Of a DNA stretch of 64,000 nt, positions 1-64,000 are shown in pieces. The DNA is from an uncultured Bdellovibrionales bacterium. Lineage in GTDB: Bacteria > Bdellovibrionota > UBA1018 > CAIPTA01. Positions within the stretch are counted from its first letter, which is position 1; each line of letters begins with the position of its first letter. The position numbers and the translations under genes were made by a program. The stretch is from contig CAZKBU010000001.1 in assembly GCA_964551325.1 (NCBI GenBank), forward strand, positions 385,184 through 449,183, written 5' to 3'. The notes below the pieces were generated by a model. That model worked only from the letters and a program-made list of their open reading frames with translations, had not been told where the DNA came from and searched no databases.

Positions 1-870
1 AGCCACAGCTTCATGCACATCTACGCCATTGAGTCTCGGGCTTATCCGCTTTGGGCTTCGCTGAGCGTGGTGCACTTTCTGTTGTTTTGGCGCTCGGTTA
101 CGGCCGGCCTCTCTCGCCGCGAGTGGTGGGGCTACGGAATTGTTTGCGCCCTGCTTGCCCTCACCACCTATGCCTCTCTGATTCAGATCGGATCAGGGCT
201 TGGGCTATTGGTATTTTCGAAACTGATTCGCAAAGAGCGAGTGGAATGGGCGCAAGCCGTCGCGATAGGCGCGGTCACGGTCTTCCTCATCGGCTACTAC
301 CTTCTGAGGATGGACAAGGCGAACTTCTCGCCTCCCACCTGGGAGATGTATTTCGAGTCGGTGAAGGAGCTTCTCGCCAAGAGCTTCCATCACTCCCGAT
401 TCACAGGCGTCTATGTAACGGGACCCCTGCTTCTCTTCCTGGTGCCCTGGTGGCGCCGCCACACTCGCGGCGTTGTGGAAACCTGGTGCTTTGTGTGGCT
501 TCACTTGGCCTCTACCTTGATGCTTTTTCTTGCTTCCCGAGCAGCCAACGGAATCTGGGGCAGCCGCTACGTAACTTATCTCATCCCATCCCTCACCTGG
601 TGTTACTTCCTGGGGATCTCGCAGCTTTCGGCCTGGCTCGCTACGCGAAGCCCTCGCCTAAAGATCGCTCATCTCCTGCTCGTTCTTGCGTTGTTTGAAA
701 TGGGGACGCGCGCCTGGAAAATCGGGAAGAATGTTCCAGAAGATCTTTCGCGGTTTAGCAAAAGAAACTCCATTAGTCTTACCACCGTGCCAGGATGCGA
801 TGAGCGACTCCCCCATGATCCTGAGCCATTTGAGCGCCTCAACAACCTGTGCCGAGGAATTTCCGAATGA
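1..870 (+). CDS. Polytopic membrane protein, 5'-partial (reading frame is open to the window edge). Possibly a fragment of a GT-C type glycosyltransferase.
   Basis: ORF 13..870 has no in-frame stop upstream to position 1. It carries multiple hydrophobic helices and sits immediately upstream of the GT2/GT-C glycosylation genes. Confidence 0.4.
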   Translation, partial: SHSFMHIYAIESRAYPLWASLSVVHFLLFWRSVTAGLSRREWWGYGIVCALLALTTYASLIQIGSGLGLLVFSKLIRKERVEWAQAVAIGAVTVFLIGYYLLRMDKANFSPPTWEMYFESVKELLAKSFHHSRFTGVYVTGPLLLFLVPWWRRHTRGVVETWCFVWLHLASTLMLFLASRAANGIWGSRYVTYLIPSLTWCYFLGISQLSAWLATRSPRLKIAHLLLVLALFEMGTRAWKIGKNVPEDLSRFSKRNSISLTTVPGCDERLPHDPEPFERLNNLCRGISE

Positions 871-1817
871 TTTCCCGAATTCGCCTTGTGCTCCCCACTT
901 ATAACGATGGCCCATCGCTGGAAGCTCTCTTGAAGAGAATCGATCTGGTAGCGGAAAAAATGAAGAATGAGGAAATTCACGTCACCGTGGTCAACGATGC
1001 ATCCACCGAGACCGTGCAACCCAAAGGCGTGTGGTCGCATCTACGCAGCGTAGAAGTGGTGGACCTCGTAGCAAATTTCGGACATCAACGGGCTCTCGCC
1101 TGCGGAATGGGTTTAGCTGCCACGAGAAATGACTTCGACGCCCTCATTTTAATGGATGGCGACGGCGAGGATCTTCCGGAAGATATTCCGCTTTTGGTTT
1201 CGGCTCATGTTTCGAACCCCCACAAGATTGTGGTCGCCCGCAGGACCAAGCGCTCCGAGGGCCTTAGCTTTCGCCTGAGCTACTTTGTGTACAAGTGGAT
1301 CTTCCGTCTGGCCACGGGGCGAAAAATCAACTTCGGAAATTTCATGTTGATTCCCGCCGCCATGGCAGACCAGCTCCTGCATTCCCAGCACACAGGGAGC
1401 CACATCGCCGCGGCCGTGACCCGCCTCCGCACTCCCATTCACTCTGTTGGCGTGGCCCGAGGACACAGAATCGACGGACGCTCTCAGATGAATTACGTCT
1501 CCCTCGTGCTTCACGGGCTCAGCGCCATCAGCGTATTTTCTGAAACCGTTCTTACGCGTGCGCTTCTATTTCTCGGATCGCTCGCCGGACTGGGCGCCTT
1601 AGCGATGCTCGTGGTCGCAGGAATTAGGGCTCTAACGGATCTCGCAGTTCCCGGTTGGGCCACCTACGTTTCCCTGGCCCTTCTCGCCCTGATTTTTCAG
1701 GCCTTAATGGGCGCCCTGTTTCTTACGTTCCTCAGTCTCGCACTTCGGCAAATTCCAGCGTGGATTCCAGCTCTTCACGCAAACGGAGCCATCAAGGGCC
1801 AGCGGCGCCTGAAGTAA
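849..1817 (+). CDS. GT2 family polyprenyl-phosphate glycosyltransferase (GtrB/ArnC/DPM1-like).
   Basis: N-terminal LVLPTYND and a DGDGED (DXD) motif are typical of GT2. The C-terminal pair of TM helices is typical of GtrB/ArnC-like bactoprenol-sugar synthases. The start could be the internal Met at 867. Confidence 0.8.
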   Translation: MPRNFRMISRIRLVLPTYNDGPSLEALLKRIDLVAEKMKNEEIHVTVVNDASTETVQPKGVWSHLRSVEVVDLVANFGHQRALACGMGLAATRNDFDALILMDGDGEDLPEDIPLLVSAHVSNPHKIVVARRTKRSEGLSFRLSYFVYKWIFRLATGRKINFGNFMLIPAAMADQLLHSQHTGSHIAAAVTRLRTPIHSVGVARGHRIDGRSQMNYVSLVLHGLSAISVFSETVLTRALLFLGSLAGLGALAMLVVAGIRALTDLAVPGWATYVSLALLALIFQALMGALFLTFLSLALRQIPAWIPALHANGAIKGQRRLK

Positions 1818-3294
1818 GCCAGTACACCACGTATCCGTTCCACTCTTCCCGCTGGAGCCGGGGCAAACGCTTTCGTTCCACTGTTTCCATGTGGCCGTGA
1901 AGCGGAGTGCCCACACGAGTGATCCAAAATGGGCGCGTACCCACATTCCAAAAATCTGCAATGCGGTGGGGTGCCGTCTTCACCACCTCGTCGAAAACGA
2001 TTCTTTGCGGCATCCGGGCAAACACCTGATGAACCCAGTCGTCGTCGGTGTAGAAATGGGTCGAGCCCTGAAACCAGTCACGGGATTTGATTCTTTGCCA
2101 AAGCTCTTGATGAGGCGGGCGGTTCCAGTCGCCGAAGCTGCGGATGATTTTCATGGGCAGAAGCGCAACCATTGCCGCCAGCACGAGACCGAGCGCCGTC
2201 TTTGCATGAGCCGCCTCCACTTTATCGGCCAATCGTTGCAACGCCATCGCCTGGAGAAAAATCAGAAAGAGATAAGTGGAGCCGATGTAACGATCATCAA
2301 GAGGAGTTACGGCGAACATCAGTGTTAATAGATAAATCACGGAGAAATGCCCAAGTAGCCCGGCCACCGCAAACCAAGGCTTTACGCGCCCCCCAATTAG
2401 AGGCCACAGCGAGAAAGCGGAAACGGCGGCAAGAAACCAAACACTACCCAAACCCCAGCGTTGGAGCGTGTGTTCAAACGGTGTCCACAACCGATCCCAC
2501 AGAAAAAACGTGGGCTGATAGTGCCCGGCGTTTTTTCCAGTCATCAGTCGGTTTCGAATCATCCACAGAATTACCGGCGCGATTCCCACGAATCCCGTGA
2601 GCACGAGCCGTAGCCCGGCGCCGATCCAGCCACGCTCCTTCGCGAATTTCCACAAAGGGAAAAGAAAAAACACCGCATTGGCCAATCCGTTCCATCGAAC
2701 CGAGGACACAAGAAAAAGAAGGATCCATGCCGTCCACGCGTCTCTGCGGTTCCAGCCGCGATCCCGCAGGTCGAAACATTTGATAAACACCCCCAACGAA
2801 AGCGCGGTGAACAGCGTTTCCGTGAGCAAGGAAGGGAACATGTAGACGTAGGTGGGAAACACACACAAAAAAAGCAGCACCCCAAGACGAACCAGCGCAC
2901 TCAGGCCAAGCCGAAGCCCCGCCTCCCGCACCATCCAACAGAACAGAATGATCGCTACCGATTGGGCCACCATGGCGCTCGCCATCGAATCGCGAATAAA
3001 AAAGTAAAATGCGGCCAAATAAAGGGCGAATCCTGGGGGATAGATCGCATAGATCTCCCGCTCCGGCAGGTAGGAATAGGAAGGCCAGTTAGTCCAGATA
3101 AAGAGCGTACCGTGATCCACGAGATTCATCGCGGCGGTGAGATATTGGGCCGAATCCGGAGAGATAATGAAAATGTCTACCCAGCGCGATACGAGAAATG
3201 CGCAACCCAGCCCGAATCCCGCGAGCTCCAGAAATTTTTCGTGGCGCTGGAACCACTCCACCAGCCTCTGCCAGCGAACCGCGTAGGAATTCAT
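1792..3294 (-). CDS. GT-C superfamily glycosyltransferase (ArnT/PMT-like, GT39/GT83 family), a 500 aa polytopic membrane protein.
   Basis: About 11 TM helices with the N-terminal loop pattern of ArnT/PMT-family lipid-linked sugar transferases. It lies next to the GT2 polyprenyl-P-sugar synthase. Confidence 0.7.
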   Translation of the reverse strand: MNSYAVRWQRLVEWFQRHEKFLELAGFGLGCAFLVSRWVDIFIISPDSAQYLTAAMNLVDHGTLFIWTNWPSYSYLPEREIYAIYPPGFALYLAAFYFFIRDSMASAMVAQSVAIILFCWMVREAGLRLGLSALVRLGVLLFLCVFPTYVYMFPSLLTETLFTALSLGVFIKCFDLRDRGWNRRDAWTAWILLFLVSSVRWNGLANAVFFLFPLWKFAKERGWIGAGLRLVLTGFVGIAPVILWMIRNRLMTGKNAGHYQPTFFLWDRLWTPFEHTLQRWGLGSVWFLAAVSAFSLWPLIGGRVKPWFAVAGLLGHFSVIYLLTLMFAVTPLDDRYIGSTYLFLIFLQAMALQRLADKVEAAHAKTALGLVLAAMVALLPMKIIRSFGDWNRPPHQELWQRIKSRDWFQGSTHFYTDDDWVHQVFARMPQRIVFDEVVKTAPHRIADFWNVGTRPFWITRVGTPLHGHMETVERKRLPRLQREEWNGYVVYWLTSGAAGP

Positions 3295-3899
3295 TCGACC
3301 TTGAGAATTTGGATCAAACCATTGAGAAGATGAATCTGGCGGTAACAGTCGAAAACCGCCTCGTGTCGAGTGCCTTCGATTTTCGGTCCCAGCTTCTCCG
3401 CTTCCTTGAGAAGTTTGTTGATCTCATTATGACCCTTCACGTTCGCCGCCAACTGCAGGGCGCCGCTGATTTCGTAAACGCGATAATGGCAATCGCCTAC
3501 CAGCTTGTCATTTTCGTAACGAGCGGGAACGATGTAGCCGTGGTGGGCGAGAAACGGAATGTCGAAAATCCCGGCGTTCCATCCTGCGAAAAAAATATTC
3601 GGAGGACGCGAACCGCCATCGGCACAAAACTGAAGAATACGCGCCCTCACCTCGTCCGACGAAAGGCGTGGCTCCTTGTTGCATCGCTCATAGATCTCCT
3701 TCATATGATCCTGAGCGAACTTGGTGGTGGGTTTTCTCGACGTCCCCTGAAAAAGACTGAACTCTCGGCCCGCCTCCCACTTTCCGTCCTTGAATTTCAT
3801 CTCCACCAAAGCGATCTGCAGCACCTCCTCGTGCGCCGGGTCAATTCCGGTGGTCTCGATGTCGAGCATGAACATACTGTTGGGAATCGGAGCTGCCAT
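3291..3899 (-). CDS. DEDDh-family 3'-5' exonuclease (DnaQ-like domain protein).
   Basis: The MLDIETTG Exo I motif is near the N-terminus and a later H-x4-D motif is present. Length is 202 aa. Confidence 0.7.
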   Translation of the reverse strand: MAAPIPNSMFMLDIETTGIDPAHEEVLQIALVEMKFKDGKWEAGREFSLFQGTSRKPTTKFAQDHMKEIYERCNKEPRLSSDEVRARILQFCADGGSRPPNIFFAGWNAGIFDIPFLAHHGYIVPARYENDKLVGDCHYRVYEISGALQLAANVKGHNEINKLLKEAEKLGPKIEGTRHEAVFDCYRQIHLLNGLIQILKVE

Positions 3900-3962
3900 G
3901 GGAATGGTTATAGCGAAGGGTCACAGATTGAGCAAAGCAACCGCGCCAGATATAACCCTTGA

Positions 3963-4724
3963 ATGCCCCAATCGACCGTACCCTTCGAACTTTCCGCCCT
4001 GGCCGAGGCCCATAACTACAATGGATGGATCCGCGACCTGGTGATGCCTCACATTGGGCGGCGCATCCTTGAACTCGGGGCCGGGATCGGAAACATGAGC
4101 GCTCACCTTCCGGCCCGGGAACTCCTCGTGCTTTCCGAGGCCGACACCTCGCTCCTGAGAATGTTGAAAGAAACGGTGGAAGCCTCTTTTGGAATGGCCG
4201 CCGTGAACGACGGGCGAGTGCGCGTGGCCCCCCTCGACCTCGCACACCCAGTGAGCAGCCAACTTCAGGGATGCGACTTCGACACCGTGGTGAGCTTCAA
4301 TGTTTTTGAACACATCGCCGACGATGTGACCGCGATGAAAGAGGTTGTGGAATTGTTGCGAGCCTCGAAAGCTCCCGGCCCAAAACGAATCCTCACCTTC
4401 GTGCCCGCTCACCAGTGGGCCTTCGGCACTCTCGACGAAGTGTTCGGGCACCACCGCCGCTATTCGAAGAAATCGTTTCTTGAGGTTTTGCGGAAGGCCG
4501 GGGTGCGGCCGGAAAATGTGAAGTGCGCCCGCTATTTCAACGCAGTAAGCGTGCCGGGCTGGATCGTCACCACGAAAATTCTGCGACGCCGGAAATTTGA
4601 TCCGGTTCCTTTGAAAACCTTCAACGCGCTGGTGCCCGTGCTGCGCCCGGTAGACAACTTCCTGACCGAAAAATTAGGCCTTCCCCTGGGTCAAAGCCTG
4701 TTCGTCGTGGCCACGGTGGAATGA
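3963..4724 (+). CDS. Class I SAM-dependent methyltransferase.
   Basis: ILELGAGIGN glycine-rich motif I and a downstream acidic motif II-like segment. Length is 253 aa. Confidence 0.65.
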   Translation: MPQSTVPFELSALAEAHNYNGWIRDLVMPHIGRRILELGAGIGNMSAHLPARELLVLSEADTSLLRMLKETVEASFGMAAVNDGRVRVAPLDLAHPVSSQLQGCDFDTVVSFNVFEHIADDVTAMKEVVELLRASKAPGPKRILTFVPAHQWAFGTLDEVFGHHRRYSKKSFLEVLRKAGVRPENVKCARYFNAVSVPGWIVTTKILRRRKFDPVPLKTFNALVPVLRPVDNFLTEKLGLPLGQSLFVVATVE

Positions 4725-5950
4725 AAAATCCGCTGAATCTCGCTCTGATTCTTCTCTCTCTCGGCACGGTGCTGTTCGTTGCCCTCTTACGCCCCCACGG
4801 CTTTCAGTGGGACCTCTTGGTTTTCTATCGCGCGGGGCTTGCGTGGCGCAATGGCCTAAACCCTTACGACTTTCAACAGCTGATCACCGCAGGGCTTATC
4901 GATCGTCCCGCTGAATTTCTCACCTTCACTTATCTTCCCTTTCTGGCGGCGGTCTTTGCCCCACTTTCATTCGTATCCTTTTCCGTGGCGGCGGCGCTTT
5001 GGATCGCGATCAAAGGTCTGTTTTTCGCCCTCTTCTGGAAATCGGCTACGGTGTTTCATCGATTCGACCGATCATCGACCCTGGATCTTTGCGTGCTAGT
5101 GCTCGGTTTCAACTCCGCACTTTTCTCCGATCTACTTTCCGGAAACACTTCGATCATTCTCTGGGCGCTTCTCTGGTGGGCCATTCGGCTAATATGGAGC
5201 GAGAAATTCTGGACGAGTGCTTTCTTGATAGGGTGCGCAGCCACTGTGAAGCTGCAACCAATTCTGCTATTGGCACTTCTTATTTTTGTGCCGAAAAAGC
5301 CAAAGTGGGGACCCGCCATAGGTGGCGTCACGGCCTTCGTTTTGGTGATCATGGCAAACGCGCTGCTCTGGCCGGAAATGTTCCAGTTGTTCCTGCATGA
5401 AGTTCGGCAACGCGCGGCCCTCGAAAGAGGAATTTTAGCTCCTTCCCTTTTCGCACTCTGTTCCGACGCGTTTGACCAATGGAAAAACATCTCCGTAGTG
5501 CCAGAAGCTTGGAAACAACTCAGTGGATGGTTTCCCGTAGCTCTATATGCAGTTTTTTCGTTACCCATTGCGGGGCTCACAGTTCATCGCCTCCGCCGGT
5601 CTCAGACTTTGGAAACGTCTCCGCACTTGGGTGTGGCGTTAGTCCTCCTCGGTTGGATTTTGTTGGTTCCCCGCCTCAAGTCCTACGACTTCGTCCTTCT
5701 GCTTCCGGTGGCAGCCTGGGTTTTGAAAAATTCCGTTGGCACCGCCAGGCACCTTCTCGCTGCTTTGATTCTGATCCCGGTGCTGATCCCTATTGTGCAG
5801 GGACCCGTGGAGATTTTTTCGGTAGCCCAGCTCGGAGTGACCAAGAAACTTTTCTATCTCATCTATAGTTACCTCCCCTGGTTTGCCGCCCTTGGCCTTT
5901 GGTGGCAGCTCATTCGAGCGGAACGTGATTTCAATAAGTTACCCGGCTAG
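4721..5950 (+). CDS. Polytopic membrane protein, DUF2029/GT87-like putative polyprenyl-P-sugar dependent glycosyltransferase.
   Basis: 409 aa with about 10 TM helices and a topology reminiscent of GT87/DUF2029 mannosyltransferases. A 4-nt overlap with the upstream methyltransferase suggests an operon. Confidence 0.45.
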   Translation: MKNPLNLALILLSLGTVLFVALLRPHGFQWDLLVFYRAGLAWRNGLNPYDFQQLITAGLIDRPAEFLTFTYLPFLAAVFAPLSFVSFSVAAALWIAIKGLFFALFWKSATVFHRFDRSSTLDLCVLVLGFNSALFSDLLSGNTSIILWALLWWAIRLIWSEKFWTSAFLIGCAATVKLQPILLLALLIFVPKKPKWGPAIGGVTAFVLVIMANALLWPEMFQLFLHEVRQRAALERGILAPSLFALCSDAFDQWKNISVVPEAWKQLSGWFPVALYAVFSLPIAGLTVHRLRRSQTLETSPHLGVALVLLGWILLVPRLKSYDFVLLLPVAAWVLKNSVGTARHLLAALILIPVLIPIVQGPVEIFSVAQLGVTKKLFYLIYSYLPWFAALGLWWQLIRAERDFNKLPG

Positions 5951-6147
5951 CGCCTCACCCCTTCCCCCTCCCGAACGCTCAAGTCGGCCAGGTTTAACAG
6001 GAGCATTTGCCAAACCCCGTGCCACCGGCCGAGAGATCTACACTGGTCTTATATGCCTGAAATCACGCTGTTTTTTCGTGTGTCAGCCGGATCTACAGGG
6101 CCGAAGCGTAAAGATTTTCGACAGTAACAGTGTAAAGCAATTGAGTA

Positions 6148-6176
6148 TTTACAAGGGGTTCGCACCGCGTTAAAAC
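6148..6176 (+). promoter_or_regulatory. Candidate sigma70-type promoter (TTTACA-N17-TAAAAC) for the small peptide gene.
   Basis: Read directly from the sequence: TTTACA at 6148-6153, a 17-nt spacer and TAAAAC at 6171-6176. It lies about 77 nt upstream of the ATG at 6253. Confidence 0.3.
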
Positions 6177-6252
6177 TGGCCCCGCTGTTGCGATACCTCT
6201 TTGCAAACAAAGCGGTACGTAAGCAGCAAACAAAGTAAGAAGGACCCAACCC

Positions 6253-6381
6253 ATGAAGAAGATCATCACCGCTGTAATGGTACTCGCTGGAATCTGGTTC
6301 GCCGCTAACTACACCGTGAAGGTGGAAATCTCCGCTAACCAAGCGCAGGCAGATTGCGGAGAAGAAAACGGCTGCCGATAA
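6253..6381 (+). CDS. Small 42 aa peptide MKKIITAVMVLAGIWFAANYTVKVEISANQAQADCGEENGCR. It has an N-terminal hydrophobic (signal or TM-like) segment and a C-terminal C-x5-C motif.
   Basis: Hand-translated because it is below the ORF-track length cutoff. AAGGA Shine-Dalgarno sequence 8 nt upstream of the ATG. The stop lies 1 nt from the stop of the convergent cyclase gene. A paralogue exists at 45375..45500. Confidence 0.5.
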   Translation: MKKIITAVMVLAGIWFAANYTVKVEISANQAQADCGEENGCR

Positions 6382-6382
6382 G

Positions 6383-8434
6383 TTAGGCGGAAATTTTTCC
6401 GGTCTTTACTTGGCCGGATAGTTCGAAAAAGAAAAGGTCTCGGGTGCCCACATCGCGCACCGAGGCCTTTTCTCTTTTAAGAAGCTCAAATCTTCCCTTG
6501 GCCCCAAAGACGAGTTTCTCTTCCAGCACAAGCACAGATTTTGACTTCTCGCAGAGAGCCTTTTCACATTCCAAAATTCGCGCCACATCTTTAAACCCGG
6601 TTTCTCCCGGCGCATCTTCAAAATCCTCGAAGCGCTTTCCAGAAACGGTTTTATAGATGGGATGAATGCCGCCCGCTACGAGGGCTGCCCGAAAATGAAT
6701 GGGCGCGCCGGATTCCTTTTCAAATTCCACGCCCATCTTTTCCATCGCCTGGAGCGCATCGAGCGCCTTAGTCAACACCTGCGCCGACTCACCGGGGAAA
6801 AATCCAAAAAACGAATCACCGCCACTCGAAATGTGCTCACCGCCATGGGCCTTCATCACCCCGGTGGCCGCCTCACACCAGCGAGTGGGAAGTTTTGTGG
6901 CGAGGCCTTTTTCGGCGCTCACATCATAGAGCCTGCTCGAAGCTTTCAAATCCACATGAAGCAAAATTCCTTGGAACACGCGCTGCTCTTTAGCCATCGG
7001 ATCGTGAAAGCGGGAGCCCACCAAAGTTTCTTGCACGAAATCGAATTCGCGATAGTCGCGAAAGATAAAGGCGCCCAAGATGGCAACCAGCAAAAACTGC
7101 AGAGGCCGGTGATAAACTGCCTGCAATCCGATCAAACCATTTCCAAGGAGCCCAGTTTGAATCAAATACATTCCGAAAATAAACCCCAACACAACCCCAA
7201 ATTGCACCGTCCGCTTGGCTCGCAATTCCATCTTGCGGTCACCACCCCGACCCAATGCCAGGCGCTTTACAAATTCTGCTTGTGAAAAGCACGCCAGCGC
7301 ACCTACAAAATACATGAAAGGCACAAGCCACTTCGCTAACTGAGCGCTCAGGAAAAAGAAATCGCTCCCCTGTGTGGCCGATCGATAGGCCACCGTGAAG
7401 GCGATGAGCCCCACACCAAAGACCCAATAAACTGTATCTTTCCTCGCTCGGGCATAAGCAAGACCAAGAACCGCACCCAAAACTCCTTCTGAAAACCTGA
7501 GCCCGAGATCCGTGAGGTAGAAATCCGAAATCGACATCGTCCACTTCACCACGCCCCAATGCATGATCTGAATCGCGCACAAGCAAAGCGCAAACAAGCT
7601 AAACGCCAGATACTCCGCCCGATCGGGTACGCTCGCCCACAAAAACAAGAACACTGCGAAAACCACCAGACCCGTGATCCCAAAGGCCAAGGGCCGCGCA
7701 ATCGTGGTGGTCACCCACAAGTTTCTAAAATCCTTCGCACCCTGCTGAGAAAACACTCCAGTGGGATAGGGCGCACCCACCGCCAGCGGCCACGCGGATC
7801 CCAAAGTATGCGTAACCTCCACCGCCACGAGCACACCGCTCGCGCGAGCCCAGTCGGCAGGAGTCAAAGCAAAAGAAACAGGAAGGAAATCATTCCCGTC
7901 ACCAGAACGGCGAATGTCCCCGTTCACGTAAATCCGATAGGTCGCATTGATGTGACCCACCACCACGTCCCAGGCCTCGCCACCAAACGGTCCGCGCCAG
8001 CGCGATCCGTCGAGCCAATAGCCCGCCCAGAAGCGTGTGCCCTGGGCGGCACGGGCGCGCATTGTGAAATCCTTATCCGCCAACGAAGCCTTGGCCGTTC
8101 GCAGCGGCGAACTCACGGGTGAAGCGTAACAACTCGCGCCACCGCCACACTCCGGTCCGCCATCCCAAACCACCATCCAATCGGCGCGGGGGATCTCCAA
8201 AGCCGGCCGCGACGCGAATGCCTCTTCAAAAAACTTTTTGATCGGCGCGGTGAATCCGAGCGCGATCACCGCCACTAAAAAAAACAGCATGGCAAAATCC
8301 ACCATGCGGCCGCGGCGCACGTATTCCCGCCAGTCCACGCCCTTGGGCCGAGCCAATAGCTCACCGATTCGATAGAGGGGCTCGCGTACAAATCGAAAGA
8401 AATTCATGCCTCTTCTCATCGGAATTCCGAGCAT
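6383..8434 (-). CDS. 7TM-DISM receptor fused to a class III adenylate/guanylate cyclase domain.
   Basis: N-terminal TM helix, an extracellular domain of about 200 aa, a 7-TM block, then a C-terminal cyclase-like domain (HVD..., GGDSF, RAALVAGG). The ORF-track start at 8647 would overlap the nitroreductase gene, so a Met near 8434/8419/8407 is the more likely start. Confidence 0.7.
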   Translation of the reverse strand: MLGIPMRRGMNFFRFVREPLYRIGELLARPKGVDWREYVRRGRMVDFAMLFFLVAVIALGFTAPIKKFFEEAFASRPALEIPRADWMVVWDGGPECGGGASCYASPVSSPLRTAKASLADKDFTMRARAAQGTRFWAGYWLDGSRWRGPFGGEAWDVVVGHINATYRIYVNGDIRRSGDGNDFLPVSFALTPADWARASGVLVAVEVTHTLGSAWPLAVGAPYPTGVFSQQGAKDFRNLWVTTTIARPLAFGITGLVVFAVFLFLWASVPDRAEYLAFSLFALCLCAIQIMHWGVVKWTMSISDFYLTDLGLRFSEGVLGAVLGLAYARARKDTVYWVFGVGLIAFTVAYRSATQGSDFFFLSAQLAKWLVPFMYFVGALACFSQAEFVKRLALGRGGDRKMELRAKRTVQFGVVLGFIFGMYLIQTGLLGNGLIGLQAVYHRPLQFLLVAILGAFIFRDYREFDFVQETLVGSRFHDPMAKEQRVFQGILLHVDLKASSRLYDVSAEKGLATKLPTRWCEAATGVMKAHGGEHISSGGDSFFGFFPGESAQVLTKALDALQAMEKMGVEFEKESGAPIHFRAALVAGGIHPIYKTVSGKRFEDFEDAPGETGFKDVARILECEKALCEKSKSVLVLEEKLVFGAKGRFELLKREKASVRDVGTRDLFFFELSGQVKTGKISA

Positions 8435-8517
8435 CCGACTCAAATCTTGCCTCAATTCTTTCCGAAGAAACCCGACTGATCTACACGGGTCCGTGACCCT
8501 CGTGGTATAAACGCGCC

Positions 8518-9111
8518 ATGGCCGCCGACCAACGCTCGATTTACGACCTGATTCGCTCCCGTCGCAGCATCCGCAGCTACGTGCAGGGAAAGCCCATTCC
8601 CCCGGAAATGCTCGATCGCGTGCTCGAAGCGGGTCTCTGGGCCGCATCGGGTAAGAATCAGCAGAACTGGCGATTCTTTGTTCTCTCCGGCCGGAAGAGA
8701 GACGAATACCTCTCCCTCTCCCAGAAGAGCTGGCTCTCGATCAAAGACAATCTCGAAAAACGCCTCAAGCCGAGTCTCTACAAATTCACGGAGCGTTTCT
8801 TTTTCACCATGGGCGATGCACCGGTGGTGGTCATTGCGTTCGCCGATCTCAACGATCAGGACCATCCGCAAACCCAGATGGGGAATGTGTATCTCGCCGT
8901 GGACAACATGGTGCTCGCCGCTCAAAGCGAGGGCCTCGGGAGTTGCATTCTTGGAAGTCCGCTGGAGATCGAGAGCGACGTGCGCAAGTTCCTCGGCGTC
9001 ACCCAGCGGAACTGGAAGCTGATCTGCGGACTCACGGTCGGCTGGCCGAACCATGAGCCACCGACGCCTAGCCGACAGACAGAAGGCCGGATCATTCGCC
9101 TCGCGGACTAA
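8518..9111 (+). CDS. Nitroreductase family protein.
   Basis: RSIRSY motif, 197 aa, typical NfsB/NfnB-like fold signature. Confidence 0.8.
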   Translation: MAADQRSIYDLIRSRRSIRSYVQGKPIPPEMLDRVLEAGLWAASGKNQQNWRFFVLSGRKRDEYLSLSQKSWLSIKDNLEKRLKPSLYKFTERFFFTMGDAPVVVIAFADLNDQDHPQTQMGNVYLAVDNMVLAAQSEGLGSCILGSPLEIESDVRKFLGVTQRNWKLICGLTVGWPNHEPPTPSRQTEGRIIRLAD

Positions 9112-9219
9112 GACAAGACCGCGAGCAATACCCGCCACCGTGTATCGGCTCGTCCTACACTTCTCCCTCACCTTGGCATCGGCCGCTTCCGATGAGAAAA
9201 AGGGGAGAGGCCGAAGCTC

Positions 9220-10020
9220 GTGCAACACTCAGAATCAATTCAGCCACGTTATGTGAAGTTCCTGGGCTACGCCCTGCTTAGCTTTCCGGGCACCTACATC
9301 CTCGTGCTTGCCACCTTCTACAACCTCAGCCTTTCGAAAATGGCTTGGATGTTTTTCACGTGGCCCTACATCGTGCATTCGCTTTTTGCTCTGGGAACCG
9401 GCCTAGCGCTGCTGCACATGAAACCATTTGCCTGGCATCTCTATGTGACCCACTCAGTGTTCGTGCTTTTCGAACAGGTTCATGTCGCCTACCGATATGC
9501 GGAGCGCCCGAACGTGGAGATTCCCGTGGCACTGGCCACTCTTACCACCCTGGGACTGCTTTGGTTTCTCCGGCGCGAACTGCGCGTGCCCTACTTCAGC
9601 CCGCGAATCGCCTGGTGGGAGAGCGATCCCCGCTACAAAATCAGCGTCCCCACCCAGATGACCAGCGCCGACCACCTCTACCAAGGCGAAATCATGGACG
9701 TGAGCGCCTCCGGCTGTTTCATCAAGGTGAAGGCATCGTTCAAGATCGATCAAACCCTGAACGTTAAATTTTCTCTCTTCGACCGTCAGTTTGCCTGTCA
9801 GGGCAAAGTGGTTTGGCGCACCGATGGCGGCGTGACCCATCCCAAGGGCATCGGCGTGAAGTTTATGGCCCTGGAAAAACCCGTGGAATCGGATCTGCGC
9901 GCCACCGTGAAGAAACTTCGAAACCTCTCGATGAAGTACCGAGAAATGCGCAAGGAAGAGAAAGCGTCCCAGATTGAGCGCAAGGTGGAAGCACTTCTCA
10001 ATGGCCGCAAGAGCGGTTGA
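9220..10020 (+). CDS. PilZ domain membrane protein (c-di-GMP binding predicted).
   Basis: Four N-terminal TM helices, then RRELR (RxxxR) and DVSASG (DxSxxG) PilZ motifs. Confidence 0.7.
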   Translation: MQHSESIQPRYVKFLGYALLSFPGTYILVLATFYNLSLSKMAWMFFTWPYIVHSLFALGTGLALLHMKPFAWHLYVTHSVFVLFEQVHVAYRYAERPNVEIPVALATLTTLGLLWFLRRELRVPYFSPRIAWWESDPRYKISVPTQMTSADHLYQGEIMDVSASGCFIKVKASFKIDQTLNVKFSLFDRQFACQGKVVWRTDGGVTHPKGIGVKFMALEKPVESDLRATVKKLRNLSMKYREMRKEEKASQIERKVEALLNGRKSG

Positions 10021-10053
10021 ACTATCTCCCCGTCTTCGTTACGATCCTCCTAG

Positions 10054-10821
10054 ATGCAAAAACTCATTCGATTCACCGGGTTTGGCCTCGTTTGCTGTGC
10101 GTTGATTCTTTCCGGCTGCGCCGGATCCAAGGCAGCTCGCCAAAAAGAAAAAATGGGAGAAGTTTATCTCTCCAACGGCACTCAGATGCTGATGGAGGGC
10201 GACTCCGCCCAGGCGATTACCACGCTCACCATGGCCACAAGGCATCTTCCAAAATCGCACGAAGCCTGGAACAACCTCGGTCTAGCCTTTGCAACGCAAC
10301 AGGACTGGAAGCGCGCAGAAACGGCCTGGAAGAAGGCGATACAGCTGAATCCTGGTTTCAGTGATGCTCGCGTGAATCTAGGTTCTTTTCACTTACAAAA
10401 CGGCAAGATTCGCGAAGCCGAAAAAGAGTTCCGGACAGTACTGGAAGATGTGGCCTACTTAAAAATGTTCCAAGTTCGATACAATCTTGGTCTGGTTTAT
10501 CTGAAAAAAGGAAATACGTTGGGCGCGGAAAACGAATTTATGAGTGCCGCGAGACTCGACCCCACCTACTGCCCCACATGGGCCCAACTCGGCATGCTCC
10601 AAAAGAGCAAAGGAGAATACCGTGAGGCGGAAACCTCATTCCGTAATGCAGTGAAGGGCACTTGCTTCTCCGATGTGGCTTCGCACTTCGAAATCGCTTC
10701 TTTACACATAAAAATCGGAGACATGGAGAAGGCCCGTTCCAAGTATTTGGAGATCATTCAATTTTTCCCCGACTCTGAGTTTGCCCGGAAGGCGGAGCAA
10801 AACCTTGCCCTCATGAATTGA
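10054..10821 (+). CDS. pilF: TPR-repeat lipoprotein, PilF/PilW/Tgl-like type IV pilus secretin assembly factor.
   Basis: Lipobox LILSGC. About 250 aa of TPR repeats. Located immediately upstream of a RodZ-like gene, as in the conserved pilF-rodZ neighbourhood. Confidence 0.55.
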   Translation: MQKLIRFTGFGLVCCALILSGCAGSKAARQKEKMGEVYLSNGTQMLMEGDSAQAITTLTMATRHLPKSHEAWNNLGLAFATQQDWKRAETAWKKAIQLNPGFSDARVNLGSFHLQNGKIREAEKEFRTVLEDVAYLKMFQVRYNLGLVYLKKGNTLGAENEFMSAARLDPTYCPTWAQLGMLQKSKGEYREAETSFRNAVKGTCFSDVASHFEIASLHIKIGDMEKARSKYLEIIQFFPDSEFARKAEQNLALMN

Positions 10822-10828
10822 AAGAAAA

Positions 10829-11752
10829 ATGGAACAACCGCACGAGACCCTCGGAAATTATATCAAGAGTGAACGCGTTAAGCGGAGCATCTCCCTAGAG
10901 CAGATCTCCTACGCCACTCGCATCAGTATGAAGATGCTCAGAGCCCTGGAAGACGATGACCATGGCTCGCTTCCGGCGCCCGCCTTCGTGCGCGGATACC
11001 TCCAGGCCTACGCCAAGTATGTGAGCGTGGACCCTCAGGATCTCATGCTGCGCTACCAGCATCACCTGGCCACAGCTTCCAACGTGAAGCGTTCCGCGCT
11101 TCGGTCGCACTACCTGTATGTAAAAGAACGCTACCAAGAAAAACGGCAGCTGCTTTTGATCGTTTCGCTCGTGGGGGCCTTGATCGTCAGCGCCGGAACT
11201 TATTTTGTGCTGAAGGGAAAACGCGAACGCCGCAAGGCCGCCGCTCAAGTGGCCGCGCTCACGCCGGCTCCCACGCCAGGTGATGCTGTATCTACCCCGG
11301 TGGTGGCGCCCCCCGCCGTGAAAGCAGAGGCCACCAAACCCGTGGAAACCAAGACCGACGGGAAGGCCGAAGTGAAGACCGAGACCAAACAGGCCACGCC
11401 ACCAGCCCCCACTCCCGCTGCGGAGCCCGACAACACCCCCAAGACCTACAATCTTTCACTCACCGCCACCGAAGACGTTTGGCTGCGCTTTCAGGCCGAC
11501 ACAGGTGAAATCAAAGACTTGATGCTTCGCAAGGAAAAGACCATCTGGGTTCGAGCCCATAAGGTTATCAAGATCTTCTCCGGCAACCTGGGCGCCATTA
11601 AGGCCAACTTCAATGGCCAAGAAATGAAGAGCCTGATGACCGCCGATCGCAGCAAAAGCGTTGTGCTGCCTAGCAGCGAAGCCGCCAACCACCCGCTTCC
11701 GCTCTTTCCCCCACAAGCGCACGATCCCAAGCCAGAAGAAAAGAAGGACTAA
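10829..11752 (+). CDS. rodZ: RodZ-like cytoskeleton protein (HTH-XRE domain, TM, Pro/Thr-rich linker, DUF4115).
   Basis: N-terminal HTH (ISLEQISYATRIS), a single TM, a P/T/A-rich spacer and a C-terminal DUF4115-like domain (LRFQADTGEIKDLMLRKEKTIWVRA). Confidence 0.65.
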   Translation: MEQPHETLGNYIKSERVKRSISLEQISYATRISMKMLRALEDDDHGSLPAPAFVRGYLQAYAKYVSVDPQDLMLRYQHHLATASNVKRSALRSHYLYVKERYQEKRQLLLIVSLVGALIVSAGTYFVLKGKRERRKAAAQVAALTPAPTPGDAVSTPVVAPPAVKAEATKPVETKTDGKAEVKTETKQATPPAPTPAAEPDNTPKTYNLSLTATEDVWLRFQADTGEIKDLMLRKEKTIWVRAHKVIKIFSGNLGAIKANFNGQEMKSLMTADRSKSVVLPSSEAANHPLPLFPPQAHDPKPEEKKD

Positions 11753-11840
11753 CGGCGCGGCGCGCATGCCCCCCCCCAAAGGGCCCTAACTTTTTCTTAC
11801 ACGCCATCAAGACGGCTTGACACCCATTTCTTACACACAG

Positions 11841-11972
11841 TTATCCACATCTTGTAAGAACTTATCCACACCGCTAACACGCTGAAATCATTGGGGAAAT
11901 ATTTTCTGCGGCGCGCTTGTCCACACTGACCTCCGCAAGTGCCAGGCTTATCCACAAATCCCGTTGATCCAC
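11841..11972 (+). promoter_or_regulatory. DnaA-box cluster: three perfect TTATCCACA boxes, two near-perfect boxes, and TTCTTACA repeats.
   Basis: Perfect TTATCCACA at 11841-11849, 11862-11870 and 11948-11956. TTGTCCACA at 11917-11925 and TTGATCCAC at 11964-11972. All are in the 350-bp convergent intergenic region between rodZ and the LptF/G gene. Confidence 0.5.
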
Positions 11973-12106
11973 GAGCGGTATTTACACGGCATTGTCAAAG
12001 ATTTGTCAGGATTCTTGTTTACCCAGAAGCCCCTGGAACGGCGGCCTTTCCGAGGAATTTAAACTTGGTCGATTTATAAACCAGCCCCAATGATCAGCTC
12101 AGACCC

Positions 12107-13297
12107 CTACCGCGACACTCTTCGCAGCATCACCACGCCCACCACAAGCAAAAGCACATTTGCAGCCCACATCGCCAGTGGCGGCGAGACTTTCCCGGCG
12201 TCGGCCATGGAGTACCCGGCCTGAAACAAGCCCCAGTAGCCCAGCAACACGAGTAAACAAATGAGGAACGAGTTGGATCGCACCGAACGAGTCTTCACCA
12301 CGCCAAACGCCACGCCGAGAATGGCAAATAGAACGCACGCCACAGACAGGACGATTCTCTTCCAGTATTCGATTCGATAGTCCTGCAGTTCTTTCGACTC
12401 CCACGCCACCAACCCATCTTTAGTCGCCTGCTTTTCTTGATGACGCTTGATCCCCTCCACGAGAGCATTCATGTCCATCGTCTTCGGCTGCTCCACTCCG
12501 ACTACCTTAGCCGTCTCGATCGGCAGGAAGATGTCGAACTGGGAAAATTCCGTCATCTCATACACTCCGGTACCCTGATTGCCCCTATGGAGAGCGCCGT
12601 CGAAGAGGCGCATCACGAGGCCTGGGATACCACGGGTGTCCTGGAAGTTAGGAAGTATGCGCCCAGTCTTGGCCACAACCGTAACAGGCGGAGACTCCTT
12701 ACTGCGCTCGTCGTATATCAACACGCGCTCCATCGAGCTGTCCTTGGAGTTGACCTTGTCGGCATACAACACGAGATCAAAAAAACCTTCCGTGAAAGTT
12801 CCCTCGTGAATCGTGGCGATCGCCTTCGTGTTGGAAATCCGAAAGAGTTCGTAACGAAAGCTTCGCGACCCGAACGGCACGAAATAGGCGTTGGCCGCCA
12901 TGTTCACCACCATCACCACCACACCGAGCAAAAGCACGGGCACCAGGAGCGAGTTCACCGACATCCCGGCCGCTCGCATCGCCATCACCTCCGCATCGGC
13001 CGACAGCCGCCCAAATCCAAGCAACACCGCCAGGAGGAACGCGATCGGAATAATCACCGGCACAAATGTGAGCGAGAGATACCCCATCAGCGACAGGATC
13101 GAGAAGCCACTTACGTTGTGAATCACGAAGAAGTCCGCCAAACGGACAACCTGGAACATCAAAAGCACGAACAAAAAGAACGCGGCCGCCCCCAGGAAGG
13201 GCCGCGAAACCTCAGACACTATATAGCGATAGATCGTCCACGGGATGGGACGTCCAATCCATTTCGGCAACAATGCTTTAAGCCCTTTAGTAGGCAT
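12107..13297 (-). CDS. LPS export ABC transporter permease, LptF/LptG (YjgP/YjgQ) family.
   Basis: 396 aa. N-terminal TM triplet, a periplasmic beta-jellyroll region and C-terminal TM helices. The IYRYI motif is present. Confidence 0.8.
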   Translation of the reverse strand: MPTKGLKALLPKWIGRPIPWTIYRYIVSEVSRPFLGAAAFFLFVLLMFQVVRLADFFVIHNVSGFSILSLMGYLSLTFVPVIIPIAFLLAVLLGFGRLSADAEVMAMRAAGMSVNSLLVPVLLLGVVVMVVNMAANAYFVPFGSRSFRYELFRISNTKAIATIHEGTFTEGFFDLVLYADKVNSKDSSMERVLIYDERSKESPPVTVVAKTGRILPNFQDTRGIPGLVMRLFDGALHRGNQGTGVYEMTEFSQFDIFLPIETAKVVGVEQPKTMDMNALVEGIKRHQEKQATKDGLVAWESKELQDYRIEYWKRIVLSVACVLFAILGVAFGVVKTRSVRSNSFLICLLVLLGYWGLFQAGYSMADAGKVSPPLAMWAANVLLLVVGVVMLRRVSR

Positions 13298-14687
13298 TCT
13301 TATTCACGAATCCTTTTAGAGGAGTGAGGAACAAGATCTTCAGATCAAAGAACAGCGTCCAGTTGCGAATGTAGTAGAGGTCGAACTCGATTCGCTTTTC
13401 CAGGCTCGTGTCGCCCCGCCAGCCGTTGATCTGGGCCCAGCCCGTGATCCCCGCCTTCACTTTGTGGCGCAACATGTAGGCCGGAATGTTGTGGCGAAAC
13501 TTGCCCACGAACTCCGGGCGCTCCGGCCTCGGCCCCACCAGGCTCATGTCGCCCACGAGAACGTTCCAGAACTGCGGCAACTCGTCGAGGCTCGTCGAGC
13601 GAAGAAACGACCCGATCGGCGTGCGGCGATCGTCGTTCTTCACGGCCCACACAGCGCCAGTTTCCCTCTCCGCGTCCACCTTCATGGAGCGAAATTTCCA
13701 CATTTTGAAGGTAGACCCATCCACGCTCATTCGTTCCTGCCCGTAGAAAATCGGGCCACGGCTCGTGAGCTTCACCAAAATCGCCACCGTAAGCAGTAGA
13801 GGGGAAAACATCAGTAACGCCAATCCCGCTCCCGCCACATCCAGAGCGCGCTTCAAGGCCCGCCCCCATCCGCTGATCGGAGTCTCGTTCAGGGCAAACA
13901 CGGGCACGCCGTCGAAGTCTTCCACACTGCAGCCCACTACTATGTAATCGTAGACGTCGGGCACAAGCTGCACGCGCAACATGGTGTCGCCGAGCGACTG
14001 AAGCAACTCCTCCTGAAGAGCGGAGTCGCTCCGAGGAAGGGCGATGATCACTTCGTCGAGCCCGGAAATGGCGGCGATCTTTTTGCCCAACTCCCGATAA
14101 GGGCCCAACACCGGCGCGGGCAGTGCGGCGTTCGCCTTTCCATCCAAGGTGAAGAACCCCAGCACCCGAATGCCCAGCTCAGGCATCCTTCGCATCCGGT
14201 CCACCATCGCCAAGGCGCTTTTTCCGTCGCCCACCAGCACCACGCTCGTAAGAGCTCGTCCGCGTCGCCGAAGGGCACGCAGTCCATTCCGCAGCCCCAG
14301 CCGAGTGCCCAGCACCCAAAGTCCCGAGATCACCGCAAAGTAGCCCACCACCACGCGGCTGAAGCGATACTCCGAAAACCCGTTGATGATCGTGCCGAAG
14401 ATCACAATCGCCACGAGATGGGCTCGTAAGGTGGCGCCCAGCTCGTTGGTGCGGCGCGTAATTTTAGATGAGTTGTAGAGCTGAAACCAAGAGAACGTAG
14501 CGACCCAAACTAGGAGCACTGGAATGGTCAAAGTGACGTAGCGCTCGAAGGGGGGGATGCCTTTTGTAACGGGTACAATCTGTGTATAAAAGCGCAGGTA
14601 ATACGCAAGAATCCAAGCGGCCACGAGACCGATGGCGTCGCTGACCACCAGCAGGCTGCCGAACACTTGGTAATACCGCTTTAACAC
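13287..14687 (-). CDS. Undecaprenyl-phosphate sugar phosphotransferase (WcaJ/WbaP-like bacterial sugar transferase).
   Basis: C-terminal catalytic domain (KMWKFRSM...DELPQFWNVLVGDMSLVGPRP) with N-terminal TM helices. Confidence 0.8.
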   Translation of the reverse strand: MLKRYYQVFGSLLVVSDAIGLVAAWILAYYLRFYTQIVPVTKGIPPFERYVTLTIPVLLVWVATFSWFQLYNSSKITRRTNELGATLRAHLVAIVIFGTIINGFSEYRFSRVVVGYFAVISGLWVLGTRLGLRNGLRALRRRGRALTSVVLVGDGKSALAMVDRMRRMPELGIRVLGFFTLDGKANAALPAPVLGPYRELGKKIAAISGLDEVIIALPRSDSALQEELLQSLGDTMLRVQLVPDVYDYIVVGCSVEDFDGVPVFALNETPISGWGRALKRALDVAGAGLALLMFSPLLLTVAILVKLTSRGPIFYGQERMSVDGSTFKMWKFRSMKVDAERETGAVWAVKNDDRRTPIGSFLRSTSLDELPQFWNVLVGDMSLVGPRPERPEFVGKFRHNIPAYMLRHKVKAGITGWAQINGWRGDTSLEKRIEFDLYYIRNWTLFFDLKILFLTPLKGFVNKNAY

Positions 14688-14737
14688 CTGCTTATTTTAG
14701 GTTTTTGGCCCACCAGCCGTCAACGAAAGGACCCAGA

Positions 14738-16243
14738 ATGAAAATCCATGTGAAAGTGAGTGCGTTCGAGGAAACCGATGAGAAGACCCACGTGATCGGC
14801 GTGTGGGAAGTACCCGGTAAAAAGGACTCCTTCACCTGTTCCCGCGAGGAATACACGGAAATTTTGGACCGTTTAGCCGCCGACGACGTGTTTAAGGCCA
14901 AAAAAGGTTCCCAGTACTTCGTGCGCTCGGTCGACGACTGCTGCCCCCACATCCTTTTCGTGGGCCTCGGCAATCCGGAAAAGGTGACCGGCGAGACCCT
15001 CCGCGAGGCCGGCGCCCATGTCGCCCATAAACTCGAAGGAGAAAAACTCTCGGAGGCCGCCCTCAATCTCGACACCTTCGACAACAAAAACCTTCACAAA
15101 GATCTCTCCATCGAAAAGATCGCCCACTCCCTCGCTCAGGGCGCGCTCTTTTCCCAATATTCCTTCGATCATTACAAGAGCGGCGACAAGAAGAAGCCAA
15201 AGCTCGAAACCATCACCTTCTACGTGGGCGGAAAAAAGGGTGTAGATAAGATTCAAAAGGCCGCGGCCGTGGCCGATGCAGAAAATCGCGCTCTCAAAAT
15301 CGCCCGCGATCTGTCCAACGAACCTGGCAGCCACCTTTATCCGATGGAGCTCGCCGCTCGCGCCCAAAAGCTGGCGAAAGAATACGGCATCACCTGCAAG
15401 ATCCTCGACAAAAAGACTCTCGAGAAAGAAAAGATGGGCGCCCTCCTCGGCGTAGGCCAGGGATCCATCAACCCACCCTGCCTGATCGTGCTGGAATACA
15501 AGCCGAAGAAAGCTAAGAAGACGATCGCCTTCGTGGGCAAGGCCGTGACCTTCGACTCCGGCGGTATCTCGCTTAAGCCGGGCCAAGGCATGGAAGAAAT
15601 GAAGCACGACATGAGCGGCGGCGCCGACGTGATCGCAGCCACGCTTCTTGCCGCCGAGCTGAAAGTGGACAACCACATCGTGTGCGTAGTGCCTGCGGCG
15701 GAAAACATGCCCGACGGAAACGCCATCGTGCCCTCCACGATCCTCACCACCCGCGCCGGAAAAACGATTGAAGTGCAGAACACCGACGCCGAAGGACGCC
15801 TCATCCTCTCCGACGCGATCGACTACGCGCAGGATTATGAGCCCGACGTGCTCATCGACGTGGCCACCCTCACGGGCGCCGTAGTGCTTGCGCTTTCCAG
15901 CGTAGCCGCCGGCATCATGGGTAACGACGACGGCGCGATGGCCAAGTGGAAAGCCGCTGCCGCCGAAACCGAAGAGCGCTATGTGGAGCTTCCTATTTTC
16001 CCCGAGTACGAGGAAGACATTAAGAGCAAGATCGCCGACATCAAAAACATCGGCGGCGAAAAAGGTGCCGGCTCCCAAAAGGGCGGCGCCTTCCTCAAGG
16101 CCTTCATCAAGAAAGACGTGAAGTGGATTCACGTGGATATTGCGGGAACAGCCTGGAGCTCAGGCAAGACCCCTTATCATCCGAAACACGGCGGCACGGG
16201 CCACACCGTACGTACGCTTACGCAATTTGCCGCGAACTACTGA
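14738..16243 (+). CDS. pepA: Leucyl aminopeptidase (M17 family).
   Basis: NTDAEGRL signature and M17 metal-binding residues. The start is chosen at MKIHV (AAAGGA Shine-Dalgarno sequence upstream). The ORF-track start is 14705. Confidence 0.85.
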
Positions 16244-16250
16244 GGGTTTT

Positions 16251-17558
16251 ATGGAAAAGATCGTCCGCATTTCCGACATCAGTCAATACGTGGATCAGGT
16301 GGTGACCATCCGCGGATGGCTCTACAACCACCGGTCTTCCGGCAAGATCCGGTTTCTCGAAATGCGCGACGGCTCCGCAGGCACGATTCAATGCGTGGTG
16401 GCTCAAGGAACCTGCGACGACGAAACCTTCCGCATCACGGGCGAGCTCACCCAAGAAAGCTCTCTCGTCGTTACCGGAAAGGCGAAAGCCCACCCGAAAC
16501 GCCAGGGCGTGTATGAGCTCGACGTTCACCACGTAAGCCTCGTGAACAAAGCGGAGGTCAACTACCCGATTTCCCACAAAGAGCACGGCGTGGAGTTTCT
16601 GATGGAACAGCGCCACCTCTGGCTCCGCACCCCACGACAGGTGGCCGTGATGCGCGTGCGCGCCAGCATCATCAAAGCAATTCGCGACTTCTTCGACAAT
16701 CGCGGCTTTGTGCTGATGGATGCTCCGATTCTCACTCCCTCGGCCTGCGAAGGCACGAGCACGCTTTTCGAAACGGAGTACTTTGAACAAAAGGCCTTCC
16801 TGACCCAGAGCGGGCAGCTCTACGGCGAAGTGGGGGCCATGGCCCTTGGAAAAACCTACGTGTTCGGCCCCACCTTCCGCGCCGAAAAATCCAAGACCCG
16901 CAAACACCTCACCGAATTCTGGATGGTGGAGCCGGAAGTGGCTTTCTGGAATATCGACGAAAACATGGACCTCGGCGAGGCCCTCGTGACCTCGATCATG
17001 AAAGACGTGCTTTCGCGCAACCGCGCGGAACTCGCAGTGCTCCAGCGCGATGTGGCCAAGCTCGAAGAAATCGCCAAGGGTGGTTTCCCTCGCGTGAGCT
17101 ACGACGACTGCATCAAGATGCTCAATGAGAACGGCCACCCGTTCCCCTGGGGCGAAGACTTCGGCGCCCCCGAGGAGACTAAGATCGGCGATCTTTTCGG
17201 CGGCAAACCCGTTTTCATCCACCGCTTCCCGAAGCAGATCAAAAGCTTCTACTTCAAAGTCGACCCCACCAATCCCAAAGTGGCACTCGGCTGCGACCTC
17301 ATCGCGCCGGAAGGCTACGGCGAGGTGATCGGCGGCGGAATGCGTGAAGAAGACTACGAGACACTGAAAAAGGCCGTAGTGGAGCACAAGCTGCCGATCG
17401 AAGACTACCAGTGGTACCTCGATCTACGCCGCTACGGCAGCGTACCTCACGGCGGCTTCGGCCTCGGCCTGGAGCGCACCGTAAGCTGGGTATGCGGACT
17501 CGACCACGTGCGCGAGACGATCGCCTTCCCGCGCATGCTGAACTACCTCCGCCCCTAA
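16251..17558 (+). CDS. asnS: Asparagine--tRNA ligase.
   Basis: N-terminal OB anticodon-binding domain and class II motifs including [21 protein letters not shown]. The start is taken at MEKIVRISD. Confidence 0.9.
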
Positions 17559-17571
17559 AGCGACAATCGCG

Positions 17572-18042
17572 ATGAGCCTCAACATCGTGCTCGTGGAGCC
17601 CCAGATCCCGCCCAACACGGGCAACGTGGGACGCCTATCGATCGCCGCCAAGTGTCGCTTACACCTGGTGGAACCTCTCGCATTCGACATTTCCGAAAAG
17701 GCCGTGCGCCGCGCCGGTCTCGATTACTGGAAGCACGTGGACCTAACGATCCATAAGAGCTGGAGCGAGTTCCGGTCCTCGCTCCCCACCGACGCACGCC
17801 TCTGGTTTTTCACGAAGTTTGCGAAGAAGTCGCTCTATGAAGCGGACTTTCGCGACGGCGACTGGCTGATCTTTGGCCGCGAAACGACGGGCCTTTCCGA
17901 GGAAATCCATAAGGGCGAAGACGACTCGCACTTCCTGCGCATCCCGATGCCCGGCAACGACATCGTGCGCAGCCTGAACCTCGCCGGCGCCGTGCACATC
18001 GCGCTCTATGAGGCCATGAGGCAGACGGGAGCGGTTCGGTAG
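17572..18042 (+). CDS. trmL: tRNA (cytidine/uridine-2'-O-)-methyltransferase TrmL (SpoU family).
   Basis: 156 aa. Near-collinear with E. coli TrmL (IVLVEPQIPPNTGN...RAGLDYW). Confidence 0.85.
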   Translation: MSLNIVLVEPQIPPNTGNVGRLSIAAKCRLHLVEPLAFDISEKAVRRAGLDYWKHVDLTIHKSWSEFRSSLPTDARLWFFTKFAKKSLYEADFRDGDWLIFGRETTGLSEEIHKGEDDSHFLRIPMPGNDIVRSLNLAGAVHIALYEAMRQTGAVR

Positions 18043-18153
18043 AAAGAAGAGGAGGGCGGCACCACCTTAACTCTTTGGTGGAATGCTGCCCTGGGCGCGC
18101 GAGAATCATCTTTGACTCGTCACCCCCAAAGCACTGACAATCAAGATCGAAAA

Positions 18154-18175
18154 GACAAAGGCTTAGGCCTTTGTC
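18154..18175. terminator. Hairpin GACAAAGGC-ttag-GCCTTTGTC that overlaps the stop codon of the convergent hypothetical gene.
   Basis: A 9-bp perfect stem read from the sequence. It lies between convergent trmL and the 429 aa hypothetical gene, and is flanked by A/T-rich runs. Confidence 0.4.
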
Positions 18176-19452
18176 TTAGTTGAAAATTCCATCAAATCAT
18201 CCAGCGCTTTCTTTAGAATGTCTTTACCAGAACTTTTGTGTTGCTCAAAGAAAGAGAAAATTTTCTCCGGGGGCACATTTTCAACTCTTCCCAGCCAGTC
18301 GATTACGCCAAAAAATCTCACGGCGGAGGATGTTTTAAACTCGTTAAAAAGTCTTGCAAATAATTCCAGACGCTCTAAGACGGTTCGGTCGGTAAGAGTT
18401 GCCGAACCAAATTCAAATTGCTCCAAGCCCTCATCGTCTACAGGACGATAGACATGGTAGACAAAGACATTTCGTCCCGATTCAATGGCTTCAAGTAGGC
18501 GCGCCTGAACCCACGGAGCGGAAAACTCAAAGCATGACAATACAGCATCAGCAGCGGCTATGAGTTCACCATTTAAGAGTCTATCGACCCTCTTCGCAGA
18601 AACTTTGCTACCAATGAGGAGAACCACTGGACCCCTGGCGGGAACAGACAGTCGCTTCTTGTATAGATCCAACACAAATTTTTCCACCGCTTCTGCTTCG
18701 CTCAACGAGCTTTTGTTCAGGGGATTTTTGGGCAAAGACTCTAAGAGTTCTCTTTCAATCTGCGCGAATTCTTGTGGCTTAACATTCCGGATAGTTTCGA
18801 AAAGCGCATTTATCTCGGCGCTTGACTCACGCTTCAGCGTGAATATTAGCTCCGAAAGTTCATCCTCAATTTTTTTGATTTCCTTCTTCTTTTCTTCACC
18901 TGAAATTGAGCTCGATTTGATTTGCTCAACCAACATGGCGCGATCTTTTTGGAACGACTTAATCAGAATATTGAGTTTTAATCGGTTCTCAGGAGCCAGC
19001 CTCGTTTCAATTCGTTCGCCTCGCCTTGCCGCATCTAAGTCTTCATTCATGAGATCCAAAATAGTCCCCTCTATTGTGAGACGCGGCTGCTCTATGGTGG
19101 GGTCAGAAGCAGATCGTGACTGCCCCTTTGCATTCTTTCTCAGAACCCCCACGCATGAACGACAAATATGGCCATCTTTCTCAGTTCGCACGCCTCCACA
19201 AGTGGGGCACGGGCCCAAACCGCCGACTGGGCTTTTTCCCGTCATTCTATCAAAAACAGCTCTAATTTCTGGTGTAAGCTCAGGTGAAGCGCCTTTCTTC
19301 TTTTTCAGACGCCTTACAAAGATCGTCCCAGCAAAAAATATAATTGCGCCTAAAAATGACCAGTTAGGTGCATGATCCCAGTCAACAACAAGACCTCCTA
19401 TTGCTCCGAATAGAGTTGCACCTAAAATTGCTACGCTCAGGGGGGATCTCAT
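18163..19452 (-). CDS. Hypothetical membrane-anchored protein with two N-terminal TM helices, a zinc ribbon (CPTCG...CRSC), a coiled coil and an uncharacterised C-terminal alpha/beta domain.
   Basis: Read from the translation. No recognisable catalytic motifs. Confidence 0.5.
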   Translation of the reverse strand: MRSPLSVAILGATLFGAIGGLVVDWDHAPNWSFLGAIIFFAGTIFVRRLKKKKGASPELTPEIRAVFDRMTGKSPVGGLGPCPTCGGVRTEKDGHICRSCVGVLRKNAKGQSRSASDPTIEQPRLTIEGTILDLMNEDLDAARRGERIETRLAPENRLKLNILIKSFQKDRAMLVEQIKSSSISGEEKKKEIKKIEDELSELIFTLKRESSAEINALFETIRNVKPQEFAQIERELLESLPKNPLNKSSLSEAEAVEKFVLDLYKKRLSVPARGPVVLLIGSKVSAKRVDRLLNGELIAAADAVLSCFEFSAPWVQARLLEAIESGRNVFVYHVYRPVDDEGLEQFEFGSATLTDRTVLERLELFARLFNEFKTSSAVRFFGVIDWLGRVENVPPEKIFSFFEQHKSSGKDILKKALDDLMEFSTKTKA

Positions 19453-19620
19453 AGAATATCTATCGGCCCTGAACAGGAAGGACTTCAGGGTAGACTAAAA
19501 ATCACTTTGAGAACTCACCTGCAGGCGTGTTGAGAAAGAACCAACCTGTCAGGATGGAAAACCTGCAAAGAAAGCTCGCGCGCCCTGATTCGCCTCGCGC
19601 CCCCTCCCCAGACCCACAAA

Positions 19621-19661
19621 CAAAAACGGCCTTCGGATCGCTCCGAAAGCCGTTTTCTTTT
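19621..19661 (-). terminator. Rho-independent terminator after rpsI (bidirectional hairpin with flanking A and T runs).
   Basis: AACGGCCTTCGGA-tcgc-TCCGAAAGCCGTT hairpin followed by TTTCTTTT. Confidence 0.5.
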
Positions 19662-19679
19662 GCCTTCCAGGCTCGAAGA

Positions 19680-20081
19680 TTAACGCTTCGAGAACTGGTA
19701 GCGGCGACGTGCGCCCGGACGTCCGGGCTTCTTGCGCTCCACCACGCGGGAGTCGCGGGTAAGGAGGCCTTCCTTCTTCAACACTGCGCGGGTGGCAGGG
19801 TCGATGGTTTGGATCGCGCGAGCCAGGGCGTGACGAACAGCGCCGGCCTGACCAGAAGGTCCACCGCCGCGTACGTTCACAAGAATGTCCCAGGTCTTCT
19901 CGTTGCTGGTGAGCACGAGAGGCTGCTGCACCACGAGGCGGCTGGTAATGCGGGTGAAGTAGTCCTCGAAAGGACGGCCATTCACCGTAATTACGCCAGT
20001 GCCCTTACGCAGGTACACGCGAGCTTGGGAGGTTTTACGCTTACCAATTTCGTGAGTCGTTTGAGCTGCCATATCAGCCAA
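19680..20081 (-). CDS. rpsI: 30S ribosomal protein S9.
   Basis: Full-length match, ending in RRRYQFSKR. Confidence 0.95.
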   Translation of the reverse strand: MADMAAQTTHEIGKRKTSQARVYLRKGTGVITVNGRPFEDYFTRITSRLVVQQPLVLTSNEKTWDILVNVRGGGPSGQAGAVRHALARAIQTIDPATRAVLKKEGLLTRDSRVVERKKPGRPGARRRYQFSKR

Positions 20082-20526
20082 TCACCTTTCCAGATGCGTT
20101 GATCTTAACCGCCTTAGGCTCTTGCACCGCATGTGGGTGCTTGTCGCCCGTATAGATCTTGAGCTTCATGATCTGACGGCGAGCCAGGTGGTTCTTGGGA
20201 AGCATTCCCTTCACAGCGATGCGGAGAATGTCGCCAGGTTTTTTGGCGAGCATTTCTTTTGCCGTGCGGGTCTTGATGCCGCCCACGAATCCCGTGTGGC
20301 GAATGTATACTTTGTCGTCCCACTTCTTGCCCGTGAGCTTCACCTTTTCGGCGTTGATCACGATTACATAGTCGCCGTTGTCGAGATGCGGAGAGTAAGT
20401 GGGCTTGTGTTTACCCATGAGGAACATAGCCACTTGCGAGGCCACGCGTCCTACCACTTGATCTTTTGCATCCACAACGAGCCAGCCGCGGGATATTTCT
20501 TTTTTCTTCGTAAATTGAGTCGTCAT
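20074..20526 (-). CDS. rplM: 50S ribosomal protein L13.
   Basis: Full-length L13 signature. Overlaps rpsI by 8 nt (operon). Confidence 0.95.
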   Translation of the reverse strand: MTTQFTKKKEISRGWLVVDAKDQVVGRVASQVAMFLMGKHKPTYSPHLDNGDYVIVINAEKVKLTGKKWDDKVYIRHTGFVGGIKTRTAKEMLAKKPGDILRIAVKGMLPKNHLARRQIMKLKIYTGDKHPHAVQEPKAVKINASGKVIG

Positions 20527-20709
20527 AGTTTTTTGGTTCCTAACTTTTTGCGAGGTTTAGGAGCTCGTGGAGAAGCCCCTAGGTATAGGGGAATTGGCCC
20601 GCACGGTCAAGAAAGAATCCCCTGGAATTTCAATTGTTTTGCTGCGGGCGGGGGTTCGCGCCCAATCGGGAAACTCCAGCAATTTCATGTTGTTAGGGAA
20701 TATTTCCGC

Positions 20710-23538
20710 TTAAAACGACCCGATGGAAAAGTGAAATCGCACACGGCTCGGATCAAGCACGGTGGTGTCGCCAACCGTTTCAGCGCTTTGCAGCTTCCAG
20801 GCGATATCGAGCACCACCGGACCCACAGGGGTGTTGTAGCGGAGGCCCCAGCCCATCGAACTGCGCAGAACAAAGGGACGAATCGCATCTACCGCGAGGT
20901 TTCCTGCGTCCAAAAATGCCGCCGCACCAAAGCTGCCCGAAATCGGAATCCGGAGCTCTCCCCGATAATTCACTAGGGTGAGGGAGCCGGAAATCGTCTT
21001 TTTGGTCTCCACCTCAATCGCATCCTCGTTGTAGCCGCGAATGGAGCCAATGCCGCCGAGCCGGAACAATTTAATGAAGGGGATCTCGAAGCCCTGCACG
21101 TTGGAGCGCTCAAATCCAAAATTGATGGCCCCGGCAAACACCACGTCGCCGAACAAATTGAAGTAGGCGGAATTGAATGTGGTGGTTTTGATGTAACCCA
21201 CATTTTCCCCCGAACCGAAAAAGCGGGACGCGGTCTCGAATCGATTCGTGGAAAGAACACCCTTGGTTGGATTGTAGCGGTCGTTACGCGAATCCACGAT
21301 GAAGCCCGGTGTAATGGAGCCGATGAAGACCACTTTTTCATCGTCGCGGGTGTAGGGAAGTTTTACGTCGGAAATTTTCGTTCTTTCATAGCTGTGCTCC
21401 ACAAATCCGGTGAGATACCTGTGGAGGGGACGCGAAAGTCCCGTCACAATTCGAGCGGTACCCGCATCGAAACTCGTAAATCGCCGCTTCAGAAGATTTA
21501 CCTGAGACGTCAGCGTCACGGGCCAGTTAGCCAGATACGGTTCCTTCACACCGAAGGAGATGTTGTATTCAGGAAAACTGTAGTCCTCGAGGCGTCGGTT
21601 GAAGATCGCGTCGGCAAAAACCGTGCGGTTCCAGCCGCCGAGATTGTTGTAAGCCACTCCCAAAGCCAAGCGAAGGCCCAAGTCGTTTCGATAACCCGGC
21701 GCCACTTCGAGCACTCCGGGCTCAGTCTCATCAATGAGAATAATTACGTCCTTCACGGTGGGATCATCGGGCCGATCAATCGGGCGGATGATCACCGAGC
21801 TGAAGAGATTGAGTTTGCGAAGATTTCCCTCGGCTTCATCCAGCAGAGGCCTTGTGAGAATATCGCCCGCAGTAAACGGCATTTCCCGCAGCACCACCCT
21901 CGCATGAGTTTTTTTGTTACCTCGAACCACCACATCGCCCACGCGGGAGACTGGCCCTTCTTCCACCTGCAAGTTCACCGTGACCGAGCCCTGATCGGCG
22001 GAATACACCACCAAAGACTCTGTGCCCTCGTTGAGAATTTTGAAATCCATGTGGCCAAGCGCATCGTAACGCTTTTTCAGCTGCACCAGCCCTTTCTCAA
22101 ACTCAAAGACATTGAACGGCTCTTCCGTCTTAAGTCCGAGCGCCGTCAGAAGCTCTCCTTCCCCGATCACTTTTGATCCGGAAACCGAGGCCTCTCGCAG
22201 GATCGTCTGGACTCCCTCGCTGAAAAGCACCGTGACGCGAGCTTCCGTGTGGTCCTGATTAAAATCGTTTCGAATGAATTCTACTTTTGCTGACAGGAAT
22301 CCCCGTCCTCGAAGATGATCCGTAAACAACTCTGCCGCCTGAGTGATTCCAGCTTCATGGTAAAAGCCCCTTTGGACGAGACGAGACGCCATTCCTTCAA
22401 AGGTCGCTCTGGCCTCTTCCTGAGAAAGAGAAAAAATCCCCTCAATGCGCAAATCCGCGATTCGAATTCTTTGGCCCTCTTCGATCAGAAAGCTGACTTG
22501 CCTGATTCCGCGAATCGGGTCCTCTTTTACCGACGACGAGACCTTTACGTTCGGGAATCCGGACGCGCGATAGACATCGAGGATTTTTCGCTTTACGGCG
22601 TCGAGGTAGTCTTGCCCCACGGCGATCTCTTTCACTTCGGAGACGAACTGCATGAGTTCCCGGTAGCTGAAAAGTTCATTGCCCCGGAATCCGAAGCGCA
22701 CTCTTGGGCCATAGTCGATTTTAACAAGCAGGATCACAGATTCGTCGGGCGCCACAGACGGCTCAACCACCGGCTCTTTAGCAAGCACAAACTCTCGGTC
22801 GCGCAGCCACTCCCTCACCCGTGTTTTTCCTTCGTCGACTTTCGAGCGCTGAAGGCGATCTCCCGTAGCCACGCCAAACGCGTCTCGTAATTCAGACTCG
22901 TATCTTCGGCGTATCACTGGGTCCTCGATTTCCTTCACCGGGGAAATCCGAACCTCTCCCACTACGCTGGCAGCCCCCTCCTCGATGTCGAAGCGAAGAT
23001 CGCCGTCGGGCCCGACGAACAGGTCCACTTTCACCCCGAGAAATCCGTTACCAAGATAGTGTTTTCGCAGGCGCTGACCAGCCTGCTCTAAAAGCCCCAC
23101 GTCGAGATCGGAGCCCTCTCGCAGTTCCACCACCGATAGAAGAGAGTTTTCTGAAAGCTGCTGATTCCCCTTGAACTGAACCGACTTCACTTTCTTTCTC
23201 GACTGATATTCCACCCAAACGTCCAGACCGTTTCCCTGTGTGGAGATGTAGTAAACTTCAACTCGGGAATCGCCTTGGTTTTCGTGGAACCACTGCAAAA
23301 TCCTTCGCACCTCACCCACCTCAAGGGGCCGGCCCTCCATCGCCTCGAATTTCTTCTTGAGACTCTCGGGGGGATTGTCTCGACCGAACCTCACCGCTCG
23401 CACCATTCGACGGGCGGCTCCCGCTTGAGCCTCCAGAAAGGCCCTCGAAGTGGGCGACACGTCAGCGGCCGCCCCCGCCGAGACGAGCAGTATTAAGAAG
23501 GATGTGAGGATCGGGTGAAATCTCACTTGAACCCCCAC
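20710..23538 (-). CDS. bamA: Outer membrane protein assembly factor BamA (Omp85 family), long form.
   Basis: Signal peptide, multiple POTRA-like repeats, and a C-terminal 16-strand barrel ending in RFHFSIGSF. Confidence 0.8.
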   Translation of the reverse strand: MGVQVRFHPILTSFLILLVSAGAAADVSPTSRAFLEAQAGAARRMVRAVRFGRDNPPESLKKKFEAMEGRPLEVGEVRRILQWFHENQGDSRVEVYYISTQGNGLDVWVEYQSRKKVKSVQFKGNQQLSENSLLSVVELREGSDLDVGLLEQAGQRLRKHYLGNGFLGVKVDLFVGPDGDLRFDIEEGAASVVGEVRISPVKEIEDPVIRRRYESELRDAFGVATGDRLQRSKVDEGKTRVREWLRDREFVLAKEPVVEPSVAPDESVILLVKIDYGPRVRFGFRGNELFSYRELMQFVSEVKEIAVGQDYLDAVKRKILDVYRASGFPNVKVSSSVKEDPIRGIRQVSFLIEEGQRIRIADLRIEGIFSLSQEEARATFEGMASRLVQRGFYHEAGITQAAELFTDHLRGRGFLSAKVEFIRNDFNQDHTEARVTVLFSEGVQTILREASVSGSKVIGEGELLTALGLKTEEPFNVFEFEKGLVQLKKRYDALGHMDFKILNEGTESLVVYSADQGSVTVNLQVEEGPVSRVGDVVVRGNKKTHARVVLREMPFTAGDILTRPLLDEAEGNLRKLNLFSSVIIRPIDRPDDPTVKDVIILIDETEPGVLEVAPGYRNDLGLRLALGVAYNNLGGWNRTVFADAIFNRRLEDYSFPEYNISFGVKEPYLANWPVTLTSQVNLLKRRFTSFDAGTARIVTGLSRPLHRYLTGFVEHSYERTKISDVKLPYTRDDEKVVFIGSITPGFIVDSRNDRYNPTKGVLSTNRFETASRFFGSGENVGYIKTTTFNSAYFNLFGDVVFAGAINFGFERSNVQGFEIPFIKLFRLGGIGSIRGYNEDAIEVETKKTISGSLTLVNYRGELRIPISGSFGAAAFLDAGNLAVDAIRPFVLRSSMGWGLRYNTPVGPVVLDIAWKLQSAETVGDTTVLDPSRVRFHFSIGSF

Positions 23539-26500
23539 CGGAACTTTACATCAGCGCCATAGGATCGCCTTGGTTCGTTGACCTGGATTCCAGGCTCTTG
23601 TTCATAAATTGCGCCCACGCTCGCCTTGCTTCCCACCCGGTAGTCCAGGGTGGCGTCGAGCTCATTTCCTCCTTGCGAGCTACCGAAGGCAGACCCCACT
23701 GAGGCGTCGAGATTCTTCATCACCTGAGTCTTCAAATAGACTTTCGGCGCCGCGGACCCTCCGGTGGTTCGCGGCCGAATGATGTTCGCCTCCGAATCCC
23801 GAATGGAGGGCGCTACAGATATTTTAAATCCGCGCTGCTGCAGGTCGCGGTTCAGCTTGAGCTGATCAAGAAGCAGCGAGCCCACCTCTGTGTAGGTGAG
23901 CGCGCTCTTGTCGTCGGGATTAATTTTTCTGGCCTCAGTGCCAGTGTATCCAAACGCCAAGAGAGAAAGGATGTCCTCCTGGGAGAGACTAGGACTGGAG
24001 GAAAGAGAGATTCTAGGACTCTCGGACGTACCCGCCGCAAAAATATTCACTTTATAGCCGTTCAGATTTGCCGTTCCGCCTACTGAAAACTGCGGGTCAA
24101 AGTACTCGGGATTCGGCATTCTCACCACGGCATGGTCGAGCGCAAAGGGAGTGTTTCGGAAGTTCAGCGTGCCCTTGACCAATTCGGCTCGCGCCGTCAC
24201 CTGCGGAAATTCAAAGTTATTCAACAGACTAACTTCGCCGCGAAACTCGGCGTTCAAGAGATCGTTTTCGATGACCACGCCTCGCTCGGCCAGCGCACGG
24301 ATCTTCAACTCGTAAATTGAACTTTTACGCCCCACGCTTTCCGGAAGGTACCGCGCGCCCCTCTGAGTCTTGCGGCCACCGAAATCAAAGTTCTTCTTCA
24401 TTAGGACTCTGCGCACCCGCGCCAACCCGCCGAACATATACGGCGGCTTTTCCCCGCTAAAACTAAGGCGCGCTTCATCGAATTCTGCAAAGTTCACCGG
24501 GAAGAAGCGAATCCGATTGTTGGTAAGAAAGATATCAATCCCCATTTCAGGGGCTCGGTCTAGGTGAAGCTTGATACCTCCTCCTAGGCGAGCCTCTCCG
24601 CCTCCGATGCGAGCATTTGTGTCTTCAAACTGAACGCTTTCGCCACGGAACACGAGCCGGCCATTGAGGTCTTCCACCGGAGCGTCGAGACCGTTGATTC
24701 GAAGCGTCCCCCCTTTGAATGCAATGCGACCTGAGCCGTTCACCTTTGCCGGAGAGCCCCCCAGATTCACGTCGATCCCGATCTGCCCACGGGCCTCCTC
24801 GATCAATGAAGTTACAAATTCTAACACTCGCAGCGAACCGTCGCCCTTCAGTCGCCAGTCGATTTTCGATCCGTCCAGGGCCGACGCGGTAGTGAGATTC
24901 AACTTTGTTTCGGTGCCCACAATCGAAGCGGATTGACTTCTGATCTCCCCGTCGATTCCAGCGATTTCCACGGGGTTCTCTAGTCCGATCGAAACCGATT
25001 CCTTTTCGGCCGCCAGCTCCCGAAGAGTCCCGCGCCCGAGACCGCGACGCAAATCTCCCGACGGCCATTTCATCTTGTAGTCGCCCGCAACCCAAAGATG
25101 GAGTCGCTCATCGGCACAAGTTTTCCGATTCAAAGCACAAAGAACCCAGTTGAGCTCCGGCCTCCGAAGGTGCGCAGCGAAGCTGGACTCTGCTCCCGCT
25201 TTTCTTGCCATTCGCCACTGCAAGGATACGTCTTTTTGCTCTGATTCCACTCCGATGGCCACAGCCTCGGCATCGGTTTTTATCTCGACCGCCATTGCCT
25301 GAACGGGCTTCGTCCGAACCACAAGATTTCTTAGATTGATTTGTGTTTGGCTTTTCAGCGCCTCCCACTTTCCCTGACCTGAGCTCTGAATCTCCCAAGT
25401 TCCCTCAAGTGGAAATCCAAGCCCCGCCACCCAATCCAGATCTCTCACTTTTCCGCGCGGGACCGATAGCTGGTATTTCATTTCGTCATTTCTGAAGTAT
25501 TGAATTTCTCCCACGAACTCAGAGTTGAATTTTCGGGCCCGCACATTTTGCGCAAAAATGGTTCCACGGTCCAGGCCCGCCCGCGCAGTGAGCTCTGATA
25601 CGTACTCGCCTTTGTAGAGGAGCCTGGACCCCCGGAGATCCGCTTTGATTTGGAGGCTGTCGATACCCTTATCGTAGCCACCGGTCACCCGCGCGATCCC
25701 GTCGATCTCCCCTGTCATCCCGTGAGGTATCCAGGAAATCTGCCTTAGCTGATAGGCGAATACTTTGAACAAATCGTCTGGTGCAGTTTTAACGAAGCGG
25801 GCAGTGAGGTCGATGTCGTCGTTGTTCCCGTCGATACTGACGCTCCCATTCACTTCGTAACGACTGTTGTTCATCTTTCCCAGCAAACGATCAAGGAACA
25901 CCAAAGAGTTTCTGTCGTCGATGGATACTTTTCCCTCCAACTCGCCAAAGTCGAAGTTCAGGAACTTTGCGTCCTTCTGCTTGAGATCGAAATCAAAGAA
26001 GATGTCGTCGCCTTTTCCATGGATATGGGCTTTGACCGCCCCGTTCCCCACAACAGGTAATCCGGAAATGTCTCCCAACTCACGACCAAGATCGACTTGG
26101 GGGGCGTCCCCAATAATGTTCCATCCGGAACCCTTCGATAGCCCACCATTTACTTGTAGTGTGCCGGACGGAAAGGTGAGGCTCGTGTCTTGAATCTGGA
26201 TGTCGCCGCCCTTTACCTTCACGGCCCCCTTTAGCTGAAAGGGATTCTTGGTTCCGATAATTTTTTTGTAGGGGCGCGATTTCCCGTAAACCTGATTGTT
26301 CAATTCAAATCCACTCACCCGCAGGTTCGGCAGCACCTGAATCTCCGTTACGTCCACGCCGTTTTTTGATTTTGCCAAGCCGATCCCCACGTCGACCGCG
26401 CCGTGGAAATCACCCTTAATCACGCTCACGTCTTTAAGGGCCTCACCTGCAAATTCAAGGTAGCTGGCGTTCTCCGCCTCCAAGCGGATTTTTAACTCCT

Positions 26501-27581
26501 GGGCTGGCAGAGGAAACGAAACTTCCAGTGGTGCCGCTAACCGAACAATGCCTCCACTTTTTTTCAGTTCCAAACTTCCCACTCGAAGAGTGCCTGCAGC
26601 CCACTTGGCCCCCGCCTGTACCTTCTCGATATTCCAAAGGCCATACTTCAATCCCGAAGCCTGCACAGAGCCTTCCACGTTGGGAGACCTCACACTTCCC
26701 GTAACTTTGAGGTCCGCAAGAAGATCCCCCTGAAGATCACCGGTGGGCCCCACAAACTCCGCCAGATCAGCCGCCGACCCACGCACAATCGCCTTCAGCG
26801 CCACCTTCAGATTTTCCGGCTCTCGGATGTTTCCCAACAAATTGCCCTCGATGTGAGCCGCCTCTGCCTTGCGCTGCAGGTCGAGCGAAGAAACTCGCAC
26901 CCCGGCCGGATCCATGTCGACATTCCCTTTAATCGCTTCCAGACGCTCTTTGGTCGTCCCATCCTCAAAAGCAACTCCCTCGAGATTTGCCACGGCCGAA
27001 AATCCACCCTGCTCCGGAGCAAGGCTCAACACACCGATCTTTTCTACGGCAACTTGAACGGGTGCCTTTCCTCTACGCTCCGCCACAACTTTCACGGATG
27101 ACTCTCGAAGCTCCAGCTGCTGCACCAAAAACTGGAGCGACTTGTCGACCTTGACCAGAATTGGATTGAAGAGAAGATCAAATGGATCAGCATCTGAATC
27201 TCCAGATCCAGGAGGAACGCGAAGACTGACCTCCCCCGACTGCACAAATACCTTGTTGATCGTCACTCCGCGGCTGAACGCCTGGAGCATCTTGAAGGTA
27301 ATTCCTAGTCGACCCACTTTAGCGAACGAGCCCACACGAAGACCCGCAATGTTTTGCGAGCGCTCGACTTGAATGCTTACGTTCACAAGAGAAACACTGG
27401 GCGGTAGAATTCCCACGGTCAGTCGGTCGAAATCCAACTTCACTCCAGAGTCTTCGGGGAACTGTCTTTTGATCTGGTCCTTCAGGATGTTGGCGAATTT
27501 TTCCGATTGGATATAGCCAATGGCGAGCCCAGTGCTGAGAGCAACCACGAGCGCAAATATCCAGAAGATTCTTCTTCCCAT
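23523..27581 (-). CDS. tamB: TamB-like translocation and assembly module protein (AsmA family, DUF490 C-terminus).
   Basis: 1352 aa. N-terminal signal anchor, a long beta-rich repetitive body and a C-terminal DUF490-like segment. Encoded directly upstream of and overlapping bamA. Confidence 0.7.
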   Translation of the reverse strand: MGRRIFWIFALVVALSTGLAIGYIQSEKFANILKDQIKRQFPEDSGVKLDFDRLTVGILPPSVSLVNVSIQVERSQNIAGLRVGSFAKVGRLGITFKMLQAFSRGVTINKVFVQSGEVSLRVPPGSGDSDADPFDLLFNPILVKVDKSLQFLVQQLELRESSVKVVAERRGKAPVQVAVEKIGVLSLAPEQGGFSAVANLEGVAFEDGTTKERLEAIKGNVDMDPAGVRVSSLDLQRKAEAAHIEGNLLGNIREPENLKVALKAIVRGSAADLAEFVGPTGDLQGDLLADLKVTGSVRSPNVEGSVQASGLKYGLWNIEKVQAGAKWAAGTLRVGSLELKKSGGIVRLAAPLEVSFPLPAQELKIRLEAENASYLEFAGEALKDVSVIKGDFHGAVDVGIGLAKSKNGVDVTEIQVLPNLRVSGFELNNQVYGKSRPYKKIIGTKNPFQLKGAVKVKGGDIQIQDTSLTFPSGTLQVNGGLSKGSGWNIIGDAPQVDLGRELGDISGLPVVGNGAVKAHIHGKGDDIFFDFDLKQKDAKFLNFDFGELEGKVSIDDRNSLVFLDRLLGKMNNSRYEVNGSVSIDGNNDDIDLTARFVKTAPDDLFKVFAYQLRQISWIPHGMTGEIDGIARVTGGYDKGIDSLQIKADLRGSRLLYKGEYVSELTARAGLDRGTIFAQNVRARKFNSEFVGEIQYFRNDEMKYQLSVPRGKVRDLDWVAGLGFPLEGTWEIQSSGQGKWEALKSQTQINLRNLVVRTKPVQAMAVEIKTDAEAVAIGVESEQKDVSLQWRMARKAGAESSFAAHLRRPELNWVLCALNRKTCADERLHLWVAGDYKMKWPSGDLRRGLGRGTLRELAAEKESVSIGLENPVEIAGIDGEIRSQSASIVGTETKLNLTTASALDGSKIDWRLKGDGSLRVLEFVTSLIEEARGQIGIDVNLGGSPAKVNGSGRIAFKGGTLRINGLDAPVEDLNGRLVFRGESVQFEDTNARIGGGEARLGGGIKLHLDRAPEMGIDIFLTNNRIRFFPVNFAEFDEARLSFSGEKPPYMFGGLARVRRVLMKKNFDFGGRKTQRGARYLPESVGRKSSIYELKIRALAERGVVIENDLLNAEFRGEVSLLNNFEFPQVTARAELVKGTLNFRNTPFALDHAVVRMPNPEYFDPQFSVGGTANLNGYKVNIFAAGTSESPRISLSSSPSLSQEDILSLLAFGYTGTEARKINPDDKSALTYTEVGSLLLDQLKLNRDLQQRGFKISVAPSIRDSEANIIRPRTTGGSAAPKVYLKTQVMKNLDASVGSAFGSSQGGNELDATLDYRVGSKASVGAIYEQEPGIQVNEPRRSYGADVKFRWGFK

Positions 27582-27584
27582 CGT

Positions 27585-30389
27585 CTACTGAACCTTGCTT
27601 CTCACGTTTCGAAAATCAGGATCAATTCGCGCCACTTCAAGGAAGCACTCCCGTGATTCTTCCTTTCTCTGCATTCGCTCTAGGCTTTCCCCCAGAGAAA
27701 ACAGCAAGGGCACTTTTTCTAAATCCGAGAGCGTTGCATCGCCAGCCAGTCGACGAAGCAAAGCAACGGCGCCAGGCAAATCGCCTCGCCTCTTTTTGCT
27801 TTCCGCCAATAGACCACCCGCTTTGATGCGGTCGTCGCGGGTTCCGTTGGCGCGAACATGGGTCCAGACGGTTTCAGCCTCGCCATGCATTCCCATTTCG
27901 AGAAAGCCGATTCCTAACTCAAGAAGGGCCGACGGATCATTCGTTTTAATGAGTGTCGCGAGATCCACATGAAGTTTCCCCGACTCATCTTCAATGTCGA
28001 GGTGGAAGTCGGCCACGAGCCTGTCCACGATGTCGCCGATCGACTCACCGCTGGGCAAATCGGAGCTCGCCCTGGTGTATAGACCCTCGGGAAGTTCTCG
28101 GGCTCTGGCCTCTCGCAGTTTTTCTCTGACGACGGCTGGATCAGCTCCAATCGCCAGCGCCTGGCGATAAAACTTCCTGGCGAAATGAAATTTTCCTGCC
28201 GCTAACTGTTGGTCCCCCCTCAGCAGGACTTCTTGCGGCGTCAGCGGAGGGATCTCCTCCTTGGGCGGCGCAACCGGCTCGCTTGGCGACGTAGATAATT
28301 CAGCGCCCTCCACCGAGGTGACCGTTGTGGGAACCGCCTGAGTGGGCTCAGCTAGCCGAGTTTCTTCGCCGCCACCGCCACCATCCACCGACATTGCCGT
28401 TGCCACCGTGAGACCGTCGGACTCGATCATTCCCGTGGCCTGAGCCAACAAATCCTCACCAAGATCGGGGCCCTCACCCTTGGGCGATTCTGTCGCCTTG
28501 GTGGCCTCAAAATTAAATCCGCGCTCTTGGCCCGCCATTACTGCGCCTAGGGGCGAGGTAAATTCAGTTTCTCTTATGGACTCAAGGAGCGATGACTCGT
28601 CACCCGACGGCTGAGCAGCCACGCTCGCAGTTGCTTCTTCCTGCGGTGGCTCCGACGAGGGCTCCATCGGCGCATCCTCTGCCAAGGCTTCTTGCAGCAC
28701 GTCCGTACTGGTAGCGGGCTCTTCGATTTTTTGTTCCGGCTCGGGCGAGGGCACACCAAGGGCACCGCTCATAAATTCCTTCAATGCCTCCGACCCGAAA
28801 GTGAGGCCCGTTTCTTTCGCATCGTCGGATGACGGGGCAACGTCTTCGCTCTCGCCCGAGTCGACCTGAGCCAACATTTCCTTTAACTTCGCCGGGTCGA
28901 TGATCTGGGTGGCCTCTTCGCGCTCCACTCCGTCATCAGACGGGCCCACATCAGGCGTTGGCGGCTCTTCTGCCTCTAAGGGCTCATGCGACGGAGCTGA
29001 AGGAACCGGCGCCACTGGCGCTTTCCTCTCCCACGCTGGCTCTTTTTTTAAGGAGGCAATTAAATCTAATGGGGAAAGAGCCGGTTCTTCCGCGGGTGGG
29101 GGCGGCGCTACAGGCTCCGGAGCTGCGGCCTCGGATTCCGTCGGCGCCTCCTCTTCTGCCGGAACACTAGCGGGCTTCTCTGGCTCTGGAACGGGTGCAG
29201 CCTTTTCATCCTGTCGAGCCTGAATTTTTTTTGCCTCACCGGAACTGAGAATCAACTCTCCAGCGCCTTCGTCGCCGCCGCCAAGCTCAACTTCTCCCGG
29301 AAGAGCAACTCCCTCAGAGTCATTCGAAGGCGCAGATGTAGCTTCATTTTTTGGGGCCACCTCAACTGCCGCGACACTCTCGGCGGGAGCGGCTGGCGGC
29401 TTTTCGGAACTTTCGGCCTCAACCTGTTTCCCGAGAATCGCATTTAGAAATGTGTCCGCGCTGTGCTCGTCGGAACCGCCCCCTTCTGAAAATGAAATCC
29501 ATCCATTTTTTTCTTCGAATGCCGCGATCTGCTTGTTCAAAATCGGTGACGGCACCTGTCGATCTGAAATCACACGCTCCTTCACGTAGCGATATACGAA
29601 TAGGCTCTCGTTCAGCTTCTGTTGCTCCGCAAGAATCCGAGCAAAGAGCAAACTGGCAAGCGTAAAATCCGGGTCTCGGCGAATCGCCTCTCGAAGATAC
29701 GAATAGCAACCGGGCAAATCTGCACGACGGTAACATCCCCATGCCACCGCATAGGCCGCTTTGGCATCGCGAGGAAACCAAGGAATCAGGCTCTTGATCG
29801 AATCAAACACTTCGGGAGACAGTTCCGTTGGGTCCCCGCCGGTTTCAAACACTTCGGAGGTCAGCCCAGGAGGCCCCAGCAACGCCACCAGGAGATGGAT
29901 CAATTTCTGCTCCGCGAGAGCTATGCCCATGATCTCCACCCAGGCGGCACGAAACTTTTGTTCCTTTGGAGCCACACGAACCAGGAGTGGAAACACATTC
30001 AATGCATCGAAGTATTTTTTTCGAGGCAGGTAGATTGCCAGAACTTTTTGAGCCGTATTCGCGGCCTCACTAAATTTCCCCGATGCCTCGCACTGGGCCG
30101 CATACTCTTCGAGCAAGCCAACGTTTTCCGGTTCCCGCTCGAGCGCCTGCTTGAGAATCGCAACGGCAAGCTGTGGCTTGCCCGCTTTGGCCACTCTTTT
30201 GGCATAACCCAAGAGTGTTGCGATGGATGCCGCCATGTCGCCGTCCGCAGCGTAGGCGGCGGCAAGTTTAGTTACGTAGGTTTGATTATTGGGCTCGCTC
30301 GCAACAAGACTCTTGAAAGCCTGAATGGCTTCCGCGACCTTACCCTTTTCAAGAAGCTTATCCGCTTCTGCCAGCTTCTGCGCAGACAT
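27585..30389 (-). CDS. Large TPR-repeat protein with a central acidic Pro/Ala/Glu-rich low-complexity region of about 400 aa.
   Basis: TPR-like helices at both ends. The middle is strongly acidic and disordered. The stop overlaps the tamB start (ATGA). Confidence 0.6.
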   Translation of the reverse strand: MSAQKLAEADKLLEKGKVAEAIQAFKSLVASEPNNQTYVTKLAAAYAADGDMAASIATLLGYAKRVAKAGKPQLAVAILKQALEREPENVGLLEEYAAQCEASGKFSEAANTAQKVLAIYLPRKKYFDALNVFPLLVRVAPKEQKFRAAWVEIMGIALAEQKLIHLLVALLGPPGLTSEVFETGGDPTELSPEVFDSIKSLIPWFPRDAKAAYAVAWGCYRRADLPGCYSYLREAIRRDPDFTLASLLFARILAEQQKLNESLFVYRYVKERVISDRQVPSPILNKQIAAFEEKNGWISFSEGGGSDEHSADTFLNAILGKQVEAESSEKPPAAPAESVAAVEVAPKNEATSAPSNDSEGVALPGEVELGGGDEGAGELILSSGEAKKIQARQDEKAAPVPEPEKPASVPAEEEAPTESEAAAPEPVAPPPPAEEPALSPLDLIASLKKEPAWERKAPVAPVPSAPSHEPLEAEEPPTPDVGPSDDGVEREEATQIIDPAKLKEMLAQVDSGESEDVAPSSDDAKETGLTFGSEALKEFMSGALGVPSPEPEQKIEEPATSTDVLQEALAEDAPMEPSSEPPQEEATASVAAQPSGDESSLLESIRETEFTSPLGAVMAGQERGFNFEATKATESPKGEGPDLGEDLLAQATGMIESDGLTVATAMSVDGGGGGEETRLAEPTQAVPTTVTSVEGAELSTSPSEPVAPPKEEIPPLTPQEVLLRGDQQLAAGKFHFARKFYRQALAIGADPAVVREKLREARARELPEGLYTRASSDLPSGESIGDIVDRLVADFHLDIEDESGKLHVDLATLIKTNDPSALLELGIGFLEMGMHGEAETVWTHVRANGTRDDRIKAGGLLAESKKRRGDLPGAVALLRRLAGDATLSDLEKVPLLFSLGESLERMQRKEESRECFLEVARIDPDFRNVRSKVQ

Positions 30390-30453
30390 GGGCCTCCTAC
30401 CCGCAACACCACACAGGGCGCGTCAAATGCACCCATTTCTGCTGACTATAATT

Positions 30454-31812
30454 TTAGCGTTTCTGCGCGAGGAAGGCTTCCAAAAACTTTGTATCGTATT
30501 GATTGTTTTGGAAGTTTTGGTCGACCAAAACCTTTTCGTAGAATGCTTTATTGGTCTTGATTCCACCCACGCGAAGCTCGTCGAGGGCTCTCAGCATCTT
30601 CTTCACACACAGTTCCCTGTTTTCCTCATGCACAATTAGCTTTCCGAGCAGGGAGTCGTAGTGTGGAACTACCGTGTATTGATCGTAAAGAAAGCAGTCG
30701 AATCGAACTCCGAACCCACCGGGAACGTGTAAGCCTTCCACCTTTCCCGGGGACGGGCGAAACGTTTCCGGATCTTCGGCGTTAATTCTACACTCCATCG
30801 CGTGCCCGCTGAGCTTCACATCCTTTTGCGTGAACCCCAAATCACCGCCAGCGGCTATTCGAAGCTGAAGCTTCACGATGTCGATACCTGTTATCATTTC
30901 AGTAACTGGGTGCTCTACCTGCACTCGTGTGTTCATTTCCATGAAGTAGAAACTTTTTCGGTCCGCATCGAGGAGAAATTCCACGGTGCCGACATTCCAG
31001 TAACCAACTTCCTTCACGAGACGAAGCGCGGCCTCTCCCATCGCTTTCCGTGTATCGTCGGAAATAACTGGGCACGGCGCCTCTTCGATTAACTTTTGAT
31101 GGCGCCTCTGAACGGTACAATCCCGCTCCCCGAGATGAACCATGTTTCCATGGTGATCGGCCGCCACCTGAATCTCCACATGCCGAGGGCTCTGGCAGTA
31201 CCGCTCGATGTATACCGAATTATTTCCAAAAGCCGCCCCCGCCTCGCTGCGCACACGATCAAAGGCACTCACGAGCGTTTCGTGAGAATGAATGATCTGA
31301 ATTCCTCTTCCGCCGCCTCCCGCACTCGCCTTTAGGATCACAGGGTAACCGATTCGCTTGGCCTCTTTTTCCGCCTCCGCCAACGACTCTACCGGCCCCG
31401 GAGATCCTGGCAGCAATGGAAGTCCCGCCTTCACGGCGGTTTTTCGTGCGGCCACTTTATCGCCAAGAAGCGCGATACTTTCTGCCCGAGGCCCAATAAA
31501 AGTGATATTGCACTCGCCACAAATGCGCGCAAATTCCGCATTTTCCGAAAGGAAGCCGTAGCCGGGATGGATTGCGTCGGCTCCTGTAACCTCCGCCGCC
31601 GCGATCACCATCGGAATATTCAGGTAAGACTGCTTGGAGGGAGGAGGGCCGATGCACACTGCCTCGTCTGCAAGCTTCACATGAAGCGAATGTTCATCTG
31701 CCGTGGAATATACCGCCACGGTCTCGAGGCCCAGGTCCTTACACGCGCGTATCACTCGAAGAGCGATCTCCCCGCGGTTGGCCACTAGCACTTTACGGAT
31801 CTTATCGGCCAC
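30454..31812 (-). CDS. accC: Acetyl-CoA carboxylase biotin carboxylase subunit.
   Basis: Full-length ATP-grasp biotin carboxylase (VLVANRGEIA...). Confidence 0.95.
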   Translation of the reverse strand: MADKIRKVLVANRGEIALRVIRACKDLGLETVAVYSTADEHSLHVKLADEAVCIGPPPSKQSYLNIPMVIAAAEVTGADAIHPGYGFLSENAEFARICGECNITFIGPRAESIALLGDKVAARKTAVKAGLPLLPGSPGPVESLAEAEKEAKRIGYPVILKASAGGGGRGIQIIHSHETLVSAFDRVRSEAGAAFGNNSVYIERYCQSPRHVEIQVAADHHGNMVHLGERDCTVQRRHQKLIEEAPCPVISDDTRKAMGEAALRLVKEVGYWNVGTVEFLLDADRKSFYFMEMNTRVQVEHPVTEMITGIDIVKLQLRIAAGGDLGFTQKDVKLSGHAMECRINAEDPETFRPSPGKVEGLHVPGGFGVRFDCFLYDQYTVVPHYDSLLGKLIVHEENRELCVKKMLRALDELRVGGIKTNKAFYEKVLVDQNFQNNQYDTKFLEAFLAQKR

Positions 31813-31821
31813 AGGGCCTCC

Positions 31822-32289
31822 TCAGGGCTCGATTTGGAACAGGGGCTGACCGTATTGAACCGGCTGACCGTCTTTCGCCAAAACTGCAACGACTTTTCCG
31901 GCGAACTCTGCCTCGATCTCGTTCATGATTTTCATCGCTTCTACGATGCAAAGAACGTCGCCCTTCTTCACTCGAGCGCCCACTTCCACATACTTCGGAG
32001 CACTCGGCGCTGGCGAAGCATAAAAAGTTCCCACAAACGGAGAAAGCACCTCTTTGTGGCGCGCGCTCACAGGCTCGGCTTTGGGGGCCTCAACACTCGG
32101 ACCGGAAGACGTAACCGGAGACGGAGCATTCCCCACCTGGGCCGAGGGCGCCATCGTCACAAACTGAGTCGTGGGTGTCTCCACGGATTTGCGAATACGA
32201 ATGCGCTCCTTGTTCTTTTCCCACTCGAGCTCCGCAATCTCGCTCTTTTCAACAATACGGATGATCTTTTCAAGTTCCTTGAGAAGCAT
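31822..32289 (-). CDS. accB: Biotin carboxyl carrier protein.
   Basis: EAMKIMN biotinyl-lysine motif. Length is 155 aa. Confidence 0.9.
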   Translation of the reverse strand: MLLKELEKIIRIVEKSEIAELEWEKNKERIRIRKSVETPTTQFVTMAPSAQVGNAPSPVTSSGPSVEAPKAEPVSARHKEVLSPFVGTFYASPAPSAPKYVEVGARVKKGDVLCIVEAMKIMNEIEAEFAGKVVAVLAKDGQPVQYGQPLFQIEP

Positions 32290-32855
32290 CAGTTCGTCAC
32301 CTTTTCAATGTAGGACCCATCCCGCGTATCCACGCGAATCTTATCGCCTTCGTTGAGATGCAGAGGCACCTGCACAATAGCGCCGGTCTCCAAAGTTGCG
32401 GGCTTCGATCCACCGGTTACGGTATCGCCGCGAATTCCAGGCATCGTGGAGGTGATTGTCAGCACCACGTGGAAAGGAACCTCTACCGTGATCGGCCTTC
32501 CATTATAAAAAAGAATTGAAGCGCTGATTCCCTCTTGGAGCCAGTTTTTGGTTTCTCCAAGTTGTTGGTCGCTAAAGGCGATCTGCTCGTAGTTTTTGTT
32601 ATCCATGAAGTGAGCGCCTTCATTATCGGTATACATGTATTGCATTTCACGCTGCTCAACATCCGGCGTGTCGACCTTTTCACCTGATCGAAAGTTTTTC
32701 TCGATCGTGTTTTGGGTGAGAAGATTCTTCATCTTGGTGCGGGTGAAGGCTGCGCCTTTTCCCGGGGACACATGCTGAAAGTCCACAATTACGTAGGGAG
32801 AACCTTCCACTTCAATCTTGAGACCTTTGCGGAATTGGGAAGTATCGTAAGGCAC
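32289..32855 (-). CDS. efp: Elongation factor P.
   Basis: Full EF-P homology beginning around PYDTSQFRKGLKIEVEG. A likely GTG start follows an AGGTGG Shine-Dalgarno sequence, so the ORF-track 5' extension to 33002 is probably not translated. Confidence 0.85.
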   Translation of the reverse strand: MPYDTSQFRKGLKIEVEGSPYVIVDFQHVSPGKGAAFTRTKMKNLLTQNTIEKNFRSGEKVDTPDVEQREMQYMYTDNEGAHFMDNKNYEQIAFSDQQLGETKNWLQEGISASILFYNGRPITVEVPFHVVLTITSTMPGIRGDTVTGGSKPATLETGAIVQVPLHLNEGDKIRVDTRDGSYIEKVTN

Positions 32856-32886
32856 GATGGGCCACCTTTCATTTGAACCGAGGTGT

Positions 32887-33747
32887 TCAGGAGGAACGAC
32901 GGACAGCGGCAAGAAACCGCTCGAGCCGGCGTATCTTTTCCTTTTTGCTCGACCCTGCGGTTTTAGCGGAAAGGCCAGGATTAGACAACCTGCTTTGTTC
33001 ATTGAGTTTTCGCAGCGCTTCTCGGGCCCACTGATCTAGCGGGTTCTGGTGCACAAGCAACTCAAGGACCTTTCGCGCTTTGGCTTCTAAACCCTGACGC
33101 ATGTAAAGCTCAGCAATAGTGCGGGTGGCGAAAGTGGGCTCGGAATCGCTCTGTACGGCAGGCACAGCAGGTGCCGGTTCGGGTTCTACCGGAAAAGAAA
33201 CGCCCCCAGTAGGCTCAGCGGGCGCCCAAAGATTCGCGACGGGCGAAACCTGAAACCCAGAAACCTCTTCCGCGGGACCCCTCGAGGCCGCGTCCACACT
33301 GGCTCGAATGGCAAAACGGCTGTCGGCCACCGGGCCAAAGAGGAAGTCCTCCAACTTTTCCAGCGCACGCACCGACTCCGTGTCCTGAGGATACCGACTG
33401 ACAATTCCCGTAAGCTCGTCCATCGCGGGCTTGTGCTGATTCAGCAACAAGAAGATCTCCGCTCTAAGTTTGCGTGCCTTTAGGTTCTCCGGCGCCTCTT
33501 CCAGAATCAGATCCAGATCCGAAAGCGCGTCAGCGAAGCGCCGCAGCTCCGCCTTGCATTGAGCGGCGATCACACGAGCCGAAATCAGGCCAGGATGAAA
33601 TCGAAGCCCGTCGTCCAGCACGCGCAACGCCTCCTGGGAACGACCACTCAGACGCAGCTCTTCCGCTACAGCCGCAAACGACAACGACCCAGGCCGCGAC
33701 TGCAGCAAGCGGATTTTCTCTTCTAAATTGATGACGCCCGGCTCCAT
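32887..33747 (-). CDS. TPR-repeat protein encoded immediately downstream of pilQ.
   Basis: N-terminal TPR helices and a Pro/Ala-rich C-terminal half. No signal peptide. Confidence 0.55.
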   Translation of the reverse strand: MEPGVINLEEKIRLLQSRPGSLSFAAVAEELRLSGRSQEALRVLDDGLRFHPGLISARVIAAQCKAELRRFADALSDLDLILEEAPENLKARKLRAEIFLLLNQHKPAMDELTGIVSRYPQDTESVRALEKLEDFLFGPVADSRFAIRASVDAASRGPAEEVSGFQVSPVANLWAPAEPTGGVSFPVEPEPAPAVPAVQSDSEPTFATRTIAELYMRQGLEAKARKVLELLVHQNPLDQWAREALRKLNEQSRLSNPGLSAKTAGSSKKEKIRRLERFLAAVRRSS

Positions 33748-33813
33748 CGCCCCTTTTATATCCCGACCCCACCCCCCAGAAAAGAGAGATGTTTGGCCTT
33801 AGATATCAAATGC

Positions 33814-35811
33814 TTACATCTTCGGTGCGCCCGACTCTCCCGGCTCAAGAATCTGTGGGGTCACAAATACCATTAGCTCGTTCTTTAACCACGTATCACG
33901 CTTAACGTTAAAGAGCGGCCCCAAAAAAGGAAGATCCTTAAGGAGAGGAACGCCATCATCTTCGTTTGACTGTTCAAAGCGGTAAACCCCACCCAGAACA
34001 AGAGTCGATCCGCTCTCCACCAGAACCTGTGTCTCTATCTTTTTCTCTGCAATGTCTCGAGCCTGGTTGGGGCTGGAGTTGGAGATATCAAGGTCCATCA
34101 GGACCGCCCCACTGTTTGTAACTTGTGGGGTTACACCCAGCTTCACACCGGCAACCACTTGCTTGATCTCCGTGCCTCCATTTGTCGTGGAAACAACAAA
34201 GTTGAGCGTAGTTCCGTCAATTACCTGTGCCTTTTGTTTGTTATTCACAACAAGCCGAGGCGATGCCACCGTCTTCGAAAGCCCGCTGGTCTCACCCAGC
34301 TGCAATCGAAGATTTAAATTTCCATGCTGACCGGCACCAAGTTGAAAACCGACACCCATCCCCTCAGACCGCGACGACACCACGAATCCTGCCGGCGCCC
34401 CGGCGCCAAGCGTAGTTGAGGCTCCGTTTACTGCTGCGCCAATTCCCTGCCTTCCGCTGCTGCGATTAGACGCCTTACCGGACCACTGAACACCAAGATC
34501 CTTGGCCCAGCCTTCCTCGGCAACCACAATTTTTGAATCGATCAACACCTGAGGAAGCGGAACATCCAACTCCTTCACAAGGCGGCGTATGCGCTCAACC
34601 GCTTCTTTTGTGTTGGTGACAACGAGAGAGTTCGAACGCTCATCGACTTCGATTTTTCCTCGCACGAACGAGGGCTTAATCTTAACCTCTTGGTCATCCT
34701 CTTTCTGAAGCTCCACGGATATTTTTCCCAGGTCAGCTTTTTGCCCAACCGCCTCAGCCTTCGCAATTCGATTCTGAATTTCCGCCACCTGTCTGTCGAG
34801 ATCGAGCTTTTCTCTCTCCTTTTTGACACGCTCGTCTTCGCCCTTGTTTTCTTTTTCCTCATATTTGTAGAGCAGTTTATCAATCATCGTCTGGAGGTCT
34901 TTTGCTTTTGCAAAACTAACCGGAATGATCGCCATAATTGTTGGCTCCAGCTCATCGGAAAGCACTTTTTTCTGCACGATCTTCACCAGCTTGGAACGAC
35001 GCTCCTCCTCCCGCTTCCGGTACTCCTCTCCTGTTACAATATGAATAACGTTCCCAACCGCATCCGCACGCAAGCGGTGCTGCTGCAACACGATGTCGAG
35101 CAGCTGGTCCCATGGAACATCCTTCAATGAAACCGAGATAGTGCCGCTGATTTCCGTAGAGGTGACAATATTCAGTCCACTGGTCTCGCCTACGAGCTTG
35201 AAGATACTGTGGATGTCGGCGTCTTTTGCCTCAAAGCTCACCCGTGAACCCTTATAGGTGCGTTTATCCACTTCGGTATCAAGCGTTTCAACAAGCTGCT
35301 TAGCCACCTTAGTGCTCTCACTGTAGGTCGGAGCGGCGTCTTTGGTTGAAATCTCGTCTCCAATCATCACCACATCACGAGACTTCTTGGCGGAAGGTTT
35401 TGCTGCTACTGCGGGAACACCAGTTGGCTTCACTGCTGCCAGACTAAGAATGAATCTCCCGCTTGCATTTCTATGCACAACCGAAGTTTTTCCGCGAAGC
35501 TGGATTACAAGCTTAACTTTGGGGTCCTTGGTTCCTGCATTGTATGGCGTAACCTGAACCACCGGAGACTCCGCCGATGAGGAGTCAATCGTCCGAGTAA
35601 GGCGCGCTGGCAGCTGAATCCCTGAAGCCTCTACCACCACCTGATCAAAATCTTTTAACTCACGCACCTGGAACGCTGCCGAAGACTGGTGATTGAGCTC
35701 AATGGTGGCCACACCTCCCGACGCAGTCATTTTCAGATCTTTTGCCAGCACTGTCGCGCTCGCATCCACCGACATCAAAGCTAAAAGCAAAAGTACCATT
35801 CGCTTGCCCAT
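33814..35811 (-). CDS. pilQ: Type IV pilus secretin PilQ.
   Basis: Signal peptide, AMIN-like N-terminus and secretin C-terminal signature (VLGGVYRF...VPLLKDLPFLGPLF...ELMVFVTP). Confidence 0.9.
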   Translation of the reverse strand: MGKRMVLLLLALMSVDASATVLAKDLKMTASGGVATIELNHQSSAAFQVRELKDFDQVVVEASGIQLPARLTRTIDSSSAESPVVQVTPYNAGTKDPKVKLVIQLRGKTSVVHRNASGRFILSLAAVKPTGVPAVAAKPSAKKSRDVVMIGDEISTKDAAPTYSESTKVAKQLVETLDTEVDKRTYKGSRVSFEAKDADIHSIFKLVGETSGLNIVTSTEISGTISVSLKDVPWDQLLDIVLQQHRLRADAVGNVIHIVTGEEYRKREEERRSKLVKIVQKKVLSDELEPTIMAIIPVSFAKAKDLQTMIDKLLYKYEEKENKGEDERVKKEREKLDLDRQVAEIQNRIAKAEAVGQKADLGKISVELQKEDDQEVKIKPSFVRGKIEVDERSNSLVVTNTKEAVERIRRLVKELDVPLPQVLIDSKIVVAEEGWAKDLGVQWSGKASNRSSGRQGIGAAVNGASTTLGAGAPAGFVVSSRSEGMGVGFQLGAGQHGNLNLRLQLGETSGLSKTVASPRLVVNNKQKAQVIDGTTLNFVVSTTNGGTEIKQVVAGVKLGVTPQVTNSGAVLMDLDISNSSPNQARDIAEKKIETQVLVESGSTLVLGGVYRFEQSNEDDGVPLLKDLPFLGPLFNVKRDTWLKNELMVFVTPQILEPGESGAPKM

Positions 35812-36326
35812 TACCTGCCTCCTGCTGCCTGCGTGCCACCCACTGGCAACACCACGGTGGTGTGATCCACCACCCCTGTCCTAGACCGGGTCTTTTGAAC
35901 CACAGTCACCCCAACTTGTTCGATCTTTGCGATGATTCCACCACGGTTTCCCAATCGGTCATTTTCTCGGACGATCATGACTCGCCCTGCATTATCGGGA
36001 ATCCGCACCAATGCCCGATTGTAAACATCACCCAACAACACCGCCTGAACCTTGTAGTCTTTAATCTCATAGCGCTCGAGATCCGTTTGCTGACGAGTGC
36101 CGCCCTCTGTGTCTTGGCTGCGCCACGAATCAATAATGGACTGATACGGCGGAGCTGGCCTGTTAAATGGATCTTTCCGAGAAAGCACCCCGGGCACCGT
36201 AGACAGTTGCTGGAGAAACTGTTCAATGGTGAGGTCCGCGGGACGCTTCTCATCCGAAGGGGCCTCAGCGCTCAAGACGCCAGAGGGAATCACTAAAAAT
36301 GCCAACAGGATAAAGCCCCGAATCAC
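35811..36326 (-). CDS. pilP: Type IV pilus assembly protein PilP.
   Basis: Position in pilMNOPQ. Signal peptide/lipoprotein-like N-terminus and a RKDPF motif. Confidence 0.75.
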   Translation of the reverse strand: MIRGFILLAFLVIPSGVLSAEAPSDEKRPADLTIEQFLQQLSTVPGVLSRKDPFNRPAPPYQSIIDSWRSQDTEGGTRQQTDLERYEIKDYKVQAVLLGDVYNRALVRIPDNAGRVMIVRENDRLGNRGGIIAKIEQVGVTVVQKTRSRTGVVDHTTVVLPVGGTQAAGGR

Positions 36327-36970
36327 TTTGGCGCCCCCCCCATGTAGCGATATGTAACAACGCGGAGACTCGATCGAATTCCTGGATACGCCTGCTTTCC
36401 GCCACCCATCTTGCTCGAAGCAAACGCGCCGTCTTCACCACCCAGGGTTACGGAGGCGCGCTCTGAGTCACGATTCACGGTAAAGCTGGATACATCCACC
36501 AGGCGCTTCATGTTTGCCATGCGATCAAGGAAAATGAAGATCTGGAGGAAAGTTCCTCGAATTTCCAAATTGAAGCCCAATGACGCGTACAGATCCTGCG
36601 GAGTTTCTTTTTGGTCGGGCTTAATTTCTACGATTTCGAGCTCCAGCTGTTTTGCCTCGCGCAAAAGATCGGAGAGCAAATCAGGAAGATAAAACTGCTT
36701 TGGCAGAGCTCCCTGCACTGCCTGGAGTTGCTTTACTTTGTCCTGATATTTTTTCTTTCTCGACTCGAATTCCTTTTCGAAATTCTTTGCCTCTTGAACT
36801 TTTTCCTGCAGCTTCACCACTTCTTTTTCCTGCTGCGAAATACCGTTTTCCAGATTTTCGATCTGGGAGACGTCAAGGGTGAAGTAGCAGTATGCCGCGT
36901 AAACCACCAAGATCGCGCCGGCGGTATTCCAGTTAAGCTTTTGGAGCAGTGGCAACAGCTTCTGAAACAT
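36323..36970 (-). CDS. pilO: Type IV pilus assembly protein PilO.
   Basis: Single N-terminal TM plus a coiled coil and the PilO fold pattern. Operon position. Confidence 0.75.
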   Translation of the reverse strand: MFQKLLPLLQKLNWNTAGAILVVYAAYCYFTLDVSQIENLENGISQQEKEVVKLQEKVQEAKNFEKEFESRKKKYQDKVKQLQAVQGALPKQFYLPDLLSDLLREAKQLELEIVEIKPDQKETPQDLYASLGFNLEIRGTFLQIFIFLDRMANMKRLVDVSSFTVNRDSERASVTLGGEDGAFASSKMGGGKQAYPGIRSSLRVVTYRYMGGAPK

Positions 36971-36972
36971 GA

Positions 36973-37725
36973 CTAACCACTCCCTCCCGGTGCAGCTGGC
37001 TTAGCGGCTGTGGGCTTTGTGGGCTCCGCGGCAGGTGCCGAAGGCGCAGAAGTTGTCGGGGCCGTAGCGGCCGGCGTCTGCGACACGTTGTTCACCATGA
37101 ATTCTAATTGAAACGATTTGGTCTTTTGGTCTGCGACCGGTATTCCGGCAATCGGCCGATCCTTGGTGGCGTCGGCTTTGATACCCCTCAACGTGACTGC
37201 GCTGAATCGCGTGTTCTCAGAGAGCGCCCGCACGAAATCATTTACCGTGAAATACTCCCATGCGGCACCATCGACCGTGAAAACTCTGTCTTTGTATTTC
37301 AAAACCTCTACCCAGGCGTTGGTGGGCATCAACTCTAGTACGGAGTTCAGAGATCGAAATGCCAGATCACGATTCAGAGAAAGGGCCTGAATCGTGGTTA
37401 ATTGTTTATCAACTTCCGCCTCTTCTTTTTGTAGGGCCTCCATCTTCTGGCGCACACCCTTTAAATTCCCGAGCTCCTTTCGGAAGGTTTCAGCGCGGGC
37501 CGAAACCTCGTTGAGGCGCGCCTGAAGCTCCTCCACTTTCATCTCAAGCCAATAATCTGGTACCGCACCGATGACGTACATACCCACGAGTAACACAGCG
37601 AGAATTTTCCCGGTTGGGCGCAACTCTTCCAGCTGTCCCGAGGTGATGCCTGCTTTTTCAAGCAGTTTGTCGAGTCCAAACGGTACCTGCTTTTTCTTTT
37701 TTCCAAGGAGGTTGACCCTTAACAT
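36973..37725 (-). CDS. pilN: Type IV pilus assembly protein PilN.
   Basis: MLRVNLLG start (AGGAGG Shine-Dalgarno sequence upstream), a single TM, and an extended Pro/Ala/Thr-rich C-terminal tail. Confidence 0.8.
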   Translation of the reverse strand: MLRVNLLGKKKKQVPFGLDKLLEKAGITSGQLEELRPTGKILAVLLVGMYVIGAVPDYWLEMKVEELQARLNEVSARAETFRKELGNLKGVRQKMEALQKEEAEVDKQLTTIQALSLNRDLAFRSLNSVLELMPTNAWVEVLKYKDRVFTVDGAAWEYFTVNDFVRALSENTRFSAVTLRGIKADATKDRPIAGIPVADQKTKSFQLEFMVNNVSQTPAATAPTTSAPSAPAAEPTKPTAAKPAAPGGSG

Positions 37726-37729
37726 CGGC

Positions 37730-38785
37730 TCATTCCTCCTGCCCGCGAAACGCGAGCCCCATGGGAACAACGGCCGAAGCCGATATCGCGGCCATCAACT
37801 CTTCTGAAAATGCTCCGTCGGCAACTTCCACCCGATTGAAGGGATTCAGATAGTCCACGGGCAAGCCCAACATTTCCTGAAGAATCGTCAGCAAGTTGGG
37901 GATTCGGCTCGAACCGCCGCAAATATAGATGGAAGCAATAGGAAGCTGCGTGGGCGACGCCGCGTAGAAGTCGAGGCTTCGACGCACTTCCACGGCGATG
38001 TTTTCAGTAACGGTTGCAAAAACCTCCGCCACTTCGTCGGGGATCTGGCCCGACGCTGCCGCATCCACTTTCATGGCCTCCGCGTCGGAGAAACCGACGC
38101 CCACCTTGTTTTGAATCTCTTGGGTGAGGTTCTTGCCGCCAACAGCAACATCACGAGTGAAAAGCGAGCTCTTTGCGTCCACAATGTTGATCTTTGTTAG
38201 ACTGGCCCCCACATCCACCAGCACCACGCTGCTATCCGGTGGAACGTCGTAGTTCAGCCAAAACACATTGGCCATGGCGAAAACGTCCACATCAAGGACT
38301 TCCGGCTGAATCCCTGCGTCTCGAAGCGTTCCAAGGCGCTTTTCAATAAAATCTTTTTTAGCAGCCACGAGCAGGATATCCATTTTCCCGTCGCCGTTGT
38401 CTTCCCTCACCACTTCAAAATCGAGGCTAATTTCAGCCATCGGAAACGGAATGTACTGCTCAGCTTCCCAGTAGACCTGGTCTTCCAGCTCTGTTGGCTT
38501 TGTGATCGGAATGTTGATGTGTTTGATGATTACGGAGGCGCCAGAAACAGAGGTGGCGGCCAATTTTGCCTTGGTTCCGCTCTCTTTAACTACGGTCTTA
38601 ATCGCTTCCACGATGGCGCCATGGTTCACCACCTCGCCGTCCACGATCGTGTCTTCCGGAAGTGGGGCCACGGCAAAGCGCTTCACAACCCAACCGTTGC
38701 GCTTTCCTTCAGCTTCCACCAACTTTACGGAACTCGACCCGATGTCAATGCCGACAAGAGGCTTAGCTCCCAGCCCAAAAAGCAT
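37730..38785 (-). CDS. pilM: Type IV pilus assembly ATPase-like protein PilM (actin-like).
   Basis: GIDIGSSSVKLV phosphate-1 motif. Length is 351 aa. Confidence 0.9.
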   Translation of the reverse strand: MLFGLGAKPLVGIDIGSSSVKLVEAEGKRNGWVVKRFAVAPLPEDTIVDGEVVNHGAIVEAIKTVVKESGTKAKLAATSVSGASVIIKHINIPITKPTELEDQVYWEAEQYIPFPMAEISLDFEVVREDNGDGKMDILLVAAKKDFIEKRLGTLRDAGIQPEVLDVDVFAMANVFWLNYDVPPDSSVVLVDVGASLTKINIVDAKSSLFTRDVAVGGKNLTQEIQNKVGVGFSDAEAMKVDAAASGQIPDEVAEVFATVTENIAVEVRRSLDFYAASPTQLPIASIYICGGSSRIPNLLTILQEMLGLPVDYLNPFNRVEVADGAFSEELMAAISASAVVPMGLAFRGQEE

Positions 38786-38893
38786 GCTTCCCCTCCCATG
38801 GGAAAGACCGTCAAAAATCCTTTTTCTTAGCGTACTTAACTAATTCTAACCTTGCGCCGGATAGCGTCAAGCTTATGGGAGGAAAAGAGTCGA

Positions 38894-39640
38894 TCAAAAA
38901 TCCGAGTCGTCGTCGCCGAAATCTCTTTCTCGACGCGCCCCGTCAGAAACAGCTTCCGCCTCTTCGTCGGCAGGAGCGTCCTCTTCCGGCGCCTCAAGTT
39001 CGAGATCGATCACAACCTTGGCCCAGTCCTTCTCCGAGGCCAAGTCCTGGCGAATTACCTCAAGGTACTTGTCCGGGTACTTGCTAACGAGCTCTTCAAC
39101 GTAGTTATTCAACTGACCCGAGGCGAGAATGGCTTCTTTTCGCTTAATACGACGCCAGTTCTTAATGTAGTGCAGGCGACAGTACCCGGCGATTAAAGCC
39201 TCGTGATCACAGCCCGGCTCTCGACAGCGCTTCTTTTGGGGCGCCGCAGCACTCTTCTCTTTTACATTCTTGAGCACCGGATGGCTCGGTGGGATTACCA
39301 CCTCCACCACAGGTCCCGACTTACCGCCCTTGCCCTTAGCTGGTTTCGCCGCCACAACTGGCGCCTTTGCAGCGACTGCCAGGGCCTTTTTACCCTTTTC
39401 GGCAACCGGCTTCGCAGCGGCGGGCTTCGCAGCGGCAAGCTTCGCTGCAACAGGCTTCACAGCAACTTTGAGATCTGGCTTCTTCTTTTCAGGCTTCTTT
39501 GGCGCGCTCGCCTTAACCTTCGGAGCCTTTTTGGGGCCCGTCAACGCCTTCACGGCCTTCTTAAGGACCTTTTTTAGGGGAGAGGCAGGAGCCTTCTTTG
39601 CCGGTTTAGACGGCTTTTTCGCGGGTTTCTTTTTAGGCAT
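38894..39640 (-). CDS. Histone H1-like Lys/Ala/Pro-rich basic protein with a C-terminal Cys/His-containing domain and an acidic tail.
   Basis: N-terminal KKPAKK/AAKP repeats of about 130 aa. The C-x4-C-x10-C-x2-H segment is CREPGCDHEALIAGYCRLH. It ends in a D/E-rich tail. Located directly upstream of pilM. Confidence 0.55.
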   Translation of the reverse strand: MPKKKPAKKPSKPAKKAPASPLKKVLKKAVKALTGPKKAPKVKASAPKKPEKKKPDLKVAVKPVAAKLAAAKPAAAKPVAEKGKKALAVAAKAPVVAAKPAKGKGGKSGPVVEVVIPPSHPVLKNVKEKSAAAPQKKRCREPGCDHEALIAGYCRLHYIKNWRRIKRKEAILASGQLNNYVEELVSKYPDKYLEVIRQDLASEKDWAKVVIDLELEAPEEDAPADEEAEAVSDGARRERDFGDDDSDF

Positions 39641-39696
39641 GAAAATGAATCCTTTTTGCGGGGATACGCTTGGAAAACGGGGAAGTCAACTGCGCT

Positions 39697-40038
39697 TCAG
39701 AGATCACAAAGTGCGGAAGGCTTGTAGCTCATCCGGCAGGGCCAGGCGTTCCCGCTGGGAGGAAGCGGGTGCTCGTCGTTATCGAGCTTTTTCGTGCCTC
39801 CACCATGGTGGAAAAGGCGACAATGCATTTCGTAAGTTTCCCTGCTCCAAGGCAGCTTTTGCCACTGGAAAAACCGGTAGCCTTTATCGAGGAACTTCAC
39901 GAGCTCATCGTGCAAGTTCTCGTCGGAACGACCCACGTAGTGAATCGACTGCCCGTCCCGAGAAAGCTGAAACACGCCAATGATGGCCTTCGGAACCTCA
40001 GAGAGGTGGTGTTTATTGAACTCTGTCCAATGGGTCAT
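39697..40038 (-). CDS. Small hypothetical protein with a GIY-YIG-like motif (GVF-x8-IHYVGRSDENLHDEL).
   Basis: 113 aa ORF. The motif resembles the GIY-YIG N-terminal half. Its 5' end overlaps the proposed pcnB start by about 9 nt, and it is antisense to the long ORF-track 5' extension of pcnB. Confidence 0.3.
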   Translation of the reverse strand: MTHWTEFNKHHLSEVPKAIIGVFQLSRDGQSIHYVGRSDENLHDELVKFLDKGYRFFQWQKLPWSRETYEMHCRLFHHGGGTKKLDNDEHPLPPSGNAWPCRMSYKPSALCDL

Positions 40039-42399
40039 GCGAATGAATATAGCGAAATCCTAAAGAATTCCAAGAGGATTCACCTTTACTTGCCGTGGCC
40101 AGCACCAAAGTGTTACGAAGGAGTAGGTCGCGAAGAAACAGGATGTGCGACCCACTTCTCCTCCGGCGATGGGCTGGAGAAGAGAAGGACCCAGCGATGC
40201 GCTCCCCTTGTCTTGTGCGCCGCCAGTCTGAGTCAAACCGAGAAAAACACTGAAACCGCCCCCCGCATCCAGGGCCCAAAAAGGATCCATTTCGTGATCG
40301 ATAAAACAGCCATCGACAACAACGCCCTTCACTACTATCGCAAACTGAAGGAGGCCGGATTTGCTGCCTATTTCGTGGGCGGCAGCGTAAGAGACCTCCT
40401 CTTGGGTAAACAGCCCAAAGATTTCGACATCGCCACCAACGCAACTCCTCAGCAGATTCGCCGAGTTACTGGCGGAAGAATTATCGGACGCCGCTTTCGG
40501 CACGTGATGCTGGAGCGCGACGGCGGCCGTTATGAGATCGTGACATTTCGAGGCCCCGTGGTGGGAATTGAAGCCGACGAGCCCGAAGAGGTTCAAGCCA
40601 GCGAAGGCGAGGCGCCTCAACCGCAAGACGAAGGCGACCGTCGCCGCAAGTTCCCCGACTTGAATCAGTTTGGAACCGCTGAGCAAGATGCCTTGCGCCG
40701 TGATTTCACCGTCAATGCCCTTTTCTACGATCCCGATGCCGACGAGCTGGTGGACTACGTAGAGGGGAAAATCGACGTAGAACGTCGAGTCCTCCGCACG
40801 ATTGGCGAGCCTGCCGCGAGAATGGAAGAGGACCCGATCCGAATTCTTCGAGCCGTGCGCCATCGCGTGAAACTCGGTCTTCACTACGATCCGGCTCTGG
40901 AATCGGCCATGAAGGAAAAGGCGCCATGCCTGGAAAACACTTCAAAGGATCGCATCCGCGAAGAATTTCTGAAGGTGTGCAACGACCAATCCCTCGGCGC
41001 ATTTCTAACCGAATTGAGAACCGTGGGAATTCTCGCAAACGCCGCTCCGTGGTTTAAGGACCTAACCGACGAAGAATGGCATCAAGGTGAGCGCCTCTGG
41101 GACGCTTTCTCCGCCATGCCCCCAATCGGTGGCAGACCGAGCCCGGAAATGGGTGTGGCCCTTATTTTTGCGCCCCTTGTGAAATCACTCGTGCTCGATC
41201 CCTATCGGTCTACGATTAGTCCGGAAGATCGGAACCAATTCCCCGACATGAAATTCTTCCTGAGTGCTGAGTCGCTGCGCGATCATATGCTCCGCCAGCT
41301 GCGGATCTCGCGCGCTCAAACAGACCACATCGTGCGAACCCTGTTCTACTGGAGCCGCATGACGACTCTTTGGATCGAGAACGGCCCTCCGCGCCGCCTG
41401 ATCGGAAAACTATTTCACCATCCTCCGGCCGTATTGGCTGCGAAAATGGCCCGCCTTAGCCTCCACCTGGATGGTCGTGATGTGCCTCAGTGGATGAACG
41501 ATTTGGCCGACTATGTGTCGACTCAGCGCAGACAGCGCGATCAAGAACACGGCGACGAGCGCCGTCCCCCTCGACGAGACGACCGCCGAGACGACCGAAG
41601 AGATGATCGCGGCGAGCCCCGAAAATCCGCAGCTCCAGAAATCGAAGACTCTGACGCGGGCGAAGAAGTGGAAGAGCGACCCCAGGGCATGCGTTTGCCT
41701 CCTCCCACGGAACCTATGGTTTGGAATGGGCCGTTGCACGCGCCCGTGCTGCGCCCCACATTTCCGAGCGAAACCACCACGCGCTGGGCGCGCAAGGATC
41801 AAAGTATCCGGGCATTCCGTCCATCAGGAATTCCCAATCAACCCATCGACTACGCCACCCTGAAATCTCATCTGGTTTCGAACTACAAGCCGGAACTTGA
41901 AGTTGCGGGCGGAAATGAACCAAACGGTGACGGCGGACGCCGTCGCGACCGAAATGATCGCGGAGAAGGAGGTCGACGAGGTCGCGGACGTGATCGTGGC
42001 CGTAACCGTCATCACCGAGATCGCGACAGAGATCAGCGCGACTCCTCCGCGCCTGTCGCTCAGTCGGCCGAGGGCGGGAATGGACCTGCGGAGAGGCCCG
42101 ATCCCATCGACGAGGATTCTATTGGTAACACCCTTCGCCCGGGCGAAAGACATGCGGCCTTGGGTGCCAACGCGAACACCTTTCACGAAAGTCACGACGA
42201 CGACATTGACGACAACATCGGCAACCGAATCGATGCACCAATCCCGCGAGCCGGACATTTCACCTCCGGCGAACAGCCGGTGGTGATGACCCACCACATG
42301 ATCCAGCAGCGCCGTAGCGGCGGTGGCGGTGGCGGTGGAGGGAGCGGAGGCGGCGGCCGACGTCGCCGAAGAGGCGGAAGGAACCGTCGTCGCGACTAA
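40030..42399 (+). CDS. pcnB: Poly(A) polymerase I (PcnB-like nucleotidyltransferase) with a C-terminal Arg/Asp/Glu/Gly-rich low-complexity extension of about 400 aa.
   Basis: GGSVRD and DFD nucleotidyltransferase head motifs align with E. coli PcnB. The tail contains RRDD repeats and a G8-SG4 run followed by an Arg cluster. The start is uncertain: the ORF track begins at 39670, and the ATG at 40030 is proposed here. Confidence 0.7.
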   Translation: MGHANEYSEILKNSKRIHLYLPWPAPKCYEGVGREETGCATHFSSGDGLEKRRTQRCAPLVLCAASLSQTEKNTETAPRIQGPKRIHFVIDKTAIDNNALHYYRKLKEAGFAAYFVGGSVRDLLLGKQPKDFDIATNATPQQIRRVTGGRIIGRRFRHVMLERDGGRYEIVTFRGPVVGIEADEPEEVQASEGEAPQPQDEGDRRRKFPDLNQFGTAEQDALRRDFTVNALFYDPDADELVDYVEGKIDVERRVLRTIGEPAARMEEDPIRILRAVRHRVKLGLHYDPALESAMKEKAPCLENTSKDRIREEFLKVCNDQSLGAFLTELRTVGILANAAPWFKDLTDEEWHQGERLWDAFSAMPPIGGRPSPEMGVALIFAPLVKSLVLDPYRSTISPEDRNQFPDMKFFLSAESLRDHMLRQLRISRAQTDHIVRTLFYWSRMTTLWIENGPPRRLIGKLFHHPPAVLAAKMARLSLHLDGRDVPQWMNDLADYVSTQRRQRDQEHGDERRPPRRDDRRDDRRDDRGEPRKSAAPEIEDSDAGEEVEERPQGMRLPPPTEPMVWNGPLHAPVLRPTFPSETTTRWARKDQSIRAFRPSGIPNQPIDYATLKSHLVSNYKPELEVAGGNEPNGDGGRRRDRNDRGEGGRRGRGRDRGRNRHHRDRDRDQRDSSAPVAQSAEGGNGPAERPDPIDEDSIGNTLRPGERHAALGANANTFHESHDDDIDDNIGNRIDAPIPRAGHFTSGEQPVVMTHHMIQQRRSGGGGGGGGSGGGGRRRRRGGRNRRRD

Positions 42400-42402
42400 A
42401 TT

Positions 42403-43605
42403 ATGAACGCCCCGCTTTCCCGTCAGATCTTGATTCGTATTTCAGGCACTGATGCGCCGGGAATCACGGCAGCCATTACCAAAACTATCGACGATGCCGG
42501 CGCCAAGCTCCTCGACATCGAGCAGGCTGTAACCCACGGCTTACTAAGCCTCATGGTTTTGATTGAGGAAGGCTCGGTCACGGCCCCCGCCCTTGAAGCC
42601 ACCATCAGATCGAGACTCGAGCCTTTCAAGCTAGACACGCAAGTCTCCGTGCTGGAAGGCACCTGGGAAGTGGCGGATCCAGCTCAGCGTTTCGTTTGCA
42701 CCGTGCTCGCAGAAGAGATCCCGGCAAAATTCGTTTCCGACGTGAGCTCCTCCCTGGCGCAAGCCGGCACCAACATCGACAGCATTCGAAAACTTTCGTC
42801 GGGCGGCCTCTCCACTTTGGAGTTGGTTTGCAGCTCGCGCGCGCGCTTGAATCTTCCAGTAATGAAAGAACGCCTTCTTTCGATTTCTTCTCGTTATCCC
42901 GGCGTGGACTTGGCCGTTCAAAGAGAAAATCTCTACCGGCGCTCAAAGCGCGTTGTGGTTTTTGATATGGACTCCACCCTGATCCAGGGCGAGGTCATCG
43001 ATGAGCTGGCGGAGCTTCTTGGAAAAAAAGCGGAAGTTTCGACCCTCACTCGCAAGGCCATGGAGGGGGAAATGGATTTTCAGGAGTCCCTTATTCGCCG
43101 AGTGAGCCTCTTGAAGGGTCTTACTCGCGCGGACCTCGACAAGGTGTATGCAAAGATGAAGCTCAGCCCTGGGGCCGATGTGCTTATCAAGGTTTTGAAG
43201 CGCCTTGGTTTCCGAATCGGCATTATCAGCGGCGGATTCACTTATTTCGTGGATCGTCTTCGCCAGGACTTAGGAGTTCACTACAGCTACGCGAACGTGC
43301 TCGAATGGGATGGCGACGAGATCACCGGTCGAGTTACGGGCCTGATCGTAGACGCCAGAAGAAAAGCGGATCTCATGGAGCTTCTCGCTCAACAAGAGGG
43401 GGTGCTTCTCGACCAGGTGATTGCCGTGGGCGATGGAGCGAATGATCTGCAGATGCTCAAAAAGGCCGGCCTTGGAATCGCCTATAACGCGAAACCGATC
43501 ACAAAAACCATGGTCGGCACTTCGATTACCAAGAAACGCATGGACTCGATTCTCTATCTTTTGGGAATCACCGACGCCGACATCGCTGAAATGGGAATTC
43601 GCTGA
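42403..43605 (+). CDS. serB: Phosphoserine phosphatase SerB with an N-terminal ACT regulatory domain pair.
   Basis: HAD motif VVVFDMDSTLI and C-terminal GDGANDL. Confidence 0.85.
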   Translation: MNAPLSRQILIRISGTDAPGITAAITKTIDDAGAKLLDIEQAVTHGLLSLMVLIEEGSVTAPALEATIRSRLEPFKLDTQVSVLEGTWEVADPAQRFVCTVLAEEIPAKFVSDVSSSLAQAGTNIDSIRKLSSGGLSTLELVCSSRARLNLPVMKERLLSISSRYPGVDLAVQRENLYRRSKRVVVFDMDSTLIQGEVIDELAELLGKKAEVSTLTRKAMEGEMDFQESLIRRVSLLKGLTRADLDKVYAKMKLSPGADVLIKVLKRLGFRIGIISGGFTYFVDRLRQDLGVHYSYANVLEWDGDEITGRVTGLIVDARRKADLMELLAQQEGVLLDQVIAVGDGANDLQMLKKAGLGIAYNAKPITKTMVGTSITKKRMDSILYLLGITDADIAEMGIR

Positions 43606-43617
43606 GCGGCGATCGGC

Positions 43618-44547
43618 TCAGGACAAAGCCAGCATCCGGTCAATTGGAGCCAAAGCTTTTCGTCGAAGAGTCTCGTCGATGAAAATTTCTGGGCTCAGTG
43701 TTTCGAGCGCCTTCGCTACTTTTTCTAACGTATTCCTCTTCATGAACGGACACTCATTGCATGCACAATTTGCGTCGGGTGGCGCCGGGATATAGGTCTT
43801 CGCCGGATTCGTCTTTTGCATCTGATGCAAAATTCCAGGCTCGGTAACCACGATAAACTTTTGAGCCGAACTTCTCTGGCTGTACTGAAGGAGGGCGGTC
43901 GTGGAGCCGATGTAGTGGGCCAGACGCAAAACCGGCTCTTCGCATTCCGGGTGAGCGACCACTTCGGCGTCGGGATGCATCGTCATCAATTCAAGAAGCT
44001 TCCGCTCCGAAAACGTTTCATGAACAACACAGCTTCCTTCCCAAAGAACCATCTCACGCCCGGTTAGCTTCATCACCCAGCGCCCCAAGTTCTTGTCGGG
44101 AGCGAAAATAATTTTTCGATCAGCGGGAATACTTTGCACAATCTTCACTGCGTTGCTGCTGGTGCAAATGTAGTCGCTCTCCGCCTTCACCTCAGCGGAA
44201 CAGTTGATATAGCTCACCACCACATGATCCGGATGACGCTGCTTGAACTCACGAAACGCACCGGCGGGACAGCCGTCGGCCAGAGAGCAACTTGCTTCCA
44301 TGTCGGGAATCACCACCCTGCGGGAGGGGTTTAGTATCTTGGCGGTTTCTGCCATGAAATGGACACCCGCGAACACGATTACTTGGGCGGTCGTCTTGGC
44401 CGCCTGTTGCGATAACTGCAGGCTGTCGCCGATGAAATCAGCTACGTCCTGAATGTCGGGGTTTTGATAATAGTGCGCCAAGACAACGGCATTTCGCTCC
44501 CTCTTCAGGCGGGCGATTTTTTGAAAGAGGTCTTCTCCGGACTTCAT
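43618..44547 (-). CDS. nadA: Quinolinate synthase A.
   Basis: NadA signature (VLAHYYQ...VHFMAET) and three Cys ligands for the 4Fe-4S cluster. Confidence 0.9.
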
Positions 44548-44560
44548 GCCCCGGGAAATA

Positions 44561-45124
44561 TCACAAATAGACCTTCACGCCGCAGACTTTGTGGATGTCC
44601 TTTAGAGTCGGGTTTCGTGTCACTAAATAGGCGCCGTGATCCAGGGCCATTTGAACCAGTTCGGCGTCCACGGTCGACACATTTCGTCCCTTGCCATAGA
44701 GGTGTGATTTCAAGGTGGCCACTCTTTTCCAGCGCCCCCCGTCGGCGGGGATTTTGGGGATTCGGAATAAAATGGCGTCGACGTCCTTAAGAACCGGCCC
44801 CAAGTCGGCATCAGCGGATAGTTCGGCGGCCACCATGTCGGGGACCCGCAGTGCGCCCGCGAGAAGCGCGAAATCGAGCACGGGGATTTCTTCTTTGGAT
44901 AAAAGCCAGTTTCGCAGAGCGGAAGTGTCGGCGAAGATCACCATGCTCTCCGGCGCTTTCCTCTGGAGCCGTGCCAGGATGTTTCTCGCCTCCAGGCGGA
45001 AAATGTGGTCGAGGCCCTCCACGAGAGTTTCGGTGATTCCCTCACGGGTCGACGCTTGGGCCGCTGCCAGAAGGGACTCGGGAAGGTTGGCCGTGATGCG
45101 CTTAATTGTGCCCTGGGATTCCAT
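44561..45124 (-). CDS. PIN-domain protein (VapC-like) with an N-terminal extension of about 55 aa resembling a ribbon-helix-helix antitoxin.
   Basis: PIN acidic residues (VIFADTSAL ... [25 protein letters not shown]). N-terminal segment [13 protein letters not shown]... Confidence 0.55.
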
Positions 45125-45191
45125 CTGTGGGGGCGAGTGGTAGCACGGTGCCCGAAAATATGCACTCGCGTCATTATCAAATTCTTAGGCA

Positions 45192-45211
45192 GTATTGATT
45201 TGGATCAATAC
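45192..45211. promoter_or_regulatory. Perfect 20-bp palindrome GTATTGAT-TTGG-ATCAATAC matching the CRP/FNR-family box TTGAT-N4-ATCAA.
   Basis: Read from the sequence. It sits in the divergent region between the PIN gene and small peptide gene 2. Confidence 0.35.
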
Positions 45212-45374
45212 ATTTGGGCCCAACCATCTAAAATCACTGGTGAAAAAACGACACCCCTCCCCGCTGCGCGGCATAATTCTGGCATGGCTCGCAAAGGATA
45301 CATCTTTGATTTCAAATGGTTACGTACGGTCCAGACCTTGCGACATTAGCCCCTGAACCCATCACGGAGGTCCC

Positions 45375-45500
45375 ATGAAAAAGGTACTTACGGTTCTGGC
45401 CCTAGCACTCACGATCGGCACCGCCGCCTACGGACTGGCTCAGTCTGTGGACGCTGGCGCCGTGACGGCGCAGGCCTGCCAAGGTTCTACCTATTGTGAG
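45375..45500 (+). CDS. Small 41 aa peptide MKKVLTVLALALTIGTAAYGLAQSVDAGAVTAQACQGSTYCE. It has a signal-peptide-like N-terminus and a C-terminal C-x5-C motif.
   Basis: Hand-translated. GGAGG Shine-Dalgarno sequence 5 nt upstream of the ATG. Followed by an intrinsic terminator. Paralogue of the peptide at 6253..6381. Convergent with the second receptor cyclase gene. Confidence 0.5.
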
Positions 45501-45520
45501 TGAAGACTTTCATTAGGATT

Positions 45521-45554
45521 GAGGGGGGCCTCGAAAGGGGTCCCTCTTTTTTTT
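45521..45554 (+). terminator. Rho-independent terminator (GC-rich hairpin plus a T8 run) after small peptide gene 2.
   Basis: GAGGGGGGCCTCGAAAGGGGTCCCTC followed by TTTTTTTT. Confidence 0.5.
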
Positions 45555-47430
45555 ACGCCGCTCGAAGCACGGAGCGGGACAAACGCAAAATTCGCGCGCG
45601 GAATTTCTGGCCCTTCACCAAGTACGGAATGGGCTCTGAAACCGTCATCCCCGCGGGCACTTCCACGGACTCATCCACCAACACGGTCCCCGCCTCGGCA
45701 GCCGACTGCAAACGAGCCGCCCGATTGATCGGCTCCCCTAAGAAACTAAACTCTGCGCTCTTAAAGTGGCAGGTCACAGATCCGCTCGCTACGCCCACGC
45801 GGAATCGCAGACGCTCATCAAAGAGGGAAAGATCGGCAATCCGAGAGGCCGCATAGAGAGCGTCTTCCTCCTGACCCAACCCCCAGCGATAGACAGATCC
45901 ATCACCCGTATCGGAGATCTTTTCCCCGCCCAAGGAGGTCACGATGGGCTGCAAGGAATCTTTCAGAACCTGATTTAAGCGATCGCGCTCTTCCGCTTTG
46001 GCCACGGCCAATTGTTTGGTGTAGCCCACGGCATCCACCACCACGATCACCGCATCCGACTTCACCAGAGCGTGCTGGGCTCCAGACGCGGCCAGCCGAG
46101 CCACGTCGCCCGGAAGCATTTCTTTTGAACGCAAATACACGCCTTGCAGCCCACGGAAGTCCGCCACCATCAATGCGCCGAGGGCCGTGAAAATTCCCGC
46201 GTCGAGAAGTTCAGGATAGCGCACCACCAAGAACTGAAAGAACGCTCCCGCGTTGGCGGTTTTATGAAAGAACGCCACACCCAAACACAGCGCCAACACT
46301 CCCAATTGTGCCGCTCGGTGGCGCACACCAACCACGAATCCCAGGTGAATGGCTACGGCAGAAACCACCACCATTGCGGGAAGGAGCGCCACCCAGGGCA
46401 TCCAGCGATAGGAGGCTTGGAAAAGCGGAATCCACTTCGATTCGCCAGCAATCACGCCCGCTATCAAGGGCACTAAGAAAAGGAATGCGGACCATGCGGC
46501 CGCAAATCCCAATCCCCGTCGATTGAACCGCAGCATTTCCGCCACGAAAAGCGGCACCATTGCGGTGGCGAGCACTTCGAAGAAAAAGATCGCGCTGTTT
46601 CGGAACAGGTAATCTTCATAAAAGGGATTTAAGCGCCAGTATCCAAATGCGGAAAGCCCGCTCGCCAAGGTGTAGCCGGCGAACCATAGGTACTCCCGAC
46701 GAAGCGGCATGAACACGAAGAGCGCCGCAAAGATCAAAAACAGTGAGAGCTTGAAAGCCACCGGTAACAACGGTTTAGCAATAGTTTGAAACTGATAGTC
46801 ACGCTCTTGATTTAGAAGGATTCGTGAGCGGCCTACTTGTACGGGGTTGAAGTGCACTATTCCTCTATACGGACTCGCCGAACGTCCAACTTGAACGACG
46901 AGATCCAGCTCCCCGCCCCGACCCAAATGCAACGGCTGCAAACGATGAAGCGCAAAGGCCACTTCTCCCCCGGACCCCACGAGTTCCCCGTTGATCCATA
47001 CCGCATGGGGGCCCTTGATGCTTCCAAGAGAAAGCGACAAGTCCTCGCCGAGCAAATTTTCCGGCACGCGCACGCGAGTGCGGTACCAAATCTCATCGGG
47101 CAGATCTCGTGCCGCCAAAGGCTTCGGCACTTCCACGCGTGACGACTTTTCCCAGCCGCGGCCGACCGCTCGGCAAGGCAGCGCACGTCCGGCGACCGTG
47201 CAAGTTTCAGAGGCACCAGCGGAAAATTCCCACTCCCCCTCCAGGCGCAAGCCCGAGGGGTCCACGAATCGTGCCGGATCCACGTACCAACGTGCGGCGA
47301 AAATCGTAACTGCCACCAAACCCAAAGCGACCAGACCTAGCGCCACACGCGGCGCCAGACCCAATGGACGCGGACCATGACGACTCACGGTTTCAACAAC
47401 GGCAGCCAGTTTGCGAAGGGTCTTTCCCAT
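45553..47430 (-). CDS. 7TM-DISM receptor fused to a class III adenylate/guanylate cyclase (paralogue of 6383..8434).
   Basis: N-terminal TM helix, an extracellular domain, a 7-TM block, and a cyclase domain with DAVGYT and SDTGDGSVYRW motifs. Confidence 0.75.
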   Translation of the reverse strand: MGKTLRKLAAVVETVSRHGPRPLGLAPRVALGLVALGLVAVTIFAARWYVDPARFVDPSGLRLEGEWEFSAGASETCTVAGRALPCRAVGRGWEKSSRVEVPKPLAARDLPDEIWYRTRVRVPENLLGEDLSLSLGSIKGPHAVWINGELVGSGGEVAFALHRLQPLHLGRGGELDLVVQVGRSASPYRGIVHFNPVQVGRSRILLNQERDYQFQTIAKPLLPVAFKLSLFLIFAALFVFMPLRREYLWFAGYTLASGLSAFGYWRLNPFYEDYLFRNSAIFFFEVLATAMVPLFVAEMLRFNRRGLGFAAAWSAFLFLVPLIAGVIAGESKWIPLFQASYRWMPWVALLPAMVVVSAVAIHLGFVVGVRHRAAQLGVLALCLGVAFFHKTANAGAFFQFLVVRYPELLDAGIFTALGALMVADFRGLQGVYLRSKEMLPGDVARLAASGAQHALVKSDAVIVVVDAVGYTKQLAVAKAEERDRLNQVLKDSLQPIVTSLGGEKISDTGDGSVYRWGLGQEEDALYAASRIADLSLFDERLRFRVGVASGSVTCHFKSAEFSFLGEPINRAARLQSAAEAGTVLVDESVEVPAGMTVSEPIPYLVKGQKFRARILRLSRSVLRAA

Positions 47431-47463
47431 CGCTCACTCATCGGAATATTGAGGGGAGAAAAA

Positions 47464-47868
47464 AAGTGGTGGTGGAACTGTAAGCCGGATTCTGTACCTG
47501 GTTTCCCAGGCGACAATCATTCCTCTAGGCCACCCGTTACCGTGTGGCTCCAGCGATACTACCCGCACACTTTGGGCGAGCAGCCCTCAGTCGTGTGCCT
47601 ATTTGATCTTGCTCCTAGCGGGGTTTACCGAGCCGCACGAATTACTTCGCACGCTGGTGGTCTCTTACACCACCGTTTCACCCTTACCTGATCCCCGTGA
47701 GGGGCCATCGGCGGTTTGCTCTCTGTTGCACTTTCCGTAACCGGAAACGAACTCACGTGTAATTCGTTTTCAATCCCTGGCCGTTAGCCAGCGCCACGCT
47801 CTATGGAGTCCGGACTTTCCTCCCCCCGGTCGAGCCGGGCGGCGATTGTCCATTCCACCACCAGGTGT
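47464..47868 (-). ncRNA. rnpB: RNase P RNA (bacterial type A).
   Basis: The reverse complement contains GGAGGAAAGUCCGGACUCC, AGUGCAACAGAGAGCAAACCGCCGAUGGCC and GGGGAUCAGGUAAGGGUGAAACGGUGG. P1 is formed by GGUGGUGGAA/UUCCACCACC, followed by a U7 run. Confidence 0.85.
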
Positions 47869-47872
47869 GCTT

Positions 47873-48349
47873 CTACCTCAGAGCGGGGATCGGGGGCAAT
47901 GTAAGAGGTCGTGCGTCGGGTGCGGCCTTAGGGGCAGCCAGCCAATAGCGCGAAACTGCTCGGTTTTCCTGAAAAGCCATGTCGGAGGTGCCGTCGCCCC
48001 GGCGGCGAATTTCCATCCCGAGGCCGCTGCCCAGAAACACGCTCGCGAAGCTGTCGCCAACCAGGAAATTTTTCTCAAAGGTCAGGAGGAGAGACTTTCG
48101 ATTGGTGAAAGCACCCAGCACTCCCACTTCATCTTTCACGGGAATCCAGTCGTCGGGCATTTTTCCTTCGCCGTATTTAGTCCAAATATTCTCGAGCGTG
48201 TCCACATCGAGCAGGAACCACTCTTTTCGCATCGGACCGGCGGGTTCCTGCTGGGAAAGAATTTCGTGCCATCCCTTGAACGAGTCCATTCGTCCGGCAA
48301 AGGCGTCGCCACAAATCAAAAATAAAAAAATCCACAACCACTTAGACAT
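47873..48349 (-). CDS. Hypothetical secreted protein (signal peptide MSKWLWIFLFLICGDAFA).
   Basis: 158 aa ORF. The overlapping plus-strand ORF is judged less likely. Confidence 0.4.
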   Translation of the reverse strand: MSKWLWIFLFLICGDAFAGRMDSFKGWHEILSQQEPAGPMRKEWFLLDVDTLENIWTKYGEGKMPDDWIPVKDEVGVLGAFTNRKSLLLTFEKNFLVGDSFASVFLGSGLGMEIRRRGDGTSDMAFQENRAVSRYWLAAPKAAPDARPLTLPPIPALR

Positions 48350-48836
48350 CCATATCCTCCCAGCGACGAACTCCTTTCGCCGCTCGCTTTGCCAGATCGC
48401 GCGCCGATGAATGTTCGCCGGTTCCCACGATCTTAGACAGCCGAATGGCCGCCCACGTTTCTTTGATCTTATTCTCCCACGCTCTGAGCTCCGGATCTCG
48501 GGATTTCGTCACACGGTTTTCCAGAAAATCCAGGGAAAATCCCGGAGGAAGGTTGAGATGAACCTTTTCGGATTTGAGACGGGCCGCCTGCTCCAATCCC
48601 CAGAACACGGCCTCCAGGAACACTTCTATCCGCCCGGCGTTTCCACGGAATCGAAGGGCGCTCACCAGATCCCGACCCCTCTTGTCGACCAACACCACGG
48701 CCCATCCGAGTCGAGCGGGCTTTCCTTCGCTCGCCACCGACACGTGAATAGTGCACTCTGGTAGAAATTCACTCATCGGATCTATCATAGCGGAGCCGGA
48801 GGATATTTCGACATGGCAAAAGGCAAGAACGGACAA
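48342..48836 (-). CDS. RNase H-like fold protein with apparently non-canonical catalytic positions.
   Basis: GWAVVL plus EVFLEAV...VHLNL segments mimic the RNase HI layout, but the conserved Asp positions are replaced. Confidence 0.4.
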   Translation of the reverse strand: MSVLAFCHVEISSGSAMIDPMSEFLPECTIHVSVASEGKPARLGWAVVLVDKRGRDLVSALRFRGNAGRIEVFLEAVFWGLEQAARLKSEKVHLNLPPGFSLDFLENRVTKSRDPELRAWENKIKETWAAIRLSKIVGTGEHSSARDLAKRAAKGVRRWEDMDV

Positions 48837-49625
48837 AAGAAGATCGCCATCATTACCGGAGCCTCCGCGGGCCTGGGCAAGGAGTTCGCGCTTCAGGTGG
48901 AAAAGGAGTTCTTTCTCGACGAGATCTGGCTGATCGCGCGGCGGGCGGAGCCCATGAAGGAGCTCGCGGAAAAATTCACGAAGAGCAAGGGTATCTGCTT
49001 GTCCTTTGATCTAACCAACGAGGGCGACATGCTGGCCCTGCAGAAGCGCCTCTCCGACGAAAATCCCGAAATCGTGACGCTTGTGAACAACGCGGGCTAC
49101 GGGAAGATCGGGCCATTTGAAAAGCTAGGGCTCGGCGAACAGCTGGCGATGATCGACCTCAACGTGCGGTCCCTCACGGAGCTAACCCATGTGGCGCTTC
49201 CCTTCATGAAAAGCGGTGGGTCGATTCTTCAGGTGGCGTCCAGCATCGCGTTCTGTCCGGCGCCGAACTTCGCCGTCTATGCGGCCACGAAGGCCTATGT
49301 ACTCAGCCTTACAGAGGCGCTGAACTTCGAGCTGAAGGAGCGCGGCGTTCACGTGATGGCCGTCTGCCCGGGGCCGGTGGAGACCGAATTTTTCGCCGTC
49401 GCCCAAAAGAACGAGTTCATGAAAGACAAAGTTCCCGACGCCGTACCTTTCAATAAAGCGCTGATGGCTCACCCGAAGGACGTGGTGGAGCGAGCCATGA
49501 AGGATCTCCGGGCGAAGAAAGTGCGTTCGGTCTATGGTCTTCCGATCAAGCTGTTCGTAAACTCGATGAAGATTATGCCGAAGCAGCTCGCCATGCGGGT
49601 GATGGCCAAGCGCCGAATGGAGTGA
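48813..49625 (+). CDS. Short-chain dehydrogenase/reductase (SDR) family oxidoreductase.
   Basis: TGASAGLG cofactor motif, and S...Y-x3-K (YAATKAY) catalytic motif. Confidence 0.85.
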   Translation: MAKGKNGQKKIAIITGASAGLGKEFALQVEKEFFLDEIWLIARRAEPMKELAEKFTKSKGICLSFDLTNEGDMLALQKRLSDENPEIVTLVNNAGYGKIGPFEKLGLGEQLAMIDLNVRSLTELTHVALPFMKSGGSILQVASSIAFCPAPNFAVYAATKAYVLSLTEALNFELKERGVHVMAVCPGPVETEFFAVAQKNEFMKDKVPDAVPFNKALMAHPKDVVERAMKDLRAKKVRSVYGLPIKLFVNSMKIMPKQLAMRVMAKRRME

Positions 49626-50368
49626 AAATGAAAGTTCTACTCGCCCTGTTGTTAGCCACCACTTTCGCCCTGCCGGTTGCGGCCGACGGGATACGAGGCG
49701 TTCCTATTTTCGGCAAGTGGATTCCTGATCCCGACGGCGAGGGACATATTTCCGTAGGTGAAATCTCCGAACTGCGTGACATCGACACCAACGAGCTCGT
49801 CGGTTACGTGTTCCATCGGGATTTTCGCTCCTACTACATCGATCTCAATGAAGGTCAGCCGCATATCGAAGCCTGGGATTTCCCCTTGTCCTGCCAGTCT
49901 TTGCAGAATCCCGACGGCAAGGAATGCTTTGATTCGAAACTTGCGCGCGTAACTTTTGTTCCTTATCTCGGTGACCGCTTTCTTGGAGAACTGAAGGTGT
50001 CGATCGATCAGGAGCGAAACCTGTTCCGCGCCACGGTTAACGGCGAAACTTTCCTGGAAGTTGAAGGCGAAGGCATGACCATCACTGGCGGCGTGGTGAA
50101 GGAAGACCTTCAGCGCATGCCGGAAGAGCTGGTGGATCCGGCCGTGACCTGCGCCGACGGCATCACCTGCGTGCGCGCCCTGGTGTTTGGACGATTGGCC
50201 CACGATCAGCCTCGGCTCAGCGATAAGGCTCAGATTTTGGTACGCGATGGACGCACCGCGCATGTAGGAAGCCTCAAAGTGTTCAAGCCCAAGGCCTCCC
50301 TGAATGGGTCGCCGCACCGCTTCAAAACCGAGCAAGATCTTCTGGTAGGGCTCGGATTCGGTCTTTAA
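49622..50368 (+). CDS. Hypothetical secreted protein (signal peptide, several Cys residues).
   Basis: MKMKVLLALLLATTFALPVAA signal. No recognisable domain. Confidence 0.5.
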   Translation: MKMKVLLALLLATTFALPVAADGIRGVPIFGKWIPDPDGEGHISVGEISELRDIDTNELVGYVFHRDFRSYYIDLNEGQPHIEAWDFPLSCQSLQNPDGKECFDSKLARVTFVPYLGDRFLGELKVSIDQERNLFRATVNGETFLEVEGEGMTITGGVVKEDLQRMPEELVDPAVTCADGITCVRALVFGRLAHDQPRLSDKAQILVRDGRTAHVGSLKVFKPKASLNGSPHRFKTEQDLLVGLGFGL

Positions 50369-50393
50369 GCCCCGCCTCTGCTATAGTTCCGGC

Positions 50394-51311
50394 ATGCTGC
50401 AGAATAAAAATATTCGGATCATCGGTGTGCCGAGCGACTTGGGCGCGAGCCGTCGCGGCGTGGATATGGGTCCATCGGCCCTTCGTATCGCCAATCTTGG
50501 CACCAAATTGAAATCATTAGGCTATCAGGTGGAAGACATCGGTAACGTGCCGGTGGCCGTGCGCGAGTCACTTTCGCAAACTGATCCCAAAGTGCGCTTT
50601 CTTCCGGAAATTATTTCGTTCACCAAGGAAATCAAGGATCGCGTTTACCAGTCGCTGAAAGACGGACGCATGCCGCTCGTGATCGGCGGCGACCACTCCT
50701 TGGCCGTGGGTTCGCTGGCCGGGGTCTCCAAGTTTTATGCCGAGAAAAAGGCCCGGGTGGGCGTGATTTGGATCGATGCTCACGCCGACATCAACGTGCC
50801 GGAAACGAGCCTCTCCGGAAACATTCACGGAATGCCCCTCGCCCATGCCCTCGGCGTGGGAAACAAACAACTCCTGGCCGTAGGTGATCAAACGCCGATG
50901 GTGGAGCCGTCGCGCACCGTGCTCATTGGAATTCGCGATCTCGATCAGGGCGAAAAAGACACGATTCGTGAACTGGGCGTGCGCGCCTTCACCATGCGCG
51001 ACATCGATGAGCTCGGCATGAGAAACGTGCTTCAGGAAGCGATTCGCATCGCCACCAACGGAACCGCTGGATTCCATCTCTCCTTCGACGTGGACAGCAT
51101 GGATCCGACCGTGGCCCCGGGCGTGGGAACTCCCGTTCGCGGAGGAACCACCTACCGCGAGGGACACCTCGCGATGGAGATTCTCCACGACTCAGGAAAA
51201 ATGCTTTCGATGGACGTGGCCGAGGTTAACCCCGTGCTCGACATCTCCAACCAAACCGCCGACCTCGCCGTGGAGATCGTGCTGAGCGCGTTCGGTAAGA
51301 GAATTCTCTAA
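50394..51311 (+). CDS. rocF: Arginase/agmatinase family enzyme (probable arginase).
   Basis: GGDHS, DAHAD and SFDVDSMDP manganese-binding motifs. Confidence 0.85.
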   Translation: MLQNKNIRIIGVPSDLGASRRGVDMGPSALRIANLGTKLKSLGYQVEDIGNVPVAVRESLSQTDPKVRFLPEIISFTKEIKDRVYQSLKDGRMPLVIGGDHSLAVGSLAGVSKFYAEKKARVGVIWIDAHADINVPETSLSGNIHGMPLAHALGVGNKQLLAVGDQTPMVEPSRTVLIGIRDLDQGEKDTIRELGVRAFTMRDIDELGMRNVLQEAIRIATNGTAGFHLSFDVDSMDPTVAPGVGTPVRGGTTYREGHLAMEILHDSGKMLSMDVAEVNPVLDISNQTADLAVEIVLSAFGKRIL

Positions 51312-51317
51312 AAGTTA

Positions 51318-51722
51318 CTACTGCTGCTGCTCGGTGGCCGATTCCGCCGCGGGCGCCGCATCCTGAGTGTCGGCTTTTTCGCCGCGCTTACGATCATTGT
51401 TCTTCAGACGCTGAATCCGGTTGCTCTGGCGATCCTGCATCTTTTCAATTCGCGCCTTCTCCTGATCGGTAACCTCGCCGTCGGCCTCAGCCCGGCGCTC
51501 CGCGCGATTCACGCGCCGCTGGCCCTGTCGCAAACTGCGGGCCTCACCGCGAGTAAGCTCACCGCTTCGGGCGCCCTGGCGAATGCGCGCACCCTGGCGC
51601 GCCTGACGACGGTCTTCCCGTGCCGCGTCCACATCAAACGCGGCCAACGCAGCCACGATTCCCACAAAAACCATAATCAGCTTCGAACCCATGAGCACTC
51701 TCCCATAATCCGTTTGTTTCAC
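51318..51722 (-). CDS. Secreted basic repeat protein, possibly of the Spy/CpxP (LTxxQ) family.
   Basis: Signal-like MGSKLIMVFVGIVAALAA segment, then Arg/Gln/Glu-rich helical repeats with LT/VTxxE motifs. The start is probably the internal Met. Confidence 0.4.
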   Translation of the reverse strand: MKQTDYGRVLMGSKLIMVFVGIVAALAAFDVDAAREDRRQARQGARIRQGARSGELTRGEARSLRQGQRRVNRAERRAEADGEVTDQEKARIEKMQDRQSNRIQRLKNNDRKRGEKADTQDAAPAAESATEQQQ

Positions 51723-51803
51723 TCTAGGGCTCTATATCGGCATGCTCTCCGAAATACTTGTACACGGTGACACAACGCCCCCAGCCATGTTAGATCGGCT
51801 GCC

Positions 51804-52058
51804 ATGAAACAGCCCTCGGCCAAAGAACTTCTCGACGCGAACTACACCTGGCCCACCACTTACACCTTTAAGTTCATCATGCCGGAAACAGAGCTCGCGA
51901 CTTTTCGCGGACTGTTCGCGGGCCACGAGTTCGAAATTCGCCGCTCGGAGAAGGGAAAGTACGTAGCGCTCAATCTCACACTCATGATGGAGTCGAGCGA
52001 CGCGGTGCTGGCCGTTTACACCAAGGTTGGAATTATTAAGGGATTGATCGCCCTTTGA
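51804..52058 (+). CDS. DUF493/YbeD (UPF0250) family protein.
   Basis: ELLDANYTWPTTYTFKFIM aligns with the E. coli YbeD N-terminus. Length is 84 aa. Confidence 0.65.
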   Translation: MKQPSAKELLDANYTWPTTYTFKFIMPETELATFRGLFAGHEFEIRRSEKGKYVALNLTLMMESSDAVLAVYTKVGIIKGLIAL

Positions 52059-52527
52059 GCCGCTGCTCCGCTTCGATCTGCTCTTTCACGGAGCGCCGCA
52101 AACGGTCCCTCTCCTCAAGAAGAGCCACTCGATCCGAGGCCTCTATTCTTTGAAGTGCCAGCACCCGGGTAAACTCAGGCGCCAACTGAGCCCTCACACC
52201 AACTCTACGAATGAGCCCCGACCCCACCCATTTCTCGAGCAACACCTCAGGTTTTCCATCGGAACTTAGCACCGCCTCTAAGAACGCCCCTGCGGCCACG
52301 GCGGGAAAAAGTTTTTCCGCCATCGAAACCGCGGCTTTGCCTAAAACCGCCCGAAGCTCGGATTCAAATTCCGCGCGGGCGCGATCAACGTCGCCCGAAG
52401 CCACAACGGACACAAAGGCGCTCGACTCCCAAGGAACATTGCCTCCCACCGTCGGCGCTTTCCCCTCGTTAAACAGGGAAAGTATCGCGATGAGAACAGG
52501 GCCGATAATATCGAGAAGAACTAGCAC
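52036..52527 (-). CDS. Hypothetical protein.
   Basis: 163 aa ORF with an N-terminal hydrophobic segment. No recognised motifs. Confidence 0.35.
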   Translation of the reverse strand: MLVLLDIIGPVLIAILSLFNEGKAPTVGGNVPWESSAFVSVVASGDVDRARAEFESELRAVLGKAAVSMAEKLFPAVAAGAFLEAVLSSDGKPEVLLEKWVGSGLIRRVGVRAQLAPEFTRVLALQRIEASDRVALLEERDRLRRSVKEQIEAEQRLKGRSIP

Positions 52528-52536
52528 GCAGAGACT

Positions 52537-52788
52537 CTACCAAACCTGGCCTGGACACTTCTGCTGAAACTGCTGTTTTCGAAGCGTACTCGCGCAGTTG
52601 TTGTTCTGAGATCCGTCTTTAAGCGTGGCGCAAACTTTGGCGGTCAACTCTTCCTGAGACTCGGCTTCAAAATCCTTTTTTCCGGTGCTGCAACCGTTTT
52701 CCGTGAGCTGATAGGAATCCTTGAACTCCTGTTTTCCACAGCCCACCGCAGCCCCTAGAATCAAAGCCGAAATTAGAAATGTTTTCAT
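52537..52788 (-). CDS. Small Cys-rich lipoprotein (MKTFLISALILGAAVGCG lipobox).
   Basis: Start chosen at the internal Met. Six Cys residues in about 83 aa. Confidence 0.4.
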   Translation of the reverse strand: MKTFLISALILGAAVGCGKQEFKDSYQLTENGCSTGKKDFEAESQEELTAKVCATLKDGSQNNNCASTLRKQQFQQKCPGQVW

Positions 52789-52833
52789 GGCGAGGACCTT
52801 ACCTTCGCCCCCATCCCAGGGCAACATGGAGAA

Positions 52834-53220
52834 ATGAAACTATTTCTCCTTATTGTTTTGGCCCTTTCAGGATGCGCTTCACGCCCTCAACTCTACCCGA
52901 ACAAGAAACTCCAGGAAGCCGGTCGCGAGGTTGCGGACAGCGACGTAGCCGCCTGCGAAAAACTGGCCGACGACTACATGACCAGCGGCAAAGGAAAAGA
53001 TATCGCGTCCGGCGCGGGCAAGGGCGCGGCAGTAGGCGGGGTCACAGGGGCGGTGGCGGGAATTTTTACCGGCAATGCGGGGCGCGGAGCACTTTTTGGA
53101 GCGGCCGTTGGCGGTGCCGCCGGTGGAGCGTCCTCCGCCGTGAGTCCAGACGAGGTGAAACGCAACTATGTGAATCACTGCCTGGAAGAAAAGGGCTACA
53201 AGGTGATGGGCTGGAAGTGA
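52834..53220 (+). CDS. Glycine-zipper outer-membrane lipoprotein (SlyB/Pcp-like).
   Basis: Lipobox LALSGCAS and a GxxxG-rich glycine zipper (GAGKGAAVGGVTGAVAGIFTGNAG). Confidence 0.55.
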   Translation: MKLFLLIVLALSGCASRPQLYPNKKLQEAGREVADSDVAACEKLADDYMTSGKGKDIASGAGKGAAVGGVTGAVAGIFTGNAGRGALFGAAVGGAAGGASSAVSPDEVKRNYVNHCLEEKGYKVMGWK

Positions 53221-53811
53221 TTAGTGGGTGAGCTGAGCGCCCCAGGGGTGCTTTTCCGGGTATGCCTTCCCGAGTGCATCAGCTAGCCACTCGCGCTGCT
53301 GCCCCCATAGGTGAGGAACCGTGGACTCGAAATCCCGGGCGTCTTTTTCCAAGAATAGATTCGACTTAAAGAGAAGCTGCACTTCCGGACGAAGCAGCGG
53401 ATAGCCGTGGCGGAATTCGCCGATCGAACTGGCCTCAAGTTGAATCGAATGATTGCGGCGATAAATCCAACGACCGTCCATTTGATCGGCCAACATCACC
53501 TGCAGGCGCCAATGGGAGTCGCCCTTGCGACGGACCCAGAAATTCCAATGGTTCCGCTGAACGTCCTCGGGACCCGCTATCGGAATAAGTTGCCCGCGAT
53601 CGGCCAGGAAAAACTCGTGTCCCTCGAGGGCACGAAAAAGTCCGGGGAGATGCTCCCGAAACACGGTGATGTCGATGTCTTCGTGGAGGCGGGTCACGTG
53701 CCCGATCCAAAGATCAAGGCCCCATCCCCCGGAGATCCACCAGGGAAAGTCGGCGAACTCGAGCTGAGAAAGCAGCTCGTCGGGACTGTAGGGCTTCCAA
53801 CTTTCCTTCAT
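53221..53811 (-). CDS. Polymerase-beta-like nucleotidyltransferase family protein (aminoglycoside/lincosamide NTase-like).
   Basis: SGGWGLDLWIG...HEDIDITV motif (GG...DxD). Confidence 0.5.
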   Translation of the reverse strand: MKESWKPYSPDELLSQLEFADFPWWISGGWGLDLWIGHVTRLHEDIDITVFREHLPGLFRALEGHEFFLADRGQLIPIAGPEDVQRNHWNFWVRRKGDSHWRLQVMLADQMDGRWIYRRNHSIQLEASSIGEFRHGYPLLRPEVQLLFKSNLFLEKDARDFESTVPHLWGQQREWLADALGKAYPEKHPWGAQLTH

Positions 53812-53990
53812 GGGCGCAATCTACTCTCGCCTGGGAAGGGCGCCTAGCCACGTGGCGTTAGCCCCAATCTCGCCATCCCGGCGACCCCAAGCCCAACAAA
53901 ATGCCGCTCCGCATTGCGAAAGGGCCCTTTGGGGAGATAAGAACCTGTGCCTAACCCGGCAGTCCACCTTCGGAGCAAATATAAATAACC

Positions 53991-54347
53991 TCAATTTCTC
54001 TGATTCAATATTCCACGGATACCACTGGCCGCCCTTACGAGAAGTTCCTGACCTCTTCGCGTAACACTAAGAATTTTCTTTCGGGCATCCCTCGGATCAT
54101 CTGCTACGAAAATTGCTTCTTTTCGCTGTAGCCGCTTGAAGCTTTGAGTGAGGGTGCTCGGATGCATTCCCAGTGTATCGGCGAGCTGCTGTGGCGAGCA
54201 CCCCGGCATGTCCCGAAGCGCAACCAAAAGATGGTACTGCACCAGGCTTAGTCCGAAGCCAGCCTCAGCATCTTTATTTAAACAATGAAACTCCAAATTT
54301 TCCCGCACCAAACGGGACACTTCAATTTCCAACGTTTTGTTTTCCAT
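53991..54347 (-). CDS. MarR family transcriptional regulator.
   Basis: 118 aa winged-HTH protein (LSLVQYHLLVAL...). Confidence 0.8.
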   Translation of the reverse strand: MENKTLEIEVSRLVRENLEFHCLNKDAEAGFGLSLVQYHLLVALRDMPGCSPQQLADTLGMHPSTLTQSFKRLQRKEAIFVADDPRDARKKILSVTRRGQELLVRAASGIRGILNQRN

Positions 54348-55104
54348 TTTTCTCTGCCTTGATTAACACCTTAAGGACACGGTTTATCTCATTTTGTCGC
54401 TCTACAAAAAACTGAGCTTGAGACGCCTTCTTTTTTCCAACCCTTGCCGTGATGATCCGACTATCGGGAAGAGAAAAAACGTCCTCATCCGTGTCGTCGT
54501 CTCCAATATAAAATGCACACTTAAGATCCAACTTAATCATGGCCTCCAGTAATGCTACACCCTTGTGCGGCCCCCCGGCAGGAATCAAGTTCATTACGCT
54601 TTTTCCCAAGATTACTCTCGGTGGCGGCTGTAGTTTTTCGATTAATGCAAAGAGGGACAATTTCGCCTTCTTCTTATTTCTAGACTTCCGATAATGAAGC
54701 GCGAGGGAGTACGTCTTGTCCTCCACAAAGGTGCCTGGGTCTGATTTCAGCGCTCCCCAATTGCTTCTAATTTGATCTGCCCAACCGGCGCAAACGCCTT
54801 TGGCTTTGGCTATAGAGTCCTTATGAATACCAAGCCCCTCCACACCATGATTGCCGATCAAAAGATTTCCGTGGAGACTAACCCGCTGCTTTAAATCAGA
54901 CACCGATCGACCTGAAATGATGGCGGTTGGAGCCAGTTCGGCCAATTCATTTAGGAGCCGCATCGTTTCAGATGAAATTCCCGCATCCTCTGGCTTTGAA
55001 ACAATAGGAGCAAGCGTCCCATCGAAGTCAAACGCATATAGAGCTTTTGTAAAAGATAATGCTTCGAGCACCCGCAGACCCGGGACTGAAAAGAGATTCT
55101 TCAT
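54322..55104 (-). CDS. otsB: Trehalose-6-phosphate phosphatase (HAD-IIB).
   Basis: FDFDGTL motif I and C-terminal GDDDTDEDVF. Confidence 0.8.
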   Translation of the reverse strand: MKNLFSVPGLRVLEALSFTKALYAFDFDGTLAPIVSKPEDAGISSETMRLLNELAELAPTAIISGRSVSDLKQRVSLHGNLLIGNHGVEGLGIHKDSIAKAKGVCAGWADQIRSNWGALKSDPGTFVEDKTYSLALHYRKSRNKKKAKLSLFALIEKLQPPPRVILGKSVMNLIPAGGPHKGVALLEAMIKLDLKCAFYIGDDDTDEDVFSLPDSRIITARVGKKKASQAQFFVERQNEINRVLKVLIKAEKNGKQNVGN

Positions 55105-57350
55105 CCACTCGATCCTTCTTGCAAAGAAGATTCACTCAAGCGAATTCGCCCCATTAGTCTTTGCCTTTGTCTCATGCGAGCCGCATCCATTAGCATTCGG
55201 CCAGCCCACCGGTAGACGTTATATTCTTGAACCAACCCTCTCATGCTTCGCATCCGATCCCTTTGCTCACTTACTGGCATTGTGAGGGCAATATGGAGAG
55301 CAGTAGCACACTGATCAATATTATACGGATTTACCACAAGGGCCTCGGGAAGCTCACGAGCCGCGCCCGTAAATTGACTCAAGATCAATACGCCTTTTTC
55401 ATCGTCACGGGCGGCAATAAATTCCTTTGCCACGAGATTCATCCCGTCGTGAAGACTAGTGACCATGCATACATCAGCGGCTCGGTAATTTTCAAACACC
55501 TGATCCGGCTCGTGGTGCTCCACTTTAAGACATATAGGCGCATAGCCTGGGCCTCCAAATCGATCATTGATTCTCTCGGCCAACGCACGCACCTCGGCAT
55601 CAAAATTTTGATACTGCTCAATGCTAGAGCGGCTTGGCGCTGCAATTTGGATAAACGAGAATTTTCCAATCCATTCCGGAAAAAGCTCCAAAAGTCGCTC
55701 CACCGCCATAAACCGCTCGATGATACCCTTGGTGTAATCGAGCCGATCCACACCAATTCCGATTCGTCGGTCTTGAGCCATTGAATTTCTAGTCAAAACT
55801 TTTTCCCGGCATTCAGAATGGGAACTTTGATTTTTCAGCCAACGCGGGGGCCATTCGATTGAGATGGGATAGTTTTGTACTGCGGTAAGTTTTCCACCAA
55901 ATGAAATCGTAGAGTTTTCGCGATCGAGTCTGGCTTCCAAAAACCGGTCTACAGTGTCTACAAAGTTATTGCAGTGAAATTTCGTGTGAAACCCGACTAT
56001 GCTGCTTCCAAGTAGGCCCGAAAGGATCTCCTCCCTCCACGGACAAATTCCAAATGCCTCCGGATTGGGCCAAGGAATGTGCCAAAATGTTATGATAGTG
56101 GCGTTAGGCAGTTTTTCCCGAATCATCTTCGGCAAAAGCGCAAAGTGGTAGTCTTGCACTAAAATTACCGGATCGTCGGTCTTAGATTCTTCTACAACCA
56201 CTTTGGCAAATTTTTCATTTACCTCAACGTACTGCTTCCAATCCGAAGTTCGAAATGTGGGTCGAGTATGGGCAATATGACAAAGGGGCCAGAGTCCCTC
56301 ATTTGAAAATCCATAGTAATAGCCGGCCTCCTGTTCCTTAGTGAGCCACACGCGCCTAATCTGATAGGAAGGATTTTCCGGAGGCACACGAACATGATCA
56401 TTTTCATCAACAGAGTCTCGGTCCGCAGATCCTCCGCCATGCGCAATCCACGTTCCAGAACAAGCCCGCATGATCGGCTCTAAAGCTGTCACCAATCCAC
56501 TTGCGGGCATTTGAATCTCAATCTTATTTTCCTTTTTGATGTGGATATAGGGCTCCCGGTTCGACACAATCAAAACTTCGTCGCCAGCCAAATCCTCATT
56601 GAGAATTTTTTTGAGGGTTTTCGGCGCCCATGCAATTTGTCCCACGTCCTTCACACGTCGGTCTTGTTCGAGATCGCGAACCAAAGCCCGTAGGTCTCTT
56701 GCAAGTGGGCGCAACTCTGGCGAGTAGACCTGGGAGTGCGCTTTCAATAACCCCTCACCCTTAAGAAGGGCCCTCATACCTTTCACAAGACCCCTTTGGC
56801 TAAACTGAGCAATCGCTACTGTTACAAACGAAATCACGGCCGCCAAGGCGACAAAGAGATAGAAAACATACGCTTTTGTGTCGCGATTTCTGCGGTCGAT
56901 GAAACTCATGTCATGGACGAGCATCAGCCTTCCCAGTGTTACTCCATCGGCCCTGATCGGGTGAACGGCAACATGTAGGGATCCGGATTGTTGTGAGATA
57001 ATTTTACTTTTCCCATCGTCCAGAAAATATGAGGAGTCGCACCTCAATTGTTGCGGAAAAGTGTGCGTCTTATAAAGAAGGGAGTTGCCGGTGTCGCAAA
57101 ATCCAAGAGCAAAAAGTCTTTCGTCTTGAATGGCTCGATCAAAAAATTTTGAAACTTTTACGGAAGACCTCGCGCGAATCAACTCTACAAGGGGCTCATG
57201 TATCGTGTTGGTAATGAGCCCAGATCGAATATCCAAGTCGCGGATAGACCACTTGAGAGTCAGCGCACCGGCCAAGGGGACGATCCCGTATGCGATCAAT
57301 CCAAGAACAACGGCAAGCGGTAAAATAAATCGAAGCGCTAATTTCACCAA
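55101..57350 (-). CDS. otsA: Alpha,alpha-trehalose-phosphate synthase (GT20) with an N-terminal membrane anchor and linker extension of about 280 aa.
   Basis: GT20 core (GFSNEGLWPLCH..., IITFWHIPWP). N-terminal TM helices. Confidence 0.85.
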   Translation of the reverse strand: MVKLALRFILPLAVVLGLIAYGIVPLAGALTLKWSIRDLDIRSGLITNTIHEPLVELIRARSSVKVSKFFDRAIQDERLFALGFCDTGNSLLYKTHTFPQQLRCDSSYFLDDGKSKIISQQSGSLHVAVHPIRADGVTLGRLMLVHDMSFIDRRNRDTKAYVFYLFVALAAVISFVTVAIAQFSQRGLVKGMRALLKGEGLLKAHSQVYSPELRPLARDLRALVRDLEQDRRVKDVGQIAWAPKTLKKILNEDLAGDEVLIVSNREPYIHIKKENKIEIQMPASGLVTALEPIMRACSGTWIAHGGGSADRDSVDENDHVRVPPENPSYQIRRVWLTKEQEAGYYYGFSNEGLWPLCHIAHTRPTFRTSDWKQYVEVNEKFAKVVVEESKTDDPVILVQDYHFALLPKMIREKLPNATIITFWHIPWPNPEAFGICPWREEILSGLLGSSIVGFHTKFHCNNFVDTVDRFLEARLDRENSTISFGGKLTAVQNYPISIEWPPRWLKNQSSHSECREKVLTRNSMAQDRRIGIGVDRLDYTKGIIERFMAVERLLELFPEWIGKFSFIQIAAPSRSSIEQYQNFDAEVRALAERINDRFGGPGYAPICLKVEHHEPDQVFENYRAADVCMVTSLHDGMNLVAKEFIAARDDEKGVLILSQFTGAARELPEALVVNPYNIDQCATALHIALTMPVSEQRDRMRSMRGLVQEYNVYRWAGRMLMDAARMRQRQRLMGRIRLSESSLQEGSSG

Positions 57351-57372
57351 AGTACTGTATTCTCATTTTACT

Positions 57373-57384
57373 TTGATATCAAAT
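57373..57384. promoter_or_regulatory. Perfect palindrome TTTGATATCAAA in the 51-bp divergent otsA / GH15 promoter region. Candidate operator.
   Basis: Read from the sequence. Resembles TTTGATTTCAAA upstream of peptide gene 2. Confidence 0.35.
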
Positions 57385-57401
57385 TAAAGTACGATTTTTG
57401 G

Positions 57402-59171
57402 ATGTATCCGTATGGCTTAATCGGAAATTGCCAGATTTCTGCCCTCGTTTCGAAAGAAGGCTCAATTGATTGGCTCTGCCTTCCGCGCCCCGACAGCGAT
57501 CCAGTTTTTGGAAAAATTTTAGATGAAAATGGAGGCCACTTTTCAATCAGCCACGATGGCGACAGCGCCTTTTCAAGGCAATACTACCGCGAAAACACCA
57601 ACGTTCTTGTAACTGAAGTTGGCAAACCCGGCGGCGACTGTTTCAGAATCACCGATTTTTGCCCAAGATTTGAACAGTTTGGACGCGTATACCGTCCTAT
57701 GTCGATTTTCAGAATCGTAGAACCAATCTCTGGATCGCCCTCCATTAAAGTGTCTTGTAAGCCGGTATCCGGATGGAACAAACAAGATGTAAAATCTATT
57801 CGCGGAAATAGCCATCTTCGCTTTGAAATCAGAGGCGATAGCTTGCGATTAACCACGAACATGCCCCTCACATACCTTTATGAGGAAACCTCTTTTCAGC
57901 TCAAAGAAAAAATTTATTTTGGCCTTACGTGGAGCACTGCGATCGAGGAAGATCTCATTCAAGTTAGCGAACGCTTTCTTCAACAGACCATTCAATACTG
58001 GCGCACTTGGGTAAAACACTGTTCCATTCCCAGTCTCTTTCAGCAAGAAACAATTCGGTCGGCATTAGCATTGAAATTGCATTGCTACGAAGATACCGGG
58101 GCGATTCTCGCTGCGCTCACAACAAGTTTACCTGAGGAGCCGGGGTCCACTCGAAACTGGGACTATCGCTATTGCTGGCTTCGCGATGCTCATTTTGTCT
58201 TATCTGCATTTCATAATTTGGGGCACTTTGAAGAAATGGAAGGATTTTTGAAGTTCTTCCTTGGGGTAGCCCAAAAACAAGAGACCTCAAGAGAACGCCT
58301 CGCCCCCGTTTACACTCTCAGCCAGGGGCTACCAATGCCCGAAACAGAACACCCCAACTGGGGCGGCCACTCGGCGAGCACTCCGGTTCGAACCAACAAC
58401 CAGGCAGCGGAGCATATTCAAAATGACGTTTATGGAGAGATGGTTTTAACCCTCGCGCCCATCTATTTTGATGAACGTTTTTTTCATCTTCGAGATAAAG
58501 ACCACGAAGATTTGTTGGCCCACCTCGCAAAACTCTGTGATCGATCCATCTCTAAACCCGACGCTGGTCTTTGGGAGGTTCGTGATGGATGGCAGGAACA
58601 CAGTTTTACTAACTTAATGTGCTGGGCGGGCCTGGAACGAATATCTCGAATTCAAAATTTCAATTACTTAAAGAATACATCTTTCGATATTTTGGCAGCC
58701 CGTGATCGTGCCCATGCGGCCATTGTCGCAGCCACAAAAGAGGGGTCAATTCGAAATGGGCCCACGGATTCTAGCCTAGACTCCGCCCTTTCACTTTCTG
58801 CCATCCTGCGCCTTCCCAATAATACTTTGTGCCTAAAGACGATTCAGGACATCCGAAAAAATCTCGCCCTAGATTCGGACACTAATTTTTTTTATCGCTA
58901 CACACGCAAAGACGACTTTGGTAAGCCCCGTTCGGCCTTCTTAATCTGCTCTTTTTGGATAGCGCATGCACTGGCTCGACTGGGTGAAAAAGAAGAGGCC
59001 AAACGTGTTTTTGAAAATGCCCTAACCTCGGCTAATCATGTGGGGCTGCTTTCAGAGCATTATTTGCCGTCGAGCAAAACACAGCTCGGAAATTTCCCTC
59101 AGGCCTATTCTCATGTTGGTCTCATCAACGCCGCGTTTGCCATCAGCCCACCTTGGAGTGAGGTTTTATAG
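57402..59171 (+). CDS. Glycoside hydrolase family 15 (glucoamylase / trehalase-like).
   Basis: N-terminal YGLIGNCQISALVSKEGSIDWLC GH15 signature. Length is 589 aa. Confidence 0.85.
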   Translation: MYPYGLIGNCQISALVSKEGSIDWLCLPRPDSDPVFGKILDENGGHFSISHDGDSAFSRQYYRENTNVLVTEVGKPGGDCFRITDFCPRFEQFGRVYRPMSIFRIVEPISGSPSIKVSCKPVSGWNKQDVKSIRGNSHLRFEIRGDSLRLTTNMPLTYLYEETSFQLKEKIYFGLTWSTAIEEDLIQVSERFLQQTIQYWRTWVKHCSIPSLFQQETIRSALALKLHCYEDTGAILAALTTSLPEEPGSTRNWDYRYCWLRDAHFVLSAFHNLGHFEEMEGFLKFFLGVAQKQETSRERLAPVYTLSQGLPMPETEHPNWGGHSASTPVRTNNQAAEHIQNDVYGEMVLTLAPIYFDERFFHLRDKDHEDLLAHLAKLCDRSISKPDAGLWEVRDGWQEHSFTNLMCWAGLERISRIQNFNYLKNTSFDILAARDRAHAAIVAATKEGSIRNGPTDSSLDSALSLSAILRLPNNTLCLKTIQDIRKNLALDSDTNFFYRYTRKDDFGKPRSAFLICSFWIAHALARLGEKEEAKRVFENALTSANHVGLLSEHYLPSSKTQLGNFPQAYSHVGLINAAFAISPPWSEVL

Positions 59172-59250
59172 GCGTCGCTTTCGCCCCCGCATAACTGCTC
59201 AGCGTCCATCGGACGCCGCCACCGCCCCTGCGAATCCCGAATTGAGAGCC

Positions 59251-59286
59251 AAAAATAAAAAAGCCCGCCTATTGGCGAGCTTTTTT
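59251..59286. terminator. Bidirectional Rho-independent terminator (A-run, hairpin GCCCGCC-tatt-GGCGAGC, T-run).
   Basis: Read from the sequence, between GH15 (+) and tRNA-Glu (-). Confidence 0.5.
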
Positions 59287-59289
59287 AAA

Positions 59290-59369
59290 TGGCGTTCCCT
59301 GGGGGATTCGAACCCCCGTTACCTCCGTGAAAGGGAGGTGTCCTAGACCGGGCTAGACGAAGGGAACGC
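59290..59369 (-). tRNA. tRNA-Glu (anticodon TTC), with the CCA end encoded.
   Basis: Cloverleaf folded by hand. Near-identical to E. coli tRNA-Glu. Confidence 0.9.
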
Positions 59370-59391
59370 ACGACAAACAATTTCTTGGACT

Positions 59392-59469
59392 TGGTGAGCC
59401 CGGGCAGACTCGAACTGCCGACCCTCTCATTAAAAGTGAGATGCTCTAACCAACTGAGCTACGGGCCCC
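59392..59469 (-). tRNA. tRNA-Lys (anticodon TTT), with the CCA end encoded.
   Basis: Cloverleaf folded by hand. Anticodon loop CTTTTAA. Confidence 0.9.
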
Positions 59470-59544
59470 AATAAATCCGTTTCCAGATTTTCCAAGAGCT
59501 TCAGGAAATACCCGGGGGGCACGAGAAGGTCAAGACCGGAAAGG

Positions 59545-60564
59545 TCAGATTCCGAGTTCGGCCTGGCGATCGGCCAGCACCTTTTTTCCAAAATGTTCAA
59601 AGGCCTTACGCGTGGCCACACGGCCCCGCGGCGTTCGCTGAAGGAAGCCCTGCTGGAGCAGAAATGGCTCATAAACGTCCTCGATCGTCTGGGGCTCTTC
59701 GCCAATGGCGGAGGCCATGGTGTCGAGGCCAACGGGCCCGCCGTCGAACTTATCGATAATGGCGAGGAGAATGCGCTTGTCCATGGAGTCGAGACCCAGC
59801 TCGTCCACTTCGAGCGCCTTGAGCGATGCCTTGGCCAGGGCCTGATCCACCACCCCCGTGCCCGCCACCTCGGCAAAGTCCCTCATCCGACGCAAAAGGC
59901 GGTTGGCGATCCGGGGCGTACCGCGAGACCGACGAGCCAACTCCAGAGCCCCGGAGCCATCAAGCCGAACCCCCAGCCTTAACGCGCTGCGGCCCAAAAT
60001 GTCGGCCAGATCGTCGGCGCCATAGAAGTCGAGCACCATGGGAATACCGAAGCGATCCCGCAGGGGCGTAGAAAGGAGACCGGCCCGCGTGGTGGCTCCG
60101 ATCAAGGTGAACTTCGGAAGATCGATTCGCATGGTGCGGGCACCAGGTCCCTGGCCCAGAATGATGTCGAGCTTGAAGTCCTCGAGCGCGCTGTAGAGCA
60201 CCTCTTCCACGGCGATTGGTATGCGGTGAATCTCGTCGATGAAGAGCACGTCGTGGGGCTTTAGATTCGTGAGAATCGCCGCCAGGTCGCCTTTCTTGTC
60301 GAGAGACGGGCCGGCGATAGTGAATAGATCCGAACCCATCGCCCGCGCCACGAGATAGGCCAGCGTAGTTTTGCCAAGTCCCGGAGGACCCGAGAGAAGC
60401 ACGTGGTCCAGCGACTCGCCCCGCTTTTTTGCCGCCTCAATGTAGAGCGACAGCTGATCCTTAACCTTTTTTTGCCCCACAAACTCGCTGAAAGACTGCG
60501 GGCGAAGCCCCATCTCCATTTGCGAATCGCCGAGCTGCTCCGGATTCACGAGACGCTCCGTCAT
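59545..60564 (-). CDS. ruvB: Holliday junction branch migration ATPase RuvB.
   Basis: Walker [10 protein letters not shown] and the RuvB sensor region. The start is taken at MTERLVNPE, giving an ATGA overlap with the ruvA stop. Confidence 0.9.
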
Positions 60565-61232
60565 GCCATCCCCCGCAACGAACGCCCACCCATCAGCGAG
60601 CCGCCCGACAAGGCCTTCAGCGCGTACTTCAAGGCGGACTCGAGGTCTTTGCACTCATCCGGCCGGGCCAGCGCTTCTCTCACCGCCACCCGGGCATCAG
60701 CGTCTCTCCAGCCAAGCCCGAGAAGAGCCTGCTCCAGATCCGCCGCCCAAACCGAAGAGCCGCCCACCGCCGCAGCGGTCTTGCGGAACGTCCCCGAAAT
60801 CGCCACGGAGCCGCGCTCCTCCAAAAGCTTTTTCTCGCACTTCTCGCGAAGCTCAAGGATCAAACGTTCCGCTGTCTTTTTTCCTACGCCGGAAATTCCG
60901 TGCAATATGGCCTTATCCTCGGCCACGATCGCTTCCAAAACGGCACGGGCGTCGAGCGCCGACAAAATCGAAAGCGCCATCTTTGGACCCACACCGTTCG
61001 CCGTCATCAAAATCTCGAACACTTCCCGCTCCAGCCGGGTGAGGAATCCGTAGAGCGTGATCGCGTCTTCTCTCACGGCGGTATGAACTTGTAGTGTGAT
61101 CTCTTGCCCCTCTTCCGGAAGGCGAAAGAGGACAGTCTCCGGAACGAGCAAACCGTAGCCGGTTCCGGCCACGTCCACCACCACACGGTCTTTGGACTTT
61201 TCGATCAATTCTCCGCGCACTCGAGCGATCAT
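60561..61232 (-). CDS. ruvA: Holliday junction DNA helicase subunit RuvA.
   Basis: Full-length RuvA (MIARVRGEL...HhH motifs). Confidence 0.9.
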
Positions 61233-61251
61233 GCTTCGAGCCTATCGCAAT

Positions 61252-61785
61252 TCAGAGGTCGAGGCGAGGGCCGGAGGACTTCCGCAGAATCGCCGCCTTG
61301 TGCCGGTGCTGCGCGTGACAGATAGCAATCGCCAGGGCGTCAGAGGCGTCGTGGCGCGCCAAGTCGCCTTTGTCGGCCAAGGAGGCGCCCAGCAGGAGTT
61401 TCACCATGCGAAACACCTGGTCTTTATCGGAACGTCCACTCGACGTGACCGCCTGCTTAATCGTGGTCGGCGCATATTCGTGAATGGGGAGCCCCTTCAG
61501 CGCCGCCGCCGCGAGCGCCGCTCCGCGGGCCTGGCCGAGCTTGAGCGCGCTCTCCACGTTCTTTGCGAAAAAAACTTGTTCCGCGGCCACACAATCGGGC
61601 TGCCAGATTCGGATCGCCTCGTCGACGGCCTCGAAGATTCCCTTCAAACGAGAACTCCAGCCGAGCCCCTCTTCCGCTTCGATTCGCACCGCGGAATGGC
61701 CCACGCAATGGAGCGCGCTGCCTTTGGCTTCCACGCATCCCAGGCCGAGCCAGTTGGAGCCAGGATCGATGCCGAGAATTCTCAT
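61252..61785 (-). CDS. ruvC: Crossover junction endodeoxyribonuclease RuvC.
   Basis: MRILGIDPGS catalytic Asp and the RuvC fold signature. Confidence 0.9.
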   Translation of the reverse strand: MRILGIDPGSNWLGLGCVEAKGSALHCVGHSAVRIEAEEGLGWSSRLKGIFEAVDEAIRIWQPDCVAAEQVFFAKNVESALKLGQARGAALAAAALKGLPIHEYAPTTIKQAVTSSGRSDKDQVFRMVKLLLGASLADKGDLARHDASDALAIAICHAQHRHKAAILRKSSGPRLDL

Positions 61786-61871
61786 GGAGTCAGGTTATGG
61801 GGCTGGAGAGGGAAAGGCAAATGGTTGGCCCGGCATTTGAATAGGGGAAGAACCATTTCACAGGAGAAATC

Positions 61872-62099
61872 ATGAGCAATTTTCGAACACTGGATCTGGC
61901 GGAGGGAAATGCGAAATTTTCCTACAAAGATAAGAAAAGAATTTATCAAATCGCGATGGGGTCACTGAGAGAAACCCAAACGATACTGAAGCTGGCAAAT
62001 GTGGATAACGCTGCTGTGCTGAAGAGCGCCGATCATCTTGGAGCCAGTATTTATAAGCTCCTGAAGTCTCCAGAACCGGTCCAAAAACCCAACCACTAA
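61872..62099 (+). CDS. Truncated four-helix-bundle protein of the 23S rRNA intervening-sequence protein family (C-terminal half only).
   Basis: AEGNAKFSYKDKKRIYQIAMGSLRETQTILKLA matches the C-terminal AEG...GS.aEl.tql helices of this family, but only 75 aa are present. AGGAG Shine-Dalgarno sequence upstream. Confidence 0.45.
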   Translation: MSNFRTLDLAEGNAKFSYKDKKRIYQIAMGSLRETQTILKLANVDNAAVLKSADHLGASIYKLLKSPEPVQKPNH

Positions 62100-62109
62100 C
62101 CACAACCTG

Positions 62110-62154
62110 TATACCGTATACGGTATACAGTATTCTGTATTCAGTGCGCGCTAG
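62110..62154. repeat. Two perfect palindromes: CTGTATACCGTATACGGTATACAG (24 bp) and GCGCGCTAGCGCGC (14 bp).
   Basis: Read from the sequence. Located between convergent genes (the 4HB fragment and tRNA-Met). Confidence 0.3.
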
Positions 62155-62161
62155 CGCGCAT

Positions 62162-62238
62162 TGGTGGGCCCTGCTGGACTCGAACCAGCGACCAAGAGAT
62201 TATGAGTCTCCTGCTCTAACCGACTGAGCTAAGGGCCC
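62162..62238 (-). tRNA. tRNA-Met (anticodon CAT). Could alternatively be a tRNA-Ile2 lysidine substrate.
   Basis: Cloverleaf folded by hand. The G1-C72 pair argues against an initiator tRNA. Confidence 0.85.
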
Positions 62239-62266
62239 GTTCTCGGGTTTACCGAAAAAACAAAAA

Positions 62267-64000
62267 TCAGCTGCTTCCATCAACGAAGCTCTTGAGGAGC
62301 CGCGCGCGCGACGAGTGGCGAAGTTTGCGCAGAGCCTTGGCTTCGATCTGACGGATTCGTTCACGAGTAACGAAGAAGTCTTGTCCCACTTCCTCGAGGG
62401 TGTGGTCGCTTTTCTCCCCGATACCGAAACGCATGCGGAGCACCTTCTCTTCACGGGGAGTGAGGGTGGCGAGCACGCGGCGGGTTTGTTCGGAGAGGTT
62501 GATGTTGATCACGGCCTCAGCGGGGTTGATGATGTTTTTGTCCTCGATGAAGTCGCCCAGGTAGGAGTCGTCGTCCTCACCGATCGGGGTTTCGAGGGAG
62601 ATCGGCTCTTTCGCGATCTTCAGCACCTTGCGAACCTTGTCCACCGGCATGTCCATCTTCTCTGCGATCTCTTCCGGAGTAGCCTCCCGGCCGAGCTGCT
62701 GCACGAGCTGGCGCGATGTACGCACGAGCTTGTTGATGGTCTCGATCATGTGCACGGGAATACGGATCGTGCGGGCCTGGTCGGCAATCGCGCGCGTGAT
62801 GGCCTGGCGAATCCACCACGTGGCGTAGGTGGAGAACTTGTAGCCTCGGCGATATTCGAACTTATCTACAGCCTTCATGAGACCAATGTTTCCCTCTTGG
62901 ATGAGATCCAAGAACTGGAGTCCGCGGTTGGTGTATTTCTTGGCGATCGACACCACGAGACGAAGGTTCGCTTCCACGAGCTCGGCCTTTGCTTGGTCCG
63001 CTTTAATTTCACCACGCATGGCTTCGTTGTAGATGCCTCTGAGCACATCCAGATCCACGCCTGACTGGTGCTCAATCTCTTTCACGCGCGTGAAGCCTTG
63101 CTCGTAAGCCGACGACATTTGTTCAAACTTCAAGGGCGAAACATCTTGCGAACGGCAAAATGCGGCGCGGGCCGCATCGTCGCCGGAGCGATATTTTTCC
63201 ACGAGCTTCATGAAGTCGGCGTGGGTTTTCACGTCGTAGAACTTAAGGGTGCGCTCCTGCTCGCCTTTCACGGCCTCGAGATCCGTTACCGGCTTCTTAA
63301 TCGCTTCCAAGAGGTAATTGATCGTTTTTCGATTGAAGGAAATCTGAAGGAAGGCCTTGGTCACATCGGCCTTTTTCTTCGTCATGTCCTTTTCAATTTT
63401 CTGCTTATCTTTTTGCGACACTTTCGGGTCGAGATAGATGAGCTTCACTTTCTTGAAGTGGTCGAGTTGCTTTCGAAGCGCCTTCATCGACTCGGCCAAG
63501 CGGTTCTGGTGGGCCTGCTCGTCTTCCTCGGAAATTTCTTCGTCCACGCCGCGAATCATGTCTTTCACGCGCATCTCGCCCTTGGCCACTTTCTCGGCAA
63601 GCCCGAGAATGGCGTCCACTCCGAGCTGGCAGCTGATCAGGGCTGCCACGATTTCTTCTTCGCCACTTTCGATGCGCTTGGCGATTTCCACTTCGCCCTC
63701 ACGCGTAAGCAAGGAAACGGAACCCATCTTGCGGAGATAGAGCTTTACCGGATCAACAGATCGGGTGCCGAAATCTTCTTCGGCCTTTTCTTTTTCCTCG
63801 GCTTCTTCCTCTTCGCCCTCGCCTTCAGCGGCATTCTTGGCTTTCGCGGTCTCTTCCACGTCGATGTCGTTGTCGGAGAGGAACTCCATCACAGCATCCA
63901 CCTTCGCGGCCTCAATAACCTCGGAGGGAATAAGGTCGTTCACTTCTTCGAAAGTGAGAACTCCGCGCACTTTTCCCAGCTCCAGGAATTTCTTGATGAG
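62267..64000 (-). CDS. rpoD: RNA polymerase sigma factor RpoD (sigma-70), 5'-partial because the N-terminus lies beyond the window end.
   Basis: Regions 2-4 signatures ([51 protein letters not shown]). The frame is open to position 64000. Confidence 0.9.

What the first reader, a model, noticed from the sequence alone, without database searches (positions are those of the whole stretch)
6148..8434. Unannotated 42 aa Cys-loop peptide gene tail-to-tail with a 7TM-DISM receptor cyclase (locus 1)
A hand-found ORF at 6253..6381 encodes MKKIITAVMVLAGIWFAANYTVKVEISANQAQADCGEENGCR. It has a good Shine-Dalgarno sequence (AAGGA) and a plausible TTTACA-N17-TAAAAC promoter. Its stop lies 1 nt from the stop of a convergent 7TMR-DISM class III cyclase gene. 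The peptide has a signal or anchor-like hydrophobic N-terminus. Its C-terminal C-x5-C could form a disulfide-closed loop, as in secreted peptide signals. The same arrangement recurs at 45375..47430 with a paralogous peptide and a paralogous cyclase. Conserved pairing across paralogues argues for a functional peptide and receptor-cyclase module, in which the peptide would be the ligand or a modulator of cyclic nucleotide synthesis. I know of no described system of this kind, so this is inference.
Basis: partly seen in the sequence, partly recalled or inferred. Interest (0 to 1): 0.8.

Follow-up and report, generated by a model that had tools for sequence, protein, structure and literature searches.

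The report
Cys-loop peptide paired with receptor cyclase
A real, conserved 42-residue exported peptide gene sits tail-to-tail with a seven-helix membrane receptor carrying a cyclase domain in predatory-type (Bdellovibrio-like) bacteria. The peptide's tiny disulfide loop varies between strains together with the receptor's outer face, which suggests an undescribed self-encoded peptide/receptor signalling pair.

Summary
ORF 6253-6381 exists with a Shine-Dalgarno site, 1 nt from the stop of a convergent receptor gene, and the arrangement recurs at 45375-47430. The small ORF is a real gene. It is present next to every receptor homologue of at least 33% identity that could be examined (L003, L004, L005, L010, L011 plus strain variants). 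It has a coding signature: third-position bias, pN/pS 0.23-0.68 at near-saturated pS, and only in-frame indels. All copies share MKK, a hydrophobic helix, [A/V]-x-A, then C-x3-6-C.

Among strains the 33-residue leader and its promoter are almost invariant, while every locus-1 allele has a different tail. Receptor substitutions concentrate on the predicted periplasmic face of the 7TM bundle at both loci (p = 4e-11 and 1.5e-6).

The receptor is an N-terminal TM helix, a galactose-binding-like beta-sandwich, a GPCR-like 7TM bundle and a class III cyclase-homology domain. It is DISM-like in architecture only. The locus-1 subfamily lacks the catalytic Asn.

Best reading: a Sec-exported, disulfide-looped cognate ligand or modulator of the neighbouring receptor. 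No equivalent system was found in the literature. Function remains inferred.

The parts
6253..6381 (+). Peptide gene 1 (42 aa): MKK, hydrophobic helix, spacer, AQA, D-C-GEENG-C-R
   Evidence: Orthologues and alleles. Coding signature.
6352..6378 (+). Variable tail (codons 34-42) holding the Cys pair. Six alleles have six different tails; both Cys are always kept.
   Evidence: Variable positions: leader 2/33 against tail 5/9, Fisher p = 0.0026.
6110..6351 (+). Segment that is nearly invariant across seven haplotypes: upstream palindrome, promoter, 5' UTR, SD and leader codons. It is flanked on both sides by divergent sequence.
6131..6153 (.). Palindrome TGTAAA-N11-TTTACA. Candidate regulator or enhancer site.
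   Evidence: Read; conserved. Function not tested.
6177..6191 (+). Sigma-54-type -24/-12 element TGGCCCCGCTGTTGC (GG-N10-GC), 61 nt before the ATG
   Evidence: Elements scoring >=9/12 occur in 5 of 7 independent loci, against P = 0.017 for a random 120-nt window.
6240..6244 (+). Shine-Dalgarno AAGGA
   Evidence: SD-like purine runs occur before the ATG in all homologues.
6431..6480 (+). Terminator-like hairpin plus U-run for the peptide transcript, lying inside the 3' coding end of receptor 1. An A-run upstream makes it look bidirectional.
   Evidence: z = -4.65; dG -26.6. The stem is kept in L019, and in L003 with a different sequence.
6383..8419 (-). Receptor 1 (678 aa): N-terminal TM helix, periplasmic beta-sandwich (residues ~59-238; 7706-8245), 7TM bundle (~239-460; 7040-7705), divergent class III cyclase-homology domain (~482-667; 6419-6976)
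7103..7186 (-). Receptor 1 hot spot: outer TM6 and predicted periplasmic loop 6-7 (residues 412-439). It differs in all three haplotypes.
7520..7555 (-). Receptor 1 hot spot: predicted periplasmic loop 2-3 (residues 289-300)
45375..45503 (+). Peptide gene 2 (42 aa): MKKVLTVLALALTIGTAAYGLAQSVDAGAVTAQACQGSTYCE
   Evidence: Orthologues. Alleles. Coding test.
45327..45342 (+). Weak sigma-54-like element CGGTCCAGACCTTGCG. The GG and GC invariants are kept. It lies 33 nt before the ATG, positionally equivalent to the stronger L004 site.
   Evidence: It scores only 7/12, so it is tentative.
45366..45370 (+). Shine-Dalgarno GGAGG
45521..45555 (+). Intrinsic terminator (12-bp GC-rich stem plus T8) for the peptide 2 transcript, in the 49-nt spacer. 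Its T-run overlaps the receptor 2 stop codon.
45553..47430 (-). Receptor 2 (625 aa): same architecture, with a canonical class III cyclase core (2 metal Asp, Asn, Arg) but Ser/Ser at the substrate-specifying positions
46591..46629 (-). Receptor 2 hot spot: periplasmic loop 2-3 and outer TM3 (residues 268-280)
46798..46851 (-). Receptor 2 hot spot: periplasmic juxtamembrane segment leading into TM1 (residues 194-211)

Best explanation
Each small gene encodes a Sec-exported mini-protein: an N-terminal MKK, a hydrophobic helix, a 5-15-residue spacer ending in [A/V]-x-A, and then a 4-9-residue loop closed by two cysteines. In the oxidising periplasm the two Cys form a disulfide.

The product acts on the periplasmic side of the receptor encoded tail-to-tail with it. 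That receptor has a periplasmic beta-sandwich, a GPCR-like 7TM bundle and a cytoplasmic class III cyclase-homology domain. The peptide serves as the receptor's cognate ligand or modulator and so sets the output of the cyclase domain.

Specificity lies in the Cys loop and in the periplasmic loops of the 7TM bundle, which diversify together between strains. The peptide gene is a separate transcription unit. Most homologues have a sigma-54-type promoter and most have their own terminator-like hairpin, so signal and sensor are regulated independently while staying genetically linked.

I lean (about 55:45) towards cleavage after the [A/V]-x-A motif by signal peptidase I, which would release a free 6-16-residue disulfide loop. 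The alternative is a membrane-tethered, MgrB-like subunit.

Shown here: the gene is real and under purifying selection; the pairing is conserved; the motif is conserved; the pattern of allelic variation; the domain architecture and fold; the promoter and terminator motifs.

Inferred: export, disulfide formation, processing, physical interaction, the effect on cyclase output, and the nucleotide made.
For: 1. Conservation of the pair. A convergent small ORF lies 0-50 nt from the receptor stop (overlapping it by 4 nt in L019) in L001/L002, L013, L019 and L020 (strain variants), and in L003, L004, L005, L010, L011, L015 and L022. Both deep paralogues in the window have it. L003 keeps the pair in an unrelated neighbourhood.

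2. Translation. Codon-position differences are 0.38/0.25/0.61. pN/pS is 0.23-0.68 at pS 0.6-0.9. The reading frame is open in all copies, and tail indels are multiples of 3.

3. Shared motif. All copies have MKK, a 15-19-residue hydrophobic stretch and two Cys. [A/V]-x-A sits directly before the first Cys, or before D-C in two alleles, with a variable middle residue (AQA, VIA, AKA, AYA). This matches the -3/-1 rule of signal peptidase I.

4. Allelic pattern. Six locus-1 alleles share one leader (2/33 variable positions) but have six different tails (5/9 variable positions; p = 0.0026). Locus-2 alleles differ mainly inside the loop.

5. Localised divergence. Flanks are identical over kilobases. 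The divergent block starts at the leader/tail junction and spans the receptor at both loci.

6. Receptor substitutions cluster on the predicted periplasmic face of the 7TM bundle. Locus 1: 17/30 positions in periplasmic loops against 49/644 elsewhere (p = 4e-11), and against 5/38 in cytoplasmic loops (p = 2e-4). Locus 2: 14/76 against 16/549 (p = 1.5e-6). Positions that track the tail allele: 12/23 in the face against 2/26 of the others (p = 0.001). The cyclase domain is almost invariant (dN/dS about 0.01).

8. Independent transcription unit. A sigma-54-type element scores >=9/12 in 5 of 7 loci, and terminator hairpins follow the peptide stop in 6 of 8 loci.
Against: - No expression, export, processing, binding or activity data exist.
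- The spacer between the hydrophobic core and [A/V]-x-A is 8-15 residues, long for a signal-peptidase I c-region. This favours a tethered form or a different cleavage site.
- The membrane topology was assigned from AF2 helices plus the positive-inside rule, not from a dedicated predictor. The receptor-1 model is only moderate (pLDDT 61).
- The covariation rests on three full haplotypes per locus and is confounded by linkage and recombination history. No window shows dN/dS above 1. Extracytoplasmic loops evolve fast in many membrane proteins anyway.
- At locus 1 the divergent block also covers the neighbouring nitroreductase gene, so it is not confined to the pair.
- Family-2 adjacency is inherited synteny (NadA, PIN-like gene, peptide, receptor).
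- The near-identity of the leader even at synonymous sites reflects recent shared ancestry or recombination, not necessarily selection.
- Receptor 1 has Lys for the catalytic Asn, and both subfamilies lack the canonical substrate-specifying residues, so the output is unknown.
- The most distant locus examined (L012, 24% identity) has no such peptide.
Confidence: 0.6

Rival explanations
1. Tethered accessory subunit, MgrB-like. The peptide is not cleaved. It stays in the inner membrane as an N-in/C-out bitopic mini-protein. Its helix packs against the receptor's TM bundle, and its disulfide loop reports periplasmic redox or another cue, tuning the receptor from within the same cell. This overlaps the best explanation, since the partner is the same. 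It differs in the mature form, and in being cell-autonomous rather than a diffusible signal.
For: - The hydrophobic stretch is 15-19 residues, which is TM-length. There are two N-terminal lysines and a periplasmic Cys pair, as in the 47-aa MgrB, whose C28 and C39 and TM region are essential and whose activity depends on periplasmic redox state (PMC8404706).
- The juxtamembrane segment (xYGLAQxVxAxxVTAQA) is the best-conserved part of family-2 peptides at deep divergence. That is odd for a discarded signal-peptide c-region.
- The long distance from the hydrophobic core to [A/V]-x-A disfavours signal peptidase I.
Against: - The conservation pattern at [A/V]-x-A (small residues at -3 and -1, free at -2) is what a cleavage site predicts.
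- Strain-level tail diversification has no obvious driver if the interaction is purely cell-autonomous.
- There is no Pfam MgrB hit or any other family hit.
- The peptide has a separate sigma-54 promoter and terminator rather than being co-expressed with the receptor.
Confidence: 0.27
2. RNA-level coupling. The conserved feature is the convergent, overlapping transcription itself. The small transcript's 3' end is antisense to the receptor's 3' coding end, or causes transcriptional interference. It controls receptor expression, and the peptide is secondary or has an unrelated function.
For: - The stops are 0-12 nt apart, or overlap, in most loci.
- In family-1 loci the peptide's terminator hairpin lies 45-91 nt inside the receptor coding sequence, and its stem is maintained with a different sequence in L003.
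- The promoter, 5' UTR and leader are nearly identical at nucleotide level across haplotypes.
Against: - Clear protein-level selection: third-position bias, low pN/pS, invariant Cys codons through synonymous changes, and only in-frame indels.
- At locus 2 and in L005 the terminator lies in or next to the spacer, so the antisense overlap is minimal.
- This does not explain why variation concentrates in the Cys loop and in the receptor's periplasmic face.
- There is no Rfam match.
Confidence: 0.07
3. Unrelated small exported or membrane peptide (for example a type I toxin-like membrane peptide, a bacteriocin-like peptide or a metal-binding peptide) that merely sits beside the receptor gene through conserved synteny.
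For: - Family-2 loci are syntenic orthologues that also share NadA and a PIN-like gene, so adjacency there needs no functional link.
- Small hydrophobic peptides with convergent partners are typical of type I toxin-antitoxin loci (general knowledge).
Against: - Two paralogues that share only 16-24% identity both keep the same partner and orientation within one genome.
- L003 keeps the pair with entirely different neighbours.
- The blind pattern scan finds such ORFs essentially only at receptor 3' ends.
- No maturase, transporter or immunity gene is conserved nearby.
- The peptide tail and the receptor face vary together.
Confidence: 0.05

Closest known systems
MgrB / PhoQ (small membrane protein regulator of a sensor kinase, enterobacteria)
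   Same: A ~40-47-aa protein with N-terminal lysines, one TM-length hydrophobic helix and a short periplasmic tail. The tail's two conserved cysteines are essential and link activity to periplasmic redox state. It acts on a membrane sensor roughly ten times its size or more (PMC8404706).
   Different: The target here carries a class III cyclase-homology output domain, not a histidine kinase, and has a 7TM bundle plus a beta-sandwich sensor. The gene is physically paired, convergent, with its target, whereas mgrB is a PhoP-regulated gene elsewhere. There is no sequence or Pfam relationship. There is a possible cleavage site before the Cys loop. The loop is strain-variable.
agr-type peptide pheromone systems (AgrD/AgrB/AgrC pherotypes, Firmicutes)
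   Same: A short precursor with a conserved leader and a variable cyclic core. A polytopic membrane receptor whose extracellular loops set specificity. A hypervariable block embedded in conserved flanks, giving allelic signal/receptor types (general knowledge; reviews listed).
   Different: The organisms here are Gram-negative (Bdellovibrionota). The leader is Sec-type rather than an AgrB-processed amphipathic leader. The predicted ring is a disulfide, not a thiolactone. No AgrB-like maturase is present. The output is a cyclase-homology domain, not a kinase. The genes are convergent with a separate sigma-54-type promoter, not an autoinduced operon. Cross-inhibition and secretion are untested.
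Disulfide-loop peptide ligands of animal receptor guanylyl cyclases (ANP/NPR-A; guanylin, uroguanylin and E. coli STa/GC-C)
   Same: Small peptides closed by disulfide bonds act on the extracellular side of a membrane receptor whose cytoplasmic domain is a class III cyclase. The family-2 profile detects the NPR-A and GC-C cyclase domains (E = 4e-7 and 2e-4).
   Different: The animal receptors are single-pass, with a periplasmic-binding-protein-like ectodomain and a kinase-homology domain. Here the receptor has a beta-sandwich plus a 7TM bundle. The resemblance is functional analogy only, with no homology outside the catalytic domain.
7TMR-DISM receptors (for example RetS/LadS, NicD, RgsP) and bacterial membrane class III cyclases with orphan receptor domains (Rv1625c/Cya)
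   Same: The architecture is an extracytoplasmic galactose-binding-like domain, seven TM helices and a cytoplasmic signalling domain. For the cyclases, the membrane domain is proposed to be a ligand receptor (PMC4821796, PMC12505454; PMC6107284).
   Different: The Pfam DISM models do not recognise this family; only 1 of 59 members has a weak hit. The papers returned by the searches concern small molecules such as lipids and pyruvate; no gene-encoded peptide ligand appeared. Rv1625c has 6 TM helices, not 7.
Plant S-locus SCR(SP11)/SRK self-incompatibility pair
   Same: A tightly linked, multi-allelic pair of a small Cys-containing secreted peptide and its membrane receptor, in which ligand and receptor surface co-diversify (the concept appears in the abstract of PMC13033167).
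   Different: It is eukaryotic, with a kinase output and much larger Cys-rich peptides. The analogy is in population genetics only.

Membership tests
Class III nucleotidyl cyclase (cyclase-homology domain, Pfam PF00211) | Beta-alpha-beta-beta-alpha-beta catalytic fold | tested here: met
Class III nucleotidyl cyclase (cyclase-homology domain, Pfam PF00211) | Significant sequence match to the family model | tested here: inconclusive
   Receptor 1 has no Pfam or NCBIfam hit at E < 1. Receptor 2 scores 21.4 bits against a cut-off of 21.9. However, 14 of 59 family members pass. The family-2 profile hits PDB cyclases at E = 6e-16. The family-1 profile reaches only E = 9e-4.
Class III nucleotidyl cyclase (cyclase-homology domain, Pfam PF00211) | Two metal-binding Asp residues | tested here: met
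   They are invariant in both subfamilies: D490 and D535 in receptor 1, D466 and D510 in receptor 2.
Class III nucleotidyl cyclase (cyclase-homology domain, Pfam PF00211) | Transition-state Asn and Arg (N-x-x-x-R) | tested here: inconclusive
   Family 2 meets it (GEPINRAARL; N569 and R573 are invariant). Family 1 does not meet it for Asn: an invariant K610 sits at the Asn position, R614 is kept, and there is a 7-residue insertion.
Class III nucleotidyl cyclase (cyclase-homology domain, Pfam PF00211) | Canonical substrate-specifying pair (Lys/Asp for ATP, Glu/Cys-type for GTP) | tested here: not met
   By alignment to the mycobacterial cyclase 5o5k, Ser occupies the Lys position, and an invariant Ser (S562 in receptor 2) is read at the Asp position across a 2-residue gap in the alignment. 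The positions of K296 and D365 in Rv1625c are from my own knowledge. The product nucleotide therefore cannot be predicted.
7TMR-DISM receptors (Pfam PF07695 7TM; PF07696 DISMED2) | Match to the 7TMR-DISM_7TM model | tested here: not met
   Neither window protein matches. Only 1 of 59 family members matches, at E = 1e-4.
7TMR-DISM receptors (Pfam PF07695 7TM; PF07696 DISMED2) | Seven TM helices following an extracytoplasmic domain, with a cytoplasmic output domain | tested here: met
7TMR-DISM receptors (Pfam PF07695 7TM; PF07696 DISMED2) | DISMED2-type (galactose-binding-like) periplasmic domain | tested here: inconclusive
   There is no DISMED2 hit. There are weak hits to the related GH2_N and BetaGal galactose-binding jelly-roll domains (8 of 59 members), and to esterase and glucuronidase jelly-roll domains in PDB (E from 4e-5 to 5e-3).
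MgrB family (small inhibitor of PhoQ) | Sequence membership (Pfam MgrB model) | tested here: not met
   The peptides have no Pfam or NCBIfam family at E < 1, apart from a chance-level ExtJ hit at E = 0.11.
MgrB family (small inhibitor of PhoQ) | Bitopic ~45-aa protein with N-terminal Lys residues and two functionally essential periplasmic Cys | not testable with these tools
   The sequence features are present. The topology, the disulfide and whether the Cys are essential need experiments.
AgrD-type autoinducing peptide precursors | Adjacent AgrB-type maturase and a thiolactone-forming Cys near a C-terminal recognition tail | tested here: not met
   No conserved neighbour other than the receptor is shared between family-1 and family-2 loci. 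The peptides end 1 residue after the second Cys, or 11 residues after it in L003.
Bacterial lipoprotein (lipobox) | [LVI][ASTVI][GAS]-C directly after an uncharged hydrophobic region | tested here: not met
   Read from the sequences. Charged or polar residues (D, E, K, N, Q) lie between the hydrophobic core and the Cys. The window's locus-1 allele has D before the Cys. Only L003 (VIAC) fits the four-residue box.
RiPP precursor peptide | Conserved co-located modifying enzyme(s) and a non-Sec leader | tested here: not met
   No maturase-type gene is conserved across the loci. The leader looks like a Sec signal or anchor.
Pycsar / CBASS-type defence cyclase systems | A cyclase plus a cNMP-sensing effector gene | tested here: not met
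   PADLOC gives only a weak partial PycC hit for receptor 1 (E = 1e-5 over 79 residues) and none for receptor 2 or the peptides. There is no effector gene, and the protein is a 7TM receptor with a periplasmic domain.

The most novel reading that the evidence does not exclude
These are polymorphic, self-encoded peptide-pheromone systems of Gram-negative predatory-type bacteria. A Sec-exported, signal-peptidase-released disulfide-loop peptide of 6-16 residues is read by a GPCR-like 7TM receptor fused directly to a class III cyclase domain. Strain-specific loop/receptor-face allele pairs ('pherotypes') would allow kin or density discrimination. Sigma-54-dependent peptide expression might close an autoinduction loop through the cyclic nucleotide produced. 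This would be a bacterial counterpart of peptide-hormone/receptor-cyclase signalling, and the first gene-encoded ligand for a bacterial membrane cyclase.
Probability: 0.3. Interest if true: 0.9.

Novelty: new variant of a known kind. Interest (0 to 1): 0.74.

Why it matters
What bacterial membrane-bound class III cyclases and DISM-like 7TM receptors actually sense is largely unknown. The papers found here concern lipid ligands for cyclase membrane domains (PMC4821796, PMC12505454), and none reports a gene-encoded peptide.

Peptide signalling in Gram-negative bacteria is rare, and a 2025 review of bacterial small membrane proteins never mentions the word cyclase. A gene-encoded partner lying next to the receptor makes the question directly testable. 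The candidate ligand sequence is known, natural allelic series exist for specificity tests, and two paralogous pairs in one genome provide built-in controls.

If the pairs are pherotype-like, they would also reveal a social or kin-recognition layer in Bdellovibrio-like organisms.

Tried and rejected
Searches that led nowhere:
- Pfam, NCBIfam and PADLOC scans of the peptides returned nothing.
- BLASTP of peptide 1 against peptide 2 found no alignment. Homology rests on the shared motif and on intermediates.
- The search for related loci failed with the 59-sequence alignment because it was too diverse. With the 6-sequence alignment on genome contigs it confirmed no relatives. Subfamily alignments gave only 4 loci, one of them truncated.
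- The third homologous-protein search, using the broad alignment, returned almost nothing new.
- The afdb50 fold library was not available.
- Rfam found no RNA family at either peptide locus.
The taxon is inferred from relatives named Bdellovibrionales or Bacteriovoracia.
- No sigma-54 activator was found among ten large window ORFs.

Readings considered and rejected:
- Lipoprotein. Rejected because the lipobox is not met.
- RiPP precursor. Rejected because no maturase is conserved nearby.
- agr homologue. Rejected because there is no AgrB.
- Pycsar or another defence system. Rejected because there is no effector and the protein is a periplasmic-sensing 7TM receptor.
- Type I toxin, or a chance ORF. 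Rejected because of the coding signature and the conserved pairing.
It is present in the sequence but not called by the consensus scan. It is superseded by the conserved sigma-54-type element, although a weak sigma-70 promoter cannot be excluded.
- The palindrome at 45192-45211 as an enhancer of the peptide-2 promoter. This is left open, because it may instead be the operator of the divergent PIN-like/RHH gene.

Not attempted: a fused receptor-peptide AF2 run. The tool returns no coordinates or PAE, so a docking pose could not have been read.

Full report
**1. The observation**

The sequence is as described.
- ORF 6253-6381 (+) encodes MKKIITAVMVLAGIWFAANYTVKVEISANQAQADCGEENGCR.
- AAGGA lies at 6240-6244, 8 nt before the ATG.
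- The peptide stop (6379-6381) is 1 nt from the stop codon (6383-6385, minus strand) of a large convergent gene.
- A second pair lies at 45375-45503 (+) and 45553-47430 (-), separated by 49 nt.

This is not a chance ORF.
- Of 2,022 small ORFs in the window, 3 fit a loose pattern (basic N-terminus, hydrophobic stretch, C-x3-8-C near the end). Two of the 3 are these ORFs.
- The same blind scan of nine related loci found 11 hits among 2,061 ORFs. Eight of them are the convergent ORF 1-50 nt from the receptor stop.

**2. The small ORF is a conserved, translated gene**

Homologues of receptor 1 are rare in the word-indexed search: a 92% relative and a 37% relative. Both have a convergent small gene directly after the stop.
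- The 92% relative: MKKIITAVMVLAGIWFAANYTVKVEISANQAQACADENMCK.
- The 37% relative (L003): MKKFFAFSLLGLGIFFAAVSLIKPKGEVIACQPDCLPPVKAEVVKG.

Homologues of receptor 2 behave the same way.
- A Bdellovibrionales MAG at 61% identity: an ORF not called in that record, ...VTAQACHGSSYCE.
- L005 at 38% identity: ...VTAQACPEGTSYCG.
- L010, a Bacteriovoracia MAG at about 32% identity: ...VTAKACNSGCE.
- L011 at about 33% identity: ...SAYACSGTSQCE.

A distant homologue at 24% identity (L012) has no such ORF, and L009 is truncated.

The coding signature is clear across the family-2 set.
- Differences by codon position are 0.38, 0.25 and 0.61.
- pN/pS is 0.23-0.68 with pS 0.6-0.9.
- The frame is open in every copy, while the other two frames carry stops in all but one case.

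All copies share MKK, a 15-19-residue hydrophobic stretch, a polar spacer and two Cys (C-x3 to C-x6). [A/V]-x-A sits directly before the first Cys: AQA, VIA, AKA or AYA. Two alleles insert a D between the motif and the Cys.

**3. A caveat on independence**

The family-2 loci are syntenic orthologues: NadA, a PIN-like gene, the peptide, then the receptor. Their adjacency is therefore inherited. What they add is preservation of the ORF at saturating divergence.

Independent support for the pair as a unit comes from two observations.
- Both deep paralogues in the window keep the same partner and orientation. They share 24% identity over 137 aa pairwise and 16-20% over the full alignment.
- L003 shares no neighbour with window locus 1.

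**4. What the large protein is**

Receptor 1 has no Pfam or NCBIfam hit. Receptor 2 has a sub-threshold cyclase hit plus weak galactose-binding-domain hits.

An exhaustive profile search shows a full-length family: 92 cluster representatives at E <= 1e-30. Of 59 sampled members:
- 14 hit Guanylate_cyc;
- 8 hit GH2_N, a galactose-binding-like jelly roll;
- only 1 hits 7TMR-DISM_7TM, weakly.

The AF2 models (pLDDT 61 and 75) show an N-terminal TM helix, a beta-sandwich, seven helices and an alpha/beta domain.

The family-2 profile matches solved cyclases at E = 6e-16. It keeps both metal Asp residues and the Asn/Arg pair, but has Ser at both substrate-specifying positions.

Family 1 keeps the Asp pair and the Arg. 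It has an invariant Lys at the Asn position, a 7-residue insertion, and only a weak PDB match.

So 'class III cyclase-homology receptor' is right. '7TMR-DISM' holds only as an architectural resemblance. The nucleotide product is unknown, and for locus 1 so is catalytic competence.

**5. Allelic variation, the most informative result**

Exact-sequence look-up found six alleles of the locus-1 peptide.
- The 33-residue leader is invariant except for two substitutions in one allele.
- All six tails differ: DCGEENGCR, CADENMCK, DCGEENTCN, CAEENGCR, CDENFCK, CAEENGCN.
- Both Cys and an acidic (D/E)-E-N core are always kept.
- Variable positions are 2/33 in the leader against 5/9 in the tail (p = 0.0026).

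Locus-2 alleles differ mainly inside the loop: CQGSTYCE, CQGSLACE, CHGSSYCE.

At nucleotide level:
- About 6110-6350 (palindrome, promoter, 5' UTR, leader) is nearly identical in seven haplotypes, even where the upstream GT87 region is 30-60% divergent.
- Divergence begins at the leader/tail junction and runs through the receptor gene. For the window against L001, dS is about 0.7, while flanks kilobases long show zero differences.
- The tail changes by substitutions and 3-nt indels.

Locus 2 repeats this. There are no differences across 40300-42800 and only a handful up to 45100, a divergent block at about 45200-47300, and again almost none after 47300.

**6. Where the receptors vary**

Receptor 1, among three haplotypes:
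- 17/30 positions in the predicted periplasmic loops of the 7TM bundle vary, against 49/644 elsewhere (p = 4e-11) and 5/38 in cytoplasmic loops (p = 2e-4).
- The TM6/loop 6-7 segment differs in all three haplotypes, and each has a different peptide tail.
- The cyclase domain has dN/dS of about 0.01.

Receptor 2:
- With segments defined from the AF2 model, 14/76 periplasmic-face positions differ between W2 and L015, against 16/549 elsewhere (p = 1.5e-6).
- A third haplotype (L022) carries the L015 tail. It shares L015's states at the two hot spots (194-211 and 268-280) while differing at more than 20 other positions.
- Positions tracking the tail allele are 12/23 in the face, against 2/26 for the other variable positions (p = 0.001).

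Limits:
- There are three haplotypes per locus.
- The result is confounded by linkage.
- The topology is not from a dedicated predictor.
- Loops often evolve fast.
- No window has dN/dS above 1.
- At locus 1 the divergent block also covers the nitroreductase gene.

**7. Transcription signals**

Abutting them is TGGCCCCGCTGTTGC (6177-6191), a sigma-54-type GG-N10-GC element.
- Elements scoring >=9/12 lie 31-61 nt before the ATG in W1, L003, L004, L010 (TGGCACCGAGGTTGC) and L011.
- The chance of such a score in a random 120-nt window is 0.017.
- W2 and L005 are weaker.

Terminator-like hairpins follow the peptide stop in 6 of 8 loci.
- At locus 2 the hairpin is in the spacer (45521-45548 plus a T-run).
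- In family 1 it lies inside the receptor's 3' coding end (6431-6472), and the stem is maintained with a different sequence in L003.

The peptide gene is thus its own, probably tightly regulated, transcription unit. In family 1 its transcript overlaps the receptor's 3' end in antisense.

**8. Mechanism**

The best-supported reading is a Sec-exported mini-protein whose Cys pair is oxidised in the periplasm. It acts on the periplasmic side of its neighbouring receptor as a cognate ligand or modulator of the cyclase-homology output. Specificity would lie in the loop and in the receptor's outer face (confidence about 0.6 for the partner-level claim).

- The [A/V]-x-A pattern (small residues at -3 and -1, free at -2) favours release of a 6-16-residue loop by signal peptidase I.
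- The long spacer and the conserved juxtamembrane segment favour an uncleaved, MgrB-like tethered form. I rate this about 55:45 in favour of release.
- RNA-level coupling alone, or an unrelated peptide, are poor fits to the coding signature, to the paralogue and L003 evidence, and to the variation pattern.

**9. Comparison with known systems, and novelty**

The system works like one of the following.
- MgrB/PhoQ: a small Cys-pair membrane protein acting on a sensor (PMC8404706).
- agr pherotypes: a conserved leader, a variable cyclic core and covarying receptor loops.
- By analogy, disulfide-loop peptide hormones acting on receptor guanylyl cyclases.

It is a member of none of these. There is no MgrB or Agr family hit, no AgrB, no lipobox, no RiPP maturase and no defence effector (neighbourhoods).

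Searches of 8 million papers found no peptide gene paired with a bacterial receptor cyclase. A 2025 review of small membrane proteins never mentions cyclases. The papers found on bacterial membrane cyclases concern orphan membrane domains or lipid ligands.

I classify the finding as a new variant of a known kind (a peptide/small-protein plus membrane-sensor module) with a new output and a new lineage. Interest is 0.74. The pherotype-pheromone reading (probability about 0.3) would rate about 0.9.

Noticed in passing
window 47465-47861 (-): A bacterial RNase P RNA (RF00010, 300 bits) ends 35 nt upstream of the receptor-2 start codon on the same strand. Receptor 2 may therefore be read through from, or share signals with, rnpB.
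   Followed up: no
window 6425-6483, both strands: The terminator hairpin of peptide 1 has an A-run before it and a T-run after it, so it also looks like a terminator on the minus strand. That would place it about 45 nt before the receptor-1 stop codon. Receptor transcripts might end prematurely there unless ribosomes suppress the hairpin. The stem is conserved in L019 and L003.
   Followed up: partly
window 4721-6110 (GT87-family glycosyltransferase gene and its 3' flank): This region is 30-60% divergent per 100 nt between the window and haplotype L013, although sequence further out is identical. It looks like a second hypervariable cassette, perhaps a surface glycan gene, on the other side of the conserved peptide leader.
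   Followed up: no
window 8518-9111 (+) nitroreductase; 9220-10020 (+) PilZ-domain protein: The locus-1 divergent block extends over the nitroreductase gene and stops at about 9250. A PilZ (c-di-GMP-binding type) protein gene follows, so another second-messenger component sits next to the receptor.
   Followed up: no
window 45192-45211; L004; L003 ~7190-7212; L011; L010: W2 and L004 share a GTATTGAT-N4-ATCAATAC palindrome about 183 nt before the peptide ATG. It could be the operator of the divergent PIN-like/RHH gene. L003, L011 and L010 share a CCTGTCTCC-N4-GGAGACAGG-type palindrome 50-60 nt upstream of the sigma-54-like element, although they belong to different subfamilies and contexts. What binds these sites is unknown.
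   Followed up: partly
window 44561-45124 (-) and 43618-44547 (-): A 187-aa protein with an RHH-like N-terminus (..ITANLPE..) and a PIN-like C-terminus, followed by NadA, is syntenic with the peptide-2/receptor-2 pair in L004, L005, L010 and L011. In L005 it is split into two genes, like a VapBC-type pair.
   Followed up: partly
window 48300-49000: A further localised divergent block (5-15 differences per 100 nt) between the window and L015, within otherwise identical sequence. It covers a 164-aa ORF and the start of a short-chain dehydrogenase gene.
   Followed up: no
receptor 1 residues ~88-97 (window ~8129-8158) and receptor 2 residues 76-85: Both receptor subfamilies have a conserved Cys pair near the start of the periplasmic beta-sandwich: G-P-x-C-x5-C in family 1 and C-x4-8-C in family 2. 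In receptor 1 the residues between and around these Cys are among the strain-variable positions (92, 95, 96, 98). A mixed-disulfide or redox interplay with the peptide's Cys pair is conceivable but untested.
   Followed up: no
samples SRR30613409 and SRR13867569 (L001/L006; L002/L015): Alleles at the two loci appear to assort independently. One sample has the receptor-1 allele-2 haplotype together with a window-identical receptor 2. Another has allele 2 at both loci. This is only meaningful if each sample holds one dominant strain.
   Followed up: no
window 59293-59367, 59395-59468, 62165-62238 (-): Three tRNA genes. An RpoD-type sigma-70 gene lies at 62267-63970 (-). These are ordinary housekeeping context.
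   Followed up: no

Follow-up and report, generated by a model that had tools for sequence, protein, structure and literature searches.

The two TTTG..CAAA/TACGTA sites that lie upstream of two small peptide genes in the window (the whole 64,000-nt stretch of DNA analyzed here) are interpreted, with moderate confidence, as homologous promoter-region DNA of paralogous genes that is probably σ54-dependent, and not as an operator composed of a palindrome and TACGTA. This interpretation draws on what was observed of the paralogy of the genes, the pattern of conservation upstream of them, the geometry of the promoter boxes and the loss of both the palindrome and TACGTA in orthologues. Loci of the same peptide family outside the window are designated by L numbers.

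A shared block upstream of two peptide genes

A sequence-only reading of the window had described a common motif upstream of both genes, and direct reading of the sequence confirmed where it lies: CTTTGCAAACAAAG occupies positions 6199-6212 and is followed by TACGTA at 6216-6221, while TTTGATTTCAAA occupies 45305-45316 and is followed by TACGTA at 45321-45326. The composite TTTG-N2-4-CAAA-N3-4-TACGTA was found twice in the 64-kb window against an expectation of 0.00. TTTG..CAAA alone was near background in the window (22 found vs. 14.4 ± 4.3 expected, with 22 reached in 3 of 100 shuffles), and TACGTA was over-represented (9 found vs. 2.0 expected). The seven other copies of TACGTA in the window are all inside long ORFs, at least five of them as in-frame TAC-GTA codons, and no palindrome was found beside any of the seven.

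The resemblance between the two regions is wider than had been described. Two plus-strand copies of a 30-nt block, at 6192..6221 (GATACCTCTTTGCAAACAAAGCGGTACGTA) and at 45297..45326 (GATACATCTTTGATTTCAAATGGTTACGTA), include the motif at 6199-6221 and at 45305-45326, respectively, and are identical at 22 of 30 positions without gaps. This is the top ungapped 30-nt pairing between both intergenic regions; over 300 dinucleotide shuffles, the highest match per shuffle had a mean of 17.8 (SD 0.88) and a maximum of 21, and the observed value of 22 was never reached. The two copies are also the sole matches in the window to the degenerate pattern GATACNTCTTTGNNNNCAAANNGNTACGTA, even when up to three mismatches are allowed. 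A gapped local alignment of 6161-6221 with 45262-45326 scored 30 vs. 21 ± 3 for shuffled sequences (reached by 8 of 500), and the flank upstream of the block, when aligned without the block, showed no significant similarity; homology extending upstream of the block is marginal as judged from these alignments.

An unbiased survey of 11-mers in nine independent upstream regions of the family ranked ATACCTCTTTG (score of 65) and TTCAAATGGTT (64) highest, where the best score under the null was 61.4 ± 0.95 with a maximum of 63. These two most conserved upstream 11-mers are the two halves of the block. The claim that the two genes share cis DNA stands insofar as the similarity is non-random, but the palindrome and TACGTA, as they were specified, are not supported as its operator.

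The two peptide genes are paralogues

The peptide 1 gene (6253..6381, plus strand) encodes the 42-aa peptide MKKIITAVMVLAGIWFAANYTVKVEISANQAQADCGEENGCR and the peptide 2 gene (45375..45503, plus strand) encodes the 42-aa peptide MKKVLTVLALALTIGTAAYGLAQSVDAGAVTAQACQGSTYCE. Both peptides start with MKK, followed by a hydrophobic segment and an A-x-A-(x)-C motif, and both have Cys residues at positions 35 and 41; by sequence, the two genes are paralogues. An exhaustive profile search together with an index search identified a family of Cys-loop peptides comprising 27 clusters with lengths of 39-44 aa, a few gene calls having N-terminal extensions that bring them to 59-73 aa. Two subtypes can be distinguished in this family, i.e., type A, which is peptide 1-like and has the form ..TLNIKIEVSTNAAHACG..GC, and type B, which is peptide 2-like and has the form ..AQSVNAKSVTAQAC..C. 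Neither NCBIfam nor Pfam assigned a family to the peptides, and a metagenome scan with the alignment of type-B peptides yielded no matches.

Each of the two genes is followed by a convergent gene for a membrane protein (see below). Since these downstream gene pairs are duplicated, the earlier description of the intergenic regions as "otherwise unrelated" does not hold; both precede paralogous genes. An intrinsic terminator (45521..45548, plus strand), which is kept in orthologues, is located between peptide 2 and the convergent cyclase gene.

Palindrome and TACGTA are not retained in diverged orthologues

The composite motif is unchanged only in strain-level copies (L001-3 and L004-7). None of the 10 diverged orthologous upstream regions contains the palindrome or TACGTA, contrary to the conservation upstream of orthologous peptide genes that a shared operator would show. 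The peptide-2 orthologues L008 and L009 read GATACAcCTTTtATTTCAAATaGTTACatgCGG, so that the site in L008 is CTTTT...TACATG, and the peptide-1 orthologue L010 reads GATACCTCTTTtCAA--CAAGCGGTACGTtAGC, with CTTTT, a 2-nt deletion and TACGTT.

Comparison of L008 with the window showed identity at 18 of 22 motif positions and 4 of 6 TACGTA positions, vs. 15 of 16 positions of the neighboring σ54-like box and 87% of the entire peptide-2 intergenic region. Comparison of L010 with the window showed identity at 18 of 23 motif positions, including the 2-nt deletion, vs. 16 of 16 positions of the σ54-type box. The bases that had been named as an operator are thus the least conserved part in these nearest diverged relatives (78-82% identity, as compared to 94-100% for the adjacent GG-N10-GC boxes), in a footprinting comparison that represents one diverged lineage per peptide gene. 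Within type A, TTGGTATTGCCCTTGCGATA is identical in L012 and L028 while the DNA just downstream of it cannot be aligned, which points to constraint on the promoter and not on the region of the palindrome.

Because relatives lack the palindrome and TACGTA, a dedicated repressor or activator site is unlikely. CRP/FNR-family and MarR-family regulators had been put forward as candidates, and the block does resemble the operators of these families in that it has short AT-rich inverted repeats near a promoter; however, the arms of its palindrome are not conserved, their spacing is shifted by 2 nt in L010 and there is no adjacent regulator gene. On reading, the block also matches neither TGTGA-N6-TCACA, the form of a CRP operator, nor TTGAT-N4-ATCAA, that of an FNR operator. 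Judged from these sequences, the sequence-only reading had the right location and the wrong bases.

Putative σ54-dependent promoters of the peptide family

A σ54-type -24/-12 promoter is predicted for peptide 1 at 6177..6192 (plus strand; TGGCCCCGCTGTTGCG), with GG at 6178-9 and GC at 6190-1, and a σ54-like box is found upstream of peptide 2 at 45327..45342 (plus strand; CGGTCCAGACCTTGCG), with GG at 45328-9 and GC at 45340-1. σ54 RNA polymerase would use these GG-N10-GC boxes of both genes, and transcription would start near 6203 and near 45353, respectively. The peptide-1 box is found at the same place in L020, L012, L028 and L021, and positional equivalents of the peptide-2 box are TGGCGCAAAGCTTGCT in L025 and TGGCATCGAGGTTGCG in L022. 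The aligned boxes of type A read TGGCCCCGCTGTTGC for peptide 1 of the window, TGGTATTGCTCTTGC in L020, TGGTATTGCCCTTGC in both L012 and L028, and TGGCACAGAAGCCGC in L021; those of type B read TGGCGCAAAGCTTGC in L025, TGGCATCGAGGTTGC in L022, AGGCCTCTGTCTTGC in L027, CGGTCCAGACCTTGC for peptide 2 of the window and CAGTATGCTTCTTGC in L011. GG and GC are invariant in these boxes with the exception of one AG (L011), and their neighbors are pyrimidines and TT, while the five-base spacer varies freely. The resulting family pattern is YGGYNY-N5-YYGC, and its distance to the start codon is constant. The GG-N10-YYGC geometry was found in 15 of 16 orthologous upstream regions and is shared by both boxes of the window.

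Two position weight matrices (PWMs) were used to score the boxes. With a family PWM built from six loci outside the window, the position 6177 ranked first and 45327 ranked seventh among approximately 128,000 window positions. By comparison, TGGCATGGCTCGCA at 45280 ranked 1130; this σ54-like remnant upstream of peptide 2 (45280..45293, plus strand; TGGCAT..GCA) aligns with the peptide-1 promoter in the gapped alignment and fails the GG-N10-GC spacing, being 2 nt short. An independent σ54 PWM was obtained from 29 experimentally defined Salmonella sites (PMC3844500). Under this PWM, L021, L025 and L022 scored 12.7, 12.1 and 9.2 bits, values that were reached by 2, 1 and 8 of 500 shuffles. The peptide-1 box scored 5.7 bits (25 of 500 shuffles), L012 and L028 had a non-significant score of 2.8 bits, and the peptide-2 box (CGGTCC...), a poor match to the enterobacterial consensus, scored -3.6 bits. 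All family scores are under the range of the training sites (14.9-20.9). The top hit was the same box in 9 of 12 regions, where the boxes had partly been picked by eye before PWM scoring. Other promoters could also be proposed for peptide 2, including an alternative at 45268-83 (CGGCATAATTCTGGCA) that overlaps the remnant TGGCATGGCTCGCA and that scored 7.7 bits with the Salmonella PWM and is lost in L008, and a competing σ70-like promoter at 45248-77 (ACGACA-N18-CATAAT), which is TTGACA-N18-CATAAT in L008.

Overall, the family boxes share several properties with known σ54 (RpoN) -24/-12 promoters (TGGCACG-N4-TTGCW). Exactly one helical turn separates GG from GC, with T/Y and TT flanks and a variable spacer, and distant orthologues retain the box with constant spacing to the start codon. 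Type B has an IHF-consensus-like site between an inverted repeat and the box, but in the lineage of the window this site abuts the -24 box and is centered near -37, closer than is typical of classical cases. The family further differs from the enterobacterial consensus by TGGTAT, CGGTCC and a G at -11, and the conserved GATACCTCTTTG that adjoins the -12 element is outside the σ54 consensus. Inverted repeats are located 50-160 nt upstream here, in the usual enhancer zone; σ54 enhancers are usually found 70-150 bp upstream (PMC3844500).

Taken as a whole, the family and peptide 1 are probably σ54-dependent, as suggested by box geometry and conservation. Peptide 2, the box of which is weaker than that of peptide 1, is also probably σ54-dependent, mainly on the basis of positional homology. 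Neither rpoN nor a gene for an enhancer-binding protein (GAFTGA and ESELFG signatures) was found in the 64-kb window or in the retrieved loci, and σ54 is assumed to be present in this organism. Two other alternative sigma factors were considered by eye and rejected. The σ28 (FliA) consensus is TAAAGTTT-N11-GCCGATAA; a promoter of this type has a partial fit in L020 (AAAAGTTT-N11-TGCGATTC) and L028, while its spacing in the window is 1 nt short and L012 and L021 fail. An ECF-type promoter (AAC...CGTA) was ruled out on spacing and on its failure in orthologues.

Candidate protein-binding sites upstream of the promoters

A conserved element of type B, ATTTCAAATGGTTAC (45309..45323, plus strand), is IHF consensus-like. 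L025/L026, an AT-rich orthologue, carries the identical 15-mer, which retains 14 of 15 positions in L008 and is recognizable in L011 (AAATCAAACAGTTAT) and L027; peptide 1 matches it at only 8 of 15 positions. In the 11-mer survey of the family, this element ranked second in conservation. The distance between this element and the -24 box is 3 nt in the window, L008 and L011, and 13 nt, i.e., one helical turn more, in L025 and L027. Extra copies of ATTTCAAATGGTTAC in the window were not significantly enriched (4 vs. 1.3 expected). The IHF consensus core is WATCAANNNNTTR (PMC8942017), which is degenerate and has an A/T-rich tract 5' of it. TTTCAAATGGTTA upstream of peptide 2 matches this core at 12 of 13 positions, with CTTTGATT 5' of it. 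Matches were also found in L011 (AATCAAACAGTTA, 13 of 13) and in L022 (AATCAGCCCTTTA, 12 of 13), with only 11 of 13 for peptide 1 (AAACAAAGCGGTA). The type-B element may represent a putative DNA-bending (IHF-like) or activator site, and a DNA-bending protein bound to it could possibly assist transcription of peptide 2.

An inverted repeat, TGTAAA-N10-TTTACA (6132..6153, plus strand), precedes the peptide-1 promoter and may be an enhancer or a site for an activator; the surrounding segment (6116-6153) is kept at 37 of 38 positions in L010, as compared to only 52% for the DNA further upstream. A different inverted repeat, GTATTGAT-TTGG-ATCAATAC (45192..45211, plus strand), is located between a divergent PIN gene and peptide 2, and its arms are conserved among orthologues while its spacer is variable. 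This repeat contains a perfect FNR-type TTGAT-N4-ATCAA at 45195-45208, approximately 100 nt upstream of the peptide-2 block. The two genes have unlike candidate enhancers, which speaks against a single activator site common to both. Common control of the two genes, if there is any, would more likely be exerted by σ54 together with an enhancer-binding activator than by an operator protein of the classical kind.

Origin of the block and alternative explanations

Relative to the predicted transcription starts (+1 being 12 nt past the C of the box), the block is located at -11..+19 for peptide 1 and at about -56..-27 for peptide 2, an offset of approximately 45 nt with regard to the conserved promoter boxes; these differing positions leave a shared operator unsupported. 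The peptide-1 block starts directly after the -12 GC, and its left half is the type-A signature that adjoins the -12 element (GATACCTCTTTG in the window, GATTCCTATTTG in L020, GATACCTCTTCG in L012, GATAGTGGTTTG in L028 and AATACCTATCCG in L021). In the peptide-2 block, the left half (GATACATCTTTG) is a type-A-like signature with a decayed TGGC...GC box 5' of it, and the right half overlaps the type-B element. The peptide-2 block would then consist of a type-A-like segment joined to a type-B element. The type-A signature and the decayed box before it, together with the absence of this left half from the other type-B lineages, suggest that the left half of the peptide-2 block may have originated by promoter duplication and turnover, or by gene conversion from a type-A promoter.

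A less likely explanation is that one protein binds both genes at the block or at a core of it, for example GATACNTCTTTG or CAAA-N2-GKTAC. This protein could be a transcription factor specific to the lineage or a nucleoid protein (e.g., IHF), and would act from a position overlapping the transcription start in peptide 1 and from an upstream position in peptide 2. The similarity of the two copies exceeds chance and the window contains no others, the halves of the block are the most conserved upstream 11-mers of the family, and TTTCAAATGGTTA is one mismatch off the IHF consensus that L011 matches perfectly. Moreover, GATACATCTTTG persists by peptide 2 even though the adjacent σ54-like box has lost its spacing. 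When the right halves of the block are compared in the register of the left halves, 11 of 18 positions match (p ~0.003, binomial, estimated by hand), which leaves room for a real shared element. An operator-like, imperfect 24-nt palindrome, TACCTCTTTG-CAAA-CAAAGCGGTA (6194..6217, plus strand), is apparent both in the sequence itself and in its predicted fold, and covers the predicted σ54 start of peptide 1; L010 retains its arms (TACCTCTT/AAGCGGTA) around a center that is 2 nt shorter. However, this same deletion alters the spacing of the half-sites, and readings of the block as a direct repeat (GATAC...GKTAC, 22 nt apart) or as a dimeric operator are weakened by it. The G of TTTG is lost along with TACGTA in L008 and L010, and the difference in position with regard to the promoter boxes, the lack of the left half in all other type-B lineages and the poor match of peptide 1 to the type-B element all speak against a common protein, as does the absence of further copies in 64 kb and of a candidate regulator gene nearby.

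It is improbable that the block is itself a promoter of the σ70 family, either housekeeping or alternative, with GATAC(A/C) as the -35 element, TACGTA as the -10 element, an 18-nt spacer and a start approximately 7 nt past TACGTA. The layout of the block (6+18+6 nt), in which conservation is highest at both ends, would fit such a promoter, the implied 5' UTRs of 24-41 nt are plausible, and a good -10 element is found at the position of TACGTA in AT-rich type-B orthologues (TACAAT in L025, and in L011 TATATT preceded by TTAACA at a distance of 18 nt). The elements themselves are poor, though, with GATACA matching TTGACA at 3 of 6 positions and TACGTA matching TATAAT at 2 of 6 positions and having no T at -7, and a promoter scan reported neither site. 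Among the orthologues, the spacer is 16 nt in L010 and the -10 element is TACATG in L008. In addition, the distance from GATA to GGTA in type A ranges from 7 to 21 nt, so the two ends of the block do not act as one promoter.

Even less probable is an element that functions at the RNA level, i.e., a 5'-UTR hairpin or a binding site for a protein or sRNA that would affect the translation or stability of both mRNAs. A hairpin (UACC.CUUUG-CAAA-CAAAG.GGUA) is possible for peptide 1, its outer stem is kept in L010 despite the 2-nt deletion, and σ70-like promoters further upstream (6148-6176 and 45248-45277) could place the block in a transcript. The idea was set aside, since the UTRs fold no better than shuffled sequences (z of -0.74 to +0.97). 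Furthermore, a comparable stem is missing from the peptide-2 copy and pairing is weaker still in L008, no Rfam match was found at either site, and the 5' arm of the peptide-1 hairpin would stay untranscribed with a σ54 start near 6203. Finally, a coincidence with neither origin nor function in common is extremely improbable: TTTG..CAAA is near background and TACGTA is generally frequent in the window, but none of the 300 shuffles reached 22 of 30, two composites stand against 0.00 expected, and both copies precede paralogous genes at comparable distances.

Pairing of the peptides with class III cyclases

The gene convergent with peptide 1 (6383..8419, minus strand) encodes a multi-pass membrane protein of 678 aa, which can be aligned with the type-B cyclases along its entire length, and the gene convergent with peptide 2 (45553..47430, minus strand) encodes a 625-aa membrane receptor-type class III nucleotidyl cyclase. 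A convergent gene for a membrane protein of approximately 600-690 aa was found next to the peptide gene in 10 of 10 distinct loci examined, two of which stop at the end of a contig, and four of the partner proteins align end to end. The C-terminal domain of the type-B partners is a class III nucleotidyl cyclase (match to 3mr7, E = 6e-12), and the partner in L027 matches Pfam PF00211 at 2e-8; the outer domain of the type-B partners has a faint resemblance to sugar-binding modules of the GH2 type. A profile scan of genome contigs with the cyclase alignment identified only distant relatives of the ecto-domain, in unrelated phyla, and a metagenome scan with the same alignment identified two distant loci, which were left out of the comparisons.

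The flanking genes of L004 are nearly identical to those of the window, and divergence is concentrated at 45200-46900. The Cys-Cys loop of peptide 2 differs at 7 of 10 nucleotides (QGSTYCE vs. QGSLACE), and the cyclase has 30 amino-acid changes, 21 of which are within residues ~150-350. Such joint divergence of a hypervariable loop in the peptide and a segment of the receptor is reminiscent of pherotype loci and raises the possibility that the adjacent cyclases have the peptides as their ligands. A tentative model, doubtful as it is, would be that the peptides are exported as disulfide-loop signals and that the adjacent 7TM receptor-type class III cyclases sense them, with two paralogous pairs per genome and with the peptide genes driven by σ54. 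To our knowledge, the ligands of receptor-type class III cyclases are generally not known.

Peptide pheromones and their receptors diversify together in loci such as AgrD/AgrC and ComC/ComD, and disulfide-loop peptides, including the natriuretic peptides and guanylin, activate receptor guanylyl cyclases in eukaryotes. By analogy, the loci described here would combine a small, exported-looking precursor and a hypervariable C-terminal Cys-Cys loop with a genetically locked membrane receptor. As in pherotype systems, divergence between near-identical strains is concentrated in the peptide loop and one receptor segment, and as in receptor guanylyl cyclases, a class III cyclase is the output domain of the receptor. 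Unlike AgrD/AgrC and ComC/ComD, the genes here are convergent instead of being in one operon, and neither a histidine kinase nor a dedicated processing or export gene is found near these peptide genes.

Implications

The comparison described here illustrates that sequence common to paralogous promoters can mimic a regulon operator, and that a few orthologues are sufficient to separate the two. The σ54 boxes at 6177-6192 and 45327-45342 provide a testable promoter model for the peptide family. While the motif itself is ordinary, the pairing of peptide and cyclase is the more interesting lead, and a useful outcome beyond the motif is a family of Cys-loop peptides (39-44 aa) that had not been described before and that has a receptor-type class III cyclase as its partner at every locus examined. 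If the peptides are signals, the shared promoter block would couple the expression of both signals to one input. The tentative model, if true, would represent a bacterial module for peptide-to-cyclic-nucleotide signaling, and should the peptides prove to be ligands, these loci would offer an experimentally tractable case of peptide-controlled cyclic-nucleotide signaling in bacteria.

Peptide and cyclase gene pairs

The 39-44 aa peptides with the pattern MKK...A-x-A-C-x(2-7)-C form a family with two subtypes that has not been named before; neither Pfam nor NCBIfam contains a family for these Cys-loop peptides. At all of the 10 distinct loci examined, the peptide gene is followed by a convergent gene for a multi-pass membrane protein of ~600-690 aa with a class III cyclase domain (window 6253-8419 and 45375-47430, and the orthologous loci L011, L012, L020, L021, L022, L025, L027 and L028). 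L021 also carries a third peptide gene of the same family in divergent orientation (3261-3380, minus strand; MKKVILVALALSVLAFGALAANSVTSSEQAAYACGENCN), which is preceded by a TGGCACG -24-like box but lacks a GC at -12. The next gene after it, on the same strand, encodes a protein of 1030 aa for which Pfam gave no match. Directly upstream of the type-B cyclase gene in the window, on the same strand and separated by a gap of only ~35 nt, is a class A bacterial RNase P RNA (47465-47861, minus strand; 300 bits).

Candidate regulatory elements upstream of the peptide genes

The sequence-only reading had proposed TACGTA as part of an operator shared by both peptide genes. This hexamer shows a 4.5-fold excess in the window (9 found vs. 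2.0 expected). Apart from the copies upstream of the two peptide genes there are 7 others (568, 16209, 25599, 30273, 32790, 40756 and 51960); all of them are located inside long ORFs, and at least 5 represent in-frame TAC-GTA (Tyr-Val); the excess is a codon-level effect and not a regulatory motif. Matches to the type-B element, the conserved 15-mer upstream of peptide 2, showed no significant enrichment at the 3-mismatch level (4 vs. 1.3 expected). One site with 3 mismatches, ATTTCAATAAGTTAC (5928-5942), is found at the 3' end of a GT87 gene, with the peptide-1 promoter ~250 nt further downstream.

Tandem σ70-like and σ54-like promoters are possible at both peptide genes, as judged from hexamer pairs found just upstream of the respective σ54-like boxes, i.e., TTTACA-N17-TAAAAC (6148-6176) for peptide 1 and ACGACA-N18-CATAAT (45248-45277; TTGACA in L008, a diverged relative) for peptide 2. 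Both peptide-1 hexamers are kept in L010, the nearest diverged relative of this locus, with 4 substitutions in the 17-nt spacer. The stop codons of peptide 1 and its convergent partner have a single base between them (6381-6385); any peptide-1 terminator must therefore be within the coding region of the partner, and convergent transcription could interfere.

A perfect inverted repeat, GTATTGAT-TTGG-ATCAATAC (45192-45211), is located between peptide 2 and a divergent PIN-domain gene and includes an exact FNR-type TTGAT-N4-ATCAA. Among orthologues the arms are kept and the spacer is variable, and related repeats were found in L027 (GGTACTGATCAATACC) and L022 (GTATTGACCATAAAATAC); this repeat could be a PIN/VapC operator or an enhancer. 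The divergent 187-aa ORF (44561-45124, minus strand) has a weak PIN/VapC match at residues 63-177. Because orthologous loci carry a separate 68-99 aa ORF and a 127-138 aa PIN protein in its place, it may represent a fused or mis-started VapBC-like pair.

Divergence between near-identical strains

Comparison of the window with L004, a strain-level copy, revealed a mosaic of divergence across 45200-46900, with flanks that are ~99.9% identical. Differences were found at 7 of 10 nt in the Cys-Cys loop of peptide 2 and, at up to 26 per 100 nt, in the region encoding cyclase residues ~150-350; the terminator after peptide 2 is also strongly diverged. The pattern resembles either a ligand/receptor cassette whose two parts diversify together or a patch of recombination.

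What the first reader, a model, noticed from the sequence alone, without database searches (positions are those of the whole stretch)
11790..11972. Cluster of three perfect plus two near-perfect DnaA boxes in a convergent intergenic region
Perfect high-affinity DnaA boxes (TTATCCACA) lie on the plus strand at 11841-11849, 11862-11870 and 11948-11956. Near-perfect boxes TTGTCCACA (11917-11925) and TTGATCCAC (11964-11972) are also present. Two direct copies of TTTCTTACAC and one inverted copy of TTCTTACA are nearby. The region lies between convergently transcribed rodZ and the LptF/G gene, so it is not an ordinary promoter. Such a density of perfect boxes is expected only at oriC, at DnaA-titration or reactivation sites (datA/DARS-like), or at DnaA box clusters. 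dnaA and dnaN are not in the window, so an origin is possible but unproven.
Basis: partly seen in the sequence, partly recalled or inferred. Interest (0 to 1): 0.55.

Follow-up and report, generated by a model that had tools for sequence, protein, structure and literature searches.

The report
Conserved non-origin DnaA-box and IHF-like module
The DnaA-box cluster is real and is kept, with fixed spacing and an IHF-like site, between rodZ and lptF in at least 16 divergent Bdellovibrionota genomes, but it is not the replication origin and most likely binds and down-regulates the initiator DnaA, as datA does in E. coli.

Summary
Three perfect TTATCCACA boxes (11841, 11862, 11948) and TTGTCCACA (11917) lie on one strand in the 354-bp gap between convergent rodZ and lptF. 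The fifth box is out of register and not conserved.

The window is from an uncultured Bdellovibrionota bacterium. The same module is present wherever rodZ and lptF converge: 16 distinct lineages, with LptF identity down to 31% and G+C from 37 to 58%. It is absent from 11 loci where this gene order is broken.

The boxes always share one orientation. Spacing is A-21-B-55-C in 11 close lineages and A-21/22-B-78-C in 5 distant ones. A 13-nt match to the IHF consensus (YAANNNNTTGATW) starts 13 or 14 nt after the start of box B in every locus.

It is not oriC. GC skew keeps its sign on both sides in the window and in 15 related loci. There is no AT-rich unwinding element and no dnaA or dnaN nearby.

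Best reading: a datA-like site where DnaA and a bending protein assemble, lowering initiator availability, in the path of rodZ transcription. All function is inferred. It is a new member of a known kind, and experiments could test it directly.

The parts
10829..11752 (+). rodZ-like gene (HTH_25 plus RodZ_C). Its transcription runs towards the module.
   Evidence: Pfam. A convergent RodZ-like gene follows lptF in the window and in all 11 loci with at least 1.3 kb of downstream DNA that carry the module, and in L040-L042.
11794..11801 (+). Accessory motif TTCTTACA, copy 1 (TTCTKACA in relatives).
   Evidence: Conserved column block in the anchored alignment. Absent in L014, L036 and class 2.
11817..11822 (+). 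Conserved TTGACA (gcTTGAC), 18 nt upstream of box A. It looks like a -35 hexamer, but no -10 follows it.
   Evidence: Alignments. The promoter scan found no promoter-like site.
11828..11835 (+). Accessory motif TTCTTACA, copy 2.
11841..11849 (+). DnaA box A (TTATCCACA).
   Evidence: Mean information 1.88 bits across 11 class-1 lineages, against 0.67 for non-box columns.
11853..11860 (-). Inverted copy of the accessory motif (TGTAAGAA on the + strand), filling the gap between boxes A and B.
11862..11870 (+). DnaA box B (TTATCCACA), 21 bp after box A.
   Evidence: The A-B spacing is 21 or 22 bp in all 16 lineages.
11875..11887 (+). IHF-like core TAACACGCTGAAA (YAANNNNTTGATW, 2 mismatches), starting 13 nt after the start of box B.
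   Evidence: 0-3 mismatches at the fixed offset of 13 or 14 nt in 13 of 13 loci (mean 1.38, background 5.5). One search adds L040 and L041. E. coli datA and oriC have their IHF site in the same orientation relative to the boxes.
11917..11925 (+). DnaA box C (TTGTCCACA), 55 bp after box B.
   Evidence: The B-C spacing is 55 bp in all 11 class-1 lineages and 78 bp in all 5 class-2 lineages.
11948..11956 (+). DnaA box D (TTATCCACA), an extra box 31 bp after box C. Only L007 also has it.
11965..11973 (+). TGATCCACG, a doubtful fifth box with 2 mismatches.
   Evidence: Sequence. Not conserved in L007.
12001..12017 (+). Conserved downstream motif ATTTGTCAGGATTCTTG (TTTGTYAGGnTTTCGTCA in relatives). 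No factor is known for it.
   Evidence: Present in class 1 and in L038, L040, L041 and L042.
11753..12106 (.). The whole convergent intergenic region that holds the module.
   Evidence: It is identical in three independent metagenome contigs apart from one length difference in a C run.
12107..13297 (-). lptF (LptF_LptG permease), convergent with rodZ.
   Evidence: Pfam. Homologues.

Best explanation
This is a chromosomal DnaA-assembly site that is not an origin of replication. It works like E. coli datA. Shown: three or four high-affinity DnaA boxes in one orientation sit at spacings fixed over long evolutionary time. A sequence matching the IHF consensus sits directly after box B, in the gap between boxes B and C. 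The module lies between the 3' ends of rodZ and lptF. Inferred: DnaA occupies boxes A, B and C (and D). An IHF- or HU-type protein bends the B-C spacer so that the bound DnaA molecules contact each other head to tail. The complex then removes active initiator from the pool, by titration and/or by stimulating hydrolysis of the ATP bound to DnaA, which restrains re-initiation at oriC elsewhere on the chromosome. Because the module lies in the path of rodZ-operon transcription (in the distant lineages box A starts 2 nt after the rodZ stop codon), read-through transcription probably modulates its occupancy, as tRNA-Gly read-through does at datA.
For: 1. Clustering is far beyond chance.
2. Conservation is deep and tied to position. 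The module is present in all 16 distinct lineages that keep the rodZ-lptF junction, with LptF identity from 84% down to 31% and G+C from 0.37 to 0.58. It is absent from all 11 loci with enough downstream DNA that lack rodZ there.
3. The boxes are the most constrained columns, at 1.65-1.92 bits against 0.67. They always share one orientation. Spacing is invariant within each class: 21 and 55 bp, or 21/22 and 78 bp. Fixed phasing suggests an ordered complex rather than a passive sink.
4. An IHF-consensus match sits at a fixed offset from box B in every locus tested, including class-2 loci whose spacers cannot otherwise be aligned (none of 200,000 random draws reached the observed mean).
5. The parallels with E. 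coli were checked on the real sequences. datA also lies in a convergent gap (glyVXY then queG). Its essential boxes share one direction, and its IHF core TAACCTATTGATA has the same orientation relative to the boxes (PMC5742627). R5M and R1 in oriC, which flank an IHF site, are exactly 55 bp apart.
6. Read-through transcription is known to regulate datA (PMC10950094).
7. The B. bacteriovorus DnaA box is NN(A/T)TCCACA (PMC5124646), so DnaA proteins of this phylum should bind these sites.
Against: There is no binding or functional data of any kind. The IHF match in the window itself has 2 mismatches and would mean nothing without the cross-species conservation. I chose the position to test after seeing which columns were conserved, and the loci are phylogenetically related, so that statistic is inflated. 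No IHF or HU gene was found in the DNA available, so whether the organism has such a protein is untested. The spacings differ from datA, where boxes 2 and 3 are 162 bp apart. Further conserved motifs (TTCTKACA, TTGACA, TGTAAGAA, TTTGTYAGG) are unexplained and may belong to another factor or another function. The distance from oriC is unknown. The direction of the effect (inactivation, titration or reactivation) cannot be read from sequence.
Confidence: 0.55

Rival explanations
1. Local transcriptional device. DnaA, with a bending protein, bound in the rodZ 3' region acts as a roadblock or terminator between the convergent rodZ and lptF operons. Alternatively it controls an unannotated transcript, linking envelope and cell-shape gene expression to the replication state.
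For: In class-2 loci box A starts 2 nt after the rodZ stop codon, so rodZ transcripts must enter the module. L041 has a terminator-like hairpin in the rodZ direction immediately after box C, and by eye L036 and L038 have similar hairpins. A conserved TTGACA lies 18 nt upstream of box A in class 1. DnaA-dependent transcription pausing at the asnC terminator and at datA box 2 is described in PMC10950094.
Against: No sigma-70-like promoter was found in the window, L036, L040 or L041. No -10 hexamer follows the TTGACA, and the TTGACA is lost in L014, L036 and most class-2 loci while the boxes persist. No Rfam family matches, and no consensus RNA structure forms on either strand. No conserved ORF is possible: the B-C spacing of 55 bp is not a multiple of 3, and the called ORFs of the window and of L006 read the boxes in different frames. 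No terminator-like site was found in the window. A roadblock would not need three phased boxes and an IHF-like site conserved at this depth.
Confidence: 0.2
2. DARS-like reactivation site. The cluster assembles ADP-DnaA and promotes nucleotide release, which raises rather than lowers initiation potential.
For: It has a core of three boxes with conserved spacing, like the DARS core. DARS2 also uses IHF (PMC5742627). L036 and L041 each have one additional inverted box next to box C.
Against: [quoted passage not shown] That feature is absent here: boxes A, B and C share one orientation in all 16 lineages. The inverted boxes in L036 and L041 are lineage-specific.
Confidence: 0.1
3. Chromosomal replication origin (oriC), or a secondary or cryptic origin.
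For: High-affinity boxes lie in one orientation with an IHF-like site. The 55-bp spacing is identical to R5M-R1 in the left half of E. coli oriC. A short A/T-rich stretch with TTGT follows box C in several relatives.
Against: GC skew does not change sign at the site in the window, with 11.8 kb on one side and 52 kb on the other, or in 15 related loci. Genes on the + strand and genes on the - strand both show negative skew on both sides. There is no AT-rich unwinding element in the window. The flanking genes converge. No dnaA, dnaN, gyrB or parAB turned up among the 37 ORFs of the window scanned against Pfam. The origins described for Bdellovibrio and its relatives lie between dnaA and dnaN (PMC5124646). 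The orientation of the module relative to the direction of skew differs between classes.
Confidence: 0.03
4. A chance cluster, or a binding array for an unrelated protein that happens to resemble DnaA boxes.
For: Other conserved motifs of unknown function (TTCTTACA, TGTAAGAA, TTTGTYAGG) share the region.
Against: 0 of 100 shuffles give 4 perfect boxes. The exact 9-mer consensus is maintained across genomes from 37% to 58% G+C while the neighbouring sequence decays. The motif equals the near-universal DnaA box and the consensus measured for B. bacteriovorus (PMC5124646).
Confidence: 0.02

Closest known systems
[quoted passage not shown]
   Same: It is a non-coding cluster of DnaA boxes outside oriC. 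The essential boxes share one orientation. An IHF site lies between boxes, in the same orientation relative to them. It sits between convergent transcription units and is exposed to read-through from the upstream unit (PMC5742627, PMC10950094).
   Different: There is no sequence homology or shared gene context (glyVXY-queG there, rodZ-lptF here). The spacings differ: box 2 to box 3 is 162 bp there, against 55 or 78 bp here. Here two strong boxes lie 21 bp apart upstream of the IHF-like core, rather than a weak box 7 beside box 2. The phylum is different. DDAH activity is untested. This module is conserved over much deeper divergence (LptF identity down to 31%).
Left DnaA-oligomerisation region of E. 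coli oriC (R5M - IHF site - R1)
   Same: Boxes in one orientation flank an IHF site. The start-to-start spacing is 55 bp, identical to B-C in the 11 class-1 lineages.
   Different: There is no adjacent unwinding element, no array of low-affinity sites at 11-bp intervals, and no GC-skew switch. Class-2 lineages use 78 bp.
Bacillus subtilis DnaA-box clusters (six DBCs outside oriC) and the Streptomyces DnaA-box clusters
   Same: They are intergenic clusters of strong boxes outside oriC that restrain initiation, apparently by titration (PMC3245932).
   Different: [quoted passage not shown] Here the position, orientation and internal spacing are fixed across a wide radiation, the site lies between two 3' ends, and it includes an IHF-like site.
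E. coli DARS1 and DARS2
   Same: A core of three boxes with conserved spacing. DARS2 uses IHF.
   Different: [quoted passage not shown] All core boxes here point the same way.

Membership tests
oriC (chromosomal replication origin) | Cluster of DnaA boxes | tested here: met
oriC (chromosomal replication origin) | GC skew changes polarity at the site | tested here: not met
   Skew is negative across all 64 kb. It has the same sign on both sides in 15 related loci.
oriC (chromosomal replication origin) | Adjacent AT-rich DNA-unwinding element | tested here: not met
   The lowest G+C in 60-bp windows of the intergenic region is 0.417, in a region of about 0.55 G+C. By eye there are no repeated AT-rich 13-mers or DnaA-trio pattern.
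oriC (chromosomal replication origin) | Origin gene context, dnaA-dnaN, as in characterised Bdellovibrionota | tested here: not met
   No dnaA, dnaN, recF or gyrB among the 37 ORFs scanned against Pfam. The context for Bdellovibrio is given in PMC5124646.
oriC (chromosomal replication origin) | Supports autonomous replication, or shows a marker-frequency peak | not testable with these tools
   Needs an experiment or read-depth data.
datA-type DnaA-inactivating or titrating locus | Several DnaA boxes outside oriC in one orientation with constrained spacing | tested here: met
datA-type DnaA-inactivating or titrating locus | Sequence matching the IHF-binding consensus between the boxes | tested here: met
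   YAANNNNTTGATW at offset 13 or 14 from box B in 13 of 13 loci, with 0-3 mismatches. L040 and L041 have 1 mismatch each. L042 has 2 mismatches, counted by eye. This tests sequence only.
datA-type DnaA-inactivating or titrating locus | IHF actually binds, and the complex stimulates DnaA-ATP hydrolysis | not testable with these tools
   Biochemical assay needed. No IHF or HU gene was found in the DNA held, which says nothing either way.
datA-type DnaA-inactivating or titrating locus | Homology or synteny with E. coli datA | tested here: not met
   Different flanking genes and different spacings. This is an analogue, not a homologue.
DARS-type DnaA-reactivating sequence | [quoted passage not shown] | tested here: not met
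   Boxes A, B and C share one orientation in all lineages. The criterion is from PMC5742627.
Bacillus-type DnaA-box cluster (titration) | Stable DnaA binding in vivo and location close to oriC | not testable with these tools
   The origin is not in the window. From the skew direction, it lies more than 52 kb beyond the right end of the window.
DnaA-regulated promoter | Boxes overlap a recognisable promoter that drives a downstream gene or RNA | tested here: not met
   No promoter-like sites. The flanking genes converge. No Rfam hit and no consensus RNA structure.

The most novel reading that the evidence does not exclude
An ancient control locus for replication initiation, spanning much of the Bdellovibrionota and evolved independently of datA. 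In this reading DnaA and a bending protein form a defined complex inside the 3' end of the rodZ cell-shape operon. Transcription of envelope and cell-shape genes and the availability of active DnaA would then be coupled in both directions. That would offer a possible handle on how Bdellovibrio-like bacteria gate replication during their unusual growth cycles. The unexplained accessory motifs (TTCTKACA, TGTAAGAA, TTTGTYAGG-TTTCGTCA) would be sites for a further lineage-specific regulator of that complex.
Probability: 0.25. Interest if true: 0.7.

Novelty: new member of a known kind. Interest (0 to 1): 0.5.

Why it matters
Control of initiator activity by non-coding chromosomal sites has been worked out mechanistically almost only in E. 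coli (datA, DARS), with titration clusters described in Bacillus and Streptomyces. This would be the first candidate in Bdellovibrionota. Its architecture is conserved far more deeply than that of the known examples: fixed box phasing, a fixed IHF-like site and a fixed genomic address across genomes from 37% to 58% G+C in freshwater, groundwater and marine samples. That makes it a well-defined target about 150 bp long for experiments on DnaA binding, IHF bending, box deletion and ori:ter measurements. It would also allow a test of whether the datA principle evolved more than once. Reviews of Bdellovibrio replication that I searched do not mention datA, DARS, titration or Hda.

Tried and rejected
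- **Reference genomes.** The genome-contig scan with LptF returned only an unrelated Prolixibacteraceae locus. I therefore could not check named reference genomes such as B. bacteriovorus HD100.
- **Known RNA families.** An Rfam search of 11650-12200 at E up to 10 gave only a spurious snoRNA hit.
- **Structured small RNA.** RNAalifold on the region from box C downstream gave 0 pairs on either strand, so this idea was dropped.
- **Promoter.** Sigma-70 promoter scans in the window and three relatives found nothing.
- **Small ORF across the boxes.** Rejected. The ORFs called in the window (11797-11955, - strand) and in L006 read the boxes in different frames. The 55-bp spacing is not a multiple of 3. 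TGTGGATAA gives a stop codon in one frame.
- **IHF consensus in the other orientation.** I first compared the spacer with WATCAANNNNTTR in that orientation and wrongly concluded there was no IHF site (note 3). The complementary orientation fits at a fixed offset.
- **Low-affinity DnaA site between boxes A and B.** TTGTAAGAA matches only 4 of 9 positions and is not conserved in class 2, so this is not supported.
- **IHF or HU genes.** This is uninformative.
- **Taxonomic names.** The listing of cluster members gave no names for the relatives.
- **P0027 contig.** The 603-kb contig shows the same gene order, but its DNA could not be fetched.

Full report
**1. Observation**

Perfect TTATCCACA boxes lie on the + strand at 11841, 11862 and 11948. 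The only other perfect box in the 64 kb is at 62000 on the - strand. That makes four boxes where 0.22 are expected, and none of 100 dinucleotide-preserving shuffles reaches four. TTGTCCACA lies at 11917.

The TTTCTTACAC direct repeat and its inverted copy are real. TTCTTACA occurs only three times in the window, all of them here. The site lies in the 354-bp gap between a RodZ-like gene (10829-11752, +) and lptF (12107-13297, -), which converge.

The fifth box, 'TTGATCCAC', is out of register. Read properly it is TGATCCACG, with two mismatches, and it is not conserved. Three independent metagenome contigs carry an identical intergenic region apart from the length of one C run.

**2. Source organism and window context**

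LptF homologues that carry a name are labelled Bdellovibrionales, Bdellovibrionota or Oligoflexia metagenome-assembled genomes. I scanned 37 ORFs of the window against Pfam, and the hits are ordinary chromosomal genes. They include glycosyltransferases, PilZ, a TPR protein, RodZ, LptF, a sugar transferase, PepA, a class II tRNA synthetase, AccC, EF-P, pilMNQ, SerB, NadA, arginase, otsAB, RuvB and RpoD. BamA and TamB are inferred from the same gene order in relatives. RNase P RNA and three tRNAs are also present. No dnaA, dnaN, gyrB, recF or parAB turned up.

**3. It is not an origin**

- GC skew is negative in almost every 2-kb window across the 64 kb and shows no inflection at 11.8 kb. It averages -0.087 to the left of the site and -0.078 to the right.
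- Stretches dominated by + strand genes and stretches dominated by - strand genes are both negative on both sides, so gene orientation does not explain the result.
- The skew has the same sign on both sides of the module in 15 related loci.
- The lowest G+C in 60-bp windows of the intergenic region is 0.417, so there is no unwinding element.
- The flanking genes converge.
- The origins described for B. bacteriovorus, and predicted for P. exovorus and H. marinus, lie between dnaA and dnaN (PMC5124646).

From the direction of the skew, the origin lies beyond the right end of the window, more than 52 kb away.

**4. Comparative evidence**

I collected related loci through LptF homologues. Wherever lptF is followed by a convergent rodZ-like gene, the intergenic region carries the same module. 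This holds for the window, for the 11 loci with at least 1.3 kb of downstream DNA, and for L040-L042. Shorter contigs show the boxes as well (L008, L013, L033). None of the 11 loci with enough downstream DNA but no rodZ there has it.

There are 16 distinct lineages, which fall into two classes:

| Class | Loci | LptF identity to the window | Spacing |
|---|---|---|---|
| 1 (11 lineages) | window, L006, L007, L008/L021, L009, L011, L012, L013, L014, L033, L036 | 53% or more | A-21-B-55-C in every case. The window and L007 have an extra box D, 31 bp after C. |
| 2 (5 lineages) | L019/L020, L038, L040, L041, L042 | L019/L020 31%, L038 41%; L040-L042 found through L038's LptF (51-54% identity to it) | A-21/22-B-78-C |

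All core boxes point the same way. Genome G+C ranges from 0.37 (L042, a marine TARA sample) to 0.58 (L011).

In an ungapped alignment of the class-1 sequences anchored on box A, the three boxes carry 1.88, 1.65 and 1.92 bits per column. All other columns average 0.67 bits. In L014, L036 and class 2 the accessory motifs are gone, but the boxes and their phasing remain. The boxes are therefore the functional core, and selection has held them for a long time.

**5. An IHF-like site**

The conserved columns after box B (AA-N5-TGAAAT) fit the complement of the E. coli IHF consensus, YAANNNNTTGATW. At offset 13 (class 1) or 14 (class 2) from the start of box B, 13 of 13 loci match with 0-3 mismatches. 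The mean is 1.38, against a background mean of 5.5. Two or fewer mismatches occur at about 0.9% of random positions, and none of 200,000 random draws reached the observed mean. L040 and L041 also match, with one mismatch each. L042 has two mismatches by my own count.

In the window the site is 11875-11887, TAACACGCTGAAA, with two mismatches. There are caveats. The loci are related to each other, and I tested this position after seeing that it was conserved. Against that, the consensus comes from outside this data set, and the class-2 spacers cannot otherwise be aligned with those of class 1.

**6. Comparison with known systems, checked on the E. coli sequence**

- **datA** lies between glyVXY (+) and queG (-), which also converge. 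Box 2 is at position 545, the IHF core TAACCTATTGATA at 610-622 in the same orientation as the boxes, and box 3 at 707. Its essential boxes share one direction (PMC5742627). Read-through transcription from the tRNA operon regulates IHF binding there (PMC10950094).
- **oriC** has R5M and R1 in one orientation, flanking the IHF site, and 55 bp apart start to start. That equals the class-1 B-C spacing.
[quoted passage not shown] That is not the case here.
- **Bacillus DnaA-box clusters** restrain initiation by apparent titration, but their positions differ between species (PMC3245932). Here the position is fixed.

**7. Relation to transcription**

In class 2, box A begins 2 nt after the rodZ stop codon, so rodZ transcripts must enter the module. 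L041 has a terminator-like hairpin in the rodZ direction directly after box C. L036 and L038 have similar hairpins by eye. The window has none.

No promoter-like site was found. There is no Rfam match and no consensus RNA structure. No conserved ORF can span the boxes. I therefore treat transcription as something that modulates the element, or is modulated by it, and not as the product of the element.

**8. Conclusion**

The best-supported mechanism is a datA-like assembly site for DnaA and a bending protein that lowers the availability of active initiator (confidence 0.55). The rivals are:

- a local roadblock or terminator function (0.2);
- DARS-like reactivation (0.1);
- an origin (0.03);
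- chance, or binding by another protein (0.02).

About 0.1 is left unassigned. What is shown: the sequence, its statistics, its conservation, its phasing, the absence of origin features, and the architectural parallels. What is inferred: binding by DnaA and by IHF, and the effect on initiation.

**9. Unexplained**

- The class-1 accessory motifs: TTCTKACA twice in direct orientation 34 bp apart, TTGACA, and the inverted TGTAAGAA that fills the A-B gap.
- A motif downstream of box C found in both classes (window 12001-12017; TTTGTYAGGnTTTCGTCA in relatives).
- The orientation of the module relative to the replication skew, which differs between class 1 and most class-2 loci.

Noticed in passing
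window 54000-59200: G+C drops to 0.46-0.48, against about 0.55 elsewhere. The stretch carries trehalose-phosphatase (54322-55104, -), a trehalose-6-phosphate synthase-like GT20 protein (55101-57350, -) and a GH15 glucoamylase/trehalase-like protein (57402-59171, +). It lies directly beside tRNA-Glu and tRNA-Lys at 59290-59468. This may be a horizontally acquired island at a tRNA locus.
   Followed up: partly
window 62107-62130: A perfect 24-nt palindrome, CTGTATACCGTATACGGTATACAG, lies just downstream of tRNA-Met (62162-62238, -). A GC-rich palindrome, GCGCGCTAGCGCGC, precedes it at about 62147-62160. These may be a terminator plus an operator-like site.
   Followed up: no
window 62000-62008 (- strand): The fourth perfect DnaA box of the window stands alone, between the RuvB region and tRNA-Met. 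It lies inside a short + strand ORF (about 61872-62100) whose product, read by eye, resembles a four-helix-bundle protein. That resemblance was not verified.
   Followed up: no
L036 11225-11245; L041 about 11280-11299: Two relatives each carry one extra inverted DnaA box next to box C: TTATCCACAtatTGTGGAAAA in L036 and TGTGGATAActtTATCCACA in L041. This gives a locally opposed pair of boxes that the other lineages lack.
   Followed up: partly
L039 (E. coli oriC) compared with window 11862-11925: The start-to-start spacing of R5M and R1, which flank the IHF site in E. coli oriC, is 55 bp. That is identical to the B-C spacing in all 11 class-1 lineages. It may be a coincidence, or it may reflect a shared geometric requirement of an IHF-type bend.
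   Followed up: partly
window 1792-3294 (-), 6383-8647 (-), 18163-19452 (-), 45553-47430 (-): Four long ORFs (500, 754, 429 and 625 aa) have no Pfam match at E up to 1e-5.
   Followed up: no
window 33814-38785: A type IV pilus assembly cluster (PilM, PilN and PilQ secretin, with small ORFs between them) lies on the - strand. RNase P RNA is at 47465-47861 (-).
   Followed up: no
L006 (JGI contig Ga0621872_00007, 3,077,765 bp): A relative with the module sits on a 3.08-Mb contig that may be a complete chromosome. The module lies at about 3.035 Mb. That contig could settle the distance from the module to oriC, but only 21 kb of it could be read here.
   Followed up: no
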